64,000 nt of DNA from Candidatus Woesebacteria bacterium (GCA_013374835.1 CP055307.1:660768-724767), one strand, 5' to 3'. Positions 1 to 64,000 are shown, counted from the stretch's first letter. Notes: generated by a model not told the origin, from the sequence alone. Numbers and translations are program-made.

Positions 1-300
1 CCCGGTCCGTATAGAATAGGTGCAACCTTTTTGAATTCGTTTTTGATTGGAATATCTTTTATCGCTATTTATATTTCGGCACAAACACAGCTACAGGTAT
101 CTACCCCCAACAATTTTATGGGTCGTGTGTTTGGAAATAGTTGGTTTTTGACGACTGCGGCTACGGTAATACCGCTTATGTTTTCTGCAACGATTACGGA
201 TACACTTGGTGTACGAGCTTTATTTGCTTTTGTTGGTGGTATTTTATTTGTGGCAACCATTTTTTATGAAAAAATATTAAGTATAAAAATTGAAATATGA
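1..300 (+). CDS. C-terminal fragment of a polytopic membrane transporter (MFS-like); ORF is open to the window edge
   Basis: Frame stays open from nt 1 (PGPYRIGATFLNSFLIGISFIAIYIS...); hydrophobic helices consistent with a transporter C-terminus; stop at 298-300. Confidence 0.4.
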   Translation, partial: PGPYRIGATFLNSFLIGISFIAIYISAQTQLQVSTPNNFMGRVFGNSWFLTTAATVIPLMFSATITDTLGVRALFAFVGGILFVATIFYEKILSIKIEI

Positions 301-1649
301 GCAGATTTATACCTGTAATAGGACTTGAAGTGCACATAGAGCTTGCAACCAAATCAAAAATGTTTTGTGGGTGCAGTGCTGATCATTTTGCCAAAGAACC
401 TAATACCCAAGTTTGTCCTGTATGTTTGGGGTTACCGGGTGCTTTGCCTTATGCAAATTTTAGTGCTATTGAACAGACTGTGATGTTTGGGCTTTCCATG
501 AATTGTAAGATTAATCGTTTTTCAAAGTTTGACAGAAAGCATTATTTTTATCCAGATTTACCAAAAGGGTACCAAATAAGCCAATATGATTTTCCGTTTT
601 GTGTAAAGGGAAAATTCCAAATTCCAAATTCTAAAAACCAAATAAGAATTAGGAGGATTCATTTGGAGGAGGATACAGCTAAATTGGTTCACCAATTTGG
701 AGATTCTAAAGAAAAAGGAATAAGTCTTGTAGATTTCAATAGAAGCGGCGTACCTTTGGTAGAAATGGTAACAGAGCCTGAATTTAGCGATGTTGATAGC
801 GTTATTTCGTTTCTTCAAGAGATACAGCTTTTGGTTAGATATCTGGGTATCTCAAGTGCAGATATGGAAAAAGGGTCAATGCGGCTTGAAGCCAATATTT
901 CACTAGCTAAGGCGCAGAAATCAAAATTACAATCAGAAGATTTACCAAACTACAAGGTAGAGTTAAAAAACATCAATTCTTTCCGGTTTTTAAGAAAAGC
1001 ACTCAATGCAGAAATTAAGCGCCAAAAAAGGATATTGAGAAAAGGTGGAAAGGTAACACAAGAGACAAGAGGTTACGACGAGTATAAAAATATAACTTTT
1101 TCGCAGAGGATTAAAGAGGAAGCAATGGATTACAGATATTTCCCAGAGCCTGATATACCGCCTATAAGGTTTAGTAAAACTCAAATTGAAGATATAAAAT
1201 CTAAAATACCGGAGCTTCCTGCTGCAAAGAGAAAAAGACTTGAAGAAAAATATGGAATTTCAAAAGAATACATTGAAATTCTGGTTCAAGATAAACGCAG
1301 ATGTGATTACTTTGAAAAATCTTGCGAAATATCGGGCAACAAAGAGCTTAGTGCGAAATCTATTGCAGGAGCTTTGATTAATCAAAATCTTGACAGGAAG
1401 TTTGAATCACCTTATGAGTTTATAAGGTATTTGAAAAAAATTAGTAAAAAGTATTATTCTAGTCTCAAAGAAATTGAGGATGCAATTCAAAAGGTTTTAT
1501 CGGATAATTCCAAAGCGGTAAAGGATTATCATGAAGGAAATTCAAATGTTATTGGATTTTTAATCGGACAAGTTCAAAAAATGCTTAAGGGCAGAGGAGA
1601 GCCAAAACTAATTAGAGAAAGTCTTATTAAAGCTCTTCAGAAGGATTAA
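297..1649 (+). CDS. gatB: Asp-tRNA(Asn)/Glu-tRNA(Gln) amidotransferase subunit B
   Basis: N-terminus VIGLEVHIEL...TKSKMFCGCS and HYFYPDLPKGYQISQ are GatB signatures; C-terminal GatB/YqeY-like tail; 450 aa. Confidence 0.85.
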   Translation: MSRFIPVIGLEVHIELATKSKMFCGCSADHFAKEPNTQVCPVCLGLPGALPYANFSAIEQTVMFGLSMNCKINRFSKFDRKHYFYPDLPKGYQISQYDFPFCVKGKFQIPNSKNQIRIRRIHLEEDTAKLVHQFGDSKEKGISLVDFNRSGVPLVEMVTEPEFSDVDSVISFLQEIQLLVRYLGISSADMEKGSMRLEANISLAKAQKSKLQSEDLPNYKVELKNINSFRFLRKALNAEIKRQKRILRKGGKVTQETRGYDEYKNITFSQRIKEEAMDYRYFPEPDIPPIRFSKTQIEDIKSKIPELPAAKRKRLEEKYGISKEYIEILVQDKRRCDYFEKSCEISGNKELSAKSIAGALINQNLDRKFESPYEFIRYLKKISKKYYSSLKEIEDAIQKVLSDNSKAVKDYHEGNSNVIGFLIGQVQKMLKGRGEPKLIRESLIKALQKD

Positions 1650-1667
1650 GAATCTGATAAAATAGAT

Positions 1668-4600
1668 TTGATGGATCGAGGAAAGTTTGTACATCTTCAT
1701 GTTCATACCGAATATAGCCTTCTTGACGGACTTTCCAAAATCAAAGAGCTTATTGCGCACATAAAGGAGCAAGGAATGGATTCGGTTGCTATTACCGATC
1801 ATGGAGTAATGTATGGTGCAATTGAGTTTTATAAAGCAGCGATTAACGAGGGAATTAAGCCAATAATAGGTATGGAGGGTTATATATCAAATATAGACCA
1901 CAAGCTTCGTATTGAAAGGAGTAAGATGAAAAACTGGCATATTACGCTTCTTGCAAAAAATAACGATGGATATAAAAACCTTATGAAGCTTACTTCTATA
2001 GCACATCTTGAGGGCTTTTACTATAAACCAAGGTTTGATTTTGAAACTTTAGCTAAATACTCAAAAGGACTTATATGTTTATCTGGATGTGGTGCGAGTG
2101 AGTTGGCGGATAGCCTTCATACAAATGATTACAAAAAAGCTAAGCTAATAGTTGATAAATATGTTAATGTTTTTGGGGATGATTATTACCTTGAGATACA
2201 AAGACACGAGTATGCTAAATTCGCAAAAAAGGCAACTACTGCCGAAATTAAGAGAGATCTTTTGGAGCAGGCGGAGCTTGAGTCCTTGAGAAATGAAGGA
2301 ATTATTAAATTAAGCAGGGAATACGGTATTCCACTTGTGGCTTCTAATGATGCACACTATATTAATCGAGAGGATGCTTTTGCTCAAGATGCTTTAGTTT
2401 GCATAGCAACCGGAAAAAATATATCCGATGTAAAAAGGCTAAGGCTTGTTGATTCTCCGTCTTATCATCTTGCTAATTATGATGAAATGCAAAGGCTTTT
2501 TTACGACTTGCCGGGTAGTATTGAAAATACTGTAAAAATAGCGAAAAAGTGCGATGTTGAAATTTCAATCGGCAAGTTCTTTTTCCCCAAAGTTGAAGTG
2601 CCTACAGGAAAAAGTGCAAAAGACTATTTAAAAGAAGAGGCGTTAGCCGGTTTAAAAAAAAGGTATAAAAAAATTGAAAAGGTGCATATAGATAGACTAA
2701 CTTATGAACTCTCAATAATTGAGGAGAAAGGATATTCGCCATATTTCCTTATTTATTACGACATGGCCCGATGGGCAAGAGAAAGGCATGTACCGATAAA
2801 TGTTAGAGGTTCTGTTGCAGGATCGATTACTACATACGCGCTCGGAATAACAACAGTAGACCCTATTAGATTTAACCTTCCTTTTGAAAGATTTTTGAAT
2901 CCGTATCGTCCAAGTGCACCCGATATTGACCTTGATATTGCAGACGACATGAGAGATGAGATTTTGTCTTATTTAGTAAAAAAGTATGGCAAAGATAAAG
3001 TTGCCCAGATATGTACTTTCGGAAGAATGCTTGCAAGAGGCAGCGTTAGAGATACTGCCAGGGTTTTGGGTTATCCCTATGATACCGGTGACAAGATAGC
3101 AAAGCTTATTCCAATGGGATCCCAAGGTTTTCCAATGACAATCAAAAGGGCTCTAGAGGAAAATCCTGAGCTTTCAGACTTGTACAAATCGGATAATGAT
3201 GCTAAAAGAATAATTGATCTTGCTAGGCAGATTGAGGGCAACGCAAGACATATATCCGTACATGCCGCTGGTGTAGTAATTTCTCCAAAAAAGTTGACCG
3301 ATTTTGCACCCCTTCAGCTCGAGCCTTCTGGAGAAAATATTATTACACAGTATGAAATGCGGTCTTGTGAGGATATTGGTCTTGTAAAGCTTGATGTTTT
3401 GGGAATTAGGAACCTTTCTATTCTTCGGGAATCCGTGTTTCTTGTGAAGGAGACAACAGGAAAAATTGTTGATTTAACAAAAATACCTCTAAATGACAAA
3501 AAAACATTTGAGATGCTAGCTAGGGGGGAGACAATGGGTGTATTTCAGCTTTCCGGCAGCGGGATGACACGATATTTAGTCGAGCTTGAACCTGAAAAAA
3601 TTGAGGACATTATGATGATGATTGCTCTTTTTAGGCCTGGTCCTATGGAGAACATTGATGAATATATTGCCAGAAAAAAAGGGACCAAGCCCGTTACTTA
3701 TTATCACCCAAAGATGGAGAAATTTTTGGATAAATCGCTTGGAGTTCTTGTTTATCAAGACGATCTTTTATACACGGCGCTGGAGCTTGCTGGGTATAAC
3801 TGGGAAGAGGTAGATAAGTTTAGAAAAGCCGTAGGGAAGAAGATTCCCGAGGAAATGGCCAAACAACACGTGAGGTTTGTTAAAGGTTGTATGGAAAACT
3901 CAGGTATGACTAAAAAAGAAGCAGAGGGGCTTTGGGATTTGTTTGAGCCCTTTCAGGGATACGGGTTTAACAAAGCTCATTCTGCGAGTTATGGTATTTT
4001 AGCTTATCAAACCGCCTATATGAAAGCTAATTATCCTGTAGAATATATGACTGCGCTTTTGACTGCGGAGTCTAACGATAAAGATAAAATATCCTCTGCT
4101 ATTAACGAGTGCAGAAGAATGGGAATAAGAGTGCTCCCACCCGATATTAATGAAAGCCAAGTAGGTTTTATTATAGTTAATGACGCAAAATCTCTTAATG
4201 GAAAAGCAATAAGATTTGGACTTTCGGCTATTAAGAATGTGGGTGAGGCCGCTATAAACTCAATACTTGAAGCGAGAAAAGAGGGTAATTTTACTAGTTT
4301 TTCGGATTTTTTGCGTAGAGTGGACGGCAGAAAGGTGAATAAAAGGGTGCTCGAGAGTCTAATAAAAGTTGGTGCAATGAAAGAGTTTGGGAATCGTGCA
4401 AGTTTGTTGTCATCCATTGATGATTTGAGAGCAAAGATTAAAAGCAATTCAAAAGATAGCCGCCAGCAGGATCTGTTTTCTGTGGGAGAATTGAACGATG
4501 ACAATCCTTTGGAATCTATGGCGCAGTCAATTACTAACATTCCAGAATTTTCAGAGGAGGAGTTAAAAGGACTTGAAAAGCAGCTTTTAGGATTTTCGCT

Positions 4601-5177
4601 TTCTGCAAAGCCACTGAACGAACTTATAGATAAACTTTTACCTTATAGATCTCATAGAATTGATGAAATGAATGATTTGGAATTAATCGGCAAGAACGAC
4701 AATGGAATTGTTAGGATTGCCTGTGTTGTTTCGGAGATAAGAGTAGTGACTACAAGACGAACAGGCGCAAAAATGGCGTTTGTTAAGGTTACGGACGAAA
4801 CAGGCTCAATGGAAGCTGTTGTTTTCCCAAAAATATTTAAAGAAACTGAAAATGTTTGGTTTGAACTTAACGCTGTATTGATTACCGGAAAAATAGATGT
4901 CCGCGACGATGGAACTTTTATTTTAGTTAATAAAGTTGATACAAATGAAACTATAAAATCCAAAAAGGGTAGCGTTAATATAACTATACCAAACAGTGCT
5001 ACCAAAGAGATTCTGCTTGCTCTTAAAAATGTATTTAAGGAAAATCCCGGGAACAATAAAGTAAGCCTATATTTTGAAAAAAACGGAAAAACCTATGATT
5101 TGCCTTACGAAATTGAGTGGAATATTGAAATTTCTAAAAAAATTTCCCAAATACTTAATACAAATAAACTTCCATGA
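1668..5177 (+). CDS. dnaE: DNA polymerase III alpha subunit
   Basis: PHP domain HLHVHTEYSLLDG at N-terminus; 1169 aa; polymerase core motifs; OB-fold C-terminus; TGA stop. Confidence 0.9.
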   Translation: MMDRGKFVHLHVHTEYSLLDGLSKIKELIAHIKEQGMDSVAITDHGVMYGAIEFYKAAINEGIKPIIGMEGYISNIDHKLRIERSKMKNWHITLLAKNNDGYKNLMKLTSIAHLEGFYYKPRFDFETLAKYSKGLICLSGCGASELADSLHTNDYKKAKLIVDKYVNVFGDDYYLEIQRHEYAKFAKKATTAEIKRDLLEQAELESLRNEGIIKLSREYGIPLVASNDAHYINREDAFAQDALVCIATGKNISDVKRLRLVDSPSYHLANYDEMQRLFYDLPGSIENTVKIAKKCDVEISIGKFFFPKVEVPTGKSAKDYLKEEALAGLKKRYKKIEKVHIDRLTYELSIIEEKGYSPYFLIYYDMARWARERHVPINVRGSVAGSITTYALGITTVDPIRFNLPFERFLNPYRPSAPDIDLDIADDMRDEILSYLVKKYGKDKVAQICTFGRMLARGSVRDTARVLGYPYDTGDKIAKLIPMGSQGFPMTIKRALEENPELSDLYKSDNDAKRIIDLARQIEGNARHISVHAAGVVISPKKLTDFAPLQLEPSGENIITQYEMRSCEDIGLVKLDVLGIRNLSILRESVFLVKETTGKIVDLTKIPLNDKKTFEMLARGETMGVFQLSGSGMTRYLVELEPEKIEDIMMMIALFRPGPMENIDEYIARKKGTKPVTYYHPKMEKFLDKSLGVLVYQDDLLYTALELAGYNWEEVDKFRKAVGKKIPEEMAKQHVRFVKGCMENSGMTKKEAEGLWDLFEPFQGYGFNKAHSASYGILAYQTAYMKANYPVEYMTALLTAESNDKDKISSAINECRRMGIRVLPPDINESQVGFIIVNDAKSLNGKAIRFGLSAIKNVGEAAINSILEARKEGNFTSFSDFLRRVDGRKVNKRVLESLIKVGAMKEFGNRASLLSSIDDLRAKIKSNSKDSRQQDLFSVGELNDDNPLESMAQSITNIPEFSEEELKGLEKQLLGFSLSAKPLNELIDKLLPYRSHRIDEMNDLELIGKNDNGIVRIACVVSEIRVVTTRRTGAKMAFVKVTDETGSMEAVVFPKIFKETENVWFELNAVLITGKIDVRDDGTFILVNKVDTNETIKSKKGSVNITIPNSATKEILLALKNVFKENPGNNKVSLYFEKNGKTYDLPYEIEWNIEISKKISQILNTNKLP

Positions 5178-5244
5178 GCTTACGCTTACACAATAAAAGT
5201 GAGGCTTGAACAGATAGATACTTTTAGTTTAAAATATCAGAATT

Positions 5245-5595
5245 ATGGCATTAACTGTGAAACACAAAGATACAACTTTTGGGGTCGGAGATGTGGTCCT
5301 TGTACACAAGAGACTTGAAGAGGAAGGCAAAAAAATCCGTACGCAAATATTTGAAGGAGTAGTGATAGCTATTAAAAATAGAGGCAACGGAAAAAGTTTT
5401 ACCGTTCGAAGAATTGGGGCTCAAAATATCGGCATAGAGCAGATTTTTCCATTAGAGTCCACCCTTATTGAAAAAATAGAAGTGAAACAGCATGGCTTAA
5501 AGGGTGTTCGGCGTGCAAAACTTTACTATATTAGAGATAAAAGCAAAAAAGAAATAGACAGGATTTACTCAAGAGCATCGCGAAAATCTTCATAA
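5245..5595 (+). CDS. rplS: 50S ribosomal protein L19
   Basis: GDVVLVHKRLEEEGKKIRTQIFEGVVIAIKNRGNGKSFTVRRI...RRAKLYYIRD matches the L19 family pattern; 116 aa. Confidence 0.85.
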   Translation: MALTVKHKDTTFGVGDVVLVHKRLEEEGKKIRTQIFEGVVIAIKNRGNGKSFTVRRIGAQNIGIEQIFPLESTLIEKIEVKQHGLKGVRRAKLYYIRDKSKKEIDRIYSRASRKSS

Positions 5596-5606
5596 TTTAA
5601 ATTAAC

Positions 5607-5615
5607 TGTTATAAT
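5607..5615 (+). promoter_or_regulatory. extended -10 element TGTTATAAT upstream of ruvC
   Basis: Perfect TGnTATAAT 11 nt before the ruvC ATG; implies a very short or leaderless 5' UTR. Confidence 0.3.
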
Positions 5616-5625
5616 TTATAAAGCA

Positions 5626-6132
5626 ATGATAGTATTGGGAATTGATCCTGGCACGGCTACTACCGGCTACGGACTTATTAAAATTAATGGTAACAGACAA
5701 ATGGAGCTTATTAGGTATGGGCTTGTTGAGACAAAAAAAATTGAATCTGCGGCGTCGAGATTGGAAATAATACATAACGAATTAAGTAAAATTTTGTCTT
5801 TGCATAAACCGAATATTATCGCTATTGAAAAACTTTTTTTTGCAAATAATGCTAAAACTGCTATTCGAGTAGGACAAGCTCAAGGAGTTATGCTTTTATC
5901 TGCGGCTAATCATAAAATTCCTGTTTATGAGTATTCACCCATGACAATAAAAAAGGTAATTACGGGCGATGGGCATGCCAGTAAACTGATTGTACAAAAA
6001 TACGTGAGAAAGATGCTTGGCTCCAGGGTAAGAAAGAAAAAAGGCGACAAAACGCATTTTGACAATGCGGCTGATGCATTGGCTGTTGCCATATGTCATG
6101 TTTACAAAGTTGATTTATTGGAATCGAGGTGA
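5626..6132 (+). CDS. ruvC: Holliday junction resolvase RuvC
   Basis: MIVLGIDPGTATTGYGLI start and C-terminal DNAADALAVAICH catalytic-Asp motif; 168 aa; TGA stop at 6130-6132. Confidence 0.85.
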   Translation: MIVLGIDPGTATTGYGLIKINGNRQMELIRYGLVETKKIESAASRLEIIHNELSKILSLHKPNIIAIEKLFFANNAKTAIRVGQAQGVMLLSAANHKIPVYEYSPMTIKKVITGDGHASKLIVQKYVRKMLGSRVRKKKGDKTHFDNAADALAVAICHVYKVDLLESR

Positions 6133-6138
6133 TGTAAG

Positions 6139-6387
6139 ATTAATAGAAAAGCGGGCAAAGTCACTCATTATTACGACAAAATAGGAGTTGCCGTACTTGA
6201 GCTTGCTTCCGATATAAGAGTCGGTGACAAGGTAAAATTCGTAAGAGGGGGAGAGGATCTTTTTGAACAAGAGATAGTGTCTATACAAATAGAGCACGAA
6301 AAGGTAGAATCTGCAAAGAAGGGCGACATTGTCGGTATAAAAGTAGATGAACCGGTTAAGGAAGAAGCCGAGGCAATCTTTGTCTAA
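6139..6387 (+). CDS. small beta-barrel protein resembling EF-Tu domain 2 / translation-factor-like domain; no canonical start codon; in frame with ruvC directly after its TGA
   Basis: In-frame translation after the ruvC TGA: CKINRKAGKVTHYYDKIGVAVLELASDIRVGDKVKFVRGGEDLFEQEIVSIQIEHEKVESAKKGDIVGIKVDEPV... (84 codons, stop TAA at 6385-6387); no in-frame ATG/GTG/TTG before the motif, only ATT at 6139 and ATA codons. Confidence 0.3.
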   Translation: MNRKAGKVTHYYDKIGVAVLELASDIRVGDKVKFVRGGEDLFEQEIVSIQIEHEKVESAKKGDIVGIKVDEPVKEEAEAIFV

Positions 6388-6772
6388 AAAAGTTGAATGG
6401 GCGGAAGCTAACGATATTGATCGGCGTGTAGATTTTTTGATAAAAAGCGCAAGAATTGATTGGATTGATGGGAGTCATGTAATGTGTTTTCGATCTATAA
6501 ACACAAATACACGAGCGGTTGCTAGAATTTATGGTCTTTCCAAAATCTGGCAGATAGCATTAGATCTTAAACCTTACTACATAATTGAAGTCATAAGCGA
6601 AAAGTTTGATAAATTAAATCAAAAAGAAAAGGATAGAACGCTACTTCACGAGCTTGCACATATTCCAAAAAATTTTTCGGGAGCACTTCTTCCTCATAGA
6701 AGACAGGGCCATGGAAATTTTTACAATAGACTTCGAGATTTGATTTTAGTGCATGAAAATAAAGGAAGATGA
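6347..6772 (+). CDS. putative HExxH metal-dependent hydrolase (SprT/DUF45-like)
   Basis: 141 aa with LLHELAHIPKNF motif followed by conserved His/Gly-rich tail; 5' end overlaps the preceding small ORF by ~40 nt, so the true start may be the internal Met. Confidence 0.4.
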   Translation: MNRLRKKPRQSLSKKVEWAEANDIDRRVDFLIKSARIDWIDGSHVMCFRSINTNTRAVARIYGLSKIWQIALDLKPYYIIEVISEKFDKLNQKEKDRTLLHELAHIPKNFSGALLPHRRQGHGNFYNRLRDLILVHENKGR

Positions 6773-7434
6773 AGGTTACTGTTTTGTACGGTGAAAATAT
6801 TGAGGCATCCCGCAAAAGGTTTTTTGAGATAATTGATACAATTAGAAAGCGTGGATGGGAAATTGTAAGACTTTCAGGAAGCGAAGATCTGGGAAATTCG
6901 ATTGCGAGTATTAGTTTGTTTGAATCTGAAAGACTTTTTGTTCTTGAAGATATCCAAAAAACAAAGAGGGAAGATTTAATCTGGCTTGCCGCTAGAAAGA
7001 TAGATGCGAACCTTCTTATTTGGAATAAAGGTTCCGTGCCGGTTGAAATTCGAAAAATTTTACCTCGAAATACTAGGTTTGAGGAGTACAAAATACCAAA
7101 AAAAATATTTCAGTTTCTTGATTCATTTTATCCTGGCAACCATAAGCAAGCGCTTAATTTATTTCATCAAGTTATTAAAAATGAAACTCCAGAGTTTGTA
7201 GTTGCCATGCTTTCAAGGCAATTGAGAGACATTTATTTGGCAAAAAACGATTTTAGCCTGCTTGCTTATCCAAAGTGGAAAAATCAAAAGCTGAGGATGT
7301 TATCGGAAAGATTTAGCATTAAAAAACTTATTAAAATAATAAATTTATTAAGTCAGGCTGATTTTGACTCGAAAACAGGTAAGACCGATTTGGTGCTTTC
7401 TATTGACCTTATTATTGTAGAAGAACTAGAATGA
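6769..7434 (+). CDS. holA: DNA polymerase III delta subunit-like
   Basis: 221 aa; N-terminal TVLYGEN...SLFESERLFVLEDI pattern typical of HolA; start overlaps previous stop; located next to replication and repair genes. Confidence 0.5.
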   Translation: MKVTVLYGENIEASRKRFFEIIDTIRKRGWEIVRLSGSEDLGNSIASISLFESERLFVLEDIQKTKREDLIWLAARKIDANLLIWNKGSVPVEIRKILPRNTRFEEYKIPKKIFQFLDSFYPGNHKQALNLFHQVIKNETPEFVVAMLSRQLRDIYLAKNDFSLLAYPKWKNQKLRMLSERFSIKKLIKIINLLSQADFDSKTGKTDLVLSIDLIIVEELE

Positions 7435-7438
7435 GTAA

Positions 7439-8791
7439 ATGCAGGTAGATCCGAGTATATTCAGAGGTTATGACATAAGGGGAATTTACCCGAGCAGCAT
7501 AAACGAAAAAGTAGCTTACGCTATTGGCCAAGCATATGTTGAATTGATAAAGCCCGAAGGCGAAATTCTGGTGGGCCGAGACGTAAGATTACATTCCAAC
7601 GACTTGGCGGAAAGTTTAATAAAAGGTATCACGGATAGCGGGGTTGATGTTTTGGATTCGGGTTTAATATCTACTGATATGCTTTATTTCGGTGTAGGAA
7701 ATTATAAAACGGCTGGAGGAATTCAAGTGACAGCATCTCACAATCCACCTGAGTGGCACGGATTTAAGATGGTTAAGGCGGACTCTGTTGCAATGACTTT
7801 TGAGTCAGGTATTGAGGATGTTAAAAAACTTGTAGAGAAGGGCTGCTTAAAAAAATCAGAGAAAGATGGAAATCGTCATAAATTAGAAATATGGGATGAG
7901 TATTCTAAATATATTCTTGGTTGGATAAAGCCTGAGATCATTAAACCTTTTAAGGTGGTTGTAAATGCTAATTTCGGGTTGGCTGGGCAAATTTTTAAAA
8001 GGATTGTAGATATTGGAAATTTACCTATTGAAATTGTCCCGTTGAATACCGAGCCTGATGGAACTTTTCCAAAGGGACGTCCCGATCCTTTTGTCCCTGA
8101 AAATAGAGTTGAATTTGTGAAATTGGTTAAAGATTCCAGTAGCGATTTTGGGATTGCTTGGGATGCTGACGCAGATAGGGTATTTTTTTGTGATGAAAAA
8201 GGCGCTTTTGTTGAACCTTACTATCTAAATACTGTTCTAATAAAGAGCATGTTAAAAAAATATCCGGGAGAAAAAGTTATATATGATCCTAGATACACAT
8301 GGGCATTAATTGATGCGATAAAAGAATCCGGAGGACAACCTGTTATTAGCAAAGTCGGCCACAGTTATATAAAAGAGAAAATGAGAGCCGAGAATGCTTT
8401 GTTTGCAGCAGAATCGAGCGGGCATACTTATTACAGAGATTATTGGTATGCAGATTGTGGCATGATACCAGCAATGCAAATAATGGAGTATCTTTCGGTA
8501 CACAATGAAAAGCTTTCCAATTTGGTTCGTGAGGTTATGAGTAAATATTATATTTCCGGTGAGATTAACAGTAAAGTGTCGGATGTAAAAGCGGTTTTAC
8601 AAAAAATAAAATCCAAGTATTCGGACGGAGAAATCTCAGAACTTGATGGCGTATCTGTTGAATACGATGACTTTAGATTTACCGTCAGGCCTTCAAATAC
8701 GGAACCTTTACTCAGATTGACACTTGAAGCAAAGTCCAAGGAGTTAATGGAACAAAAAAGAGATGAAGTTCTTGCTTTTATTAAAGGATAA
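7439..8791 (+). CDS. phosphomannomutase/phosphoglucomutase (alpha-D-phosphohexomutase family)
   Basis: FRGYDIRGIY N-terminus; active-site TASHNP; 450 aa four-domain layout. Confidence 0.8.
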   Translation: MQVDPSIFRGYDIRGIYPSSINEKVAYAIGQAYVELIKPEGEILVGRDVRLHSNDLAESLIKGITDSGVDVLDSGLISTDMLYFGVGNYKTAGGIQVTASHNPPEWHGFKMVKADSVAMTFESGIEDVKKLVEKGCLKKSEKDGNRHKLEIWDEYSKYILGWIKPEIIKPFKVVVNANFGLAGQIFKRIVDIGNLPIEIVPLNTEPDGTFPKGRPDPFVPENRVEFVKLVKDSSSDFGIAWDADADRVFFCDEKGAFVEPYYLNTVLIKSMLKKYPGEKVIYDPRYTWALIDAIKESGGQPVISKVGHSYIKEKMRAENALFAAESSGHTYYRDYWYADCGMIPAMQIMEYLSVHNEKLSNLVREVMSKYYISGEINSKVSDVKAVLQKIKSKYSDGEISELDGVSVEYDDFRFTVRPSNTEPLLRLTLEAKSKELMEQKRDEVLAFIKG

Positions 8792-9856
8792 ATGAATTTA
8801 GATCTACCCGAAAATTACGAAAAAAATAGTGAAACTTTTAATTCCATACGGATGCTTGCCGATCAAATCGAACAGGCATGGAATGAGACAGAACATTCCT
8901 CTATGCCTCAAAGCTGTACTCTGGCAAGACAAGTTATTGTTTGCGGAATGGGTGGGTCCTCTTTGGCGGGTAGATTTATTAAATATTTATTCAGACAAAG
9001 TTTACGTTCTCCGCTTGAAATATGCAGCGGATACTCTTTACCTAATTATGCGGGCCCGGGCTCGCTGGTGATTGTTTGTTCTTATTCAGGAAACACAGAG
9101 GAAACGCTATATGCTGCTTATGAAGCTCGTCAAAAAAATACCCAAATTTACGGTATTACCACCGGAGGTAAATTAAAGGAATTTTTGGAAAGATATAATT
9201 ATCCATCTTATATATTTGAGCCAAAATTTAATCCTTCGGGACAACCAAGATTTGGCATCGGATATATGATTGGTGCAACGCTTTCTATTCTTTCAAAATG
9301 TGAGTTTATATCATTTAGTGAGGAGATAATGTACGAAGCTATAAAAGTTGTAAGACGAAGCCTTAATGATTTTACTATTGATAAGGATGAGTATACGAAT
9401 CTTGCGAAGAAAACCGCTCGTGAACTTTATGGGAAAGCTATTTCAATAATTGCTAGCGAGCATTTGCTCGGCGCTTCATATATATTTAAAAACCAACTGA
9501 ACGAAACTGCTAAAACAATGTCTTATTTATACGAAATACCCGAGCTTAATCATCACTTAATGGAAGGACTTAAAAATCCCGCGCTAATTAAGGAGCATGT
9601 CAAGTTTTTTTTTGTTGAGTCCGAGTTATACAACGACCAAGTAAAAAGGCGCTATCCTATAACCAAAGAGGTTATTGATAAAAATGATATTGATTGGATC
9701 GTTTATAAACCTTTAACTGATACAAAAATTTTTCAAGCTTTTGAATTTATTTCATTTGCCTCTTTTGTTTCGGCTTATCTTTCTTTGCTTTATGGAGAAA
9801 ATCCGATTGAGATACCTTGGGTAGATTTTTTTAAATCGGCGCTTGAAAAACGATAA
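8792..9856 (+). CDS. bifunctional phosphoglucose/phosphomannose isomerase (SIS domain, archaeal-type PGI/PMI)
   Basis: Two SIS-domain signatures (VIVCGMGGSSLAG; LVIVCSYSGNTEET); 354 aa; adjacent to PMM/PGM. Confidence 0.65.
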   Translation: MNLDLPENYEKNSETFNSIRMLADQIEQAWNETEHSSMPQSCTLARQVIVCGMGGSSLAGRFIKYLFRQSLRSPLEICSGYSLPNYAGPGSLVIVCSYSGNTEETLYAAYEARQKNTQIYGITTGGKLKEFLERYNYPSYIFEPKFNPSGQPRFGIGYMIGATLSILSKCEFISFSEEIMYEAIKVVRRSLNDFTIDKDEYTNLAKKTARELYGKAISIIASEHLLGASYIFKNQLNETAKTMSYLYEIPELNHHLMEGLKNPALIKEHVKFFFVESELYNDQVKRRYPITKEVIDKNDIDWIVYKPLTDTKIFQAFEFISFASFVSAYLSLLYGENPIEIPWVDFFKSALEKR

Positions 9857-9878
9857 GCAACTTTATTATAGTTAAATA

Positions 9879-12155
9879 ATGGCAAAAAAAGCAGTAAATC
9901 CTTTGGTTATTTATCTTAATGATATTGATAAGGATGATCTTTCTTTGGTTGGGGGCAAGGGAGCGAATCTGGGAGAAATGACAAAAGCTGGGTTTCCTGT
10001 TCCTCATGGATTTGCCGTTACGGTAGCTTCTTATGATATGTTTCTTGATGAAAACGGAATCCGTGACGAAATTAACAAAATATTAAAAAAAATTGACAGA
10101 AATAATTCAGATGAGTTAACCAAAGCTTCAAAAAAAATTGAAAAAATAATTATGAAAGGGAAGCTTCCCTTAGATGTGGTTAAAGAATCGATAAAAGCTT
10201 ATAAAAAAATTTCCGGAAGATTTAAAAAAGGCCTTGTTGCTGTTCGGTCTTCCGCCACTGCCGAGGACCTTCCTGGGGCATCTTTTGCCGGACAGCAGGC
10301 TACGTTTCTTAATGTAAAAGGGGAATCTAATTTAATGGAGGCAATTAAGGGATGTTGGGCTTCCCTTTTTACGGCAAGGGCGATATTTTATCGAGAGGAA
10401 AATAGAATTGATCATGAGAAAGTAAAAATTTCCGTAATTGTTCAAAAGATGGTTCAATCCGATGTTTCCGGTGTAATGTTTTCAATAGATCCTGTTACGA
10501 ACGATAAGGATAGGGTGATAATAGAAGCTGTATGGGGTCTTGGTGAAATGATTGTTCAAGGATCAGTGGTACCTGACACATATTCTGTTCAAAAAGGAAC
10601 TTTTGACATCCTTTTTAAAGAAATTTCAGACCAGGCAATACAACTAGCACGAAAGGGGCAAAAAACCATTGAGATTGATGTTCCTAAAAAACAAAGGGAT
10701 ATACAAAAAATATCTGATGAAGATATTGTTAAATTAGCTAAATTGGCTACCAGACTCCAAGAGCTATATTATTTTCCACAGGATATTGAATGGGCAAAAG
10801 AGGGGAAAAATATATATATTGTGCAAACAAGGCCTGTTACGACAATTGAGGGGACTAGCAAAAAATTAAAGGAGGAAGGGCAGGGAATTAAAACTTTCGA
10901 GGTCCCTATTATAAAAGGCGCTGCTGCAAGCCCAGGTGTGGGTATTGGAAAAGTTAGAATTCTTAAATCCCCCAAGCAAATTGAAAGAGTAAAAGAGGGT
11001 GATGTGCTTGTTGCTCCAATGACAAGTCCTGATTACGTACCTGCTATGAAAAGAGCCGTTGCAATTGTTACCGACCAGGGAGGGCTTACATCCCATGCAG
11101 CGATAGTTTCCAGAGAGCTTGGCGTTCCTTGTGTTGTTGGCACAAAGGATGCTACCAATAAACTAAAGGAGAATACTATTGTAAAAGTTGATGGATTTAA
11201 GGGTAATGTTTATATAGGAAGTGTTGTTAGAAAAGAAGAGAAAAAAACTAAAATAAAAGAGAAAAAAGCAAGAATAAGAACTGCGACAAACTTATATATA
11301 AATTTAGCAGAACCGGAGCGCGCCTTAGAACTTTCGAAAGAGTACGTTGACGGCGTTGGATTGTTACGCGCAGAATTTATGATAGCAAATATAGGTATTC
11401 ATCCTAAGGAGGCAATAAAACAAAAAAAGCAAAAAGATTTTATTAATAAACTTTCAAGCGATATTTCTACTTTTTGTAGGAGTTTTAATCCAAGGCCTGT
11501 TGTTTATAGAACTACTGATTTTAAAACTAACGAATATAGATCTCTTCCTGGGGGGGAGAAATGGGAGCCCGAAGAGCCGAATCCAATGCTTGGTTTTAGA
11601 GGGGCATATAGGTATATTACAAATCCTGATGTATTTAATCTTGAAATTCAGGCAATTAAAAAAGTAAGAGAAAACTATAAAAATTTGTGGGTAATGATTC
11701 CTTTTGTCCGTTCGCCCGAGGAACTTGCGAGGGTTAGGAGACTTTTTGCCGCTGAAGGGCTTTTTGATAGCGCTACGTTTAAGTTTTGGATGATGGTAGA
11801 GTTACCGGTTAACGTGATCCGGCTTAAAAAATTCATTGATGTGGGAATTGACGGCATTTCAATTGGATCAAACGACTTAACAATGCTGCTCGTCGGCACA
11901 GATAGGGATAATTCAGAAGTTGCTGAGGCTTTTGACGAACAGTCGCCTGTGGTTAAATGGGCTTTGAGAAGAACAATTAAAATGTGCAATAAGTACGGAG
12001 TTACTTCTTCTATATGCGGACAGGCTCCTTCTACTTATGACGATTTAGTAAGAGATTTGGTCCGTTATGGTATTACAAGCATTTCTGTGAATCCAGATGC
12101 TATTTACAGGGTGCGTCAGGTAATATCTGATGCTGAAAAAGAGCTAATTAAGTGA
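9879..12155 (+). CDS. ppsA: phosphoenolpyruvate synthase (pyruvate, water dikinase)
   Basis: N-terminal LVGGKGANLGEM...GFPVPHGF ATP-grasp; central phospho-His domain GGLTSHAAIVSRELGVPCVVG; C-terminal PEP-utilising barrel; 758 aa fits PpsA better than PPDK. Confidence 0.75.
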   Translation: MAKKAVNPLVIYLNDIDKDDLSLVGGKGANLGEMTKAGFPVPHGFAVTVASYDMFLDENGIRDEINKILKKIDRNNSDELTKASKKIEKIIMKGKLPLDVVKESIKAYKKISGRFKKGLVAVRSSATAEDLPGASFAGQQATFLNVKGESNLMEAIKGCWASLFTARAIFYREENRIDHEKVKISVIVQKMVQSDVSGVMFSIDPVTNDKDRVIIEAVWGLGEMIVQGSVVPDTYSVQKGTFDILFKEISDQAIQLARKGQKTIEIDVPKKQRDIQKISDEDIVKLAKLATRLQELYYFPQDIEWAKEGKNIYIVQTRPVTTIEGTSKKLKEEGQGIKTFEVPIIKGAAASPGVGIGKVRILKSPKQIERVKEGDVLVAPMTSPDYVPAMKRAVAIVTDQGGLTSHAAIVSRELGVPCVVGTKDATNKLKENTIVKVDGFKGNVYIGSVVRKEEKKTKIKEKKARIRTATNLYINLAEPERALELSKEYVDGVGLLRAEFMIANIGIHPKEAIKQKKQKDFINKLSSDISTFCRSFNPRPVVYRTTDFKTNEYRSLPGGEKWEPEEPNPMLGFRGAYRYITNPDVFNLEIQAIKKVRENYKNLWVMIPFVRSPEELARVRRLFAAEGLFDSATFKFWMMVELPVNVIRLKKFIDVGIDGISIGSNDLTMLLVGTDRDNSEVAEAFDEQSPVVKWALRRTIKMCNKYGVTSSICGQAPSTYDDLVRDLVRYGITSISVNPDAIYRVRQVISDAEKELIK

Positions 12156-13456
12156 ATTTTTCGAAGATTATGTCTAAAATAAAGAGAATATGGTCATATG
12201 AGATTCTTGATTCAAGAGCCACTCCAACAATAGAGTGTGTCTGTTTGCTTGAAAGTGGGGTTTTGGGAGTTTATTCTGTGCCCTCAGGCGCTTCTACCGG
12301 CACACACGAGTCCTTAGAATTGAGAGACAAAGACGAAACAAGATATAGGGGAAAAGGAGTTTTGAAAGCTGTCCAGAATGTAAATGAGGTTATCGGCCCA
12401 AGTCTGGTACTTTCCGGGATTGATGCTACGAAACAATCCGAAATCGATGCCAAGCTTATTGAAATGGACGGTACCGAGAATAAGACCAGGCTTGGAGCAA
12501 ATAGTATTCTTTCTGTGTCAGGTGCTGTTTGCAAGGCAGCCGCGGCGGAACAAAAGATCGGGCTTTACGAATGGATTAACAAACTTGCTATTGAAAAAGG
12601 TATCAAAGCAAAAATGCACATTCCAACAGCTGTTTTTAATATGATTAACGGAGGTCTTCATGGTGCAGGAAATCTTGATTTTCAAGAATTTTTTCTTATA
12701 CCTGCAAGCACAAAAAGCTTTAGCGAGGGATTAAGAATAGGTGCTGAGATTTATATGGTAATAGGCCAGAATTTGGCACGGCGCGGAGCTATCCATTCTG
12801 TGGGCGATGAGGGTGGGTATGCACCAAACCTTTTTACAAATGCTGATGCTCTTGAAATAATGGTTGAAGCAATTGGACAAGCTAATTATCAAGTTGGGAG
12901 AGATGTATTTTTGGGTCTAGATGTTGCTTCAAATACTTTTTATTCGGACGGAGTTTATACAATAAGGGATAAATCCGCTCCTCTTAATGAAGATTCTCTT
13001 ATCAGTTATTACAAAGAACTTAATAATATCTATCATATGGCAATACTTGAGGATCCTTTATATGAAGATGCTTGGGAAGGATGGAAAAAGCTGAAATCAA
13101 TATTGGGAAGTCAGGTTTCTATTGTTGGAGACGATTTGCTGGTAACTAACATTAAAAGGCTTGAGAAAGCTATCCAAAATGATTCTTGTAATGCGGTTCT
13201 TGTGAAACCTAACCAGGTTGGTACTATCTCTGAAACTCTTGATGTTATCAAAAAGTCTTACGATGCAAATTGGAAAGTCATGGTGTCTCATAGATCGGGA
13301 GAGACCAACGACTCATTTATTGCCGACTTTGCCGTTGGCGTAGGGTCCCATTATGTAAAATTCGGAGCGCCAGCGCGTGGTGAGCGGATTTCAAAATATA
13401 ATAGGCTAGCTGCTATTGAAAAAGAACTTTTATATAAGAATGAATCCTCTAAATAA
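12152..13456 (+). CDS. eno: enolase
   Basis: SRATPTIE...SGASTGTHE and GDDLLVTN, SHRSGETNDSFIADFAVG motifs; 434 aa. Confidence 0.9.
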   Translation: MNFSKIMSKIKRIWSYEILDSRATPTIECVCLLESGVLGVYSVPSGASTGTHESLELRDKDETRYRGKGVLKAVQNVNEVIGPSLVLSGIDATKQSEIDAKLIEMDGTENKTRLGANSILSVSGAVCKAAAAEQKIGLYEWINKLAIEKGIKAKMHIPTAVFNMINGGLHGAGNLDFQEFFLIPASTKSFSEGLRIGAEIYMVIGQNLARRGAIHSVGDEGGYAPNLFTNADALEIMVEAIGQANYQVGRDVFLGLDVASNTFYSDGVYTIRDKSAPLNEDSLISYYKELNNIYHMAILEDPLYEDAWEGWKKLKSILGSQVSIVGDDLLVTNIKRLEKAIQNDSCNAVLVKPNQVGTISETLDVIKKSYDANWKVMVSHRSGETNDSFIADFAVGVGSHYVKFGAPARGERISKYNRLAAIEKELLYKNESSK

Positions 13457-15107
13457 AAATTTATGTATCCTAGTTTCACTTGATGGCTGGGGCATTGCTC
13501 CGCCCGGTCCGGGAAATGCAGTAAGTCTTGCTAAAACCATAAATATGAATAAGTTTTGGGCATCCTATCCCCATACTCAATTGGGAGCTTCGGGTGAATC
13601 CGTAGGTTTACCTAGGGGTGAGGATGGAAATTCAGAGACCGGACATATAAATATGGGTGCAGGAAAAATAGTTTATCAGTATTTGGCAAGAATAAACATG
13701 TCAATTGCGGATGGAACTTTTTTTACTAGCCCTGTTCTTTTGGGTGCTATTGAGCATGTAAAGAAGAACAACTCAAAGCTTCATTTTATGGGTCTTGTAG
13801 GATCAGGCGGCGTGCATTCAAACATAGAACACCTTTTTGCTTTAATTCATCTTGCTTCAAGCAAAAACGTTGAAAAAGTGTTTATACATGCTTTCACAGA
13901 CGGGCGTGACTCACCGCCTACATCTGGAATTTCTTATATTCAAAAGATAAAAGAGCATATTGAGAAAGAAAAGGTTGGTAAAATTGCCAGTGTTATGGGT
14001 AGATATTGGGCCATGGATAGAGACAGAAGGTGGGACAGAACAGCTAAGGCTTATTTTGCTTTGACTAAAGGAGAAGGAAGGCTAATTAAATCCATTGAAG
14101 ATGCAATAACCGAATCCTATTCAAGGGGGTTGACTGACGAATTTATAGAGCCTATGTTGATGGCAGATGATGAGAATAAACCTATCGGACTTATTGAAGA
14201 CGGCGATGCAGTAGTTTTTTTTAATTTCAGAATTGACAGACCAAGACAGCTTTCGAGAGCGTTTGTTGTACAAGATGAATTAAAAGACGGAGAATGGGGC
14301 TTTGATCCATACTCGGACCTTTATAGTGTTAAAAAAGATAATGGCAAGCCACATGAAGGATCGCCAATGTTTCAGCGTGGGAAAAAACTTGAAAATATTT
14401 ATTTTGTACTTATGACGGAATATGAAAAAATTTTGATTAAACATGGTGCCCGGGCAATTTTTTCACCTGAAACTATAAGCATGCCTTTGGGACGGGTGTT
14501 GTCCCTTAATGACGTAAGACAAATAAGAGTAGCCGAGTCTGAGAAAGAAAGATTTGTAACATACCATTTTAATGGAAGACGAGAAGATCCTTTTCCCGGT
14601 GAAGACCGTGTAATTATTCCGTCACCTAAAGTTCCCACATACGACCTTAAGCCCGAGATGAGTTCATACGAGATTACAGACGCTCTTTTATCGCGACTTT
14701 CAGATGGTGTGTATTCTTTTGCTTTTATTAATTATGCTGCGCCGGATATGGTGGGGCATACCGGGAATATCGATGCCGCAATAAAGGCCGTAAGTGCAGT
14801 TGATGAATGTGTCGGAAAATTGTGCAATTTTGCCTTAGGATACGGCGGAACGGTAATTTTAACGGCAGACCATGGGAATGTGGAAGAGATGATAGATTTG
14901 CAAACAGGAGAAGTAGATACCGAGCATAGTACTAATCCGGTACCTTTTATTGTAGTTTCCAAAGAATTTATGTCCAAGCCTTTTGTATTAACTTCGGGAA
15001 TTCTTGCCGATGTTGCTCCTAGTGTGCTTGGTGTTCTTGGTATCGATATTCCTTCAGAGATGACGGGAAGAGATCTATTAAAAGATATTAGAGATCCTCA
15101 TTTATAA
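13416..15107 (+). CDS. gpmI: 2,3-bisphosphoglycerate-independent phosphoglycerate mutase
   Basis: LDGWGIAPPG...HFMGLVGSGGVHS and C-terminal ADHGN phosphatase-like motifs; start ambiguous between 13416 and 13440 (MNPLNKN); overlaps eno 3' end. Confidence 0.85.
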   Translation: MKKNFYIRMNPLNKNLCILVSLDGWGIAPPGPGNAVSLAKTINMNKFWASYPHTQLGASGESVGLPRGEDGNSETGHINMGAGKIVYQYLARINMSIADGTFFTSPVLLGAIEHVKKNNSKLHFMGLVGSGGVHSNIEHLFALIHLASSKNVEKVFIHAFTDGRDSPPTSGISYIQKIKEHIEKEKVGKIASVMGRYWAMDRDRRWDRTAKAYFALTKGEGRLIKSIEDAITESYSRGLTDEFIEPMLMADDENKPIGLIEDGDAVVFFNFRIDRPRQLSRAFVVQDELKDGEWGFDPYSDLYSVKKDNGKPHEGSPMFQRGKKLENIYFVLMTEYEKILIKHGARAIFSPETISMPLGRVLSLNDVRQIRVAESEKERFVTYHFNGRREDPFPGEDRVIIPSPKVPTYDLKPEMSSYEITDALLSRLSDGVYSFAFINYAAPDMVGHTGNIDAAIKAVSAVDECVGKLCNFALGYGGTVILTADHGNVEEMIDLQTGEVDTEHSTNPVPFIVVSKEFMSKPFVLTSGILADVAPSVLGVLGIDIPSEMTGRDLLKDIRDPHL

Positions 15108-15108
15108 T

Positions 15109-15846
15109 TTATATTTTTTTCATTTTGTCCATAAATTTGGAGAAAATTTTTCCTTTATTGTGCTGGTAGTATTCCCAAAACGGTGGAACAAGAGAAAGAA
15201 TAACTATTATTGCTATTATAGGTATTAAATATTTATCTACATTGGGTATTACGTTTCCCAGAAAATACCCAATTGTAAGCATGCCAATGGTCCAGGATAT
15301 TCCCCCAAAAATGTTGTATGAAAGAAATTTTTTATAATCCATTTTGGCTATACCGGCTACTATAGGGGCGAATGTTCTTATAATAGGTATGAATCTGGCA
15401 ATAATAATGGTTTTACCTCCATGCTTCTCATAAAATTTGCTCGCATTTTCGAGATGTTTTTTATCAAGAAGAAGCGAGTCTTCTTCTGTGAAAATTTTTG
15501 GTCCTGCTTTTTTACCAAACCAGTAGCCGACTGAGTCGCCGAGAACTGCTGCTAACGGTAGGATCAAATAAAGTATCAATATGTTAAAGTAGTTTTGTGA
15601 GGCTAGAAGACCTGTGGTAACGAGAAGGCTGTCTCCCGGGAGAAAAAAACCGAAGAAAAGACCTGATTCCGCGAACACTATCGCTGTAATTCCCGGATAT
15701 CCCACGATTGCAATTAGATGCTTTAAGCCGTAATGCTCAAGAAGAAGCATACCGAAAACCCCAAGTATTAAAAGAGCAGAGCCGCTTAAAAGAAAAAGCA
15801 ATACTTTTTTTCTTGTTTTAAAAAAAATGGAGACTTTTGCTTTCAC
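15109..15846 (-). CDS. DedA/VTT-domain family membrane protein
   Basis: GYPGITAIVFAESGLFFGFFLPGDSLLVTTG core typical of DedA; 245 aa, multiple TM segments. Confidence 0.65.
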   Translation of the reverse strand: MKAKVSIFFKTRKKVLLFLLSGSALLILGVFGMLLLEHYGLKHLIAIVGYPGITAIVFAESGLFFGFFLPGDSLLVTTGLLASQNYFNILILYLILPLAAVLGDSVGYWFGKKAGPKIFTEEDSLLLDKKHLENASKFYEKHGGKTIIIARFIPIIRTFAPIVAGIAKMDYKKFLSYNIFGGISWTIGMLTIGYFLGNVIPNVDKYLIPIIAIIVILSLVPPFWEYYQHNKGKIFSKFMDKMKKI

Positions 15847-15887
15847 AAAGCTAATTGTATGATAATTATTTGATTTATTGCAAGAAA

Positions 15888-16553
15888 TTAATTGAGAACA
15901 TATCTACGGATTAGCCCGACGACCCTACCTTGTATGCGAACATTTTTAACAAAAATTGGTGACATTGTTGAATTGGCCGGCTCGAGCCTTACTCTTGTTG
16001 TTTCTTTGAAAAATCTTTTGAGGGTTGCCATTCCGTTGTCGAGTAGTGCTACTACTATTTCGCCGTTTTTTGCCTCGGATGTTTCTTCTACTATTACATA
16101 GTCTCCGTCTCTTATTTGTTCTTCAATCATCGATTCGCCTTTTACTTGGAGAACATAAACTCTTTTTTTGCCAGACACAAAAGATGGAGCAATCGGCAAG
16201 CTTGCATTCGGGTCTGTGTGCGGTTCTATTGGTGCTCCTGCAGCGATAAAGCCCAGAATCGGTACTTCGATTTCAGATTCTTTAGTAAAATCTATATTTG
16301 GGTTTGACAGTTCTATTGAGCGGACTCTACCGGAGCCTCTATTAATGAGCCCTTTTAATTCCAGAGTTTTAAGATGTTCATGCACCGTAGCGAGCGAAGA
16401 TACTCCTATCGCATCTGCTATTTGACGAAGCGTAGGCGCAAAACCATTTGCCTGAATAAATTGCTGGATAAATTCCAATATTTGTTTTTGTTTTTTGTAA
16501 ATTACAGGTGGCATGCTGTTTAAAGTTATACAAACAAAACCCGAAGATGTCAA
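15888..16553 (-). CDS. lexA: LexA repressor (S24 peptidase)
   Basis: N-terminal wHTH (LRQIADAIGVSSLATVHEHLKTLELKGLI); cleavage-site region AAG; Ser/Lys dyad region VKGESMIE...GEIVVALL...ATLKRF; start may be the internal Met at 16514. Confidence 0.8.
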   Translation of the reverse strand: MTSSGFVCITLNSMPPVIYKKQKQILEFIQQFIQANGFAPTLRQIADAIGVSSLATVHEHLKTLELKGLINRGSGRVRSIELSNPNIDFTKESEIEVPILGFIAAGAPIEPHTDPNASLPIAPSFVSGKKRVYVLQVKGESMIEEQIRDGDYVIVEETSEAKNGEIVVALLDNGMATLKRFFKETTRVRLEPANSTMSPIFVKNVRIQGRVVGLIRRYVLN

Positions 16554-16793
16554 GAGGGAAAAATGTATAAAGAAGAAGTGCTCTTAACAATCCGTCTAGA
16601 AGCACAGAAACTTATAATCTAACCAGTAGATATTTGTTATAATGAATTAACTTTGAAGGTGGTTAATGATTTAGAATTAAATTCTAATAATCAGAGATTT
16701 GACAGTTTTATTAATGATATTAACAATAAGAGATTTTGTGATTTATCAATTTGATACTTTCGCATTAACTTCGGGTGCTGTAGAATAATTCTT

Positions 16794-18779
16794 ATGCATA
16801 AATTTAAGCTTAGAACGAACTACAGGACCGTGCTTGATCAGAAAAGAGCAGTTAACATTCTTTGTCAAAACATTATTAACGGGGTACCTTATCAAGTCCT
16901 TTTGGGAGTAACCGGTTCTGGCAAAACTTTTAGCATTGCTAATGTAATAAATAAGCTTCAGATGCCTACGCTAATAATTTCACACAATAAAACTCTTGCG
17001 GCGCAGCTTTATCAAGAATTTCATGATTTCTTCCCCGAGAATGCGGTTTCTTATTTTGTGTCTTATTATGATTTTTATCAACCGGAAGCATATATTCCTC
17101 AAACGGATACTTATATAGAAAAGGATGCGGACATTAACGAATATATTGATAAATTAAGACTTGCTACAACTACAAACATACTTACAAGACCGGACACTAT
17201 TGTCGTTGCATCTGTATCAAGTATTTACAATATCGGCTCCCCCAAGGAATACGGTAGATTTGTTTTTGAGTTTGCAACAGATGTGGCAATTAACAGAGAC
17301 CAGGTAATTGATAGACTTATTGATCTTCAGTATGAACGCGCCGACTACGGATTTCATAGAGGCACTTTTCGCGTGAGAGGCGATTTTATTGAAGTATTTC
17401 CGGCTTACAGAGATGAGAGTATTTTAATAGAGCTTGGTGATAAAAAAATTAAAAACATAAGTGTTACCAATCCACTTACTGGAGAGATTGTAGAAAAGCT
17501 AAAGTATTTTATACTCTATCCTTCAAAACATTTTATTACCGATCCGAGGAGAAATAAGCAAATTTTTGATCAAATAAGAAGTGATTTAGAAAAGCAGGTA
17601 AAAATGTTTAAAAAGCAAGGAAAAATACTTGAGGCTCATAGGTTAAAGCAGAAAGTTTCTTATGACCTTGAGATGATAGAGGAAGTAGGATATGTAAAGG
17701 GGATTGAAAACTACTCAAGGTATTTTGACGGAAGAAAGCCTGGTGAGGCTCCGTTTTCACTGCTTGATTATTTTAAAGAGGCATATAAAAATCGGTTTTT
17801 GGTGGTTGTTGATGAAAGCCACATAACTTTTCCCCAAATTAGAGGAATGTACTCAGGCGATTTGTCGAGAAAGAAAACTCTTGTTGAATACGGATTTAGG
17901 CTTCCTGCTGCATATGACAATAGACCTTTGACTTTTGATGAGTTTATGCGCAGGGTTCCAAGATTTATAGCTACTAGCGCAACTCCATCGGATTGGGAGC
18001 TATCGATTTCTAAAAATTTTGTAGTCGAACAGCTTGTAAGGCCAACCGGTATACCTGATCCCGCGGTAGAAATTCATCCAACACAAAACCAGGTTTCTCA
18101 TGTGATTTCCGAAGTAAAAAAAAGAGTTAAAAAAAAACAGAAATCGTTAATTACAACTCTTACAAAAAGAACATCTGAGGATTTAGCCGAATTTATGAAA
18201 GAAAAAGGAATTAAGGTAGCCTATCTTCATTCGGACATAGACACACTGGAACGAACAGATATCTTAGAAAAATTGCGAAACGGAGAATATGACGCCCTTG
18301 TAGGGATAAATCTTTTGAGGGAAGGGCTTGATTTACCTGAGGTTTCTTTGGTTGCGATTCTTGATGCTGATCGAGAAGGATTCTTACGAAGTGATGTAAG
18401 CCTTATTCAAACAATGGGCAGGGCAGCGCGCCACGTCGAGGGAAAAGTAGTTTTGTATGCCGATCGCGTTACAGGATCTATGAAAAAGGCGCTTGATGAG
18501 GTTTCAAGAAGAAGAAAATATCAGATTAAATATAATAAAATTCACAACATAACTCCAAAATCTATAGTTAAGCCTGTAAGAGAGCGGTTGATAGATAAAG
18601 AAGAGCCAAAGACTTTGGGATACAAAGACTTTTTTAATACTGATTTAGATTCCTTAACACCCATGGATAGAAAAAAATTAATTAGTAACTTGAAAAGCGA
18701 GATGAAAATAGCTGCCAACAGCATGGATTTTGAGCTAGCCATCAAAATACGTGATAAGATACGAGAGCTTGAAAAATAA
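16794..18779 (+). CDS. uvrB: excinuclease ABC subunit B
   Basis: Walker A GVTGSGKTF; helicase motifs; C-terminal UVR domain; 661 aa. Confidence 0.9.
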   Translation: MHKFKLRTNYRTVLDQKRAVNILCQNIINGVPYQVLLGVTGSGKTFSIANVINKLQMPTLIISHNKTLAAQLYQEFHDFFPENAVSYFVSYYDFYQPEAYIPQTDTYIEKDADINEYIDKLRLATTTNILTRPDTIVVASVSSIYNIGSPKEYGRFVFEFATDVAINRDQVIDRLIDLQYERADYGFHRGTFRVRGDFIEVFPAYRDESILIELGDKKIKNISVTNPLTGEIVEKLKYFILYPSKHFITDPRRNKQIFDQIRSDLEKQVKMFKKQGKILEAHRLKQKVSYDLEMIEEVGYVKGIENYSRYFDGRKPGEAPFSLLDYFKEAYKNRFLVVVDESHITFPQIRGMYSGDLSRKKTLVEYGFRLPAAYDNRPLTFDEFMRRVPRFIATSATPSDWELSISKNFVVEQLVRPTGIPDPAVEIHPTQNQVSHVISEVKKRVKKKQKSLITTLTKRTSEDLAEFMKEKGIKVAYLHSDIDTLERTDILEKLRNGEYDALVGINLLREGLDLPEVSLVAILDADREGFLRSDVSLIQTMGRAARHVEGKVVLYADRVTGSMKKALDEVSRRRKYQIKYNKIHNITPKSIVKPVRERLIDKEEPKTLGYKDFFNTDLDSLTPMDRKKLISNLKSEMKIAANSMDFELAIKIRDKIRELEK

Positions 18780-19832
18780 ATGAAGGAAATTTTCTTAACA
18801 AGGCGTGGGTTTTTCAAATCTGCCGTGTTATTTATGGGGTGTGCTGCGGGTTTTTTGGATAACGATAAGAAAGTCGGTGCTCAAGAGGACAACGTAGTTA
18901 TTTCGCGGGAGCGCTTGAGAGATGAGTTTGGGATTACTATACTGGATTTACCGCGGGAACGGTATCCCAAAAATTACGTAGAACTAAATTTTGCGGAATC
19001 TGCCATTAACTCTGAATTTTTTTGTGTATTAAAGGAAGACAATATAAAATTAACAATTGTGTTGATTAATGATGAAAAAGTAAATATCCAAGCGCTTGAT
19101 AATACTCAATTACAAGCTCTTGCCGGCAATCAAGAAGTGCTTGAAATTATACAAGATCAAATTGATTTTGTAAGAAACGAAAATAGAATAACGATCGAAC
19201 AATTAAGATATAGTATGCAGACTGTTTATAATGAGGAGCTGTTGAGCTTAGAAGAACGAATGCAAAAGGGGTTTATATCACAGGATGAATTTAGCGTATT
19301 ATCCAGTGCTTTAAAGTATCAATATATGCCTTATCTGATTGAGAGTGAAGATATTACTGATGAAATGGTAGATGAATATAAAGGCGCCATACTTGGACTT
19401 ACTGCAACTGTTGAAATTTTCGAGGAAAATTCTACTGAATTATTAATTTTTTTAGCTGTAAGAAACCCAAAGAAAACAAAAACTTTTAAATCCGGAGATG
19501 TTGTTTTAAATGTTCCAACACCAAGAGCTGATATTAATATTCAGCCTCATCCTTATCAGTCTTATCCGAGTGCAGATAGTTTGGGGTACGTATATAACGG
19601 GGAAAATAAAAACGGAATAAAGATTAAAACATCGGGAATTTTACTCAGACATGAAATGGCACACGCAATGGGTATTGACCCCGAAGGCGAGGCAGATCGT
19701 TATGTGTTTTCTGAAATTGTCAAAGCACAGGAATTGTATCAAAACAATGACCCACGGGGTTATTGGATAATTTTTGAGACTCCAAAGGGAAAAACTTTTA
19801 CCGCAAGACCGTTAGAAAACTTACAATGCTAA
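18780..19832 (+). CDS. hypothetical secreted protein with twin-arginine-type signal and HExxH motif
   Basis: N-terminus LTRRGFFKSAVLFMGCAAG matches the Tat consensus; HEMAHAMGIDPEGE near the C-terminus; 350 aa; located between uvrB and uvrA. Confidence 0.4.
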   Translation: MKEIFLTRRGFFKSAVLFMGCAAGFLDNDKKVGAQEDNVVISRERLRDEFGITILDLPRERYPKNYVELNFAESAINSEFFCVLKEDNIKLTIVLINDEKVNIQALDNTQLQALAGNQEVLEIIQDQIDFVRNENRITIEQLRYSMQTVYNEELLSLEERMQKGFISQDEFSVLSSALKYQYMPYLIESEDITDEMVDEYKGAILGLTATVEIFEENSTELLIFLAVRNPKKTKTFKSGDVVLNVPTPRADINIQPHPYQSYPSADSLGYVYNGENKNGIKIKTSGILLRHEMAHAMGIDPEGEADRYVFSEIVKAQELYQNNDPRGYWIIFETPKGKTFTARPLENLQC

Positions 19833-22744
19833 AGGATTATATTAAAATTCGTGGTGCAAGACAGCACAACCTGAAAAATATCAATATTGATATTGCTAAA
19901 AATAAGCTTGTTTGCTTTACGGGCGTATCCGGAAGCGGAAAGAGCTCTTTGGCTTTTGATACTATCTATGCGGAAGGTCAAAGAAGATATGTTGAAAGCT
20001 TGTCCACTTATGCAAGACAGTTTTTGGGCATAATGAAAAAGCCTGATGTTGACCAGATTGTAGGCTTATCTCCTGCCATTTCAATAGATCAAAAAACAGT
20101 TTCCCATAATCCCCGATCAACTGTTGGTACGGTTACTGAGATATACGATTATTTGAGGCTTTTATTTGCAAGAATTGGGCATCCGCATTGTCCTATTTGT
20201 TCACGAGAGATAGCAAGCCAGAGCGTTGATCAAATTGTTAAAGGAGTTACCGAGATGGTCAAAAAAATATTGAATGAAGAAAAAAGAGCCGGGTTTTTTA
20301 TTCTTTCTCCGGTGGTGAAGGACAGAAAAGGTGAATTTTCCGCTTTGTTTGAAAATCTAAGAGCCAAGGGTTATAGAAAAGTAAGGATAGACGGTGTTAC
20401 TAAAGATTTGAACGACGACTTTGTTCTCATTAAAACAAATAAACACACGATTGATGTTGTTATAGACAGAATATCACTTTCTTCAAAAGATTTTGCTGAT
20501 AAAATTTTTTTAAAAAATTTTGTTTCTAGAATCTCGGATTCGGTGGAACAAGCTCTTGGGCTTTCGGATGGAATTGCCGTACTGTCGCATATAAAAGATA
20601 AAGGATTTGATCTAATGGAAACTCCTCGTGAATTTGAGGATCACATTTTTTCTGAAAGATTTGCGTGCCCTGTTTGTAACATTAGCCTACCAGAGATTGA
20701 GCCAAGGATTTTTTCGTTTAATTCACCTCACGGAGCGTGTCCAGAATGCGACGGTATAGGCAAGGTGCTTCGAGTTGATCCAAATCTGGTATTTGCTAAA
20801 AGCCTTAGTATAAAAGAAGGCGGGATTATACCTTTTGCTACTATATTTGAGCATAACACCTGGCTTTCAAGACTAATAATTACAGTTTGTGAGCAAAATG
20901 GAATAGACCCGGATAAGCCAATAAAAGAGTTAAGTGAAGCTCAGCTTGATATCCTTCTTTACGGAACCAAAGGACGTAAATACCGAGTTTACGGCATAAA
21001 TAGGCAAGGTAGACACACCCATATAACTGAGACTTTTAAGGGCGTTTCGGGCGAGCTTGAAAAACGTTATTTTGAGAGCTCTTCGGATTATATAAAAAGC
21101 AGTATTAAAAAATATATGATCGATATTATTTGCCCGACATGTAATGGAACACGGCTTAAAAAGGAAGTCTTGAGCGTAACTATTGATTCCAAATCTATAA
21201 ATAACATCACTGATATGACTGTTGAGAAAATGTATGAATGGATAGAAAACTTAAAAACAAGTAAAAATTTATCATTAAGAGAAAAACAGATAGGAAATAT
21301 AATATTTAACGAGATTTCCAACAGACTTAAATTCTTAATCGATGTAGGCCTTACTTATTTGACGCTTTCAAGAGAAGCTGACAGTTTATCAGGCGGCGAA
21401 TCACAAAGGATTAGGCTTGCATCACAAATAGGATCGGGCCTTTCGGGAGTTCTTTATGTTTTGGACGAACCAACAATAGGGCTTCATGCAAGGGATAATA
21501 AAAAACTTATAGACACTCTTAAAAGGCTAAGAGATTTGGGTAACAGTGTAATAATAGTTGAGCACGACAGAGATGTAATGATGAATTGTGACTTGATCGC
21601 TGATTTCGGTCCCGGTGCGGGGAAAAACGGAGGAAGTTTGGTGGCTTTTGGAAAACCAGATGAAATAATGAAAAACAATAAATCTCTGACAGGAAAGTAT
21701 TTGTCTTTAAAAAAGCGTATTTCTTTCCCTTCGACAGGACAAGCGCGCAATCAAGGTGAGTTGATCGTTAAAGGCGCAAGGCAATTTAATTTAAAAAATA
21801 TAGACGTTGCCTTTCCTCTTGGCAAATTAATATCCGTTACCGGAGTTTCAGGAAGCGGTAAATCAACTCTCGTTGTTGAAACTCTCTATCATGCACTTTC
21901 CAAAAAATTGAATCCATATCACAAGCACGGAAATACGCTTTATGATGATATTTACGGATCAGAAAAAGTTGACAAGGTTATATTAATCGACCAATCGCCA
22001 ATTGGAAGAACGCCCAGAAGCAATCCAGCAACTTACACAAAGGTTTTTGATTATATACGCGACGTCTATGCAAATACAAAAGAGGCAAAGGCAATGGGTT
22101 TTAAAAAGGGTAGATTTTCATTTAATATAAAAGGGGGCCGATGCGAAGCATGTGAGGGACAGGGAAAAGTAAAGATTGAAATGCAGTTTATGCCTGATAT
22201 ATGGGTTGACTGTGATGTCTGCCATGGTGCCAGATATAACCAACAAACTCTTGACATTTATTATAAGGGCAAGTCTATTGCAGATATTTTGTCAATGAGC
22301 GTTGATGAAGCTATTGAGTTTTTTCATGTATACCCAAGGATTACGAAAAAACTTGAAACTCTTATGTCAATAGGCTTGGACTACATGGAGCTTGGACAAA
22401 GTGCTACAACTTTGTCCGGTGGAGAGGCACAAAGAATAAAGCTAGCAAGCGAGTTGTCTAAAAAAGATACAGGTTCTACTGTTTATATATTGGACGAGCC
22501 TACCACCGGACTTCATTTCTCCGATTTGGAAAAACTTATGAAAGTCTTAAAACTTTTGGTACAAAAGGGAAATACAGTAATTGTTGTGGAACATAATCTT
22601 GATGTAATTAAAAATTCCGATTGGATTATTGACTTGGGTCCTGAAGGCGGAGAAGGTGGAGGTTATGTTGTAGCCGCGGGAACCCCCAACGAAGTAGCTA
22701 AAAACAAAATTTCCTATACTGCCAGATATTTACGAAATGAATAA
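19826..22744 (+). CDS. uvrA: excinuclease ABC subunit A
   Basis: Two ABC ATPase modules (GVSGSGKSSLAF; GVSGSGKSTLV), Zn-finger Cys clusters; 972 aa. Confidence 0.9.
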   Translation: MLKDYIKIRGARQHNLKNINIDIAKNKLVCFTGVSGSGKSSLAFDTIYAEGQRRYVESLSTYARQFLGIMKKPDVDQIVGLSPAISIDQKTVSHNPRSTVGTVTEIYDYLRLLFARIGHPHCPICSREIASQSVDQIVKGVTEMVKKILNEEKRAGFFILSPVVKDRKGEFSALFENLRAKGYRKVRIDGVTKDLNDDFVLIKTNKHTIDVVIDRISLSSKDFADKIFLKNFVSRISDSVEQALGLSDGIAVLSHIKDKGFDLMETPREFEDHIFSERFACPVCNISLPEIEPRIFSFNSPHGACPECDGIGKVLRVDPNLVFAKSLSIKEGGIIPFATIFEHNTWLSRLIITVCEQNGIDPDKPIKELSEAQLDILLYGTKGRKYRVYGINRQGRHTHITETFKGVSGELEKRYFESSSDYIKSSIKKYMIDIICPTCNGTRLKKEVLSVTIDSKSINNITDMTVEKMYEWIENLKTSKNLSLREKQIGNIIFNEISNRLKFLIDVGLTYLTLSREADSLSGGESQRIRLASQIGSGLSGVLYVLDEPTIGLHARDNKKLIDTLKRLRDLGNSVIIVEHDRDVMMNCDLIADFGPGAGKNGGSLVAFGKPDEIMKNNKSLTGKYLSLKKRISFPSTGQARNQGELIVKGARQFNLKNIDVAFPLGKLISVTGVSGSGKSTLVVETLYHALSKKLNPYHKHGNTLYDDIYGSEKVDKVILIDQSPIGRTPRSNPATYTKVFDYIRDVYANTKEAKAMGFKKGRFSFNIKGGRCEACEGQGKVKIEMQFMPDIWVDCDVCHGARYNQQTLDIYYKGKSIADILSMSVDEAIEFFHVYPRITKKLETLMSIGLDYMELGQSATTLSGGEAQRIKLASELSKKDTGSTVYILDEPTTGLHFSDLEKLMKVLKLLVQKGNTVIVVEHNLDVIKNSDWIIDLGPEGGEGGGYVVAAGTPNEVAKNKISYTARYLRNE

Positions 22745-24539
22745 ATTTATAAAGGCAATTTTAATAACAATTTTGTTTTTATTTTTTGCAAAAAATGATG
22801 CATATTCTTCGGAGAATTTTTTTGAAACTAGCTTTTCAGTATTTTATAAAGCAGATGAGGAAGGATTTTTGGAAGCAAGCTATGAAATCGAAACTAAAAA
22901 CTTAACTACTGAAAAGTACGCACAGAGCTACTTCCTTAAACTTACCGGAATAAAACCGGAAAACTTAAAAGCCTTTGAATCCAATAAAGAACTGAGTGTT
23001 GAAACCAGAAATGAATCAGACGGCTTTGGTATAAAGGTATATTTTGATCAAAATGCGGTGGGAAAGGGAAATGGGCATAAATTTAAAATAAGCTTTATTG
23101 AAAGAAGCGTAATTAGAAAAACAGGATCTGTTTGGGAAATTGTCCTTCCAAGGATTTCAACCGAGACGACGATTAATGATATAAAGACCGAGATTGTTGT
23201 TCCGAAAAGTTTTGGAGAGCTTGCTTATGTTTCCCCAGACCCGCATGAACAAATTCAAGGAAACGAAAGCTATTATTTTTATTTTTCAGGTGAAAATTTG
23301 ACTTCCGAAAGCATTAACTTAGCATTTGGCGATTTTCAAGTATTTAGCTTTTCTATTACTTACCATCTTGATAATCCCTTAAATTCTGTTTCAGATATAG
23401 AGCTCGCGATTCCTCCTGATACCAGTTTCCAAAAAGTTATTTATGAATCAATTGACCCTGTTCCCCTGGATATACACTCGGACGAAGATGGTAATTGGAT
23501 AGCCAAATATACTCTAGCCTCCCGCCAGAGATTGGATGTAAAAGCCACAGGATATATACAGCTTTTTTCAACTCCACGAAAATTGCGCGAGGAGAGCGAG
23601 GATTATTTAAAAAAAACAACAATGCCGGATCTATATTGGGAATCTGATGACGAGAAGATAAAGCTACTTGCAGACAAATTGCAGAATGCTTATGAAATAT
23701 ATAAATTTGTAAGCCGCGAATTTGAGTATAATTACGACAGGGTAAGGCCTGAAAGTAAAAGAAAAGGCGCTCTCAAGGCTATTTCTGAGGCACCAGATTC
23801 GATATGTACAGAATTTACGGATACTTTTATAGCTATTGCCAGAGCTGCCGGTATTCCCGCAAGGGAAATTAATGGATATGCTTATACGGAGAATACACAA
23901 CTACAACCATTGTCTCTTGTAGCCGATGTACTTCATTCATGGCCTGAGTATTGGGATAAGAACAAACAGATTTGGGTGCCGATTGACCCTACTTGGGAGA
24001 AAACTACTAATGGCGTTGATTATTTTAATAAATTTGACCTTCGCCACATCACCTTTGTGATTCACGGATTGGACTCCGAAAAGCCTTATCCGCCTGGTTC
24101 ATACAAACTTGGACCAAATCCCGAAAAGGACGTTTTTATTGCATTTTCCAACCTCCCCTCCGAGAGAAATCCAGAAATTTCTCTTTATTCCGATAAAATC
24201 GATCTTAAATCGTTAACAAAAGCTAAGTACAAAATAAAAATCATAAATACAGGCTACTCGGCGGCTTATAACAAAGAAATGAAAGTTTATTTTGACGGCG
24301 AAGAAAGGGATGTTGTGCATCTTAAACCTATTTTCCCATTTTCACAAGAAGAGTATTCGATATCTTTCTCAAGTGGACTTTTTGGGAGTAAAATGCCTAA
24401 AAAAATTACAGTAAGCGTCGATTCTACTCAGATAAATATAGATACCAACAAAAACATGGCCATGCTTCGAGGCGTTGTATCAATATTTTTGTTGCTTTTC
24501 ATCATAGTATTTGGTGTTTTTCTGAAATATCGCTTATGA
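22737..24539 (+). CDS. transglutaminase-like cysteine protease superfamily protein, signal peptide plus C-terminal TM anchor
   Basis: Cys (DSICTEFTDTFIAIARAAGIPAR), His (HSWPEYW), Asp core arrangement; N-terminal hydrophobic signal; C-terminal TM (VVSIFLLLFIIVFGVFL); 600 aa. Confidence 0.55.
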   Translation: MNKFIKAILITILFLFFAKNDAYSSENFFETSFSVFYKADEEGFLEASYEIETKNLTTEKYAQSYFLKLTGIKPENLKAFESNKELSVETRNESDGFGIKVYFDQNAVGKGNGHKFKISFIERSVIRKTGSVWEIVLPRISTETTINDIKTEIVVPKSFGELAYVSPDPHEQIQGNESYYFYFSGENLTSESINLAFGDFQVFSFSITYHLDNPLNSVSDIELAIPPDTSFQKVIYESIDPVPLDIHSDEDGNWIAKYTLASRQRLDVKATGYIQLFSTPRKLREESEDYLKKTTMPDLYWESDDEKIKLLADKLQNAYEIYKFVSREFEYNYDRVRPESKRKGALKAISEAPDSICTEFTDTFIAIARAAGIPAREINGYAYTENTQLQPLSLVADVLHSWPEYWDKNKQIWVPIDPTWEKTTNGVDYFNKFDLRHITFVIHGLDSEKPYPPGSYKLGPNPEKDVFIAFSNLPSERNPEISLYSDKIDLKSLTKAKYKIKIINTGYSAAYNKEMKVYFDGEERDVVHLKPIFPFSQEEYSISFSSGLFGSKMPKKITVSVDSTQINIDTNKNMAMLRGVVSIFLLLFIIVFGVFLKYRL

Positions 24540-25825
24540 AAAGACAGGATCTTCCAGATAAATTGCCGGAATCTCCGGGTGTATATATGTTTTTGCTTGA
24601 CAACGAAATTTTGTATATTGGTATGTCTAAAAATTTAAAAAGCAGGATAAATTCATATTTTTCAAAGACTTTGGTATTAAAAACAAAAAAAATGGTAGCC
24701 GAGTCAAACTCTATAAAAATCAAAAAAACGGGGTCTGATTTTGAGGCATTGATACTCGAGGCAAAACTGGTAAGAAAGTACATGCCAAAATACAATTCAG
24801 AACTTAAGGATGACAAAAGCCCGTTGTATATTGGCATAACAAAAGAGGAGTTCCCAAGGATAATTACGCTTAGACAAAGTGATCTCACCGTTCAAAATTT
24901 TTCTGCTATTTATGGGCCTTTTATTAATTCCGGATCGGTAAAAAAACTTCTTAGGATTATTAGGAAAATCATTCCATACAGCCAACACAAAATTACTAAT
25001 AAGCCGTGTATTTACAGTCAGATGGGGCTTTGTGATCCTTGTCCGTCGGTTGTTTCAAAGATGAAAGGCAAGGAACGTAATCTTTATAAATCTCTTTACT
25101 TGAAAAATATTTTACAGATAAAGCGTATTTTAAACGGAAACATATCTTTGCTTGAGCGGATATTGGTAAAAAAAATTAAAGATTTTTCTAAAAATGCAGA
25201 ATATGAAAAAGCTCAAAAAATATATAACTTTTATACATCGTTAGTTAATTTGACTGATAAATCCATGTATGCATCGCCTTTTTTAAGCAATCCTAATTTT
25301 AGTGAGGATATAAGAGCACTTGAGCTTAAAGAGCTGTCAAAACTTCTTTTTCCTTATTTCGGTAGTCTTAAGCTTAAAAGAATAGAGTGTTTTGATGTCG
25401 CCCATATTTCAGGAGCATATCCTACTGCTTCGATGGTTACTTTTGTGGATGGTGAACCTGAAAAGAGTTTTTATAGACATTTTAAAATTGAAAAAGAAAA
25501 GGGCGGTAAAGACACGGATTCGCTAAAAAGCGCAATTTTAAGAAGGAGGAAGCATTTTGATGATTGGGGCAAGGCAGATCTTACAATTGTTGATGGAGGA
25601 CGTGGCCAAGTTTCCGTTGCGATTGAGATACTGGGCGAATCTGTCCCTGTGATAGGAATTGCAAAAAAGCGCGAAAATATTGTCATAAAACATAATAATA
25701 AATTTGTATCGCTTGAAATTGGCAACTCTCATGCTTTAAGGCTTATTCAAAGAATTAGAGATGAATCGCATAGATTTGCAAGACGCTACCACCATAAGCT
25801 AATAAAAAAGGCGCTTGCCGTATAA
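24536..25825 (+). CDS. uvrC: excinuclease ABC subunit C homolog, short form (GIY-YIG plus RNase H-like endonuclease, no C-terminal HhH domain)
   Basis: N-terminal GIY-YIG (PGVYMFLLDNEILYIGMSKNLKSRINSYF); C-terminal IECFDVAHISGAYPTASMVTFVDGEPEKSFYRHFKI...DLTIVDGGRGQ matches the UvrC 3'-incision domain; only 429 aa. Confidence 0.7.
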   Translation: MKRQDLPDKLPESPGVYMFLLDNEILYIGMSKNLKSRINSYFSKTLVLKTKKMVAESNSIKIKKTGSDFEALILEAKLVRKYMPKYNSELKDDKSPLYIGITKEEFPRIITLRQSDLTVQNFSAIYGPFINSGSVKKLLRIIRKIIPYSQHKITNKPCIYSQMGLCDPCPSVVSKMKGKERNLYKSLYLKNILQIKRILNGNISLLERILVKKIKDFSKNAEYEKAQKIYNFYTSLVNLTDKSMYASPFLSNPNFSEDIRALELKELSKLLFPYFGSLKLKRIECFDVAHISGAYPTASMVTFVDGEPEKSFYRHFKIEKEKGGKDTDSLKSAILRRRKHFDDWGKADLTIVDGGRGQVSVAIEILGESVPVIGIAKKRENIVIKHNNKFVSLEIGNSHALRLIQRIRDESHRFARRYHHKLIKKALAV

Positions 25826-25846
25826 AAGTATGCTAAGATAAGTGTT

Positions 25847-26251
25847 ATGAGAAAACTTGCAAAAATATATTTTATTGAACTTTTTTCTTTATACATTATT
25901 AACCAATATGTAAGCGGTATGGTTTTTAATGACCAAACTATGGGAATTTTACTAACTTCACTTGCCCTTTCTATTGCGTCAATACTTATAAAGCCTGTTG
26001 TTAATATTTTAATTTTGCCATTGACTTTGGCTACACTCGGACTTTTTAGATTTTTGAGCCATGCAATTACTTTGTATATTGTAGATCTTGCGCTTGAGGA
26101 ATTCACAATATCCAATTTTTACTTTCCGGGTTTTAGCTCGACTTATTTTGAGCTTCCCCAAGTTTCCTTTAGTAGCTCTATTGCCGCATACGTAGCTTTT
26201 TCCATACTTCTTTCTTTAATTGGAGGCGTTGTTCATTGGATTACCAAGTAG
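25847..26251 (+). CDS. small 4-TM membrane protein (holin-family-4/YvlD-like fold guess)
   Basis: 134 aa, four hydrophobic helices; no catalytic motif. Confidence 0.3.
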   Translation: MRKLAKIYFIELFSLYIINQYVSGMVFNDQTMGILLTSLALSIASILIKPVVNILILPLTLATLGLFRFLSHAITLYIVDLALEEFTISNFYFPGFSSTYFELPQVSFSSSIAAYVAFSILLSLIGGVVHWITK

Positions 26252-26263
26252 TTTGAGTTATAA

Positions 26264-26482
26264 TTGGGTATGAATGAAATATTGCTTGTCGTACAAATTA
26301 TTGTTGCTGTATTTCTATCTTTTTTAATACTTATCCAAGTTAAAGGTACAGGCTTTGGCCGAGTTTGGGGGGGTATGTCAAATTCTTTTTCTCGAAGGGG
26401 ACTTGAGGGACTTGTGTTTAAGCTAACTTTCATAATAGCTTTTTTGTTTTTGCTAATATCTACAATCACCATTATTGTTTAA
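26264..26482 (+). CDS. secG: preprotein translocase subunit SecG
   Basis: 72 aa, two TM helices with LILIQVKGTGFG ... FSRRGLEG pattern typical of SecG. Confidence 0.6.
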   Translation: MGMNEILLVVQIIVAVFLSFLILIQVKGTGFGRVWGGMSNSFSRRGLEGLVFKLTFIIAFLFLLISTITIIV

Positions 26483-27807
26483 TGCGAAAACTTCGATATT
26501 GGATTAGGTTTATTACAACTTTTATATCAAGATTTAAAGGGCTTTTATTTCTTGGTTTAGTTTCGGGTTTGTTTATTTTTGTTGCTCTTCGAGTAATGAT
26601 ACCCTTGCTTTTCGGGGCAAATCCTACAAGAATCGGCATTACCGGCAGATATCATGTTGAAGAGCTTCCACAGTTTATTCTTGAATATTCAGGTGATGGT
26701 TTGACACGTGTTGATGATGGCGGAAATGTCAAACCGGCTTTGGCTGAAAAATGGGATACAAAGGACGGAGGGAAGACGTGGACTTTTTACCTTAAGAAAG
26801 GCGTTTACTGGCACGATGGTACGGAAGTTACTTCCGAAACAATAAATTACTCTTTTAACGATGTACAAATTGAAAGGACCGATTTGTACAGTATTGTTTT
26901 TAAGCTAAAAGAAAAATTTATTCCTTTTCCAAGTGTTGTTTCCAAGCCTGTATTCAAAAAGGGGCTTTTGGGAACAGGGGAGTGGAAAGTTAAAAAAATT
27001 TCTCTTGTAGGAGCGTACGTTGAAAAAATAATTTTTACAAAAAAGGACAGTAATGACTTGATCTTTAGGTTTTATCCAACTGAGGAGCACACAAAGCTTG
27101 CTTTTAAGCTTGGAGAGGTAGATAAGATTGTTGATATTATTGATCCTAAGCCTTTTGATGAATGGAATACGGCAGATGTCAGATCGGATGTAAATACAAA
27201 TAGACATGTTTCGATTTTTTTGAACAATGAAAGTTCTGTGTTTAAGGACAACAAAAATTTAAGACAGGCTCTTTATTATGCTATAGACAAAAACTCGCTA
27301 GGACCAATGCGTGCTATTGGCCCTATAAGCCCTAAGTCTTGGGCTTTTAATCCACAAGTAAAAACTTATGATTACGATGTTGAGCATGCTAAGGAGCTAC
27401 TTAAAGATATACCGGATGAGCTGCTTGAGAGCATTGATATTAAGCTTGTGACTACGCCGCTTCTTCTTGATGTTGCCGAAAAAGTCTCTTCGGACTGGCG
27501 AGTTATTGGAATAAATTCAAGTGTACTTGTTTCGTCTATACTCCCTAGTGAATATGACGCTTTTTTGGCAATATATGACATCCCAAAAGACCCAGATCAA
27601 TATCTGATTTGGCATTCCACGCAAATGGGAACCAATATAAGTAAATTTAACGATCCAAGAATTGATAAACTTTTAGAAGACGGTAGGCTTGTGATAGACC
27701 AAGAGGAAAGGAAAAAAATATATTGGGATTTTCAGAGGTTTTTGCTTGAGGATGCTCCTACTTTATTTTTATACCACCCAATGTCGTATTCAATAACCAG
27801 AAAATAG
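26482..27807 (+). CDS. extracellular solute-binding protein, family 5-like (peptide/nickel SBP fold), membrane-anchored
   Basis: N-terminal TM; YWHDGTEVTSE and overall SBP_bac_5-like pattern; 441 aa; no adjacent permease genes. Confidence 0.45.
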   Translation: MRKLRYWIRFITTFISRFKGLLFLGLVSGLFIFVALRVMIPLLFGANPTRIGITGRYHVEELPQFILEYSGDGLTRVDDGGNVKPALAEKWDTKDGGKTWTFYLKKGVYWHDGTEVTSETINYSFNDVQIERTDLYSIVFKLKEKFIPFPSVVSKPVFKKGLLGTGEWKVKKISLVGAYVEKIIFTKKDSNDLIFRFYPTEEHTKLAFKLGEVDKIVDIIDPKPFDEWNTADVRSDVNTNRHVSIFLNNESSVFKDNKNLRQALYYAIDKNSLGPMRAIGPISPKSWAFNPQVKTYDYDVEHAKELLKDIPDELLESIDIKLVTTPLLLDVAEKVSSDWRVIGINSSVLVSSILPSEYDAFLAIYDIPKDPDQYLIWHSTQMGTNISKFNDPRIDKLLEDGRLVIDQEERKKIYWDFQRFLLEDAPTLFLYHPMSYSITRK

Positions 27808-27821
27808 TGCTATAATATTTT

Positions 27822-28463
27822 TTGATGAAAAGAGCTCTTATAGTGATGGGGGTTTCTTTGAGTATTATTGCTTTTTTATCTGTTTACTTAATTGATCCAA
27901 TTAATAAAGGGCAATCTAAGAAAAGTAGTGTTCTTCCTTTATCCACAAATGCTCCGGTTACAAAACCTGAAATGATAATAGATCCTTCAAAAAGGTATAC
28001 AGCAAGGCTTGTAACTACTGAGGGAGATATTAAAATATCATTAGATACAAAAAATACTCCGATAACAAGTAATAATTTTATTTATCTTTCGAAAAAAGAT
28101 TTTTATGATAATACGATTTTTCACAGAGTAATTGAAGGTTTTATGATACAGGGAGGAGACCCTAATGGTGACGGCACTGGAGGCCCTGGATACAGATTTG
28201 ACGATGAGGATTTTGAGGGCGAATATTTAAGGGGAACAGTTGCCATGGCAAACAGCGGACCAAACACTAACGGAAGCCAGTTTTTTATTATGCATAAGGA
28301 TCGCACATTACCAAAAAACTACGTAATTTTCGGAAACGTTATTGAAGGAATTGACGTGGTAGACAAAATAGCTTCCCAAAAGGTAGAATCATCTCTTGAC
28401 GGAGAACTTTCAAGACCTGTTGATCCCGTGACTATTAAGGACGTTGTAATAGAAGAGAATTAA
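27822..28463 (+). CDS. ppiB: peptidyl-prolyl cis-trans isomerase, cyclophilin type, with N-terminal signal/anchor
   Basis: FHRVIEGFMIQGGDP...GTVAMANSGPNTNGSQFFI cyclophilin signature. Confidence 0.85.
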   Translation: MMKRALIVMGVSLSIIAFLSVYLIDPINKGQSKKSSVLPLSTNAPVTKPEMIIDPSKRYTARLVTTEGDIKISLDTKNTPITSNNFIYLSKKDFYDNTIFHRVIEGFMIQGGDPNGDGTGGPGYRFDDEDFEGEYLRGTVAMANSGPNTNGSQFFIMHKDRTLPKNYVIFGNVIEGIDVVDKIASQKVESSLDGELSRPVDPVTIKDVVIEEN

Positions 28464-30094
28464 TATAACACTTTTTCGTATTTTTCAAGCATTTTTTTAG
28501 TTGAGAATTTTTTAGAAAGCTCTATTGATTTTTTCATCATAGAAACCCAATCTTGTGAATAGCCATATTCTACTCGATTGTAAAACATTGGAATAATTTC
28601 TTCCTCTAGCTTCTGATAAATACTTTCGGAAATATTTTTATCGTCAAGAGTCCAACCTACACCTTCCCAGTCAACTTCGGCTGCCCACCCGTCTGGTACT
28701 GTAAGGTTAAGGACTCCGTTTGCGAGTGCTTTCATCCCGCTTGTACCGCAAGCCTCTTTACCAAGTTCTGGTGTGTTTAACCACAAATCGACTCCAGATA
28801 CCATATGGTAAGCTAGGGCTATGTCGTAATTAGGTATAAAAAGTGCATTACCGGATAAATAGTTGGTCATTATTTTCATTACGTCTTGGATGCACTTTTT
28901 ACCTATATCATCGCCGGGGTGCGCTTTACCAGCCATAAGAATTTGTACCGGCCTTTCAGTATTTTTTAATATTTTTTGAAGCCTTTCAATATTTTTGAAA
29001 ATTTTATCAATCTGCTTATAAGGGGTGATTCTTCTTGCCCATCCTATTACCAAAGAGTCCGGGCTATATGTAAATCCCGATCTTTTAGCAACTACTCTTG
29101 CAAGATCTGTTTTTGCGCTAAGATGCGCTTCCCAAAGTGCGTAATCAGTAATAGACGGATTTGCAAACTCGGATTTTTGCCAGCGTGGAATATATACTCC
29201 GTTTGTAATTACTTTCCAATCATAATCTGGCCAGAGTTTTTTGCATAGCTTTCCGTGTAATTTACTTACGGCAGATTGCTTCGAGCTCGTATTTAAAGCG
29301 TATTTTGTAATTGAAAAGCCGTTTTCTACTAATCCGGGCTCGATTAATTTTTGCGGATCTATCGGGATTTGGTTTTCAAAAGAGTAAGAAGATGCATAGG
29401 ATTTAACCATTTCTTCCGGGTAGATTAAATTTCCATCCGGAACAAGTGTGTGGTTTGTATAAACAATGCTTTCTTTCGCTTTTTCGAGCGCATCGGAAAA
29501 TTTCACTTTCATTGTTTCAATTATGTTTTTAGCAATTTCCCAATGTGCAAAAATTGGACGGCCTTCTTGAAAATGATAAATATCAGGCTTTATGTTTAGT
29601 TTATTAAGAACTTTGATTCCACCTAAACCTAGAATAAACTGCTGCTTGATTTGTGCATCATCGCCACAGCAGTATTCACAAGACATAACATCGCGCCAGG
29701 AGTCGGGATTTCCATTTAGATCAGATGTTAGAAGGTAAAGGACCGTATTGTCTCCGAGCCTTTGTTGATATGCAGCAATTTTTATTTCTTCACCAAAAAA
29801 TTTTATTGAAACTACAAGCCTTTTCCCCATTATTTCTACGGGCAAAACGAGCTTTGTGTTCTCGGCCTGAAAGGGGGAGCTATCTTCTATCTGCATTCCG
29901 TCAGGTGTAAACTTCTGCAAAAAATATTTTCCTTGGTAGAGCAAACCTACACCATATATTGACCTGCCTTGATCTGCGGCTTCAAGAAGTGTATCGCCGG
30001 CAAGAACTCCTAATCCGCCTGCGTAGGTAGGTAGGTTTGTGTCAATTCCAAATTCTGCACAAAAATATGCAATTTTCTTTTTAGCTTCGGGCAT
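28460..30094 (-). CDS. glgP: alpha-glucan phosphorylase (GT35, glycogen/maltodextrin phosphorylase family)
   Basis: N-terminus AYFCAEFGIDTNLPTYAGGLGVLAGD; PLP-site-region conservation; 544 aa. Confidence 0.8.
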   Translation of the reverse strand: MPEAKKKIAYFCAEFGIDTNLPTYAGGLGVLAGDTLLEAADQGRSIYGVGLLYQGKYFLQKFTPDGMQIEDSSPFQAENTKLVLPVEIMGKRLVVSIKFFGEEIKIAAYQQRLGDNTVLYLLTSDLNGNPDSWRDVMSCEYCCGDDAQIKQQFILGLGGIKVLNKLNIKPDIYHFQEGRPIFAHWEIAKNIIETMKVKFSDALEKAKESIVYTNHTLVPDGNLIYPEEMVKSYASSYSFENQIPIDPQKLIEPGLVENGFSITKYALNTSSKQSAVSKLHGKLCKKLWPDYDWKVITNGVYIPRWQKSEFANPSITDYALWEAHLSAKTDLARVVAKRSGFTYSPDSLVIGWARRITPYKQIDKIFKNIERLQKILKNTERPVQILMAGKAHPGDDIGKKCIQDVMKIMTNYLSGNALFIPNYDIALAYHMVSGVDLWLNTPELGKEACGTSGMKALANGVLNLTVPDGWAAEVDWEGVGWTLDDKNISESIYQKLEEEIIPMFYNRVEYGYSQDWVSMMKKSIELSKKFSTKKMLEKYEKVLY

Positions 30095-30113
30095 TACTCT
30101 ATTTATAACATTT

Positions 30114-31517
30114 TTAGAAGAACATGACTATTCTTTTTTTAGGGTCTATCTGACCATCATTTATTAATTTAGTAAGAACAACTGAAAGATCGGAAGATAC
30201 TATACCTTTTTCTTCATCTCTATAATAAAATATTTGTCCATTGGGTGTTCTTACCATAAAACCGGCAATTTCCTCTTCGTTTGTTATGGTGCTATGGTCA
30301 CCCGGGAATCTTTCTACAAAAAAAATTGCCGCATTTAAATCATTTATTTGATCAAATCTGTTTCCTGAGATGATCCTTTTTGATAGATATCCAGAATCAG
30401 CCATATGGCGGAGCAATCTATGGATTGTTACTTTTTCGGGTGGGATGCCTACATCAAAATTATCACCTCCATCCTGAAGTATGGATTTAATATTGCTTAA
30501 GTCATAATATACATCTGTGGGAAGGCCTAAATTAGCAAGAGTTTTTTGGATAAAAAATTTCGGGTTCTCGGCTCTTGATTTTTGGATTGCACTTTCTACA
30601 TTATTGCCCTTTAGTTTTTTACTTAGGTCACCGGCAAGGCTAATAAATTCTCCCTTAACTACCTTTTCCCTGATGTAGTCTGGGTACTTCACCCTGTAAT
30701 CTAAGAGAGCAGGTTTTCCGTCTTTAATTTCTTCCATCCTTACAACAAAAGATGTGTTTTCGTTTACTAAACCCGCTCCTTCTATTAGCTCTGTTGAGAT
30801 CTCACAAACCCATGGCAACTGGACTTGTTCTCCTGATTGGTCTTGGAAATTCTCAAAAAAATTTGTTGAATACCGAAGTCCAGAGAATGTGCGAAGATTC
30901 GCAATATCAAGAACTATTGCTTTTTGTCTTTTGCTCCAAGATTCCGCAAGATTGTCCCAAATGCTGATCTCATAGACTCTCCCATGATCTGACGAAGGTC
31001 CTGACCCTGAGTAATTTATTGGTGGCATTTTAGCAGCCAAAACGCCATCTATACTGTATTCATTTAGTATTTCTTCAAAGCGGCTTGTGAATTCACCACT
31101 TTTGATCCCGTTAGATAAAATCAAATTGTTTAATTTCGGGTCTTCATGCATGGCTTTTCCTAATATCAAGAGAGTTTTTTGGTTATATGCTTTTTGATCG
31201 CTTTTAGCTGCTAATAAGTAATTATCGATTAATGCTTGGTAGCTAATAGCCGAAACGCCATAGATAGTAGCCCAGCCTTCTGTAATTGAGGGTGTAGGAA
31301 CCAAACGATCCCTAAGATTTTGATTCTGCTCGTGAAGCATTTTTACAGGATGATTGTCTGATAATTCTTCCACACCTCTAATCCCAAGCAAGCCGTTTTG
31401 GCGATAGAAATTATAAACCGACCTACTATCTCTAATTTTTTCAACAGGTGGAATTAAAAAATTTGTGGCGGCGTATAACAATAATTGCCGTCTTGTAAGA
31501 AGAAATCTTTCTGACAT
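30114..31517 (-). CDS. hypothetical protein with Tat-like N-terminal motif, adjacent to glgP
   Basis: 467 aa; N-terminus LLTRRQLLLYAATNFL; no motif recognised. Confidence 0.35.
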   Translation of the reverse strand: MSERFLLTRRQLLLYAATNFLIPPVEKIRDSRSVYNFYRQNGLLGIRGVEELSDNHPVKMLHEQNQNLRDRLVPTPSITEGWATIYGVSAISYQALIDNYLLAAKSDQKAYNQKTLLILGKAMHEDPKLNNLILSNGIKSGEFTSRFEEILNEYSIDGVLAAKMPPINYSGSGPSSDHGRVYEISIWDNLAESWSKRQKAIVLDIANLRTFSGLRYSTNFFENFQDQSGEQVQLPWVCEISTELIEGAGLVNENTSFVVRMEEIKDGKPALLDYRVKYPDYIREKVVKGEFISLAGDLSKKLKGNNVESAIQKSRAENPKFFIQKTLANLGLPTDVYYDLSNIKSILQDGGDNFDVGIPPEKVTIHRLLRHMADSGYLSKRIISGNRFDQINDLNAAIFFVERFPGDHSTITNEEEIAGFMVRTPNGQIFYYRDEEKGIVSSDLSVVLTKLINDGQIDPKKRIVMFF

Positions 31518-31548
31518 AGCAAATTTTATAAAAAATGAAGTATATATG

Positions 31549-31767
31549 TTACCTTGTTACACGCTGGCCGTCAATTATACGCCCAGATAGCGGGGGAACT
31601 TTTTTATTACCTGAGAACCTTACAGGTCTGAGGGGATGTTTTTTTTCGTCAGGGTTCATGGCTCTTGCTATTGCAGTCCGTGGCCTTTCTTCTTCGCGAG
31701 AGCTATCTGCATTGATAATTTTTTCTAAAATTTCTGTTGCTTGTTCCCCTGTTGATTCTTCAGTCAT
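31549..31767 (-). CDS. small hypothetical protein (acidic N-terminus, basic C-terminus)
   Basis: 72-aa ORF immediately downstream of tgt on the same strand; weak support. Confidence 0.2.
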   Translation of the reverse strand: MTEESTGEQATEILEKIINADSSREEERPRTAIARAMNPDEKKHPLRPVRFSGNKKVPPLSGRIIDGQRVTR

Positions 31768-31769
31768 AA

Positions 31770-32951
31770 TTACATTTTACCATTTTTTTGTAAATTTTCC
31801 ATAAGCAGTGAGTAGAAGCGAAGGTTGTGGATAGTTGAAAGCCTCATTGCTGAAAGTTCGTTTGTTTTCCATAAGTGTCTAAAGTATGCTTTTGAATAAT
31901 TTTTACAAAGAGGGCAATCGCACGCTGTACTAACCGGTGAAAAATCATCTGAGTAAATTTTTTTATCAGGATTATAATATGAATAAAAATTTTTTTCTTT
32001 TATATTAATATCGTTTATATTTCTGGCATTAAATACATATAATCTTTTATGCCTTGCATCTCTTGTGGGCAGAACGCAATCAAAAATATGATAACCTATT
32101 GATGTGCAAAAAACTATATCTTCCGGCCTTCCTATGCCAAGTCCATATAGTAGATAGTTTTCAGGCGCTAGCTTTTTTATAGTTAACGCAATTTCCTTAT
32201 CAAAACTTCCGTTTTTGTCCAGCGGCCAGCCCCCGTAGCCAAAGCCGTCAAAACCTATTTCTGATAATTTTTTAGCGCAATACTCCCGAAGATCTTTAAA
32301 CTTCCCACCTTGTACAACGGCTATTAGGTAAGGTTTTTTAATAAGTTTTTTACGACTACAAATTCTTTCGAATTCTATTTTGCTTTTTTTTGCCCATAGA
32401 ATTGTTCTAATTACAGAATCTTCCGCCTCACTTTTTTTTGCATTTGGTGGTGTAAAATCATCCAATACTACGACTAAATCTGTACCCAAATCCATTTGGA
32501 TCCTTATTGATTCTTCGGGAGTAAGGCGAACCTCTTGCTTTTTAGACAATTGAAACACCACTCCGTCATCCGTCACTTTGGATAAGGAACCCCTAGACTT
32601 TATTAGACTCATAATCTGAAAACCGCCTGAGTCCGAGATAACAGCTTCCTGCCAATTCATGAATTTTTTAATACCACCAGCTTTATTTATTGTTTGGATA
32701 CCCGGATTGACTTTAAGATGAAGCGTGTTTACAAGCACGCCCTTTGTTTTTGTATTGGCAACATCTGACATATCCAAAGATTTTATTGAGGCTGCTGTTG
32801 CATCTGGGAAAAAAAGAGGGAGCTTGAACCTAAGTTTATCTTGTGTATTAAAATGGGTTGGGGGTGTCATTTGGCAATAAATTATACAACAGCTACGAAA
32901 ATTATATAAACATTTCTTAAAACCTATCATGCCCAGACGATTTATCTTCAT
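31770..32951 (-). CDS. tgt: queuine tRNA-ribosyltransferase
   Basis: TGT catalytic and Zn-site motifs (DSGGFQ; LDDF; CDCPLCKNYSKAYFRHL); true start probably the internal Met (MTPPTHFNTQ..., ~32872). Confidence 0.85.
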   Translation of the reverse strand: MKINRLGMIGFKKCLYNFRSCCIIYCQMTPPTHFNTQDKLRFKLPLFFPDATAASIKSLDMSDVANTKTKGVLVNTLHLKVNPGIQTINKAGGIKKFMNWQEAVISDSGGFQIMSLIKSRGSLSKVTDDGVVFQLSKKQEVRLTPEESIRIQMDLGTDLVVVLDDFTPPNAKKSEAEDSVIRTILWAKKSKIEFERICSRKKLIKKPYLIAVVQGGKFKDLREYCAKKLSEIGFDGFGYGGWPLDKNGSFDKEIALTIKKLAPENYLLYGLGIGRPEDIVFCTSIGYHIFDCVLPTRDARHKRLYVFNARNINDINIKEKNFYSYYNPDKKIYSDDFSPVSTACDCPLCKNYSKAYFRHLWKTNELSAMRLSTIHNLRFYSLLMENLQKNGKM

Positions 32952-33007
32952 ATGGACTAGCTTTAAAGAGCTAATTTGTGGTAGAATAGTGTACTGCTTC
33001 TAACAGT

Positions 33008-33511
33008 ATGAAAGATGTATCTAAATACCGAGTTGGTGATAAAATCGTTCATTTCGGGCGAATATACACGATATTTAAGATGTCTTTTGATAAATCATTA
33101 AACGAGCACATTCTTTATTACAAGCCATATTATAAAGGTAGGGGAGACGATACATTAATTTGCTCAATACCAACCAAAAATATCGCAAAAACAAATATTA
33201 GAAAGCCAATTAGCAGGAATAAAGCGAAAAAAATTTTCATAAACTTAAGCAAAAGGTGTGAATATCTAGACTCACTGGACTCTGATGTCGCAAAAAGCAT
33301 AATAGGACAAAACAAACCAAGAAAACTCGCTGAAACCCTTAAGCATATGTGGTATTCAAAAAATACCCAAGAAGTGGAGTTTTCAAGAACAAAAGAAAAG
33401 GTATTTGAGCTTTTGGTATCCAGGCTTTCAGAAGAGTTGGCGTTTAGCGCTGGGATTACTCCAGAGGAGGCAAGCAAAAAAATTATCACAAACCTTAAAA
33501 AGGCTTATTAA
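33008..33511 (+). CDS. CarD/CdnL-like RNA-polymerase-binding domain protein
   Basis: N-terminal YRVGDKIVHFGRIYTI...LICSIPTKNIAKTNIRKPISRNKAKKIF resembles the CarD_CdnL_TRCF Tudor-like domain; 167 aa. Confidence 0.4.
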   Translation: MKDVSKYRVGDKIVHFGRIYTIFKMSFDKSLNEHILYYKPYYKGRGDDTLICSIPTKNIAKTNIRKPISRNKAKKIFINLSKRCEYLDSLDSDVAKSIIGQNKPRKLAETLKHMWYSKNTQEVEFSRTKEKVFELLVSRLSEELAFSAGITPEEASKKIITNLKKAY

Positions 33512-33749
33512 AGAGCTCTTATTGTCAAGGAAATATGTTTATTTATTGTTTTATACTTAGTTTATGATGAGCGGTTATGGAAACTTAGGGCTGGGTGAGG
33601 GATTGACTCAATTGGGAGAAAGCGGTTTTTTGGTTCTTTTTGCTTGGTCGATATTTTGGAAGGGAGTAGTTCTATTTTAGAGATCATATATCTATTTTTA
33701 TTTGCGAAAATTAAACCCTCAAAAATTTTTTTCTTCAATCGAACTTAGG

Positions 33750-33758
33750 TGGTATAAT
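33750..33758 (+). promoter_or_regulatory. extended -10 (TGGTATAAT) for tRNA-His
   Basis: TGnTATAAT 10 nt upstream of the tRNA 5' end. Confidence 0.35.
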
Positions 33759-33768
33759 AATGCTACTT

Positions 33769-33846
<78 letters not shown>

Positions 33847-33865
33847 AATTTTTTCGATTTGTATC

Positions 33866-34882
33866 TTAGGCTAACAGTTCTTTGCCATAGGAGCCAAGCA
33901 TTGTATTTATTAAAAGCCTTCTTAAGACTTCATTGAACCTAACTTTATATATAGTTAAAATAGAGGATATCGCGCTATCCGAAGGTGATAAATAGCAATT
34001 TGCATTTGAATCTATAAAATAATATCTTCCCGAAGAATCAAGCCTAATATCAAACTTGCCATAGTCAGCCATTTGAACAACGTCAAAAGCTTTTTTAACA
34101 TATTCCCTTAAAACAGGATCTTCGAATTTTTGGTAATGAAATGTCAAGTCTTTATTAAGCCATTGATCCTCAAATGATAAGAAGCTGTATTTTTGGTCTT
34201 TTAATTCAGAAAAAACTTTTTCTGCCATATAAACTTTTTTGTTTAACCCTTCTAGAAGTATTGCATTTATTTCTCGGCCGACTATGAATTCCTGAACTAA
34301 AACTTGCTGTTTATACGTATAAATTAAGTACTTTATTCTTTCTCTTAGGTGTTTTTCGTTATCGGATACTGAATCTTTTGTAATTTCCACTCCGCCGTGA
34401 ATTTCATTTAGCTTTGCAATTAACGGGTATCTTAGTGTGGGGTCAAGATAATCCGTGTGGTTTGTAAAGATCTGGTATCTCGGAACGGGGATGCCGTTTT
34501 GTTCAAGGAGCTTAAACGTCAAAAATTTCTGGAATGTAAGTGACAAACCGATTATACCTGCGCCAGTGTAGGGGATTTCTAAAAGTTCAAGCACTCCGGG
34601 TATGGTTGATGAGAGATATTCATTTCCTTTTACAGAATCGACAAGGTTAAATACCATATCCGGCATCTCTTTTCTGAGATTTTGTGGCAGGCTTGAATTT
34701 CCCGGAAAAAGCTTAGGTCTAATATTAAAATTTTCGAGATATTTTGCAATTATGACTGCGCTTTCTTTTGCGTCTTTTTCCGTTATGTATTGGGCTTCGG
34801 TGGGGAAGTATTCACGCTTAACATCCGAGTAAATAATTCCTACTTTTTTAGGAATTCTTGAGATGTGATTATTCGTAGGCAT
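33866..34882 (-). CDS. ATP-grasp enzyme, D-alanine--D-alanine ligase family
   Basis: 338 aa; ATP-grasp core (PLIAKLNEIHGGVEITKD...VLVQEFIVGREI...FDIRLDSSGRYYFIDSNAN). Confidence 0.55.
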   Translation of the reverse strand: MPTNNHISRIPKKVGIIYSDVKREYFPTEAQYITEKDAKESAVIIAKYLENFNIRPKLFPGNSSLPQNLRKEMPDMVFNLVDSVKGNEYLSSTIPGVLELLEIPYTGAGIIGLSLTFQKFLTFKLLEQNGIPVPRYQIFTNHTDYLDPTLRYPLIAKLNEIHGGVEITKDSVSDNEKHLRERIKYLIYTYKQQVLVQEFIVGREINAILLEGLNKKVYMAEKVFSELKDQKYSFLSFEDQWLNKDLTFHYQKFEDPVLREYVKKAFDVVQMADYGKFDIRLDSSGRYYFIDSNANCYLSPSDSAISSILTIYKVRFNEVLRRLLINTMLGSYGKELLA

Positions 34883-35120
34883 TATTTTTCTTCTTTGGAG
34901 TCTTCCTTAGAGACGGTCTATTTACCAAGTCGTTTTCGTCTTTTTCTATTTCTTCGGCAATGCTAAAGGGTTTTTTGGAATCAATGTCTCCACCCACAGT
35001 TTCTTCAAGCAATTCTTCGGTATCGTCGTAGACATCGTGGTCTCCTTCGCTATATGAGTCACCATATACCTCATCTTCCTGTTTTTTAAGTATTTCATCT
35101 ATATCATCTCTTTTTACCAT
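34869..35120 (-). CDS. small highly acidic hypothetical protein
   Basis: 83 aa, D/E-rich, basic tail; overlaps next gene start by 14 nt. Confidence 0.3.
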   Translation of the reverse strand: MVKRDDIDEILKKQEDEVYGDSYSEGDHDVYDDTEELLEETVGGDIDSKKPFSIAEEIEKDENDLVNRPSLRKTPKKKNNAYE

Positions 35121-35185
35121 GGATACATTAAAACAATTATTGAAAAATAATGCAATGGGTTTTTGATCCTTAATTATAAATTCAA

Positions 35186-35779
35186 TTAATAATTTAAGGC
35201 TCGCTCACTCGCGAATTTAAGCCTATTTGGAAAACAGTTTTTGTTTCTTTCACGCGCTTTATCATTAAAAACATGCACCAAAAAGCGTTGGCTTGAGTCA
35301 CCCATGCATACATTAAACAAAATAACTCTGCTTCTCCAAGGAGCACTTCTAAGTGCTTTTGGGTTAACTTCAAAACCCATGGATTTCCGGTTTTGATCTA
35401 TTGACCCGTAGGGAAAATCTACTTCTAGGCTTGCTGTTATATCTGATATTTCAATTCTTGAATGATTTTCTCCCGGATTGCCTTTGACCTGTGGAAGAAG
35501 CACAAAATATCTTGGGATACTTATAATATGAGGATAGGGCTTTTCTGCATACGGCAAGATGATGTATGAGAAAGTATGGGGGAGAAAAGCTCTTACAATA
35601 CTGCCAAGGGTTTCTTGTAGCTTTTCTCTTTCCGAAAGGCCTTGATACCAATTCTTGTGTTCCTCATAGATTGATTGCACGATATAAGGCTCATTGTTTA
35701 GCATATCTGCTATTGAGCTTGCTTTGTAACTTCTTGCTTTATGGGCAGGAGCGGGTCCTATCTGGTCAAGCCGTTCCAT
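35186..35779 (-). CDS. hypothetical protein
   Basis: 197-aa ORF, no recognisable motif. Confidence 0.3.
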   Translation of the reverse strand: MERLDQIGPAPAHKARSYKASSIADMLNNEPYIVQSIYEEHKNWYQGLSEREKLQETLGSIVRAFLPHTFSYIILPYAEKPYPHIISIPRYFVLLPQVKGNPGENHSRIEISDITASLEVDFPYGSIDQNRKSMGFEVNPKALRSAPWRSRVILFNVCMGDSSQRFLVHVFNDKARERNKNCFPNRLKFASERALNY

Positions 35780-35837
35780 ACCAATTTTAAAATATATCTC
35801 CTAGATATTTATTGTTATATATTGGCTTTTGTTTAAT

Positions 35838-35912
35838 TGGAGCGGGTGATGGGAATTGAACCCACGATCTCTTCCTTGGCAAGGAAGCGTTGTACCACTC
35901 AACTACACCCGC
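35838..35912 (-). tRNA. tRNA-Gly (anticodon GCC), CCA encoded
   Basis: Reverse complement GCGGGTGTAGTTGAGTGGTACAACGCTTCCTTGCCAAGGAAGAGATCGTGGGTTCAATTCCCATCACCCGCTCCA folds as canonical cloverleaf. Confidence 0.85.
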
Positions 35913-35963
35913 AGACAATTATGATTATACCAAATTTGAAAAAATCTTGAGAATTGATTCACA

Positions 35964-36323
35964 ATGCATTATTTTATGGTTATTATGGAAAGAGAATGCG
36001 AATGGGTTAATGATGAAGATCTGATTAAAAAGGCAGCCGATCTTTCAATAAATAATGATATTAACTGGGCAGAATTTTGTGGGATATTTAATATTAATTT
36101 TGAAAGTCATTTAAATAATGAATACTTAACTTTAGAACTTTTTTTAAGAGACTGCCTGGGAGAGCCGCAAAAAGAAAATCGTTTAAAGTGTACGATTGAA
36201 TGGCAATTGGGAAGCGAGCATGTATTACATTTAGTTTGGAACCCAAAAGCAAAGGTAAGCGACGGAACACTGAGGGTGTTTAGAAAAAAAACGGTGGAAG
36301 GCAGGCAACCGACTCTTTTTTAA
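35964..36323 (+). CDS. hypothetical protein
   Basis: 119-aa ORF; no motif. Confidence 0.3.
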   Translation: MHYFMVIMERECEWVNDEDLIKKAADLSINNDINWAEFCGIFNINFESHLNNEYLTLELFLRDCLGEPQKENRLKCTIEWQLGSEHVLHLVWNPKAKVSDGTLRVFRKKTVEGRQPTLF

Positions 36324-36931
36324 AGATTATCAAGGCTGTGCCAGAGAGCTATTGAGCCATAGGTTCTAAAAGGAATCCATTTGGAAATAATTTTATTTAT
36401 TGTTTTTTCAGATAAATCTTTTGGCTTATATATATTTTTGATTGCTTTTTTTAAGCCTTGGTCGCCGAATGAAAAAACATTTTCTCTACCCAGATCAAAT
36501 ATAAGAAACATCTCAGCGCTCCAGCGGCCAATGCCTTTAACTTTTATAAGCTCGTTAATTATCTCCTCGTCTTTGAGGTCTTTAATGTTTTTTAGATTTA
36601 ATTCTTTATTGAGAAATTTTTGAGATAAATCAAAAAGATAGCTTGTTTTTTGTTGTGACACACCCACTTCACGAAATTTTTCTGTTTTGGTTTTTAAAAT
36701 TGAGTGAGGCGTAACTTTACCATTAAGAGCTTTTTCAAATCTGTAGTAGATTGTAGAAGCTGCTTTATTTGAAAGCTGCTGGTAAATTATTTTTTTGGTA
36801 AGGCTTATGAAATAGTCATGCTCAGATGCGTTTTTGTTAACTGATATCCAATCTAGAATTTTTACTTCGCTTAAATATTTATAGATTATTGGATCACTTT
36901 TTTGAAAATGATTTAGAATAGATTTTTTCAT
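36320..36931 (-). CDS. DNA-3-methyladenine glycosylase II-like (HhH-GPD superfamily, AlkA type)
   Basis: IKVKGIGRWSAEMFLIFDLGRENVFSFGDQGLKKAI is the AlkA HhH-GPD signature; 203 aa. Confidence 0.7.
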   Translation of the reverse strand: MKKSILNHFQKSDPIIYKYLSEVKILDWISVNKNASEHDYFISLTKKIIYQQLSNKAASTIYYRFEKALNGKVTPHSILKTKTEKFREVGVSQQKTSYLFDLSQKFLNKELNLKNIKDLKDEEIINELIKVKGIGRWSAEMFLIFDLGRENVFSFGDQGLKKAIKNIYKPKDLSEKTINKIISKWIPFRTYGSIALWHSLDNL

Positions 36932-36940
36932 GTATGAAAG

Positions 36941-37633
36941 TTAACCATAGAGGCTGACAAGCTTGTCTCTGGAAATAAATGCCTCTTTTGCCGGCTTGAA
37001 ATTTCCTTTAAAGGCTTGCCAAGCCTTATTTTCCTTATTTCTTTTTTCTACTATTTGTTTATTAAGATGTGTATAAAATGCCTGTTTTAAGGGATTTTTA
37101 ATATCAAAAACATTAAATCCAAGTTTTCGGGCCAATGACCTTACAAGATGCGAGTATCCATAAAAAAAGCTAATTTCTTCTAAAAATTCATTGTGTTTGC
37201 ATTCATAAGCTAATATTTTCAAATCAAGCAGTACTTCATTATATAAAGATCTTGAAGCCGCCACGAGATTAGCTTCCTCGCCTAACTGAGGTATGTTTCT
37301 TACTAAATCCAGTCTACCTCCCATCTGTCCAGGCGCTATAACTATTCCGTCAGAAAGAACTTTTTTAGATACACCTCTATAGCGTGCTCGACAGACGCTT
37401 AGGTGTGTACCTATATCTAGCTTGTTTTTTTCTTCTACAAATGTTTGTCCAAGACAGATACCGGCCCTTATCCATTCAAGTATTAGTGCTGTTTCTATTG
37501 AATCCGGTACGGATGTGTAAGAACTTGCAGCGACATAGCCGGAGGAGGCTAGAATTGATATAAGCATGTGCCATTCCAGTTCTTTAGCGTAGAGAGCTTT
37601 GTTAATTACTTCATCTCTATCAATTTCCTTCAT
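36941..37633 (-). CDS. hypothetical protein
   Basis: 230-aa ORF; no motif recognised. Confidence 0.3.
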   Translation of the reverse strand: MKEIDRDEVINKALYAKELEWHMLISILASSGYVAASSYTSVPDSIETALILEWIRAGICLGQTFVEEKNKLDIGTHLSVCRARYRGVSKKVLSDGIVIAPGQMGGRLDLVRNIPQLGEEANLVAASRSLYNEVLLDLKILAYECKHNEFLEEISFFYGYSHLVRSLARKLGFNVFDIKNPLKQAFYTHLNKQIVEKRNKENKAWQAFKGNFKPAKEAFISRDKLVSLYG

Positions 37634-37721
37634 ATTAAAAAAAGATTAAGCATAAAACTGCTTCTTCAAAAATAGTTGAATTATTAAAGAAACAATTCTA
37701 GTAGGTTACCAGATTGCTGTG

Positions 37722-37794
37722 TCGGGGATGCCAGATTCGAACTGGCGACCTCACGGTCCCAAACCGTGCACTCTACCGACTGAGCTAATCCCCG
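37722..37794 (-). tRNA. tRNA-Pro (anticodon TGG)
   Basis: Reverse complement CGGGGATTAGCTCAGTCGGTAGAGTGCACGGTTTGGGACCGTGAGGTCGCCAGTTCGAATCTGGCATCCCCGA; canonical arms; CCA not encoded. Confidence 0.85.
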
Positions 37795-37834
37795 TTAAAT
37801 TAAGTGTAATTTTGTGCGAGACATATTGCCAAAT

Positions 37835-37960
37835 TCGAACTTTGTTTAAGCGGAACGGCGGCTTGCCGCCATTCAAGCCGCCGTGCTATTTCTAGCTCGG
37901 CCTGACGGCCTCGCTATTTTTTCTGCGCACAATTTAGCTGGCTTCGCCAGCCTTTGCCCG
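37835..37960. repeat. cluster of GC-rich perfect hairpins in an AT-rich background (CGGCGGCTTG.N8.CAAGCCGCCG; GCTGGC-TTC-GCCAGC; GCCCGCTTCGTGGGC) between tRNA-Pro and the end of the minus-strand operon
   Basis: Direct inspection: 10-bp perfect stem at 37848-37875, 6-bp stem at 37941-37955, T-run after 37896-37909 stem; composition contrasts with flanks. Confidence 0.35.
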
Positions 37961-38545
37961 CTTCGTGGGCACTTCTTCCTCTCCAAGTTTTGATACTATA
38001 TCACATTTGTATGCATCCTCGTCCAAAATTGGATCCCAAAGATGATCTTTATCGGGAACAATATGAATGTGGAAATGGTCCGGCCTTACTGTTCCAGAAA
38101 CAGGATCAAACCGATCGGCTCTAAACCTCCAGAAATGAACTATCTTTTTAACATCAGAGCCATCTGACCTTTTTAATTTTGCATCAAGCATTTTTCTTTT
38201 GACATGAGACAAGACATCTAAAAGTTCTGCGTTTTCCTTATATGTTTGCTCGTCAAACTCCACAAAATGGCGTTTAGAAATTACCATTGTGTGCCACCAC
38301 CAATAGGGAGCAAGGTTGGCTATCCAAACCCAATGCTGAAACTCCTTCAATACAATCTGGTATTTATCCCAATGACAAAAGGTGCAAACATCCTTAGGGA
38401 TACCAGGAATGAAGACTTTATCATATTCCTCACGATTGAGAAGTCTCGTGGGCGGAGTTTCTATTTTTTCCAGTAATTTTGGATTGTTCTTTTGCATATC
38501 TGACCATATTTTAGCACGAAGTGCCAAGCTTCGCTTATATCTCAA
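37934..38545 (-). CDS. HIT-superfamily protein (GalT/Apa2-like branch)
   Basis: CTFCHW ... HFHIHIVP (HxHxHxx histidine triad); 203 aa. Confidence 0.45.
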   Translation of the reverse strand: MRYKRSLALRAKIWSDMQKNNPKLLEKIETPPTRLLNREEYDKVFIPGIPKDVCTFCHWDKYQIVLKEFQHWVWIANLAPYWWWHTMVISKRHFVEFDEQTYKENAELLDVLSHVKRKMLDAKLKRSDGSDVKKIVHFWRFRADRFDPVSGTVRPDHFHIHIVPDKDHLWDPILDEDAYKCDIVSKLGEEEVPTKRAKAGEAS

Positions 38546-39110
38546 CCTCTACTACTTGTAAATTATCCCATTTTAGTTTTCTTAAAACATCAAAAATCAG
38601 TTGAGGATATTTGGTCCAAGGAACATCCGCAACTCTTAGAAGGAAATGCCTAAAAAAGGTGCCGTGCCCAACAATAGCAATTTTTTGATGTTTCTTGGTT
38701 TTTTTCTCCTTGAGCAAAAATTGATACAACCTTTCAACTCTATCGGCAACTGAGGCAAAGGATTCTCCTCCCGCGGGCGTCCAATTTATGTCCATTTTGT
38801 CTTTTTTGTGTTTTACTTCCCAAAAATCTGTTGCAAACTTTCTTGGCTTACCAATGATTTCTTTTGGTGTTCCGTATTCTTTTATAAAATCAAGAACTTT
38901 ATAATTTCCTTTTCCAAAAACCAAATCTGCTGTTTCCCTAGCCCTTTGTAGAGGAGAACAAAAAACCACGTCTACTTCTCCTATCTTATTCTTAGCCTGT
39001 TCAACCTTATCTAAGGTCTCGGAGTCTATAACAATTGGAGTTACATGTCGTTGCGTCAATAAATCTTCAGCGTCCCTTGTTCTTGCATGCCTGATTAGAT
39101 AAACTTTCAT
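38535..39110 (-). CDS. histidine phosphatase family protein (phosphoglycerate mutase-like fold)
   Basis: LIRHARTR N-terminal RHG motif, SPLQRARETA, C-terminal GHG; 191 aa. Confidence 0.7.
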   Translation of the reverse strand: MKVYLIRHARTRDAEDLLTQRHVTPIVIDSETLDKVEQAKNKIGEVDVVFCSPLQRARETADLVFGKGNYKVLDFIKEYGTPKEIIGKPRKFATDFWEVKHKKDKMDINWTPAGGESFASVADRVERLYQFLLKEKKTKKHQKIAIVGHGTFFRHFLLRVADVPWTKYPQLIFDVLRKLKWDNLQVVEVEI

Positions 39111-39721
39111 TAGCCGCTTTGTCCTAATCTTGGCCTTCTGCCAGCGCTACCAAGATAGCTAAAATCTCGATAAAACCTTCTTAGGCTACCTCCTTCGTCT
39201 CTTATGCCAGGTCTTACATTTCTTAGTAATTCCGCCACTTCTGGCTTTTGAGAATATTCTACAATTTCATCCCAACTAACTGGAGTACTAATTATTGGGT
39301 ATTTAGGATCCACTCCATCTACAAAAATAACAGAGACAAGCTTTCCAAGATTCCGTGCAAGAGTACATCTGTGTAGACCGTCTACTATAGCAGGCACTCC
39401 ATCACTCATTTCAACAACAGGTGGTGCAACAATATATATCGAGTTAACATAAATCTGGTCAAGCATAAAGATATCAACACTATCAGTTGACAGTATTTCA
39501 TCTCGCATTGAAGCTACAAATTGGAGATTGTTTTTCAGGACATATTTAGCAGTAGGATATAAATCATTTGGATCAAATACTCTGATTGATATCTCTGCGT
39601 TTTCATATAGAGGAAATCCACCGTCCAAGGTTCTAGTATTACGGACCGCTTCTATTAATTGTAATTTGGGCTCGATTTCTAAATCAGTTGTAGCTTCGCT
39701 CATTCTTTCTACCGCAGTCAT
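39110..39721 (-). CDS. hypothetical protein with ParB/sulfiredoxin-like DGxHR motif
   Basis: AIVDGLHRCTLARNLG; 203 aa. Confidence 0.3.
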   Translation of the reverse strand: MTAVERMSEATTDLEIEPKLQLIEAVRNTRTLDGGFPLYENAEISIRVFDPNDLYPTAKYVLKNNLQFVASMRDEILSTDSVDIFMLDQIYVNSIYIVAPPVVEMSDGVPAIVDGLHRCTLARNLGKLVSVIFVDGVDPKYPIISTPVSWDEIVEYSQKPEVAELLRNVRPGIRDEGGSLRRFYRDFSYLGSAGRRPRLGQSG

Positions 39722-40071
39722 AGAAAATATTTAGATATATCTTTCCAATTTGTAAATCTCAAAGCTCTATCATCAATGTAGATTCCTGCAATTGGTTTCA
39801 CTGCAGTTATGTCATGATAATGCACCCCTCTTTGAAAGCCATTATCAGAAAGCCATTTACTTATCTTGTTTTTTTCGAGGTTTATATCATCGTTCACTTC
39901 TGGATTTAATCGTGTAGTGAGGATAATAACTTTATAATCTTTTGATACCAGCCTTTCTAGCTCTTCTTTAGCACCTTCCATTGGGGGATCATAAATCGTC
40001 CCATCTTGCCATCCTTTACTGTATTGGTGTATAACTCCATCAAAATCTATACAAATAACTTTTTGTTTCAT
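39718..40071 (-). CDS. small HAD-superfamily phosphatase (5'(3')-deoxyribonucleotidase-like)
   Basis: VICIDFDGVIH motif I (DxDGV); 117 aa. Confidence 0.55.
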   Translation of the reverse strand: MKQKVICIDFDGVIHQYSKGWQDGTIYDPPMEGAKEELERLVSKDYKVIILTTRLNPEVNDDINLEKNKISKWLSDNGFQRGVHYHDITAVKPIAGIYIDDRALRFTNWKDISKYFL

Positions 40072-40123
40072 CTTAACTGAAGTATATCAAAAACCTGCGA
40101 AAATTGGCAATTTACGATGCTTA

Positions 40124-40594
40124 TCACTGAAGTGATCCTTCGATTTTCTCTTTCAGTTCCTCTGGAGACATGCGGACATTTTGAATCCCTGCGATAAAAC
40201 CGGCAAAGCCGTTTATCGGTTGGTGATTTACTCGCGGTATTATTTGCCAATGAAGATGTTTCACAGATGATCCAGAGTCAGGGCCGATATTGAAGCCAAT
40301 ATTGAAAGATTTAGTGTCAAAGATTTTTGAGAGAATGGTTTTTGTCTGCTCAATTTTTTCTTGCAATTCCACCCACTCATTTTTATTCAATTCTGAAGTA
40401 TCTTCGACATGACGTTTTAGCACCAACATTACATTTCCATCAAGTATCGGATATTGATTAACAAAAACCATCCAATTTTCGCCCTCAAGTGATTCGATGT
40501 TTTGCTTTTTTACTACTTCATTATTACAAAAAGGGCACTTTTTGTTATGGTAACTGTGGTTGTATTTTGATCTATATGGATTGTGGACTTTCAT
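40124..40594 (-). CDS. HIT family protein (histidine triad nucleotide hydrolase/transferase)
   Basis: VKHLHWQIIPR histidine triad; CPFC zinc motif; start taken at MKVHNPYRSKY (40594); the longer ORF-track N-terminus runs through the GC-rich repeat and is rejected. Confidence 0.6.
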   Translation of the reverse strand: MKVHNPYRSKYNHSYHNKKCPFCNNEVVKKQNIESLEGENWMVFVNQYPILDGNVMLVLKRHVEDTSELNKNEWVELQEKIEQTKTILSKIFDTKSFNIGFNIGPDSGSSVKHLHWQIIPRVNHQPINGFAGFIAGIQNVRMSPEELKEKIEGSLQ

Positions 40595-40755
40595 AACAAC
40601 AATAATGTTTAAGGATATCATAATTTGGTATACTGAAAACATATTAAAAATTTTTGCGTTTTTATTTTTCGCCTTAACAGGCGTGTTCGAGCCGACTTTT
40701 TGCGAGGCCGAAAGCCGAGCTAGGAATAAGCAGAGCTTGTCTCTGCGAGATAGCG

Positions 40756-40781
40756 CGGCGATTGGGTGGGGGCAATCGCCG
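40756..40781. repeat. perfect 9-bp GC-rich hairpin (CGGCGATTG-GGTGGGGG-CAATCGCCG), part of the extended copy-A repeat region
   Basis: Direct inspection; the CGATTGGGTG...CAATCG motif recurs around copy C. Confidence 0.4.
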
Positions 40782-40840
40782 CACCTTTGAAATACGTTCG
40801 AATTTGAATATATACAGAGCACACAAAATGATCAGATGGA

Positions 40841-40913
40841 TATGCGCGAGCCGCGAATGGCCGCGCGGCGAGCGCATTATGCGGAGGAATCGGGCAAAAT
40901 TCAATTCGTTTAC
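40841..40913 (+). repeat. GC-rich imperfect-palindrome repeat, copy A (GCGCGAGCCGCG-N4-GCCGCGCGGCGAGCGC ... ATGCGG...AATCGGG.AAAATTCAATTCGTTTA)
   Basis: ~90% identical to copy C (47905-47990) in the same orientation; inverted relative to copy B. Confidence 0.75.
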
Positions 40914-40982
40914 ATATGAGTAAGAAAAAATAAAAACACAAAAATTTAATCAAAGCCAGTTACTTTGATTGATTAAACTGCC

Positions 40983-42524
40983 ATGAAATACATAGCCTAT
41001 TGCAGAAAATCAACAGATGAGAAGGAGAAACAAATTCTCTCCATTGATCAGCAAATCTATGAGTTAAAGCAGTTTGCGCAGAGAGAAAACTTGGAGATAG
41101 TTGAATTTTTGACAGAGGCGCAAACTGCCAAAGTTCCTGGACGGAAAGTATTTTCAAACTTTATTAGCCTAGTTGAAAAAGGTGTTGCACAAGGAATTAT
41201 TGCTTGGCACCCCGACAGACTTGCCAGGAACTCGATAGGTGGTGGAAAAATTATTTATCTTCTCGATGAAGGAAAACTTCAATCTCTAAAATTTCCCACT
41301 TTCTGGTTTGAAAATACTCCCCAGGGCAGATTTATGCTTAATATCGCTTTTGGCCAAGCTAAGTATTATGTTGATAATCTAAGTGAGAATGTAAAACGAG
41401 GTTTATACCACAAATTAAGACATGGTGGCTGGCCATCGCTTGCCCCTATCGGCTACTTAAATGACAGAAACTTGCGTTCTGTCATTGTTCACCCCAAAGA
41501 GGGAAAGTTGGTAAAACTTGCTTTTCTGAAATTCTCCTCCGGCGAATTTAGCAGTATGAAAGATATTCAAACTTTCTTTTTCAAAAACAAGTTGTTTAAA
41601 GCTGGCGAAAAACCCATGCACTACAATCAAATTCGTGCAATTCTCACAAACAGCTTTTATTATGGCCTCATGCTTTACCATGGCGAAACGTATGAGGGTA
41701 GTCACAAGCCTTTAATTAGCAAAAAGACTTTTGACAAAGCTCAAGAAATTTTGGAGAAAAAGTACAGCAAGAAACCCCACAAGCACGAATTTGATTTCAC
41801 TGGTTTTATTACGTGCAAAGAATGCGGTTCGTTTGTAACTGCCGAGACACACAAAAAGTTCTATCGAAAAACGAACCGCAATGCTACCTATATTTACTAC
41901 CGCTGTGTCAAGAAAAAGGGAATTTGTTCGCAAAAGTACCTTCGTGAAGAAAAAGTTGAAAAACAGCTCAGAGAAATTGTGGAGAGTGTTTCTTTAAATG
42001 AAAAATGGCAAGCCAAAATGCTTGAACTTTTGGCGAAAGATGAGATTAAAGAAAAGGAAACAATTAAAAGTGAGCTTCGCTCACTCACAGTTTCTCTGGA
42101 AGCTGTCGAGGAAAAACTAGACAAACTACTTGAAGGCTACTTAGAAGAAATAGTTGACACCGAAGATTATCAAGCTAAGAAAAAAGATTTTCTCGACAAA
42201 AAGAAAGTTTTGAAAGAGAAAATATCAGAAGTTAAGCAAAAAGGAAGTGCTTGGCTCGAACCGATGAGAGAATTCATCAATGAGGCCGCAGAAGCGGCCA
42301 AAATCGCGCGCAAAAAAAATAATTGCGATGAACTTTCAGTCATCGCAAAAAAAGTCGGCTCGAACTTCTATATGATGAATAAACGGATTTATTTTGAGCC
42401 CTGCGCACCGCATATTGCGCTCGCCGCGCGGCCTGTCGCGGCTCGCGCATACCCCACCGCTACCATTTTGTGCCGAGGGTGGGACTCGAACCCACACGTC
42501 CGATTATCGAACACAGGATTTTAA
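40983..42524 (+). CDS. large serine recombinase (resolvase catalytic domain, recombinase domain, Zn-ribbon, coiled-coil)
   Basis: N-terminal YCRKSTDEKEKQILSIDQQ (catalytic Ser), AWHPDRLARN, recombinase domain, CKECGSFVTAETHKKFYRK...YYRCVKKKGICS zinc ribbon, long coiled-coil; the ORF as drawn reads through repeat B and into tRNA-Leu, so the true C-terminus is probably upstream of ~42400. Confidence 0.8.
   Translation: MKYIAYCRKSTDEKEKQILSIDQQIYELKQFAQRENLEIVEFLTEAQTAKVPGRKVFSNFISLVEKGVAQGIIAWHPDRLARNSIGGGKIIYLLDEGKLQSLKFPTFWFENTPQGRFMLNIAFGQAKYYVDNLSENVKRGLYHKLRHGGWPSLAPIGYLNDRNLRSVIVHPKEGKLVKLAFLKFSSGEFSSMKDIQTFFFKNKLFKAGEKPMHYNQIRAILTNSFYYGLMLYHGETYEGSHKPLISKKTFDKAQEILEKKYSKKPHKHEFDFTGFITCKECGSFVTAETHKKFYRKTNRNATYIYYRCVKKKGICSQKYLREEKVEKQLREIVESVSLNEKWQAKMLELLAKDEIKEKETIKSELRSLTVSLEAVEEKLDKLLEGYLEEIVDTEDYQAKKKDFLDKKKVLKEKISEVKQKGSAWLEPMREFINEAAEAAKIARKKNNCDELSVIAKKVGSNFYMMNKRIYFEPCAPHIALAARPVAARAYPTATILCRGWDSNPHVRLSNTGF
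42385..42470 (-). repeat. GC-rich imperfect-palindrome repeat, copy B (inverted), directly abutting the 3' end of tRNA-Leu(TAA)
   Basis: Reverse complement of 42406-42450 matches copy C core with 2 mismatches over 45 nt. Confidence 0.75.
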
Positions 42525-42556
42525 GTCCTGAGCGTCTACCATTCCGCCACCTCGGC
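42471..42556 (-). tRNA. tRNA-Leu (anticodon TAA), long variable arm
   Basis: Reverse complement GCCGAGGTGGCGGAATGGTAGACGCTCAGGACTTAAAATCCTGTGTTCGATAATCGGACGTGTGGGTTCGAGTCCCACCCTCGGCA; class II cloverleaf. Confidence 0.85.
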
Positions 42557-42626
42557 TTTAATTATATAAGTGAGAGTAGGCTAATTTTACTATATTGTGC
42601 TAAAATTTGGAAACTAAGTCACAATT

Positions 42627-43541
42627 ATGTCCGAAAGATCGAAAAAACTACCAATGGGATGCCTACCCTTTTTTATACCTCCACTTCTTCTTTTGGGTAC
42701 ATCGGGCTGTAAAAATTTTGAAATAATTGACGTTTCATCCCCAAAAACCGAAAATCAAGGCGATAATGAATTGAATTTTCGGCTTGATCCGAAAATCTTA
42801 GATTTTGAAGAAAAAATTGCACAATCTCTTGCTATTAAAATTGAAACTTCAGAAGCTAAGCCGCCGGATGTTTTATACCAAGTAACACCTCTTAATAATA
42901 CTCCCGGGTGGTATGTTTGCACATTTAATATGCTTCGCGAAAACGATGACGGGCCTCAAAGAGTAGGGCTTCAGGTTGGAAAGATTGTATTATATGCCGA
43001 TAGAGATGTAATTGATTTTGTGGGACAATTTGTTGATTTACCCGATACAGGACACACAGGAGACAGCGAGTCTATACGTTTTTTTACAAAAGTAGGTGAG
43101 GACGGAAAAATAAGAATTTATCTTATTCAAATTTGGCAACACAATAATGGTTTTTGGACTAATTATTCACCAGACGAATTTGAATTAGATGATGGTGCTT
43201 TGGTTTTTTATGAAAGCGAGGGGAAGCATACGCTCTATTCAAGCCGTGAAGAATGCAATAGTGAGCATATAATCCGCCTTGCCGATGGGGTGTCTATCAC
43301 TCGCGATTACTGCCACGAGGCTTCCTCACGGATAAGTATCGACATAAACGGGCTTAATAATGTCGGAGAAAGAAATACTCCCCTAAACCCGTTTAAGACT
43401 AATCCGGAGCTTTCTGAAAGGTATCCTGATGAGTCGCCCTTTGGAATTAACGGACAAGATGGAAAGTTTTGCGGCGGAGCAGAAAATAATGGTAGATGCA
43501 AAGCGAGCATTAAGCTCTGGCCGCCTGACGGCGAACACTAG
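42627..43541 (+). CDS. hypothetical lipoprotein
   Basis: Lipobox LLGTSGC after a hydrophobic signal; 304 aa; C-terminus overlaps pyrG convergently by ~30 nt. Confidence 0.4.
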   Translation: MSERSKKLPMGCLPFFIPPLLLLGTSGCKNFEIIDVSSPKTENQGDNELNFRLDPKILDFEEKIAQSLAIKIETSEAKPPDVLYQVTPLNNTPGWYVCTFNMLRENDDGPQRVGLQVGKIVLYADRDVIDFVGQFVDLPDTGHTGDSESIRFFTKVGEDGKIRIYLIQIWQHNNGFWTNYSPDEFELDDGALVFYESEGKHTLYSSREECNSEHIIRLADGVSITRDYCHEASSRISIDINGLNNVGERNTPLNPFKTNPELSERYPDESPFGINGQDGKFCGGAENNGRCKASIKLWPPDGEH

Positions 43542-45222
43542 CTTTTATAAATTCAATAAATATCGGATGAGGAGATAGAGGCCTTGATAAATACTCGGGG
43601 TGGAATTGAGTTCCGATAAAAAACGGATGATTTTTGATCTCGATTGCTTCTACTAATTTATTATCAGGAGAGATTCCAGAAATCGTTAACCCTTCTTTTT
43701 CAAAGAGTTTTTTATATTTCATGTTAAATTCATATCTGTGTCTGTGTCGCTCATGGATTAATGGCTGATGATTAATGGCTAATGGCTGATTTTTCTGTAA
43801 CGGATTGGGGTGGTGCCAGGGGGAGGAAGCATCTGAATGCATATTATAAATATTTTTAAGCTTGGTGTCTTTAATCAAAACACAAGGCCATGCTCCGAGC
43901 CTAATTGTACCGCCGAACTGGTTTTTTTCAAGATATTTCTTTTGATCCGGCATAAGGTGTATTACGGGATGGGGTGTTTTAGGATCGATTTCAACCGAAT
44001 TTGCGCCTTTTAAGTTCAGAATGTTCCTTGCGTATTCTATCACCGCCATTTGCATCCCAAAGCATAGTCCTAAAAATGGAACGGCATTTTCTCTTGCGAA
44101 TTTAACCGCTTTGATTTTCCCTTCTGATCCACGGCTGCCCCAGCCTTGCGGAACGATTAACGAATCTGCCTGGGAAAGATATTTTTTAATTTCATCAGAG
44201 GACTTTTTTTCCAAACTTTCAGCGTTTATCCAGATTACCTCCGGCTTGACACCAACGCTTGTAGACGCATGCTTTATGGCTTCATTAACGCAAACATAGC
44301 TATCCTCAAGAACATAGTCGCCTGTATTTTGGTATTTTCCAACTATAGCTATTTTTATTTTACTTTTTGATTTTTCGGATTTTTTAATATAATCATTCCA
44401 GCTTTTAAGATCTTTTGACTTAAATTTAAGATCTAAACTATTTGCTATCATCGCACTTAGGTTTTGTTTTTCTAAATAAGGGGGAAGCTTATAAACACAA
44501 TCCAGATCGGGATTGGCAATAATGTGCTTTACTGGAACACCTGATGCAAGAAAAATTTTTTCTTTTCGCTTACTGTCTATTGCTTTTTCAGATCTTGCTA
44601 CTATGAAATCCGGCTGTATCCCTAGTGAGTTTAGAAGAGAAATTGATTGCTGTAGAGGCTTTGACTTCAGCTCCCCAATTGAAGGCGGAGTGGGGAGATA
44701 ACCTACTAAAATAAAGATGATGTCTTTTGGCTTTTTGAGTTTGATTCTTCTAGCCGCTTCGAAGAAAAGCAGTCCTTCATATTCCCCTACAGTGCCACCT
44801 AATTCAACTATTACCACCTCTGCTCGGTTTTTTCTTCCTGCTTCTTCCCATCTTTTGATGATTTCCGGGGGTATATGGTGGTAAGGTTCGACGCATTTTC
44901 CCTGATAATAAAGTGCTCTTTCTTTTTCAAGAACATCTTTGTATATTTGACCGTTAGTCATATAATTTGACCTGTTTAAATTTTTCCCCAGAAACCGTTC
45001 GTAGTGACCCAGATCCTGGTCTGTTTCAATGCCATCGTGCGTAACAAAGACTTCTCCATGCTCTATAGGGTTCATGGTGCCTGCGTCAATATTCAGATAC
45101 ATATCGCATTTAACCAGAGTTGTTTTGATACCTTTTGAAGAGAGCAGAAGACCGATTGAAGCACTTGTTATGCCTTTTCCTAGACCGGACAATACACCTC
45201 CTGCGACTATAATATATTTCAT
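43510..45222 (-). CDS. pyrG: CTP synthase
   Basis: N-terminal KYIIVAGGVLSGLGKGITSAS; glutamine amidotransferase GLCFGMQ and HPE motifs; 570 aa; contains a short in-frame decamer repeat (PLAINHQPLIHE). Confidence 0.9.
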   Translation of the reverse strand: MKYIIVAGGVLSGLGKGITSASIGLLLSSKGIKTTLVKCDMYLNIDAGTMNPIEHGEVFVTHDGIETDQDLGHYERFLGKNLNRSNYMTNGQIYKDVLEKERALYYQGKCVEPYHHIPPEIIKRWEEAGRKNRAEVVIVELGGTVGEYEGLLFFEAARRIKLKKPKDIIFILVGYLPTPPSIGELKSKPLQQSISLLNSLGIQPDFIVARSEKAIDSKRKEKIFLASGVPVKHIIANPDLDCVYKLPPYLEKQNLSAMIANSLDLKFKSKDLKSWNDYIKKSEKSKSKIKIAIVGKYQNTGDYVLEDSYVCVNEAIKHASTSVGVKPEVIWINAESLEKKSSDEIKKYLSQADSLIVPQGWGSRGSEGKIKAVKFARENAVPFLGLCFGMQMAVIEYARNILNLKGANSVEIDPKTPHPVIHLMPDQKKYLEKNQFGGTIRLGAWPCVLIKDTKLKNIYNMHSDASSPWHHPNPLQKNQPLAINHQPLIHERHRHRYEFNMKYKKLFEKEGLTISGISPDNKLVEAIEIKNHPFFIGTQFHPEYLSRPLSPHPIFIEFIKASVRRQAARA

Positions 45223-45265
45223 TAAGTTTAGCCCAGATCAGATTAACAAAAGAGGAGTATTGTTG

Positions 45266-45808
45266 TCAAAAGTTTTTTGATCTTTTGAATAAAAGCATAA
45301 AAAGACTGATCATTACAAAAGCCGTTGCTGCCATTAGAGGTATTGTAATGTAACCAAAATTCATTACGAATTTTTCTGCACATGAGATCGAAAAGCCGAC
45401 TGCTGAGCATGAAATATTCGGTACTAAACCTAATTGAAGCAAATAATGGTATATTGACAGCGGCGCACCAAGGAGCGAAAGAGTAAGAATATAATCCGTG
45501 ATTATCTTTTCGTTTTTCCAGAGGGCGACGGCAAGCAAAGGCACTTGGGGATACATCAGAATTCTTTGATACCAGCAGAGAATGCACGGCGTAAAACCTG
45601 CAATCTCGGAATAATACAGGCTCCCTGATGTTGCCATAAGAGCAACGATAAAGGAAAAGATATATGAATTTTTTGAAAAAAAGCTAAAGATAAAAGATCT
45701 TTTTTTAAACGGTAAAAAGATAAGAAGAAGCAAAAAAATAATAGTTAGTTGGCCTAAAATCGTAAGATAAGATAAAAATCGGCTTATGTGTGCAGGATCC
45801 ATATTCAA
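45266..45808 (-). CDS. disulfide bond formation protein B-like (DsbB/BdbC family)
   Basis: Two periplasmic Cys pairs (PCILCW; CSAVGFSISC) in a 4-TM protein of 180 aa. Confidence 0.5.
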   Translation of the reverse strand: MNMDPAHISRFLSYLTILGQLTIIFLLLLIFLPFKKRSFIFSFFSKNSYIFSFIVALMATSGSLYYSEIAGFTPCILCWYQRILMYPQVPLLAVALWKNEKIITDYILTLSLLGAPLSIYHYLLQLGLVPNISCSAVGFSISCAEKFVMNFGYITIPLMAATAFVMISLFMLLFKRSKNF

Positions 45809-46449
45809 TTGAGTTCTTTGTCGATTAGAATTCTAAAACCTTCTATATCTTTTGGATTCGGTACTATCCTACCATTTAGGGCAAAGGTTGGTGTTCCTCT
45901 GACACCTATTTCGAGGGAATTTTTTCTACTTTCTTCTACTTTCTCTATTAGTTGAGAATCTTCGTAGTCAGATAAAAACTTGTCTTTATCAATACCGATT
46001 TCTTCTGCGTATTGGGCAAAGAGATTTTTTGGGTCGCTTTCTGATGCCCATTCAGTTTGTTTTTCAAATAAAATGTCGTACATTTCCCAGAATTTATCCT
46101 GCCTCCCTGCGGCTTCTGCCGAAACAGCCGCGTTGAATGCATTTTTGTGTATATTTGTCAGCGGAAAGTGTCTTACTACAAACAAAATCCTATCTTGATA
46201 CTCGTCAAGAACAGACTTTACTATTGGATAGTATGATCTGCACGCTGGACATTGGAAATCAAGATATTCTATAAGAACTACACTTGAATCTCTTTTTCCT
46301 ATTGTCCAATCCTCCTCATATGTACCAAGAGAATTATCCGACAAATTTTCATTGCCGGTAGCAGGGCGTGAAAGCTTAAAAAGTGCAAACCCTAAAACAA
46401 AGATTGCAAGCAAAACGAATATTTTAACCAAAATATTGCTATTTTTCAT
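45805..46449 (-). CDS. DsbA/BdbD-like thiol-disulfide oxidoreductase, membrane-anchored
   Basis: Thioredoxin-fold CPAC active site (DFQCPACRSY); N-terminal TM; 214 aa; translationally coupled to the DsbB-like gene. Confidence 0.6.
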   Translation of the reverse strand: MKNSNILVKIFVLLAIFVLGFALFKLSRPATGNENLSDNSLGTYEEDWTIGKRDSSVVLIEYLDFQCPACRSYYPIVKSVLDEYQDRILFVVRHFPLTNIHKNAFNAAVSAEAAGRQDKFWEMYDILFEKQTEWASESDPKNLFAQYAEEIGIDKDKFLSDYEDSQLIEKVEESRKNSLEIGVRGTPTFALNGRIVPNPKDIEGFRILIDKELN

Positions 46450-46481
46450 TTTTTCCTCTTTTTTGATTATTTATATCTCAG

Positions 46482-46553
46482 TGCCCCCGGAGGGATTCGA
46501 ACCCCCACCCCATGGTCCGAAGCCACGTATTCTATCCGTTAAACTACGGAGGC
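46482..46553 (-). tRNA. tRNA-Arg (anticodon TCG inferred)
   Basis: Reverse complement GCCTCCGTAGTTTAACGGATAGAATACGTGGCTTCGGACCATGGGGTGGGGGTTCGAATCCCTCCGGGGGCA; anticodon loop CTTCGGA; the anticodon assignment depends on the loop register. Confidence 0.7.
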
Positions 46554-46602
46554 TTTAATTGTAATAATAAATAGTATAACAGATTTGTTGTAAAATAGGC
46601 TC

Positions 46603-47688
46603 ATGGCAAATCTACAAAAAGAGGATATTACCAAAATGCAAATCAAGCGTATCGAAAACGAAATTCGCGATACGCCAAAGCATAAAGCTACAGAGCATTA
46701 TGTAGGACGGCTTAGAGCAAAATTAGCAAAACTCAAAGAAAGAATAGAAGAGCAGGAATCTAAAAAGACAGGCGGAGGCGGCGGATATGCAATTCGAAAA
46801 CAAGGGGATGCAACCGTGATTTTAATCGGTCCGCCATCCACTGGCAAATCTACCCTTTTAAATAGATTGACAAATGCCCATTCAAAAGTTGCACCTTATT
46901 TATTTACAACGGTAAGCGTAATTCCGGGGATGATGCAATACAAAAATACAGATATACAAATACTTGATGTTCCGGGACTAATTGAAGGTGCAGATATAGG
47001 AAAGGGGAGAAGCAGGGAAGTGTTATCTGTTGTAAGAGGAGCGGATTTAATTATTATCATGTCTGACATTGATAGGGTTCAAGCGATTAAACATATTGCC
47101 AAAACACTTGAATCTAGTGGCATAAGGATCAATAAGAAAAAGCCGGAGGTAAAGATTGAGAAAAAAAATTCAGGCGGATTAATAATCCATTCAAATATTA
47201 AACAAGGAGTTGACAAAGAAACTATCAAAGAAATTGCCCGTGAAATGGGGATTAAAAATGCTGAGATAACGATTAAAGAGAGTCTTGATGTTGAAGAGCT
47301 GATTGATGCTTTTTCAAAAAACAGAGTCTATGTGCCGGCAATATTTGTAATTAATAAGATTGATGTCGGCAATTTTCAAAATCACGAAAAATTTATTTTG
47401 ATTAGCGCTGAAAAGGGTAGTGGAATTAAAAAGCTTAAAAAAGCGATATGGAGAAAGCTTGGGTTTGTAAGAGTTTATCTGGTGAATCCCGATGCCGAGC
47501 CTGATTTCAGCAACCCTATTGTTGTTAAGAGCGGATATTCATTAGCGGACGTTGCCAAAAAAATTGGGGGCGAATTTTTTGAAAATAAAAAAGGGGCAAA
47601 GATATGGGGAAATGGAGCTAAATTTCCCGGGCAGGAGGTTTCGCTTGGAAAAGAAGTTGTTGAGGGGATGATGATAAGGTTTTTTTGA
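46603..47688 (+). CDS. DRG-family (archaeal/eukaryotic-type Obg-like) GTP-binding protein with C-terminal TGS domain
   Basis: N-terminus QIKRIENEIRDTPKHKATEHYVGRLRAKLAKLKE matches the DRG N-terminal helix; G1 GPPSTGKST; G3 DVPGLIEGA; C-terminal TGS-like VRVYLVNPD; 361 aa. Confidence 0.7.
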   Translation: MANLQKEDITKMQIKRIENEIRDTPKHKATEHYVGRLRAKLAKLKERIEEQESKKTGGGGGYAIRKQGDATVILIGPPSTGKSTLLNRLTNAHSKVAPYLFTTVSVIPGMMQYKNTDIQILDVPGLIEGADIGKGRSREVLSVVRGADLIIIMSDIDRVQAIKHIAKTLESSGIRINKKKPEVKIEKKNSGGLIIHSNIKQGVDKETIKEIAREMGIKNAEITIKESLDVEELIDAFSKNRVYVPAIFVINKIDVGNFQNHEKFILISAEKGSGIKKLKKAIWRKLGFVRVYLVNPDAEPDFSNPIVVKSGYSLADVAKKIGGEFFENKKGAKIWGNGAKFPGQEVSLGKEVVEGMMIRFF

Positions 47689-47701
47689 TATAATATCATA
47701 T

Positions 47702-47787
47702 GCCCTCATGGCGGAATTGGCAGACGCGCAGCGTTCAGGACGCTGTTCCCGTTAATGGGAGTAGAGGTTCAACTCCTCTTGAGGGCA
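47702..47787 (+). tRNA. tRNA-Leu (anticodon CAG)
   Basis: GCCCTCATGGCGGAATTGGCAGACGCGCAGCGTTCAGGACGCTG...GGTTCAACTCCTCTTGAGGGCA, class II. Confidence 0.85.
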
Positions 47788-47815
47788 CTGATTTGATAAA
47801 ATATAATTAGTTTGA

Positions 47816-47897
47816 GCCGAGGTGTTGGAACTGGTAGACAAGCACGCTTGAGGTGCGTGTGGGGAAACCCGTGCAGGTTCAAGTCCTGTCCTCGGCA
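47816..47897 (+). tRNA. tRNA-Leu (anticodon GAG)
   Basis: GCCGAGGTGTTGGAACTGGTAGACAAGCACGCTTGAGGTGCGTG...GGTTCAAGTCCTGTCCTCGGCA, class II. Confidence 0.85.
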
Positions 47898-47904
47898 CAG
47901 AAAA

Positions 47905-47990
47905 GGAGCGATTGGGTGTGCGCGAGCCGCGACAGGCCGCGCGGCGAGCGCATCATGCGGTGCAATCGGGAAAAATTCAATTCGTTTATT
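47905..47990 (+). repeat. GC-rich imperfect-palindrome repeat, copy C, directly 3' of tRNA-Leu(GAG)
   Basis: GCGATTGGGTGTGCGCGAGCCGCGACAGGCCGCGCGGCGAGCGCATCATGCGGTGCAATCGGGAAAAATTCAATTCGTTTATT; matches copies A and B. Confidence 0.75.
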
Positions 47991-48094
47991 TTCCAATAAG
48001 TAGTTCGAGCTGGCCCTTATCCCAAGCCAGATTTGTTATTCAATAAAAGTTTTGATTCGGTTGTTTCGGATGTTTGTGATAAAATAGATGATAC

Positions 48095-48168
48095 GGTCGG
48101 TTAGCTCAGTTGGCTAGAGCATTCGGCTTACATCCGAAAGGTCATAGGTTCGAGTCCTATACCGACCA
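48095..48168 (+). tRNA. tRNA-Val (anticodon TAC)
   Basis: GGTCGGTTAGCTCAGTTGGCTAGAGCATTCGGCTTACATCCGAAAGGTCATAGGTTCGAGTCCTATACCGACCA. Confidence 0.85.
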
Positions 48169-48177
48169 CTCATACGC

Positions 48178-48250
48178 GCTGGGATAGCCAAGTTGGTCAC
48201 GGCGGGCGCCTGAAGAGCGTCAGATGTGTGTTCGATTCACACTCCCAGCA
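48178..48250 (+). tRNA. tRNA-Phe (anticodon GAA)
   Basis: GCTGGGATAGCCAAGTTGGTCACGGCGGGCGCCTGAAGAGCGTCAGATGTGTGTTCGATTCACACTCCCAGCA. Confidence 0.8.
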
Positions 48251-48267
48251 CAAATTTTAAAATGTTG

Positions 48268-48404
48268 AGAATGGCTTCTTAGCAAAAAGAACTCAAAAAA
48301 GTAAGTTTCAATAAAAAAAATTTGCTATAATTATTAAGTACTTGCGGGTATAGTTGAAAGGTCCAACGACTCCCTTCCAAGGAGTAAATCGGGGTTCGAT
48401 TCCC
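48268..48404 (+). repeat. 137-bp direct repeat, left copy: tRNA-Gly(TCC) upstream region with TGCTATAAT extended -10, plus tRNA 5' portion through the T-loop
   Basis: ~135/137 identical to 51848-51984 (offset exactly 3580 bp). Confidence 0.85.
48344..48404 (+). pseudogene. truncated tRNA-Gly(TCC): 5' end to T-loop only, 3' T-stem and acceptor strand replaced
   Basis: Identical to the intact tRNA-Gly at 51924-51984, then diverges (TCACTGGGTACCATGG) and cannot close the acceptor stem. Confidence 0.75.
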
Positions 48405-48420
48405 TCACTGGGTACCATGG

Positions 48421-48490
48421 CCCGTGCTCAGTGGCTAGAGTGCTTCGTTTATATCGAAGAAGTCGTAGGTTCAAATTTTATCACCTTCAC
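48421..48490 (+). pseudogene. tRNA-like fragment: canonical acceptor 5' strand, D-arm and anticodon arm (loop TTTATAT, anticodon TAT), but no pairing 3' acceptor strand
   Basis: GGCCCGTGCTCAGTGGCTAGAGTGCTTCGTTTATATCGAAG...; the 3' part does not pair with the 5' acceptor strand. Confidence 0.4.
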
Positions 48491-48764
48491 GAAGTAGAAT
48501 GATGTAACCTCTGCACAGAATCCCGTTGAACGGACGAATACACAATGCAGTTTGACTTTTAAAGTATCCTGTAATATACTTTTTTGTACTTATGAGAATT
48601 TCATATGACGACCTATATTTATTGTATGTTGGCTTTTTTGGGATTGTGGTTTTAGCCAATATCGCCGCGATCCTTCTGAATAGACTTGTGGTTTTGTATT
48701 TTAAATTATTTGATCTACTTCTTAGGTTACCCAAAATTACTATAGCTTTATTTAACTTTAACAA

Positions 48765-49400
48765 ATGAAACTAATTAAAAAATTAATTTCTTTATCCCTT
48801 GTTGGAGTAGTGCTAATTTTGTGCTTAATGATAAGCGTGGTTGTATATGCAAATAGCGCTGAAATTTTTTCTAAAAAGGATATAGTATTTGCTAATGCCT
48901 TGACTTCATACCCAGAGTTACCAATTGCAGAAAAACATCTTTTTGTTTTACCCAACAGCGATCCAAATTTATCTGGAAATTTGATTGGCGATTTTGGAAA
49001 ACCAATCTCGCTTAATATTCCCTCAATAAGAAGAAAACTTGAGATAGTACCTGCAATAGTTAGAGAGAACACTCTTCTGGTTAGACCAAATAATGGACAC
49101 TTTTTGGTTCGTTTTGATGAAAAAGCTGTAAAAGACTTTCTAATTTATTTAAATAAATCATGGAGAACATTGCCTTCTCCTGAGGATATAAAAAGGGATA
49201 CAAATTTATATATCGATACGAACAGAAAGTGGAGATATGTATTTAAAATAGAAGAAATTGTCAGCCTTACGGAAGACAGTATTTTTGTGATCCCCGACAA
49301 CAAAACTACAAATTTAATTTTAATAATTAATTATCCTCTTGATAGAAAATTTTTAATCGTTAGAGCGGGATATAGAACCGTTGTACCAATAGAAAAATAA
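48765..49400 (+). CDS. membrane-anchored hypothetical protein (first gene of cassette)
   Basis: 211 aa; N-terminal TM; no catalytic motif recognised. Confidence 0.4.
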   Translation: MKLIKKLISLSLVGVVLILCLMISVVVYANSAEIFSKKDIVFANALTSYPELPIAEKHLFVLPNSDPNLSGNLIGDFGKPISLNIPSIRRKLEIVPAIVRENTLLVRPNNGHFLVRFDEKAVKDFLIYLNKSWRTLPSPEDIKRDTNLYIDTNRKWRYVFKIEEIVSLTEDSIFVIPDNKTTNLILIINYPLDRKFLIVRAGYRTVVPIEK

Positions 49401-49404
49401 TAAA

Positions 49405-50622
49405 ATGGAGTGGTTTATTACACTGAGAAATATAGCATTTTTATTTGCTACATTAATGCTTATAAAGTATTTTGTATTTTTGGTGATTGCTCCTTTTTAT
49501 ACTGTTAAGGAAAAAATTAGGTTTGAACGTATCAAGAGAAGAATGTCAGTTCCGTATAAGCCGTTGGTCTCAATTGTTATTCCTGCGTGGAACGAAGAGA
49601 TTGGGATCAAAAAAAGCATTCTCTCACTTGTTACAAATACTTATAAGAAGATTGAAATAATCGTAATTAATGATGGCTCCACTGATAGGACCGAAGAAGC
49701 TGTTAAAAGTATTAAAGATAGAAGGTTAAGATACTTTAAAAAAGAAAATGGGGGCAAGGGGACTGCTCTTAACTTAGGGGTAAACAAAGCAAAGGGAGAA
49801 ATAATTGTTACAATGGATGCTGATTCTGCTTTTGATAAACAAGCTATAGAAAATCTGATTAAATATTTTAGGGATGACTCAATCATGGCTGTGGTTGGTA
49901 ATGTAAAAATAGCCGGAGGGAAAGGCCTAATTGCCTATATTCAAAAGTTAGAATATAAATTTGGATTCTATTTCAAGAGGGCTCATGCTGTAATGGGAGC
50001 CGAGTACATATTTGGTGGAGCTTGCAGTGCATTTCGGAGAGAAGTTTTTGAGAAATTAGGGGGATTTGATATAGACAATAAAACTGAAGACATAGAGATG
50101 TCGATGAGAATGCGATTCAATGGAATGAAGTGTACGTTTGCATCTGATGTTATCTGTTACACAGAAGGAGCTAGCAGTATTATGGGTCTAGCCAATCAAA
50201 GACTAAGGTGGAAAAAGGGAAGATTTGATACTTTTATAAAATACAGAAGACTATTTATGTCGCTTGACAGACGACATAATAAGTTTTTGAGTTGGTTTGT
50301 TCTTCCTTATGCATTACTATCTGAGCTACAACTTTTATTTGAGCCAATTGCCCTGACCTTGTTACTTGCATACAGTTTTATATCGGGAGACTATTTGTCT
50401 CTGGCTATTGGAAGTTTGTTTATTATGATAATTTATTTTGTTGAATCTTTTTGGGTTGATGGAATTAAACCTTGGTTTTGGTTAACTTTCTTTTTTACAT
50501 GGCCGCTTTTTTATTTTTTGGTATGGATTGAATATTTAGCTTTAATAAAAGGATTTTTTATGATATTAAGGGGGGACGATATAAAATGGCAAAGATGGAA
50601 TAGAGTAGGAGTATCAATATGA
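49405..50622 (+). CDS. processive family-2 glycosyltransferase (PgaC/IcaA/NodC/cellulose-synthase-like beta-glycan synthase)
   Basis: N-terminal TM; GT-A motifs VSIVIPAWNEE, DGSTDRT, TMDADS; QRLRWKKG (QxxRW processivity motif); C-terminal TM helices; 405 aa. Confidence 0.75.
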   Translation: MEWFITLRNIAFLFATLMLIKYFVFLVIAPFYTVKEKIRFERIKRRMSVPYKPLVSIVIPAWNEEIGIKKSILSLVTNTYKKIEIIVINDGSTDRTEEAVKSIKDRRLRYFKKENGGKGTALNLGVNKAKGEIIVTMDADSAFDKQAIENLIKYFRDDSIMAVVGNVKIAGGKGLIAYIQKLEYKFGFYFKRAHAVMGAEYIFGGACSAFRREVFEKLGGFDIDNKTEDIEMSMRMRFNGMKCTFASDVICYTEGASSIMGLANQRLRWKKGRFDTFIKYRRLFMSLDRRHNKFLSWFVLPYALLSELQLLFEPIALTLLLAYSFISGDYLSLAIGSLFIMIIYFVESFWVDGIKPWFWLTFFFTWPLFYFLVWIEYLALIKGFFMILRGDDIKWQRWNRVGVSI

Positions 50623-51821
50623 AAAAAATATCTATAATTATTATTACTATTGTTCTACTTTTGATGTGTCTGGCTACTGTTGATGTTACCTATAATGCAT
50701 TAACTGGGGATAGTTTATATCTTAAGTTAAAAAGCAGGATCGATGAGCCGAGGGAAATCGAAAGAATTGGCAATTTTATAATTGGAGATAAGTGTAGCAA
50801 TGAAAAGGCTATTGAATTTCCAAAAGACTTAGCTGAGCCGCATCTTAAGAAACTTAGTCAATATCAAGATATTTGTGGTTCAAAAGTAACAAACTCCATG
50901 ATGGTTTTTACTGACATGCCAAAGGACGCTATTATTGCTCGGGAAAATGCCAAGAAACTTGCAGAAACTTTAAAACAATTTAACAAGTATGGGATAAAAC
51001 CGACTGTGATTGTTGAACCTATTTCTGAATGGGGTTTAATTGATTTTCAAGAATTTGGAACAGGTTTTTATGATAACTGGATTTTCACCTATTTTAATGA
51101 ACTCAAAAGACAGGGGGTAACTGATGAGATGATGGGGACTTGGGTTCCATTTCCAGAAGCAAATTTACCTTATTGGAATCACGCAAATGCGCAACCTGCT
51201 GACTTTGCTGGAATTGTTAATAGATATCTAAAAATTTTAAAGCAGCAGTTTCCTGCTGCAGAAGGTAGCATACTACTTAACTCTGCTACCTATGAAACTG
51301 ACGACTTTGAATGGACAAACGGAGAATATGTAAGCCTGAGACAGTATGTTGTTGGACTTGATAAAAATTTAATAGATTCTGTTGGGCTTCAAGGATTTCC
51401 TTGGGTTTCCCCCAAAGAGGCTACAAGTAATGCTGTGTTTAACCCAAGCGAATTTTTGAACCACTCATTGATAGCTGAAGCAGCTGACATTCTTGGGGTT
51501 AAAGACATTTGGCTTAATACTGGAACCTTTGGGGCTAAATATACTATTGATCCAGAAAATACGGTATATATATCAGCTGATAAACGAAAGGATTTACTTA
51601 ATGGGATATTGTCGGAGGCATTTAATTTAAAAAACCTTGGATATAATGTAACTATCAATATTTTCGCTCAAGACAAGTCTCTTCTTCCTGAAGCAACAGA
51701 CTGGAGTTATTTGCCTAATAGTTTTTCAAGAGATGAGCAAGCCCAAGTTGTCTTTGTTGAATTCGCTTCAAAAGCAAATAACAACAAGATAGGCTTATCA
51801 TTGTTTGATAGACAAGAGTAG
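50619..51821 (+). CDS. secreted/membrane-anchored hypothetical protein, possible polysaccharide hydrolase/modifying partner of the GT2 synthase
   Basis: 400 aa; N-terminal signal/TM; translationally coupled (4-nt overlap) to the GT2 gene; no motif recognised with confidence. Confidence 0.35.
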   Translation: MKKISIIIITIVLLLMCLATVDVTYNALTGDSLYLKLKSRIDEPREIERIGNFIIGDKCSNEKAIEFPKDLAEPHLKKLSQYQDICGSKVTNSMMVFTDMPKDAIIARENAKKLAETLKQFNKYGIKPTVIVEPISEWGLIDFQEFGTGFYDNWIFTYFNELKRQGVTDEMMGTWVPFPEANLPYWNHANAQPADFAGIVNRYLKILKQQFPAAEGSILLNSATYETDDFEWTNGEYVSLRQYVVGLDKNLIDSVGLQGFPWVSPKEATSNAVFNPSEFLNHSLIAEAADILGVKDIWLNTGTFGAKYTIDPENTVYISADKRKDLLNGILSEAFNLKNLGYNVTINIFAQDKSLLPEATDWSYLPNSFSRDEQAQVVFVEFASKANNNKIGLSLFDRQE

Positions 51822-51847
51822 GTGTTTAAGAGCATGAGCTTCGTGTA

Positions 51848-51984
51848 AGAATGGCTTCTTAGCAAAAAGAACTCAAAAAAATAAGTTTCAATAAAGAAAA
51901 TTTGCTATAATTATTAAGTACTTGCGGGTATAGTTGAAAGGTCCAACGACTCCCTTCCAAGGAGTAAATCGGGGTTCGATTCCC
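51848..51984 (+). repeat. 137-bp direct repeat, right copy (leads into the intact tRNA-Gly)
   Basis: See left copy. Confidence 0.85.
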
Positions 51985-51993
51985 CGTACCCGC
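51924..51993 (+). tRNA. tRNA-Gly (anticodon TCC), intact
   Basis: GCGGGTATAGTTGAAAGGTCCAACGACTCCCTTCCAAGGAGTAAATCGGGGTTCGATTCCCCGTACCCGCT; all stems close. Confidence 0.85.
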
Positions 51994-52102
51994 TCCCAAA
52001 GTGGAAATCTATCTATAAATTGTTAGCCTAGCTAGATAGTATTGAAAAATCGCTCAAAGATAAATTTTCAAAAAATGGTGTTATGATGATAAAAAAGAGT
52101 TT

Positions 52103-54376
52103 TTGTGTTTGATGGGAAAAATAACCCTTAAAATTTTATTTGTTTCTCTCTTAATTTCCTCTTGGCTTTTTGCTGGATGGCCGAGAATTTGGCAAAAGCC
52201 ACCAATTCCACCGGCTATTCGTAAAGCTAAGGCAGCGCAGGTAACGATTGATAATTCGATACACACCACTTCTACAAGTCACCTCGATAGTTCACCATCT
52301 ACAGTGTTTATTTCAGAAACTAATGGTTATACTTTTTATCGCGATAGCGGAGGTCAATGTGTTTACAGCAAAACCACAAATGGCGGGACAAGCTGGGGAA
52401 CAGCAGTGACTGTTGATTCTCAGACTGACTGTTTGCAAATTGCTGTCTGGTATGATCGCTGGACACCGGGGGATAATACTGGAACGTTAATCCATTTTGT
52501 GACTTTTGATTCTGGTGATGATGATATTTGGTATGGCTATTTAGATATCTCAAACAATGACTCACTTGCAACTCCAATTAATATCACATCTGGATTAGGT
52601 TATTCGGGCACTCTAGCTGTTGGCACAAACCACACTACCATCACCAAAGGCACGGACGGCGTGCTCTATGCGGCTGTGTCGGATGCTAATGGTACGGGCA
52701 ATATAATGGCCCGTTGTAGCTCAACCTGCACCACAGCAACCAACTGGGCAGTGTCTCAACCAGCATCATGGACTGCTGGTAATGACTATTTAATCTTGGT
52801 ACCTATGCTCTCTGACAAAATAATGCTTCTCTGGTGGGATATTTCATTAGGATCAAATGATATTAAATATTCTATCTGGGATGGTTCTTCTTGGTCGACT
52901 TTTGCTGCCATTGATACAGCTTTAGATAATGCTATTTATGACGCATCATGGGGTGCTGCGATTGACCCATCAACTGGAGATGTGTATTTGGCTTACGCTG
53001 CAAACGCGACTACTTTAGGAACGGACGACAGTATTCGGGTAAAAAAATACACGAGTAGCTGGTCATCCTTGACCGATGTAGTAACCAATAGCGCCTGTGC
53101 CGGCGTTTCAAACTGCGGCATTACCGGAGTTAAAATAGCGATGGACACGACGAGCGGCGACTTGTATGTCCTTTATTCGGCACAGTCAACTCCTGGCACC
53201 GCCACAACTGCTAATGTCTATTTCAAAAAATCAACCGACGGCGGCTCAACCTGGAGTTCAGAATTGGGTCCGGTCTATTCCACAAACGACGATATTTACG
53301 GCGCGCGCTTGAGCTTGTCCGATTCCGCGGGCATCCAGAGAATTTACGCTACTTGGTACGCGGCAACACCGGACGATTTATTCGGCCGGCCGATTGCGCC
53401 CTTAACGTTCAACCAATCTGCGTATCGGTTTTTTAATAATTCAGACTCAACTGATGTTGGTACACCTTTGGCGGTACAGAACACAGAGGCAACTTTGGGC
53501 TCGACCAACGCGGCGTTTCGCTTGAGGATTCTCTTGCATGTCGGAGTTTCTGACTTGTTTACGAGTGAACAGAGTTTCAAACTCCAATTTGCTCAACAAT
53601 CGGGAACGTGCGACACCGGATTTTCCGGAGAGACCTACGCTGATGTTACGACCTCAACCGTGATTGCCTACAACGACAACGCCACGCCTGATGACGGCGA
53701 CAACTTGACTACGAACACCAACGACCCGACACACGACGTTGATACCATTGTCAATCAAACTTACGAAGAATTAAATAATTTTACCAACTCCGTGGCGGCT
53801 ATTAACTCGGGTCAGGACGGCAAATGGGATTTTTCTCTCAAAGACAATAACGCTCCAGCCGAAACCACTTATTGTTTGCGGGTGGTCAAATCCGACGGCA
53901 CGGTTCTGGATACTTACACCGTAATTCCGCAAGTTACCACCGCTAGTTCGGCAACAATTTCTGTTTCTGTTTCCGATGGAAACGTTGCTTATGGGATTAT
54001 TCCTAAGGACACCTCAAAAACTACTCTTGCTTCTGATATGCCACCTTCAGGGGATATGCAAACGGTTAGTTATGATACCAATGTAACGGTTAATATCAAC
54101 ATTAAGGGTAGCGACGCTTCGGGTGGGGGTTGTACTTGGGTATTGGCGGGTACCAATGGTAACGATCAATATGTTCATCAATTTTGCAACGCCACCGATA
54201 ATAATTGTTCAAGTCCGCCAACAAATTATACCGCTTTAACAAGCGGTTATCAGACATTAAAAAGCGGAGTTTCTGGTCAGGGAACAGTGGATTTCCATTT
54301 GCGAATAACTATGCCCACCGAATCAAGTTGTTATGGCGAACAATCAATTAATGTGACTATTCAAGCAGCTCAATAA
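52103..54376 (+). CDS. large secreted BNR/Asp-box repeat (sialidase-like beta-propeller) protein with a C-terminal WxL-like domain
   Basis: N-terminal signal/TM; multiple SxDxGxTW Asp-box motifs (TTNGGTSWG, STDGGSTWS); C-terminal ~150 aa homologous to ORF 55580-56125; 757 aa; middle third markedly GC-rich. Confidence 0.6.
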   Translation: MCLMGKITLKILFVSLLISSWLFAGWPRIWQKPPIPPAIRKAKAAQVTIDNSIHTTSTSHLDSSPSTVFISETNGYTFYRDSGGQCVYSKTTNGGTSWGTAVTVDSQTDCLQIAVWYDRWTPGDNTGTLIHFVTFDSGDDDIWYGYLDISNNDSLATPINITSGLGYSGTLAVGTNHTTITKGTDGVLYAAVSDANGTGNIMARCSSTCTTATNWAVSQPASWTAGNDYLILVPMLSDKIMLLWWDISLGSNDIKYSIWDGSSWSTFAAIDTALDNAIYDASWGAAIDPSTGDVYLAYAANATTLGTDDSIRVKKYTSSWSSLTDVVTNSACAGVSNCGITGVKIAMDTTSGDLYVLYSAQSTPGTATTANVYFKKSTDGGSTWSSELGPVYSTNDDIYGARLSLSDSAGIQRIYATWYAATPDDLFGRPIAPLTFNQSAYRFFNNSDSTDVGTPLAVQNTEATLGSTNAAFRLRILLHVGVSDLFTSEQSFKLQFAQQSGTCDTGFSGETYADVTTSTVIAYNDNATPDDGDNLTTNTNDPTHDVDTIVNQTYEELNNFTNSVAAINSGQDGKWDFSLKDNNAPAETTYCLRVVKSDGTVLDTYTVIPQVTTASSATISVSVSDGNVAYGIIPKDTSKTTLASDMPPSGDMQTVSYDTNVTVNINIKGSDASGGGCTWVLAGTNGNDQYVHQFCNATDNNCSSPPTNYTALTSGYQTLKSGVSGQGTVDFHLRITMPTESSCYGEQSINVTIQAAQ

Positions 54377-54389
54377 ATTTTTTATGACT

Positions 54390-55504
54390 TGACATGCACA
54401 GGATCAGATACATATTCGACATTGAGTAAGCATGGCAAGATCCACTGGGGTAAGCATGAAATCTGAGTTTGTAATGGGTAAAATCAAGAATTCCAAGGAG
54501 GTGATGAACTTGATTTCCCATCTGAGAAGATTTGATCAAAGTGAGGTGGCCCAGGAAAGACTAAGAATAATTAAGTATTATGCCAAACATGGAGAGGTTG
54601 CCACAAAAGAGGCCTTTGGAGTAGATCGCAAGCTTATCTTCACCTGGAAGAAAAGAGTACTAGAGAGAAAGAGTATCCAGGGGTTAGTTCCAGACTCCAC
54701 AGCTCCAAGGGGGGTAAGAAGGTCAGTAGTGGATCCTAAAATTGTTGATTATATTAAATCCCAAAGAGAGTTTGTCCCCAGAATGAGCAAGAAGAAGCTT
54801 AAACCCTTACTTGATGCATACTGCAGAGAAAATAATCTCCTAACAGTATCAGAGGCTACCATTGGGAGGATTATCTCAAGAAACAATCTATTTTATTACA
54901 AAACAGGCAGAGTATACCACAATCCAGCCTCTAAATGGGCTCAAAACAAGACTAAGAGCAAGAAGAACAGAATTAAATATGCACCCAAACCAGAAACTCT
55001 GGGATACATCCAAGCTGATACTGTGGAGAAAATCATTGATGGCATTAGGTGGTATATGTACCAGGCAATTGATGTGAAGGGAAAGTCTGCCCTTTCCCTG
55101 ACCTACAAACACTTAAATTCAGTTAACACTGTGGACTTCTTCAAGAAATTCCAAACACTTATTCCCTACAAAATCCACACAGTCCAGACTGACAATGGTA
55201 AAGAGTTTCTCAAACAATTCAGGGTTTACCTAGAAAAACAAAACATCAAACACATTTTTATATACCCCAGAATGTCCAAGATCCAGGGGGTGGTAGAGCG
55301 CTTCAACAGGACCATCCAGGAAGATTTTATTGACCCCAACCTCCACCTTATCTACAACCAGAAAGCTTACAATCAACGTCTTGCAAAGTACCTGATATAC
55401 TACAACTGCCAGAGAGTACATGAATCCCTAGGTAATATGACACCAACAGACTATCTCATCCAGGAAGGAGGTATGTCGAATATGTTACGATCCTGTACAT
55501 GACA
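54390..55504 (+). mobile_element. insertion sequence (~1.1 kb) with single DDE transposase and 32-33-bp imperfect terminal inverted repeats; IS481/IS30-like
   Basis: IRL TGACATGCACAGGATCAGATACATATTCGACAT (54390-54422) vs reverse complement of IRR TGTCATGTACAGGATCGTAACATATTCGACAT (55473-55504), ~28/33 matches; possible 4-bp ATGA flanking duplication. Confidence 0.75.
54432..55502 (+). CDS. DDE transposase (rve/integrase-core with N-terminal HTH)
   Basis: D (YIQADTVEK), D (VQTDNGKEF), E (ERFNRTIQEDF) triad; C-terminal YNCQRVHESLGNMTP; 356 aa. Confidence 0.8.
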   Translation: MARSTGVSMKSEFVMGKIKNSKEVMNLISHLRRFDQSEVAQERLRIIKYYAKHGEVATKEAFGVDRKLIFTWKKRVLERKSIQGLVPDSTAPRGVRRSVVDPKIVDYIKSQREFVPRMSKKKLKPLLDAYCRENNLLTVSEATIGRIISRNNLFYYKTGRVYHNPASKWAQNKTKSKKNRIKYAPKPETLGYIQADTVEKIIDGIRWYMYQAIDVKGKSALSLTYKHLNSVNTVDFFKKFQTLIPYKIHTVQTDNGKEFLKQFRVYLEKQNIKHIFIYPRMSKIQGVVERFNRTIQEDFIDPNLHLIYNQKAYNQRLAKYLIYYNCQRVHESLGNMTPTDYLIQEGGMSNMLRSCT

Positions 55505-55579
55505 ATGAAAAAAATATTTTAGTAAAGTTAAAAATAGCTAATATGAATAAAAATATGGATACCAAGGAAGCAAAATATT

Positions 55580-56125
55580 TTGAGAGGGGGTGAAGATGTG
55601 TTTAAAAGAATTTTAATATCTTTTGCTTTGATGATTCTTTTGGGTGGTAATTTTTGGTTTGAAGTAATGGCAGCTGACACCGGCGATGTGACGGCAACGG
55701 TAACAGTACAAAATGTAGCAATTACAGTTTCCGACGGTGCCATTGCCTATGGCACTTTAGCTGCTGGAGGAACCAGAAGTACATTACCAAGCGAGGCTAA
55801 TGACATGCAAGTTGCCACCAATACCGGTAATGTTCAAGAGGATTTTAACATTAAAGGATATAACGTTTCTTCTGGCTGTAGTTGGACACTTGGCGCAACC
55901 CAAGACTCTGAACAGTATTTTCATAAATTTTGTAATGATACGGCCAATGATTGTTCAACACCACCAACTAATTATAATGCCTTAACTACAAATTACCAAA
56001 CTCTAAGTTCAGCTGTACCGACTAGTGGTGCTAGAGATTTTCAATTACAGATTGGTGTTCCATCTTCAACTTCTTGTACATCTGAAGCAACCATAACAGT
56101 TACAGTTCAAGCTGTTGCTAGTTAA
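55580..56125 (+). CDS. secreted protein consisting of a WxL-like beta-sandwich domain (paralog of the BNR protein C-terminus)
   Basis: Signal peptide; ~40% identity to 54000-54376 translation (VSDG.IAYG ... NIKG...GCSWTL ... DQY.H.FCN.T.N.CS.PPTNY.ALT..YQTL); 181 aa. Confidence 0.5.
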   Translation: MRGGEDVFKRILISFALMILLGGNFWFEVMAADTGDVTATVTVQNVAITVSDGAIAYGTLAAGGTRSTLPSEANDMQVATNTGNVQEDFNIKGYNVSSGCSWTLGATQDSEQYFHKFCNDTANDCSTPPTNYNALTTNYQTLSSAVPTSGARDFQLQIGVPSSTSCTSEATITVTVQAVAS

Positions 56126-56165
56126 GATTATTGCCAAGATTTTATATGAGTGATAGAGTTTTATT

Positions 56166-56780
56166 ATGAGAAAGACTTTATTTTTTGTGATTTTTTTAAC
56201 TTTTTTCGTTTTTCCACTTCCGGTTTTTTCCAATCTTGGAGTAGGTGTTGCTACCGGAAAAATTGTGGTTGAAGACAAACTCAGACCAGGGATGATTTAT
56301 AATCTTCCTCCGTTGACAGTATTAAACACAGGCGACGAGGAAGCAGAATATGAGGCGGGTGTGGCTTATCACGAGAAGCAATCAGAACTTCAGCCGAATG
56401 AAAAATGGTTTGATTTTTCTCCAAAAAAATTCTTTCTTAAACCAGGTGAAAGTCAGAAAGTAGAAATCAAATTAAATTTACCAGTTAGAGCTGAACCCGG
56501 CGATTATTTCGCTTATTTGGAGGGTAAACCATTGAAAAAATCAGAATCAGGTAAATCAACAATAGGAATAGCTGCAGCGGCTAAGCTTTACTTTACTGTT
56601 TTACCGGCTAACCCAATTTTGGGAGCTTATTATAAAGCAGTGTCTCTTTGGAAAATTAACCAGCCCTGGTCCGCACGTTTTGCGATAATTATCGGAGTAG
56701 CTATTCTTTATTCCTTACTAAATAGATTCTTAGGATTTCAAATCAGCTTTGGCAAAAAAAAAGAAAAAAAGAATGAATGA
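56166..56780 (+). CDS. cell-surface protein with N-terminal signal peptide, Ig/PapD-like middle and C-terminal TM anchor with basic tail (CscA/DUF916-like architecture)
   Basis: 204 aa; signal; C-terminal TM IIIGVAILYSLL followed by KKKEKKNE. Confidence 0.35.
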   Translation: MRKTLFFVIFLTFFVFPLPVFSNLGVGVATGKIVVEDKLRPGMIYNLPPLTVLNTGDEEAEYEAGVAYHEKQSELQPNEKWFDFSPKKFFLKPGESQKVEIKLNLPVRAEPGDYFAYLEGKPLKKSESGKSTIGIAAAAKLYFTVLPANPILGAYYKAVSLWKINQPWSARFAIIIGVAILYSLLNRFLGFQISFGKKKEKKNE

Positions 56781-57409
56781 AATGGGTAGGATCATTTTTT
56801 TTTATACTTATTCTCGCCTTGCTTTTTAAAGGTTTTACCTTTGTTCAGGGGATTTCTTTTCAAGATTTAGAGGCAACCATTAAAATTAGTGTTTGTGGCG
56901 ACGGAAAAATTGAAGGCGATGAGAATTGCGAGGGAGATAATTTAAATAACCAAACTTGTGAAAGTTTAGGCTATGGTTCTGGTACCTTAACTTGCGATAT
57001 TGCCTGCAGTTTTGATACTTACGGCTGCTTACCCGCTCCAACAACTACTCCTACACCATTTTCTTCTACCCATCAAACTATTCCCCAATCTGACACAACC
57101 ACGTCTAGTTTAATTTCAAGTCTGGCACCAACACCCTTTTTTTATTCTACTCCGAAACGAACCGTCTCCCTTCCGCAGGCAATAATTCCTTTTGACACTA
57201 ATTGTGATAATATAATTGAAATAAGTGAACTTTTTGAAAGCGTCAGAGATTGGGTTGATAGCTGGATAATTAAAACGAGTAAATCAATTATTCGAAGAGA
57301 AACCAGCAAAAAAACAAGATGTGGTTTAATTCAAGATTGTGATTTAAACCGTGATAATGAGTGTAATATAGTCGATTTTTCAATACTTATGTATTACGTA
57401 AAGATATAA
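56777..57409 (+). CDS. secreted Cys-rich protein with Thr/Pro-rich linker and two dockerin-like Ca-binding-type repeats
   Basis: Signal peptide; CGDGKIEGDENCEGD; T/P/S linker; DTNCDNIIEISELFESVRDWV and DCDLNRDNECNIVDFSILMYYV resemble dockerin repeats; 210 aa. Confidence 0.35.
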   Translation: MKWVGSFFFILILALLFKGFTFVQGISFQDLEATIKISVCGDGKIEGDENCEGDNLNNQTCESLGYGSGTLTCDIACSFDTYGCLPAPTTTPTPFSSTHQTIPQSDTTTSSLISSLAPTPFFYSTPKRTVSLPQAIIPFDTNCDNIIEISELFESVRDWVDSWIIKTSKSIIRRETSKKTRCGLIQDCDLNRDNECNIVDFSILMYYVKI

Positions 57410-57410
57410 A

Positions 57411-58403
57411 ATGAAAAAACTCGCTATTTTCACTTTTCTTCTAAAGATTATTGGCTTTATTATTGCCTCTTGGTTTTTGGTTCATATCTTGTCTATTTTT
57501 GGAGTCTTTTTGGCATTAGCTTACCCTCTTTGGTATCTTTTTGGATTTAAGAGAATTCCTTGTTTATGGTGTCAAATTAAAAAGGCGCAATTTTGTACTT
57601 TTTCTCATAGTATTTTCGATTCTGGCTTGATTTTGGTTTTTACTTTGTTTTCTCTTGGCTTAGTTTTTGCTGAAGCAAAAATTATTTTCAAAATGGGTTT
57701 TCCACCAACAGCTAAAACAGTTTCTTTTGTTATTCCCACTAAGGGTCAATACCGATTAGGTGAAATCTTTCCAATGAAGATCGAAATATCTGGGGTTAAA
57801 ACCCCTATTAATGCCGTTCAAGCTGATTTGGGTTTTGACTCTAAAAAAATTCAGATTGTTGACATATCAACCAATGAATCGTTTGCAAATATATTTATTC
57901 AGAAAGAAATCAATAATGAAGTTGGTTATGCCCGATTGACCGGTGGTTTGCCAAATCCTGGTTTTTTTTCAGAACATGGAGTTTTTGGTTCTGTTTTTTT
58001 TAAGGGCATAACACCAGGAATTGTACAAATTAAGTTTCTGCCCTCTTCAATGGTTTTAGCAAATGACGGTCGAGGCAGTAATGTATTAAAGGATTTGGCA
58101 TCTGCTTCTTATTTGATTTTACCTGAAAAATTGTCTCAAGAGGAAGAAGAGATTCAAAAAAGTATTATTTTGAAACCAAATGTTTTGGGGGAAAGTAACG
58201 AAAACACTAAAATGAAGTTTTATGAAGAGAAAGGAGTTTTAGGAACGCAGGTTGTAAAAGACATCGAAAAAGTGAAAAAATTTGACTTAGGTAAAAAAAT
58301 ATTAGAAATTTTGGAAAAAATTGATCGGTTTATTTTATCTTTGTGGGCAAGGTTAACTGGATTAACGTCATCTTTTTTTACTTCGCGTTTCTACCGGGCA
58401 TAA
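57411..58403 (+). CDS. membrane protein with cohesin-like extracellular domain
   Basis: Three N-terminal TM helices, then VSFVIPTKGQYRLGEIFPMKIEISGVKTPINAVQADLGFDSKKIQIVDIS...GVFGSVFFKGITPGIVQIKF, a cohesin-like pattern; 330 aa. Confidence 0.35.
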   Translation: MKKLAIFTFLLKIIGFIIASWFLVHILSIFGVFLALAYPLWYLFGFKRIPCLWCQIKKAQFCTFSHSIFDSGLILVFTLFSLGLVFAEAKIIFKMGFPPTAKTVSFVIPTKGQYRLGEIFPMKIEISGVKTPINAVQADLGFDSKKIQIVDISTNESFANIFIQKEINNEVGYARLTGGLPNPGFFSEHGVFGSVFFKGITPGIVQIKFLPSSMVLANDGRGSNVLKDLASASYLILPEKLSQEEEEIQKSIILKPNVLGESNENTKMKFYEEKGVLGTQVVKDIEKVKKFDLGKKILEILEKIDRFILSLWARLTGLTSSFFTSRFYRA

Positions 58404-58516
58404 CTACAACAAACGGCGAACAAGAAGTTTTTTTAGTTTTTATCGCAAATATATAACAATTTTAAATAATTTTTGATAAAATAAGGTTTAGCAGTTTTTT
58501 CAGATATACTCAAAAT

Positions 58517-58591
58517 GCCCCGTTAGTTCAACGGATAGAACAAATCCCTTCTAAGGATTAGATGGGGGTTCGATTCCCTCACGGGGCACCA
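58517..58591 (+). tRNA. tRNA-Arg (anticodon TCT), CCA encoded
   Basis: GCCCCGTTAGTTCAACGGATAGAACAAATCCCTTCTAAGGATTAGATGGGGGTTCGATTCCCTCACGGGGCACCA. Confidence 0.85.
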
Positions 58592-58667
58592 GGGCCCGTA
58601 GCTCAGTGGCCAGAGCAGTCGGCTCTTAACCGAATGGTCGGAGGTTCGAATCCTCCCGGGCTCACCA
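58592..58667 (+). tRNA. tRNA-Lys (anticodon CTT), CCA encoded; starts directly after the CCA of tRNA-Arg
   Basis: GGGCCCGTAGCTCAGTGGCCAGAGCAGTCGGCTCTTAACCGAATGGTCGGAGGTTCGAATCCTCCCGGGCTCACCA. Confidence 0.8.
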
Positions 58668-58979
58668 TTTGGGAAATCGCGAAATCGTTGGATGCGGTGC
58701 CCCGACCCGCCGCGTTTCCGAAAAAGTCGGCTTGAACATTCCGCTGAAAGCGTAACAAAGAAAAACGCAAAAATTTTAAAGAACTTTTATTAAATTCAAA
58801 TGGCCACCCCGGTCGTACTCAAACCCTTTCAGATCTGCCCAAGGTGGCCATTAAAAAATCCGAAAGATAATTAGAGTACAGTTTTAATATACAAATTTTT
58901 CAAAGAAAAAAACAATAATTACTCTTCTCAAAAACTTTTGAAAAAAATATAATACACTTAAAATTATTGAAAAACATAT

Positions 58980-59294
58980 ATGAATACGCAACAAAAACAA
59001 TTGCTTAACTTTGTCCGCAAACTCAATCTGGATGTCCTTATGTTTGAGGAGTTGGAAGACCAAGATAGTCCACTAGTGAGTTTTATTAACTCATTTACTC
59101 TTAATTACATTGTTTCAGGACTTAATCAGTCAGAAAGACAAAAGTTTGTTGACTTGCTTGAACACGAGGCTGATGACGACAATGTATGGCAGTTTGTGAG
59201 AAAACACATTAAAAACTTTGATGAGAATTACGAAAAAGAGTTGGAAGGTAAATTAAAAGAAATAAAAATTCAGGCACTAAATAACAAGAAGTAA
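58980..59294 (+). CDS. hypothetical protein (islet-borne)
   Basis: 104-aa ORF; no motif. Confidence 0.3.
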   Translation: MNTQQKQLLNFVRKLNLDVLMFEELEDQDSPLVSFINSFTLNYIVSGLNQSERQKFVDLLEHEADDDNVWQFVRKHIKNFDENYEKELEGKLKEIKIQALNNKK

Positions 59295-59307
59295 CAACGA
59301 AAACATT

Positions 59308-62160
59308 ATGATAGACAATAACGAACAACTAGGTTTCTCTGAACAAGAAGTATTAAAAGAAAAGGCTTTAAAACTTTCTTCAAAATATACAGAGGTCATT
59401 AAGCGGATAACCGATACATCGGTTTACAAAGACGAAAATACTGGGCATTTCAGATTAACAACCGATGGTAGGCAAAATGCACACGAAATCTTTGATGACT
59501 TTTTTAAGCAGGCAGGTGGAAATCACCAACTTCTAAGACTAGCGGTGGACAGTGCTTATAAAACAGTTAAGTCTGATATTCAACAAAGCAGAGAAGAAGA
59601 AAAGCTTGATGAGCGTGGGTGGGCGTTATTAAGAACCGTACAAAGCATACAAGGAGTGAATACTTGGCAGGAAGCAAATGAAGTTTACTCAAGGATGGTT
59701 GGTCAAGCCGCCAAAGAGCAGGGCCTTTCCGCCGCTCGGCTATATCAAAAAGCAAAGGAAATAAGAGAACGACTTGAATCTGAGGGTATATCGGTTGATG
59801 AATATTTAAGAAAAGATAAAGAAAAATTTGATAATGTTCTCATAACCGAAACTGAAAAACTTGATAACGAAACAGTAACACTGCTAGGCAAAGCAAGAAA
59901 AAAGTTAGAGGAATTTAAACAAAAAGTTAGCGGTTGGCTTCCCAAAAAGCAGAAAGACAGACAACCCCAGATAGAAACCCGTGATATTACTCCAGAGGAA
60001 GAAGTTCCAGCTTTGCTTAGAAAAAAAATGACTCGCAGGCAATTCTTGAAATTTGCGGGGGCAACGGGAGCAGTAATTGTGCTGGAGCCTATCATTAGGG
60101 TGGGATTAGACCCTGAATTTCAAGCGGGACTTAGAGCTGCTTCTACCCGCCCTGAAATGCCAGGTAGTGGAGAGAGACACGAGGTTTCCTTGTCAACTTT
60201 ACTTGAAGTTTACAGAAAACATTTTAAGGGAAGGGAACATTTGCTCCCAGAAAGGGTTTGGGTAAGGACAGAAGGAGAAGGTGCAGATGAAAAACTAAGA
60301 GGGACAGGCACGCATCTTGGCATTCTTGCCAACCAATATTACGAGTCTGAAAAAAGAGGGGGGGAAGATTTTGACACCTACTACAAACGCTTCGTAGACA
60401 GCTTTCACGATTTGTCAGATACTGCTGGGCTTGACTTCATCACCCTAGTAACCAGTTTGCAAATTAGTGCTGAAAATATTGCTGGTTATGAAGAGCCCAA
60501 AGGCCCATCGAATATTGATGTTAATGTATCTCGTATTCAAGAAGTGGGAATAACTGCTGCACGAGCACTGGGACTAGAGTCTGCTATGGTTGAATCATTA
60601 GGTATAGGTGGACTTGCGTCTCAAATTAGAAACGAAGCTGAAAGGAGGGGTATTACAACGCCTCTGGAGGGTGCTATACCTAAGGAAGGCATAAGGCATT
60701 ACGATTTAATAAGATTAAGAGAACAGCCAACCACGGGTTTAATGGACTTCGAGCCAGGTGGTCGTGCAGAGGCTTTTATTTCGTTCCAAAACAATCCTTT
60801 AAGCGAAATGCTACGAAGAGAATATCCTCAAGTTTGCGAAAAATACGATAGAGCACACGAAAGGCGTGAGGAAGTTTCAGCAATAAGGGGAGAAATGGAG
60901 TCAGCTGCAAACGACTTTATTGAAAGACACGAAGACACTCTTAGACCATTTGCGGAAGGAAATGAAGAGGCTCTTAATGCAATCGGAATTTCACCCAATA
61001 TGGATTTGTGGCAACTAATAAACTATACAGATGTTTGGTATAAGGTCTCTGAAATACCAACTAACCCTGAATTTGCCTACCAACGAACAGTTGAATATAT
61101 AAAAAAAGAAGCGACTAAAGACCCACGAGCTTTCTATAAAAGATTATTTTCTCAGCAAATTAGAAATCCAAGATTTCTAAACTATTTAATGGATCACTCA
61201 ATCTCAAACAACGACCAAGAAGAAGGCTCGGCTGTATCCAATATCCAAAACCTTGTAACAGAATACGAGCAGAAGGCAAAGAATTTAAGGATTGCCCATC
61301 TTAATATTTTAGAAGCAGAAGGAAGGTTTGAATACGACAGCAGATTTCAACAAGCAACAAGTGTTTTAGTAACCAAAAAACTCTCTGATACAGCGGGAAA
61401 GTTTAACCCAAACAGCAGAGACAGCCTTGGCTGGCATATCTATAAAACTTGTGCAGCCAGAGAAATAGCCCCTATCCCCTTTTTGGTAGACGAACAGCCA
61501 TTCGCTTGCGACATAACAATTGACCCACCTTATGCACCAGAGGCAACCATAGAATCATTAGATACTTTTGCAAGGATGTTACAAGAAGCTGGGATACTTG
61601 AAACAGCTCCAGACAGAAATATAAATGCGTTCTATAGCACTATGGAGAAAATGTTCTGGCGAGATGGGGGTGTGTGGTTTGGAGCAGAACCCACAGAAGA
61701 AGAACAAACAAAATGGAAAAAAATATTAAACCACTTTAATGAAAAGTTGGCTAACCGTTTATTTTATGACTTTGCAGGACTACTTCACGATGAGCAAAAA
61801 ATGAGTGAGTTAAATAAAATAATGATGAACAAAGGACTTATTTCCGAACCCGCCAATAAAGACCCTTATAATTTTTTCACCCAGTTTGTTTATTTAGCAT
61901 TAAATAGTAGACATATGCGCCGAAATATTTCAGATGCTGATTGGAATGAAGCAGAGAGGTATTTTCAAGATAATATAATGCCCATGGTCATTACCAGAGA
62001 AGAAGTTTCACCTGGGGTTTTTAGGGAAAAATGGAACATAGGCTCTGCTGACTATCCTCCAATATTCCGTTCACAAGCAGTAATGTATAATTTCCTTATT
62101 GACCAAAACCCAGAATCACCATCATCAACACCATCAAGTGAGGTGCTAGGACACCATTAG
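59308..62160 (+). CDS. large hypothetical protein (ORFan) with internal Tat-like motif and TM helix
   Basis: 950 aa; residues ~243-265 MTRRQFLKFAGATGAVIVLEP resemble a Tat signal but are internal; no catalytic motif; GC content visibly above local background. Confidence 0.45.
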   Translation: MIDNNEQLGFSEQEVLKEKALKLSSKYTEVIKRITDTSVYKDENTGHFRLTTDGRQNAHEIFDDFFKQAGGNHQLLRLAVDSAYKTVKSDIQQSREEEKLDERGWALLRTVQSIQGVNTWQEANEVYSRMVGQAAKEQGLSAARLYQKAKEIRERLESEGISVDEYLRKDKEKFDNVLITETEKLDNETVTLLGKARKKLEEFKQKVSGWLPKKQKDRQPQIETRDITPEEEVPALLRKKMTRRQFLKFAGATGAVIVLEPIIRVGLDPEFQAGLRAASTRPEMPGSGERHEVSLSTLLEVYRKHFKGREHLLPERVWVRTEGEGADEKLRGTGTHLGILANQYYESEKRGGEDFDTYYKRFVDSFHDLSDTAGLDFITLVTSLQISAENIAGYEEPKGPSNIDVNVSRIQEVGITAARALGLESAMVESLGIGGLASQIRNEAERRGITTPLEGAIPKEGIRHYDLIRLREQPTTGLMDFEPGGRAEAFISFQNNPLSEMLRREYPQVCEKYDRAHERREEVSAIRGEMESAANDFIERHEDTLRPFAEGNEEALNAIGISPNMDLWQLINYTDVWYKVSEIPTNPEFAYQRTVEYIKKEATKDPRAFYKRLFSQQIRNPRFLNYLMDHSISNNDQEEGSAVSNIQNLVTEYEQKAKNLRIAHLNILEAEGRFEYDSRFQQATSVLVTKKLSDTAGKFNPNSRDSLGWHIYKTCAAREIAPIPFLVDEQPFACDITIDPPYAPEATIESLDTFARMLQEAGILETAPDRNINAFYSTMEKMFWRDGGVWFGAEPTEEEQTKWKKILNHFNEKLANRLFYDFAGLLHDEQKMSELNKIMMNKGLISEPANKDPYNFFTQFVYLALNSRHMRRNISDADWNEAERYFQDNIMPMVITREEVSPGVFREKWNIGSADYPPIFRSQAVMYNFLIDQNPESPSSTPSSEVLGHH

Positions 62161-62195
62161 GTTGAATTAACAGAAATTAAAATATAATCATAAAT

Positions 62196-62381
62196 ATGAA
62201 TAAGGACAAAAAAACAAAAGTAGACAAAACAGCTCTGACTACTGCTATGACCAAAATGAATATTTTTAGAGGAATAGAAGAAATCAAAAAAGTTTCCCGT
62301 TCAACATTAAGACTAGACAATAAAGATATAATTTATACTTTTATTGATATGGAGGGGGTAAATTTTAAGTTGAAAGAATAG
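62196..62381 (+). CDS. small hypothetical protein
   Basis: 61-aa ORF; weak. Confidence 0.2.
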   Translation: MNKDKKTKVDKTALTTAMTKMNIFRGIEEIKKVSRSTLRLDNKDIIYTFIDMEGVNFKLKE

Positions 62382-62467
62382 TTAGACATAGAATTTGAAC
62401 CCGAAAGAGTTAAACTGAAAATCACAAAACAGAGTTTTGTGGCTACAACAAAAATACCAAAGGAAAG

Positions 62468-62680
62468 ATGGGCTATATTCAATATGATAAGCCGTTGTAT
62501 TCTGCTAGATATGTTGACCCCAAGGAAAAGCCTTTCGTGGGCGAGGTCAGCATATTTGGTGATAATGTAGCATTTATCAACTTTTCGTCAAAACAAAAAA
62601 TGTATGCCGTTGTCATTGAAGACGCTTCTTTTGCCCAAACAATGAAGTCTTTTTATCTTCACTATGTTTGGAAATTGTAA
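62468..62680 (+). CDS. small hypothetical protein
   Basis: 70-aa ORF; weak. Confidence 0.2.
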   Translation: MGYIQYDKPLYSARYVDPKEKPFVGEVSIFGDNVAFINFSSKQKMYAVVIEDASFAQTMKSFYLHYVWKL

Positions 62681-62941
62681 AAAAAATAAGAGCTACAACT
62701 AGACACTCCCTATGGAGATCTTACTGCGAAACTGATAAAATATCTAGAAATATTCGCTCGTGAGAGCAGTACAGAAATTGAGGATTGGGAGTTTCAGTGT
62801 CCACGCACGGGCGGGTGGGGCAAGGACATTATAAAATCCTTTCCTTGCTCGAGCGAAGCAGAGAAAAAATGCGTTCGAATTTTTCCAAAAACGTGCACCG
62901 TGTTTAATGTGGTGATAGGTGCGTTCAACTTACCACCACAT

Positions 62942-63013
62942 GGGCCCATAGCTTAATAGTAGAACAACACCCTCTTAATGTGATGGTCGGAGGTTCGAAT
63001 CCTCCCGGGCTCA
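62942..63013 (+). pseudogene. tRNA-Lys-like degenerate copy: divergent 5' half (weak D and anticodon stems, acceptor mismatch) but 3' half identical to tRNA-Lys; right boundary of islet
   Basis: GGGCCCATAGCTTAATAGTAGAACAACACCCTCTTAATGTG + ATGGTCGGAGGTTCGAATCCTCCCGGGCTCAC; the 32-nt stretch 62983-63014 is identical to 58634-58665. Confidence 0.6.
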
Positions 63014-63077
63014 CAGCGGCGAGCAATGTTGCTTTTTTGATCTGTTTATGTCATTCTTTAGAGTGTAGGTTTAACTT

Positions 63078-63701
63078 ATGAAGTCTGAACCGCTGAGTAA
63101 AAGCATTATATTTGTAATTACTTTTTTTGCCCTTACACCAATTGCTCTTATTACGAGTTTATTTGCGCTTCTTTCAGTTTCTGACAAAGACAATTCCGAG
63201 GCAAATGTCTTGTCGTACGAAACACAAAACTTAATTAAAGTACCCCAAAATGGAGTACAGGTTTATGCATCGCTTCCGGATAATTCACCTGTTATTTATG
63301 CGATCCCTCAAACCGTAGATGCAAGAGGTGAATTGATAAGGCAGTATCTTATGCGGTATAATTCCCCGCTTATTCCTTATGCAAATTATTTGGTGGAGAT
63401 CTCTGATAAATACGGGCTTGATTTTAGACTTTTGACTGCTATTGCTCAGCAAGAATCTAATCTTTGCAAAAAGATACCCGCCGAAAGTTATAACTGCTGG
63501 GGCTGGGGGATTCATAGCGAAGGAACTCTTCGTTTTGAGTCTTTTGAACACGCTATTGAAACAGTCGCCCGGGGCATTAAAAGCGAATATATAGACAAGG
63601 GATTAATTAGCGTTGAGGAGATTATGTCCAAATGGATACCCCATTCACCCGAAGGCTCCTGGGCAAAGGGCGTTGCTGCTTTTATGGAGGAAATGGAATA
63701 G
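63078..63701 (+). CDS. membrane-anchored protein with SLT/glucosaminidase-like motif (possible peptidoglycan hydrolase)
   Basis: N-terminal TM; LLTAIAQQESNLC resembles the lytic transglycosylase / FlgJ-type ...AQ.ES... motif; 207 aa. Confidence 0.35.
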   Translation: MKSEPLSKSIIFVITFFALTPIALITSLFALLSVSDKDNSEANVLSYETQNLIKVPQNGVQVYASLPDNSPVIYAIPQTVDARGELIRQYLMRYNSPLIPYANYLVEISDKYGLDFRLLTAIAQQESNLCKKIPAESYNCWGWGIHSEGTLRFESFEHAIETVARGIKSEYIDKGLISVEEIMSKWIPHSPEGSWAKGVAAFMEEME

Positions 63702-63717
63702 AAAGAGATTTTTTGTT

Positions 63718-64000
63718 ATGTCTGCACATTATGACAAATTTGATTATCCTGCGTATTGGAAAGGACGCGATTATGAGCATGAGAGCGAGGTCGTTGCCAT
63801 TAGAGAATTTTTAAACAAGATTGAAAAAATTGAAAGGATTCTTGATCTTGGGTGTGGATTTGGTAGGCTTACCCCTTATTACTTTTACAGAGCAAAAAAA
63901 GTTTATCTTATAGATCCTTCATCTTCCCTCCTTAAAAAAGCTAAGAGCTTGTTAAAAAGCGAAAAAAAACGCATAAAGTTTGTCCAATCCAAGCTTGAAA
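63718..64000 (+). CDS. class I SAM-dependent methyltransferase (5' partial, runs off window)
   Basis: ATG at 63718; translation MSAHYDKFDYPAYWKGRDYEHE...ILDLGCGFGRL (motif I GxGxG); no stop before 64000. Confidence 0.55.
   Translation, partial: MSAHYDKFDYPAYWKGRDYEHESEVVAIREFLNKIEKIERILDLGCGFGRLTPYYFYRAKKVYLIDPSSSLLKKAKSLLKSEKKRIKFVQSKLE

What the first reader, a model, noticed from the sequence alone, without database searches (positions are those of the whole stretch)
58592..63014. 4.3-kb islet integrated at tRNA-Lys(CTT): 32-bp perfect direct repeat of the tRNA 3' end, degenerate tRNA-like right end, 950-aa ORFan, no integrase
58634-58665 and 62983-63014 are identical (ATGGTCGGAGGTTCGAATCCTCCCGGGCTCAC, variable loop to discriminator). 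That is the classic att core left by integrase-mediated insertion into a tRNA gene. The left copy is a well-folded tRNA-Lys. The right copy has a diverged 5' half that still looks tRNA-like. The enclosed DNA begins with a GC-rich inverted-repeat stretch (58680-58860, TGGCCACC...GGTGGCCA). It encodes a 104-aa protein, a 950-aa protein with no recognisable domains and an internal RRQFLKF Tat-like motif, and two tiny ORFs. No integrase was recognised, so this is a decayed or satellite-type element. The ORFan is the main cargo and is compositionally GC-richer than the host.
Basis: seen in the sequence. Interest (0 to 1): 0.65.

Follow-up and report, generated by a model that had tools for sequence, protein, structure and literature searches.

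The report
Integrase-less islet inserted in tRNA-Lys
A 4.35-kb piece of foreign DNA carrying a conserved gene pair of unknown function sits in the end of a lysine tRNA gene of an uncultivated (Gottesmanbacteria-like) bacterium; a close relative has the same site empty, so the insertion is real, but it is an ordinary decayed mobile-element remnant.

Summary
tRNA-Lys(CTT) is at 58592-58667. Its last 32 nt (58634-58665) recur exactly at 62983-63014, with none expected by chance. The right copy is a tRNA-like pseudogene (Rfam 46.5 bits; ARAGORN does not call it).

A close relative (L014; flanks 93.6-98.7% identical) has tRNA-Arg, tRNA-Lys and the 207-aa gene contiguous, so 4349 bp were inserted. 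The pseudo-tRNA 5' half came with the element. It resembles tRNA-Lys alleles of other Microgenomates (32-33/41) more than the resident gene (26/41).

There is no recombinase gene or remnant. The third gene is broken by a stop and a frameshift; it is intact (153 aa) in L009.

The 950-aa protein is not an orphan. It has 16 close homologues, about 50 family representatives and dN/dS of 0.12-0.15. With its 104-aa partner it occurs in eight other genomic contexts (nine loci counting a 1057-aa homologue without the partner). Two lie next to recombinases (a Xer-like tyrosine integrase; a large serine recombinase with a terminase).

The confident all-alpha model (pLDDT 83) matches nothing in PDB or BFVD. 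GC content is not distinctive.

Best reading: a decayed, CIME-like remnant of a tRNA-targeting integrative element. Integrase-free homologous recombination is the main rival. This is a new member of a known kind, of modest interest.

The parts
58517..58591 (+). Host tRNA-Arg(tct), abutting tRNA-Lys (left host flank)
   Evidence: ARAGORN. Rfam tRNA 70.3 bits. 98.7% identical to L014 across 58509-58665.
58592..58667 (+). Functional tRNA-Lys(ctt). It is the attL-side hybrid: host 5' part, shared core, then an element-supplied 3' tail that now encodes CCA.
   Evidence: ARAGORN. Rfam 68.1 bits. Identical to the L014 tRNA-Lys through position 58665. It reads CTCACCA here but CTCACAG in the empty site.
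58634..58665 (.). attL core: left copy of the 32-nt perfect direct repeat (variable loop, T arm, 3' acceptor strand, discriminator plus 1 nt)
   Evidence: 2 matches, 0 expected.
58666..58979 (+). Left non-coding arm of the islet. It contains a 10-bp hairpin (about 58800-58851) and a promoter-like site at 58925-58953 upstream of gene 1.
   Evidence: Absent from L014. No similarity to any other locus carrying the cassette. Fold z-score -0.78. TTCTCA-17-TATAAT promoter match. No recombinase remnant by tblastn.
58980..59294 (+). Gene 1: 104-aa acidic, helix-rich protein of unknown function that always precedes the long form of gene 2
   Evidence: ORF. 62-80% identical partners precede the large gene in L009, L005, L010 and L001. 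Equivalent small genes are present in L097, L098, L101 and L103. No Pfam, PHROG, PADLOC or NCBIfam hit.
59308..62160 (+). Gene 2: 950-aa protein. It has an N-terminal soluble helical domain (aa 1-187), a disordered linker, an RRQFLKF Tat-like motif with a hydrophobic helix (aa 240-267), and a large all-alpha domain (aa 260-945).
   Evidence: ORF. TAT_signal Pfam and TIGR01409 hits. 16 close homologues and 50 representatives. dN/dS 0.12-0.15. AlphaFold2 pLDDT 83.2 and pTM 0.72. No structural match in PDB or BFVD.
62196..62680 (+). Pseudogene 3: remains of a roughly 153-aa gene, broken by an in-frame TAG and a frameshift into 61-aa and 70-aa ORFs
   Evidence: The intact 153-aa orthologue in L009 aligns in two frames, at 62238-62474 and 62465-62677. 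DNA homology to L009 runs to 62679. Weak TrmB C-terminal hit, E = 0.012.
62681..62941 (+). Right non-coding arm of the islet, moderately structured, with a 13-bp hairpin just before the pseudo-tRNA
   Evidence: Absent from L014 and from all other cassette loci. Fold z-score -2.88. No motifs shared with the left arm beyond chance.
62942..63014 (+). attR: element-borne pseudo-tRNA-Lys(CTT) 5' half (62942-62982) joined to the right copy of the 32-nt core (62983-63014)
   Evidence: Rfam tRNA 46.5 bits with 4 broken pairs. Not called by ARAGORN. The 5' half is 26/41 identical to the resident tRNA-Lys but 32-33/41 to tRNA-Lys(CTT) of other Microgenomates. Three-way attL/attR/attB alignment.
63015..63033 (+). 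Native tRNA-Lys terminator-like hairpin with a T run, displaced 4.35 kb from the functional tRNA by the insertion (host DNA)
   Evidence: Terminator scan. The same sequence follows tRNA-Lys directly in L014.
63078..63701 (+). Host 207-aa gene (weak peptidoglycan-hydrolase/SLT-like hits), the right host flank used to find empty sites
   Evidence: ORF. Weak SLT, endolysin and peptidoglycan-hydrolase hits. 338 related loci, with L014 94% identical.

Best explanation
The segment 58666-63014 (4349 bp) is the decayed remnant of an integrative element that recombined with the 3' part of the chromosomal tRNA-Lys(CTT) gene.

The element carried an attP built from a tRNA-Lys-like sequence. That sequence was a foreign allele in its 5' half and identical to the host over the last 32 nt. 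One crossover inside that 32-nt block (variable loop, T arm or acceptor strand) had three results:
- It regenerated a working tRNA-Lys at the left end (attL), now with an element-supplied CCA tail.
- It left the element's tRNA-like 5' half fused to the host 3' sequence and terminator at the right end (attR).
- It placed the cargo between the two.

The cargo is a three-gene module:
- a 104-aa cytoplasmic protein;
- a 950-aa envelope protein, with a cytoplasmic N-domain, a Tat-like motif or anchor, and a large all-alpha domain of unknown activity, probably extracytoplasmic;
- a roughly 153-aa gene that is now dead.

The recombinase that did the job is no longer linked, so the islet cannot move on its own. 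It could move only if a matching integrase were supplied in trans (CIME-like).

Shown: the insertion, its exact borders, the foreign origin of the pseudo-tRNA half, the absence of a recombinase, the decay of gene 3, and the conservation and mobility of the cargo.
Inferred: that a site-specific integrase rather than RecA made the crossover, that genes were lost after integration, and the topology and envelope role of the 950-aa protein.
For: Insertion and borders:
- Empty site: L014 3187-3343 matches window 58509-58665 at 98.7%, and L014 3301-4329 matches window 62972-64000 at 93.6%. The two alignments overlap by exactly the 43-nt repeat.
- The compact tRNA-Arg/tRNA-Lys/207-aa-gene arrangement is also found in L019, L032, L042, L056 and L087.
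- The 32-nt repeat is perfect and non-random.
- The attR junction is confirmed in an independent assembly, L008, from another sample at 99.98% identity.

Foreign origin of the pseudo-tRNA half:
- Its 5' half is 32-33/41 identical to other lineages' tRNA-Lys alleles, against 26/41 to the resident gene.
- It has the CACC/(G)GTG anticodon-stem type found in L088 and L027.

Link to mobile elements:
- The same module, at 79-80% nucleotide identity, lies next to a Xer-like tyrosine integrase, a Fic protein and an excisionase-like ORF in L009.
- It also lies inside an element with a large serine recombinase, a terminase and ParB/methyltransferase genes beside tRNA-Ser in L005 and L006.
- The pair occurs in eight other contexts in all.

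Decay and conservation:
- Gene 3 carries a stop and a frameshift.
- No recombinase was found in or beside the islet.
- The cargo is under purifying selection, with dN/dS 0.12-0.15.
Against: - No integrase gene, fragment or arm-type repeat motif is detectable in either arm. Integrase involvement therefore rests on analogy only.
- The arms match nothing else retrieved, so no parent element with the same att site was found.
- The element-borne att is a full-length tRNA-like sequence.
- Elsewhere in the same tRNA array, a roughly 250-nt array duplication that includes non-tRNA upstream sequence flanks another islet. That pattern is as easily produced by homologous recombination.
- The attL junction itself is seen only in this assembly. 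L008 starts 39 nt beyond it.
Confidence: 0.65

Rival explanations
1. Integrase-free Campbell-type insertion. A circular (or circularised, taken-up) DNA molecule carrying the cassette plus a captured tRNA-Lys gene from another Microgenomates lineage recombined by RecA-dependent homologous recombination within the 32-43 nt of shared tRNA sequence. The islet never had its own integrase.
For: - The element-borne att is a complete tRNA-Lys-like sequence of a foreign allele type, not just a short core.
- There is no integrase remnant and no arm-site repeats.
- In the same array, a second islet (48482-51893) is flanked by a duplication of the whole Gly-Arg-Lys array plus 30 nt of upstream non-tRNA DNA. 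That is more homology than an att core needs.
- The gene pair sits in many contexts without any linked recombinase (L001, L098, L103).
Against: - 32 nt of perfect identity is near the lower limit for efficient RecA recombination (established knowledge from E. coli, not tested here).
- An identity block that runs from inside the tRNA to its 3' end is the classic signature of tyrosine-integrase att sites.
- Close relatives of the cassette do ride on integrase- or recombinase-bearing elements.
- None of the 80 related loci shows another tRNA 3'-end duplication.
Confidence: 0.22
2. The islet is ancestral at this site. L014 and other relatives lost it by deletion between the two tRNA-derived repeats.
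For: Recombination between 32-nt direct repeats would regenerate exactly the L014 sequence, so the two directions cannot be told apart from one pair of genomes.
Against: - At least six loci, spanning 47-94% identity of the flanking protein, have tRNA-Lys directly upstream of the 207-aa gene, and none carries the cassette there.
- The cassette's nearest relatives (80%) sit at unrelated sites.
- The pseudo-tRNA half is a foreign allele.
Confidence: 0.05
3. Local tandem duplication of tRNA-Lys, followed by unrelated insertion between the copies and decay of the downstream copy. No att-type recombination was involved.
For: tRNA arrays do duplicate, and a decayed copy of the whole array exists at 48314-48490.
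Against: - The divergence is step-like: 15 of 41 positions differ in the 5' half, but 0 of 32 in the 3' half.
- The changes in the anticodon stem are largely compensatory and match alleles of other lineages.
- The single tRNA-Lys of L014 is followed by the sequence that follows the right copy here.
Confidence: 0.03
4. Assembly artefact: a chimeric join at a repeated tRNA sequence between the chromosome and an unrelated contig or episome.
For: The repeat is about the size of common assembly k-mers. The independent contig L008 ends 39 nt from attL.
Against: L008 reads continuously from the left arm through the cassette, the right arm, the pseudo-tRNA and the core into the 207-aa gene and 7 kb beyond. 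The attR junction, which exists only in the integrated state, is therefore independently assembled.
Confidence: 0.03

Closest known systems
[quoted passage not shown]
   Same: It is flanked by attL- and attR-like direct repeats at the 3' end of a tRNA gene. It has no integrase, excisionase or transfer genes. It shows internal gene decay, and related cargo occurs on recombinase-bearing elements.
   Different: - CIMEs are defined in Firmicutes in relation to a known parent ICE whose integrase can mobilise them. No parent element or matching integrase is known here, and mobilisation cannot be tested.
- The host is an uncultivated CPR (Gottesmanbacteria-like) bacterium, where conjugation systems are not documented in these data.
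tRNA/tmRNA-gene genomic islands as catalogued by Islander/TIGER (background in PMC9580842)
   Same: Insertion in the 3' part of a tRNA gene, regeneration of an intact tRNA, a displaced tRNA fragment at the far end, and sporadic presence among relatives.
   Different: Those catalogues require an integrase gene and a size of at least 5 kb. This islet is 4.35 kb and has no integrase, so such tools would miss it.
Temperate phages and elements whose attP contains extended tRNA-gene sequence, for example Haemophilus phage HP1 (recalled from the literature, not checked here)
   Same: The element-borne att site is a long tRNA-derived sequence rather than a minimal core. The crossover lies inside the tRNA gene, and the gene is reconstituted from element sequence.
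   Different: Those elements encode their own tyrosine integrase and are complete phages. Here only cargo remains.
Twin-arginine (Tat) signal peptides, including internal Tat motifs of Sec/Tat dual-targeted actinobacterial Rieske proteins (recalled from the literature)
   Same: The T-R-R-x-F-L-K motif is followed by a weakly hydrophobic stretch, and it passes the Pfam and TIGRFAM cut-offs. Short family members carry it at the N-terminus like ordinary Tat substrates.
   Different: In this protein the motif lies 240 residues from the N-terminus, behind a soluble domain with no preceding membrane helices. Its use by Tat is unproven, and the presence of Tat machinery in this genome was not examined.

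Membership tests
tRNA-integrated genomic island / integrative element | Located at the 3' part of a tRNA gene, with the tRNA gene reconstituted | tested here: met
   tRNA-Lys(ctt) at 58592-58667 is intact (ARAGORN; Rfam 68.1 bits). The inserted DNA starts within or after its last 32 nt.
tRNA-integrated genomic island / integrative element | Flanking direct repeats made of the tRNA 3' segment (attL/attR) | tested here: met
   A 32-nt perfect repeat, or 43 nt at 91%.
tRNA-integrated genomic island / integrative element | Empty site (attB) in related genomes | tested here: met
   L014, plus the compact arrangement in L019, L032, L042, L056 and L087.
tRNA-integrated genomic island / integrative element | Encodes its own integrase or recombinase | tested here: not met
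   No Pfam or PHROG recombinase hit in any islet ORF. tblastn with the L009 tyrosine integrase and the L005 serine recombinase finds nothing in 58400-63100.
tRNA-integrated genomic island / integrative element | Excision to a circular form (attP junction) | not testable with these tools
   No reads are available. Exact attP-specific and core patterns were not found in IMG/VR.
CIME (cis-mobilizable element) | Retains attL and attR | tested here: met
   Both 32-nt cores are perfect.
CIME (cis-mobilizable element) | Lacks integration and transfer genes | tested here: met
CIME (cis-mobilizable element) | Derived by decay from an autonomous integrative element | tested here: inconclusive
   Gene 3 is pseudogenised, and related cassettes lie on recombinase-bearing elements. 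However, no parent element with the same arms or att site was found.
CIME (cis-mobilizable element) | Can be excised or mobilised by a cognate integrase supplied in trans | not testable with these tools
   This requires read-level or experimental data.
Tat-exported protein (for the 950-aa product) | S/T-R-R-x-F-L-K motif followed by a hydrophobic region | tested here: met
   Pfam TAT_signal 24.8 bits (cut-off 22.7) at aa 240-258. TIGR01409 19.8 bits (cut-off 16.7).
Tat-exported protein (for the 950-aa product) | Signal located at the N-terminus | tested here: not met
   The motif starts at residue 242. It is N-terminal (residues 5-55) only in short family members.
Tat-exported protein (for the 950-aa product) | TatA/TatC machinery encoded by the organism | not tested
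   Only the 64-kb window is available.
Phage satellite (PICI/P4-like) | Integrase plus replication, regulation or packaging-hijack genes | tested here: not met
   None of the three genes hits any PHROG with a known function, or any Pfam replication or packaging family.

The most novel reading that the evidence does not exclude
The small-plus-large gene pair may be a self-contained, frequently relocating module of Gottesmanbacteria-like CPR genomes. The pair occurs in nine distinct contexts counting this site, and a more distant 1057-aa homologue lies inside a 16S-23S spacer.

On this reading its spread would not depend on a linked recombinase. It would enter chromosomes through tRNA-gene homology that it carries along (integrase-free Campbell insertion after DNA uptake).

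Its 950-aa product would found a new all-alpha fold of envelope proteins with an internal Tat-like export or anchor signal. Such a protein could plausibly remodel the cell surface of an episymbiont.
Probability: 0.15. Interest if true: 0.6.

Novelty: new member of a known kind. Interest (0 to 1): 0.35.

Why it matters
The case gives a base-pair-resolved example of horizontal gene insertion in a CPR (Gottesmanbacteria-like) genome, with attL, attR and attB sequences all in hand.

At 4.35 kb and with no integrase, the islet falls below the criteria of standard island finders. Such finders would under-count this class in small, streamlined genomes.

It also shows that one tRNA array (Phe-Gly-Arg-Lys) has taken up three separate blocks of envelope-related genes relative to a relative whose flanks are about 93-94% identical. 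That marks the array as a plasticity hotspot.

The cargo family (about 50 representatives) is confidently modelled but matches no known fold, is under purifying selection, and often has an internal Tat-like motif. It is a reasonable target for structural or functional work on CPR cell surfaces.

None of this overturns current understanding.

Tried and rejected
- A profile search with a 46-sequence alignment in the word-indexed protein database returned the same 16 proteins.
- The exact 32-mer in one genome per species (GTDB) hit only an unrelated tRNA-Lys(ttt) in a 'Gammaproteobacteria' MAG. It was uninformative.
- Four IMG/VR scans found nothing: the protein, the 32-mer, the pseudo-tRNA junction and a left-arm motif.
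- A PDB sequence profile matched only the Tat signals of unrelated enzymes.
- PADLOC, NCBIfam and PHROGs gave nothing for the three cassette proteins.
- The 187-aa and 167-aa genes upstream of the short homologue in L094 were tested as split-off equivalents of the N-domain and the 104-aa protein. There is no similarity.
- A search for arm-type repeats shared by the two arms found none beyond chance.
- A possible third tRNA-like fragment at 62904-62926 is not significant (33 of 500 shuffles).
- The short contigs L101 and L103 (4.4-4.8 kb) were checked as possible circular or att-bounded copies. They have no terminal overlap and no tRNA.
- The 'DPPYA' motif recalls N6-methyltransferase motif IV. 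I rejected that reading because the modelled region is coil within an all-alpha domain with no Rossmann fold.
- The large serine recombinase at 40983-42524 was rejected as the agent. Serine recombinases do not leave 32-nt duplications, and this one is 17 kb away beside another tRNA.

Full report
**1. The observation**

ARAGORN finds twelve tRNA genes in the window. The last two are tRNA-Arg(tct) at 58517-58591 and tRNA-Lys(ctt) at 58592-58667, which abut each other.

The 32-mer ATGGTCGGAGGTTCGAATCCTCCCGGGCTCAC occurs at 58634-58665 and again at 62983-63014. None of 100 dinucleotide shuffles gave any match, even with three mismatches allowed. The repeat finder extends the pair to 43 nt at 91% identity, taking in the anticodon loop CTCTTAA.

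The right copy is part of a 72-nt tRNA-like sequence at 62942-63013. It scores 46.5 bits on the Rfam tRNA model (gathering score 29). It has broken pairs in the acceptor, D and anticodon stems, and ARAGORN does not call it.

The sequence-level observation is therefore correct.

**2. Is it an insertion?**

I used the 207-aa gene to the right (63078-63701) to collect 80 related loci from metagenomes, then scanned them for tRNAs and for the window's proteins.

The closest locus is L014 (JGI Ga0265297_10026874; 207-aa protein 94% identical). It carries tRNA-Leu, Leu, Val, Phe, Gly(tcc), Arg(tct) and Lys(ctt). Its tRNA-Lys ends 64 nt before the 207-aa gene, which is exactly where the pseudo-tRNA ends in the window.

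- L014 3187-3343 matches window 58509-58665 at 98.7%.
- L014 3301-4329 matches window 62972-64000 at 93.6%.
- The two alignments overlap by the 43-nt repeat.

The three-way alignment shows that the L014 tRNA-Lys equals the left copy and the L014 downstream sequence equals the DNA after the right copy. This is an attB / attL / attR relationship, and 4349 bp are extra in the window.

The same compact arrangement (tRNA-Lys immediately upstream of the 207-aa gene) is seen in L019, L032, L042, L056 and L087, whose flanking protein is only 47-58% identical. The empty state is therefore ancestral.

An independent assembly from another sample (L008, Logan SRR6825876) is 99.98% identical from 58705 through the cassette, the pseudo-tRNA and the core into the 207-aa gene and beyond. 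The attR junction is therefore not an assembly artefact.

**3. Anatomy of the islet**

- DNA similarity to every other locus carrying the large gene is confined to 58973-62680.
- The left arm (58666-58979) and the right arm (62681-62941) are unique.
- The left arm holds a 10-bp hairpin but is not unusually structured overall (z = -0.78). It contains a promoter-like TTCTCA-17-TATAAT site 27 nt before gene 1.
- The right arm is moderately structured (z = -2.88).
- The arms share no repeated motifs beyond chance.
- The native terminator-like hairpin of tRNA-Lys (63015-63033) has stayed with attR.
- The functional tRNA-Lys now reads ...CTCACCA, with the CCA supplied by the element. The empty site reads ...CTCACAG.

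The two 'tiny ORFs' are pieces of one gene. L009 has an intact 153-aa orthologue, which aligns to the window in two frames (62238-62474 and 62465-62677). The window has an in-frame TAG where L009 reads KLKSWLD. Gene 3 is therefore a pseudogene.

No ORF of the islet hits a recombinase family. tblastn with the recombinases of related elements finds nothing in the islet.

**4. Origin of the pseudo-tRNA**

- Its 5' 41 nt are only 26/41 identical to the resident tRNA-Lys.
- They are 32-33/41 identical to tRNA-Lys(CTT) genes of other Microgenomates (L070, L016, L025, L088, L027).
- Its anticodon stem (CAC.../...GTG) is the allele type seen in L088 and L027/L029, with pairing largely kept.
- The D arm differs from the common AGCTCAATGGTAGAGCA by C>T and G>A changes.

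The divergence is step-like: 15 of 41 positions differ in the 5' half and 0 of 32 in the 3' half. So the right-end tRNA-like half is not a decayed duplicate of the host gene. It is element-borne and derives from another lineage's tRNA-Lys.

Because the 3' strand of each anticodon stem matches its own 5' strand, the crossover lay inside the 32-nt block rather than in the anticodon loop.

**5. The cargo**

The 950-aa protein is not an orphan.

- It has 16 homologues at 52-98% identity, including a Candidatus Gottesmanbacteria protein (P0008).
- An exhaustive HMMER scan of 1.84 billion representatives finds 50 clusters, 40 of them at E <= 1e-10. The conserved core is residues about 238-780.
- dN/dS against five orthologues is 0.12-0.15.

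Short members (725-756 aa) start with a normal N-terminal twin-arginine signal. In this protein and about a third of the family, the RRxFLK motif lies 115-352 residues from the N-terminus, behind unrelated N-terminal extensions. One of those extensions is a GT2 glycosyltransferase domain.

AlphaFold2 with the 46-sequence alignment gives pLDDT 83.2 and pTM 0.72. The model has a helical N-domain (1-187), a disordered linker that includes the RR motif, and a large all-alpha domain (260-945) mostly above pLDDT 90.

Nothing significant matched the protein or its model:
- the PDB sequence profile;
- PADLOC, NCBIfam and PHROGs.

From the Tat-like or anchor segment, the GT2-fused relative and the envelope-type neighbours of a chromosomal homologue (L096), I infer a membrane-anchored or exported envelope protein. 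Its cytoplasmic N-domain may work with the co-inherited 104-aa protein. This is inference. The activity is unknown.

**6. Mobility of the cargo**

The gene pair (small gene plus long form) is found in eight other contexts:
- between Hydrolase_3 and a methyltransferase in Gottesmanbacteria GW2011 (L001-L004);
- inside an element with a large serine recombinase, a terminase and ParB/methyltransferases beside tRNA-Ser(gga) (L005-L007);
- directly after a Xer-like tyrosine integrase and a SoFic-like Fic protein, and before an excisionase-like ORF (L009);
- beside tRNA-Ile (L010);
- between an M29 peptidase and ddl, near HigB/ImmA/resolvase genes (L097);
- between yceG and rpoB (L098);
- after Sua5/TsaE (L103);
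- on a short contig with no informative flanks (L101).

A 1057-aa homologue without the small partner gene lies in a 16S-23S spacer (L100). None of these loci has tRNA-derived flanking repeats. The module is a recurrent passenger of mobile DNA, and the att-type borders are specific to this locus.

**7. Mechanism and rivals**

The simplest account is classical. An element whose attP mimicked tRNA-Lys integrated by one crossover in the shared 32 nt. Its recombination genes and other genes were then lost, and gene 3 is dying. What remains is a CIME-like remnant (definition in PMC5704250).

I rate this at 0.65, because no trace of an integrase or of arm sites remains.

The main rival, at 0.22, is integrase-free homologous recombination through a captured tRNA gene. 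Three points lend it weight:
- The element-borne sequence is a full-length tRNA.
- The array contains a second case: window 48314-48490 is a decayed copy of the entire upstream-plus-Gly-Arg-Lys array and flanks another 3.4-kb block.
- Many copies of the cassette have no linked recombinase.

Ancestral presence with loss in relatives, local tandem duplication, and misassembly are each unlikely, for the reasons given under the rival explanations.

**8. Comparison and verdict**

The locus meets the positional, repeat and empty-site criteria of tRNA-gene genomic islands but fails the integrase criterion. It meets the sequence-level criteria of a CIME, but its derivation and mobilisability are untested.

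The labels 'ORFan', 'GC-richer' (38.5% against 37.3%) and 'satellite' are not.

This is a new member of a known kind in an under-studied phylum. It has a well-resolved empty site and a conserved cargo family of unknown function whose model matched nothing in the PDB or BFVD. Interest is 0.35.

Noticed in passing
window 48314-48490: A decayed copy of the whole array (30 nt upstream plus tRNA-Gly(tcc), tRNA-Arg(tct) and tRNA-Lys(ctt)). A 78-nt deletion fuses the Gly 5' part to the Arg 3' end at their shared T-arm (chimera 48344-48418). It is followed by a heavily mutated Lys-like copy (48419-48481). Rfam scores are 33.5 and 31.3 bits, and ARAGORN calls neither.
   Followed up: partly
window 48482-51893 and 51997-58508: Two further blocks are absent from L014, where the seven tRNAs are contiguous. 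The first is 3.4 kb (211-aa protein, GT2 glycosyltransferase, 400-aa protein), between the decayed array copy and tRNA-Gly(tcc). The second is 6.5 kb, between tRNA-Gly(tcc) and tRNA-Arg(tct). It holds a 757-aa BNR-like surface protein, an rve-type DDE transposase at 54432-55502 and four small secreted proteins, including a cohesin-like one. It has no att-type duplication. This tRNA array is an insertion hotspot.
   Followed up: partly
window 40983-42524 (+) and 42470-42556 (-): A large serine recombinase (Resolvase, Recombinase and Zn_ribbon_recom domains; 33% identical to the L005 recombinase). The 3' end of its ORF overlaps tRNA-Leu(taa) on the opposite strand. It may mark another integrated element.
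   Followed up: no
L100 1-11451: A 1057-aa member of the cargo family lies between the 16S and 23S rRNA genes of an rRNA operon, together with two tRNAs and several small ORFs. A group I intron match (57 bits) spans the 3' end of the 16S match.
   Followed up: no
window 59308-62160 (aa 240-258) and family members P0014, P0018, P0023, P0031, P0036, P0039, P0042, P0050: The RRxFLK Tat-like motif is internal (residues 115-352) in about a third of the family and N-terminal in others. One member (P0059) has a GT2 domain as its N-terminal extension. Close relatives end in a conserved Ser-rich ...(I/V)LGHH C-terminus. A near-invariant DPPYA motif lies in a coil of the all-alpha domain.
   Followed up: partly
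L008 604-3457 (= window 59308-62160): In a 99.98% identical contig from another sample, the 950-aa gene is called as two overlapping genes (355 and 614 aa). This implies a single-base indel, either real polymorphism or an assembly error.
   Followed up: no
L009 3446-5579 and 9407-9478: The closest cassette relative sits after a Xer-like tyrosine integrase and a Fic/MerR protein that matches the SoFic and PDC-S04 defence models. It is followed by the start of an excisionase-like HTH ORF. This looks like a candidate integrative element of a related CPR bacterium, truncated by the contig ends.
   Followed up: partly
L016, L017, L029, L040, L055, L071, L021, L090 (regions between tRNA-Arg, tRNA-Lys and the 207-aa gene): In other Microgenomates the same inter-tRNA gaps hold unrelated single genes, with no integrase and no tRNA-end duplications. 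One example is a 430-480-aa secreted protein between tRNA-Arg(tct) and tRNA-Lys(ctt) in several loci.
   Followed up: partly
window 62904-62926: A short stretch just upstream of the pseudo-tRNA resembles its anticodon-to-T-arm segment (TTAATGTGGTGATAGGTGCGTTC). The match is not significant (33 of 500 shuffles score as well), so it is not claimed as an older att remnant.
   Followed up: yes
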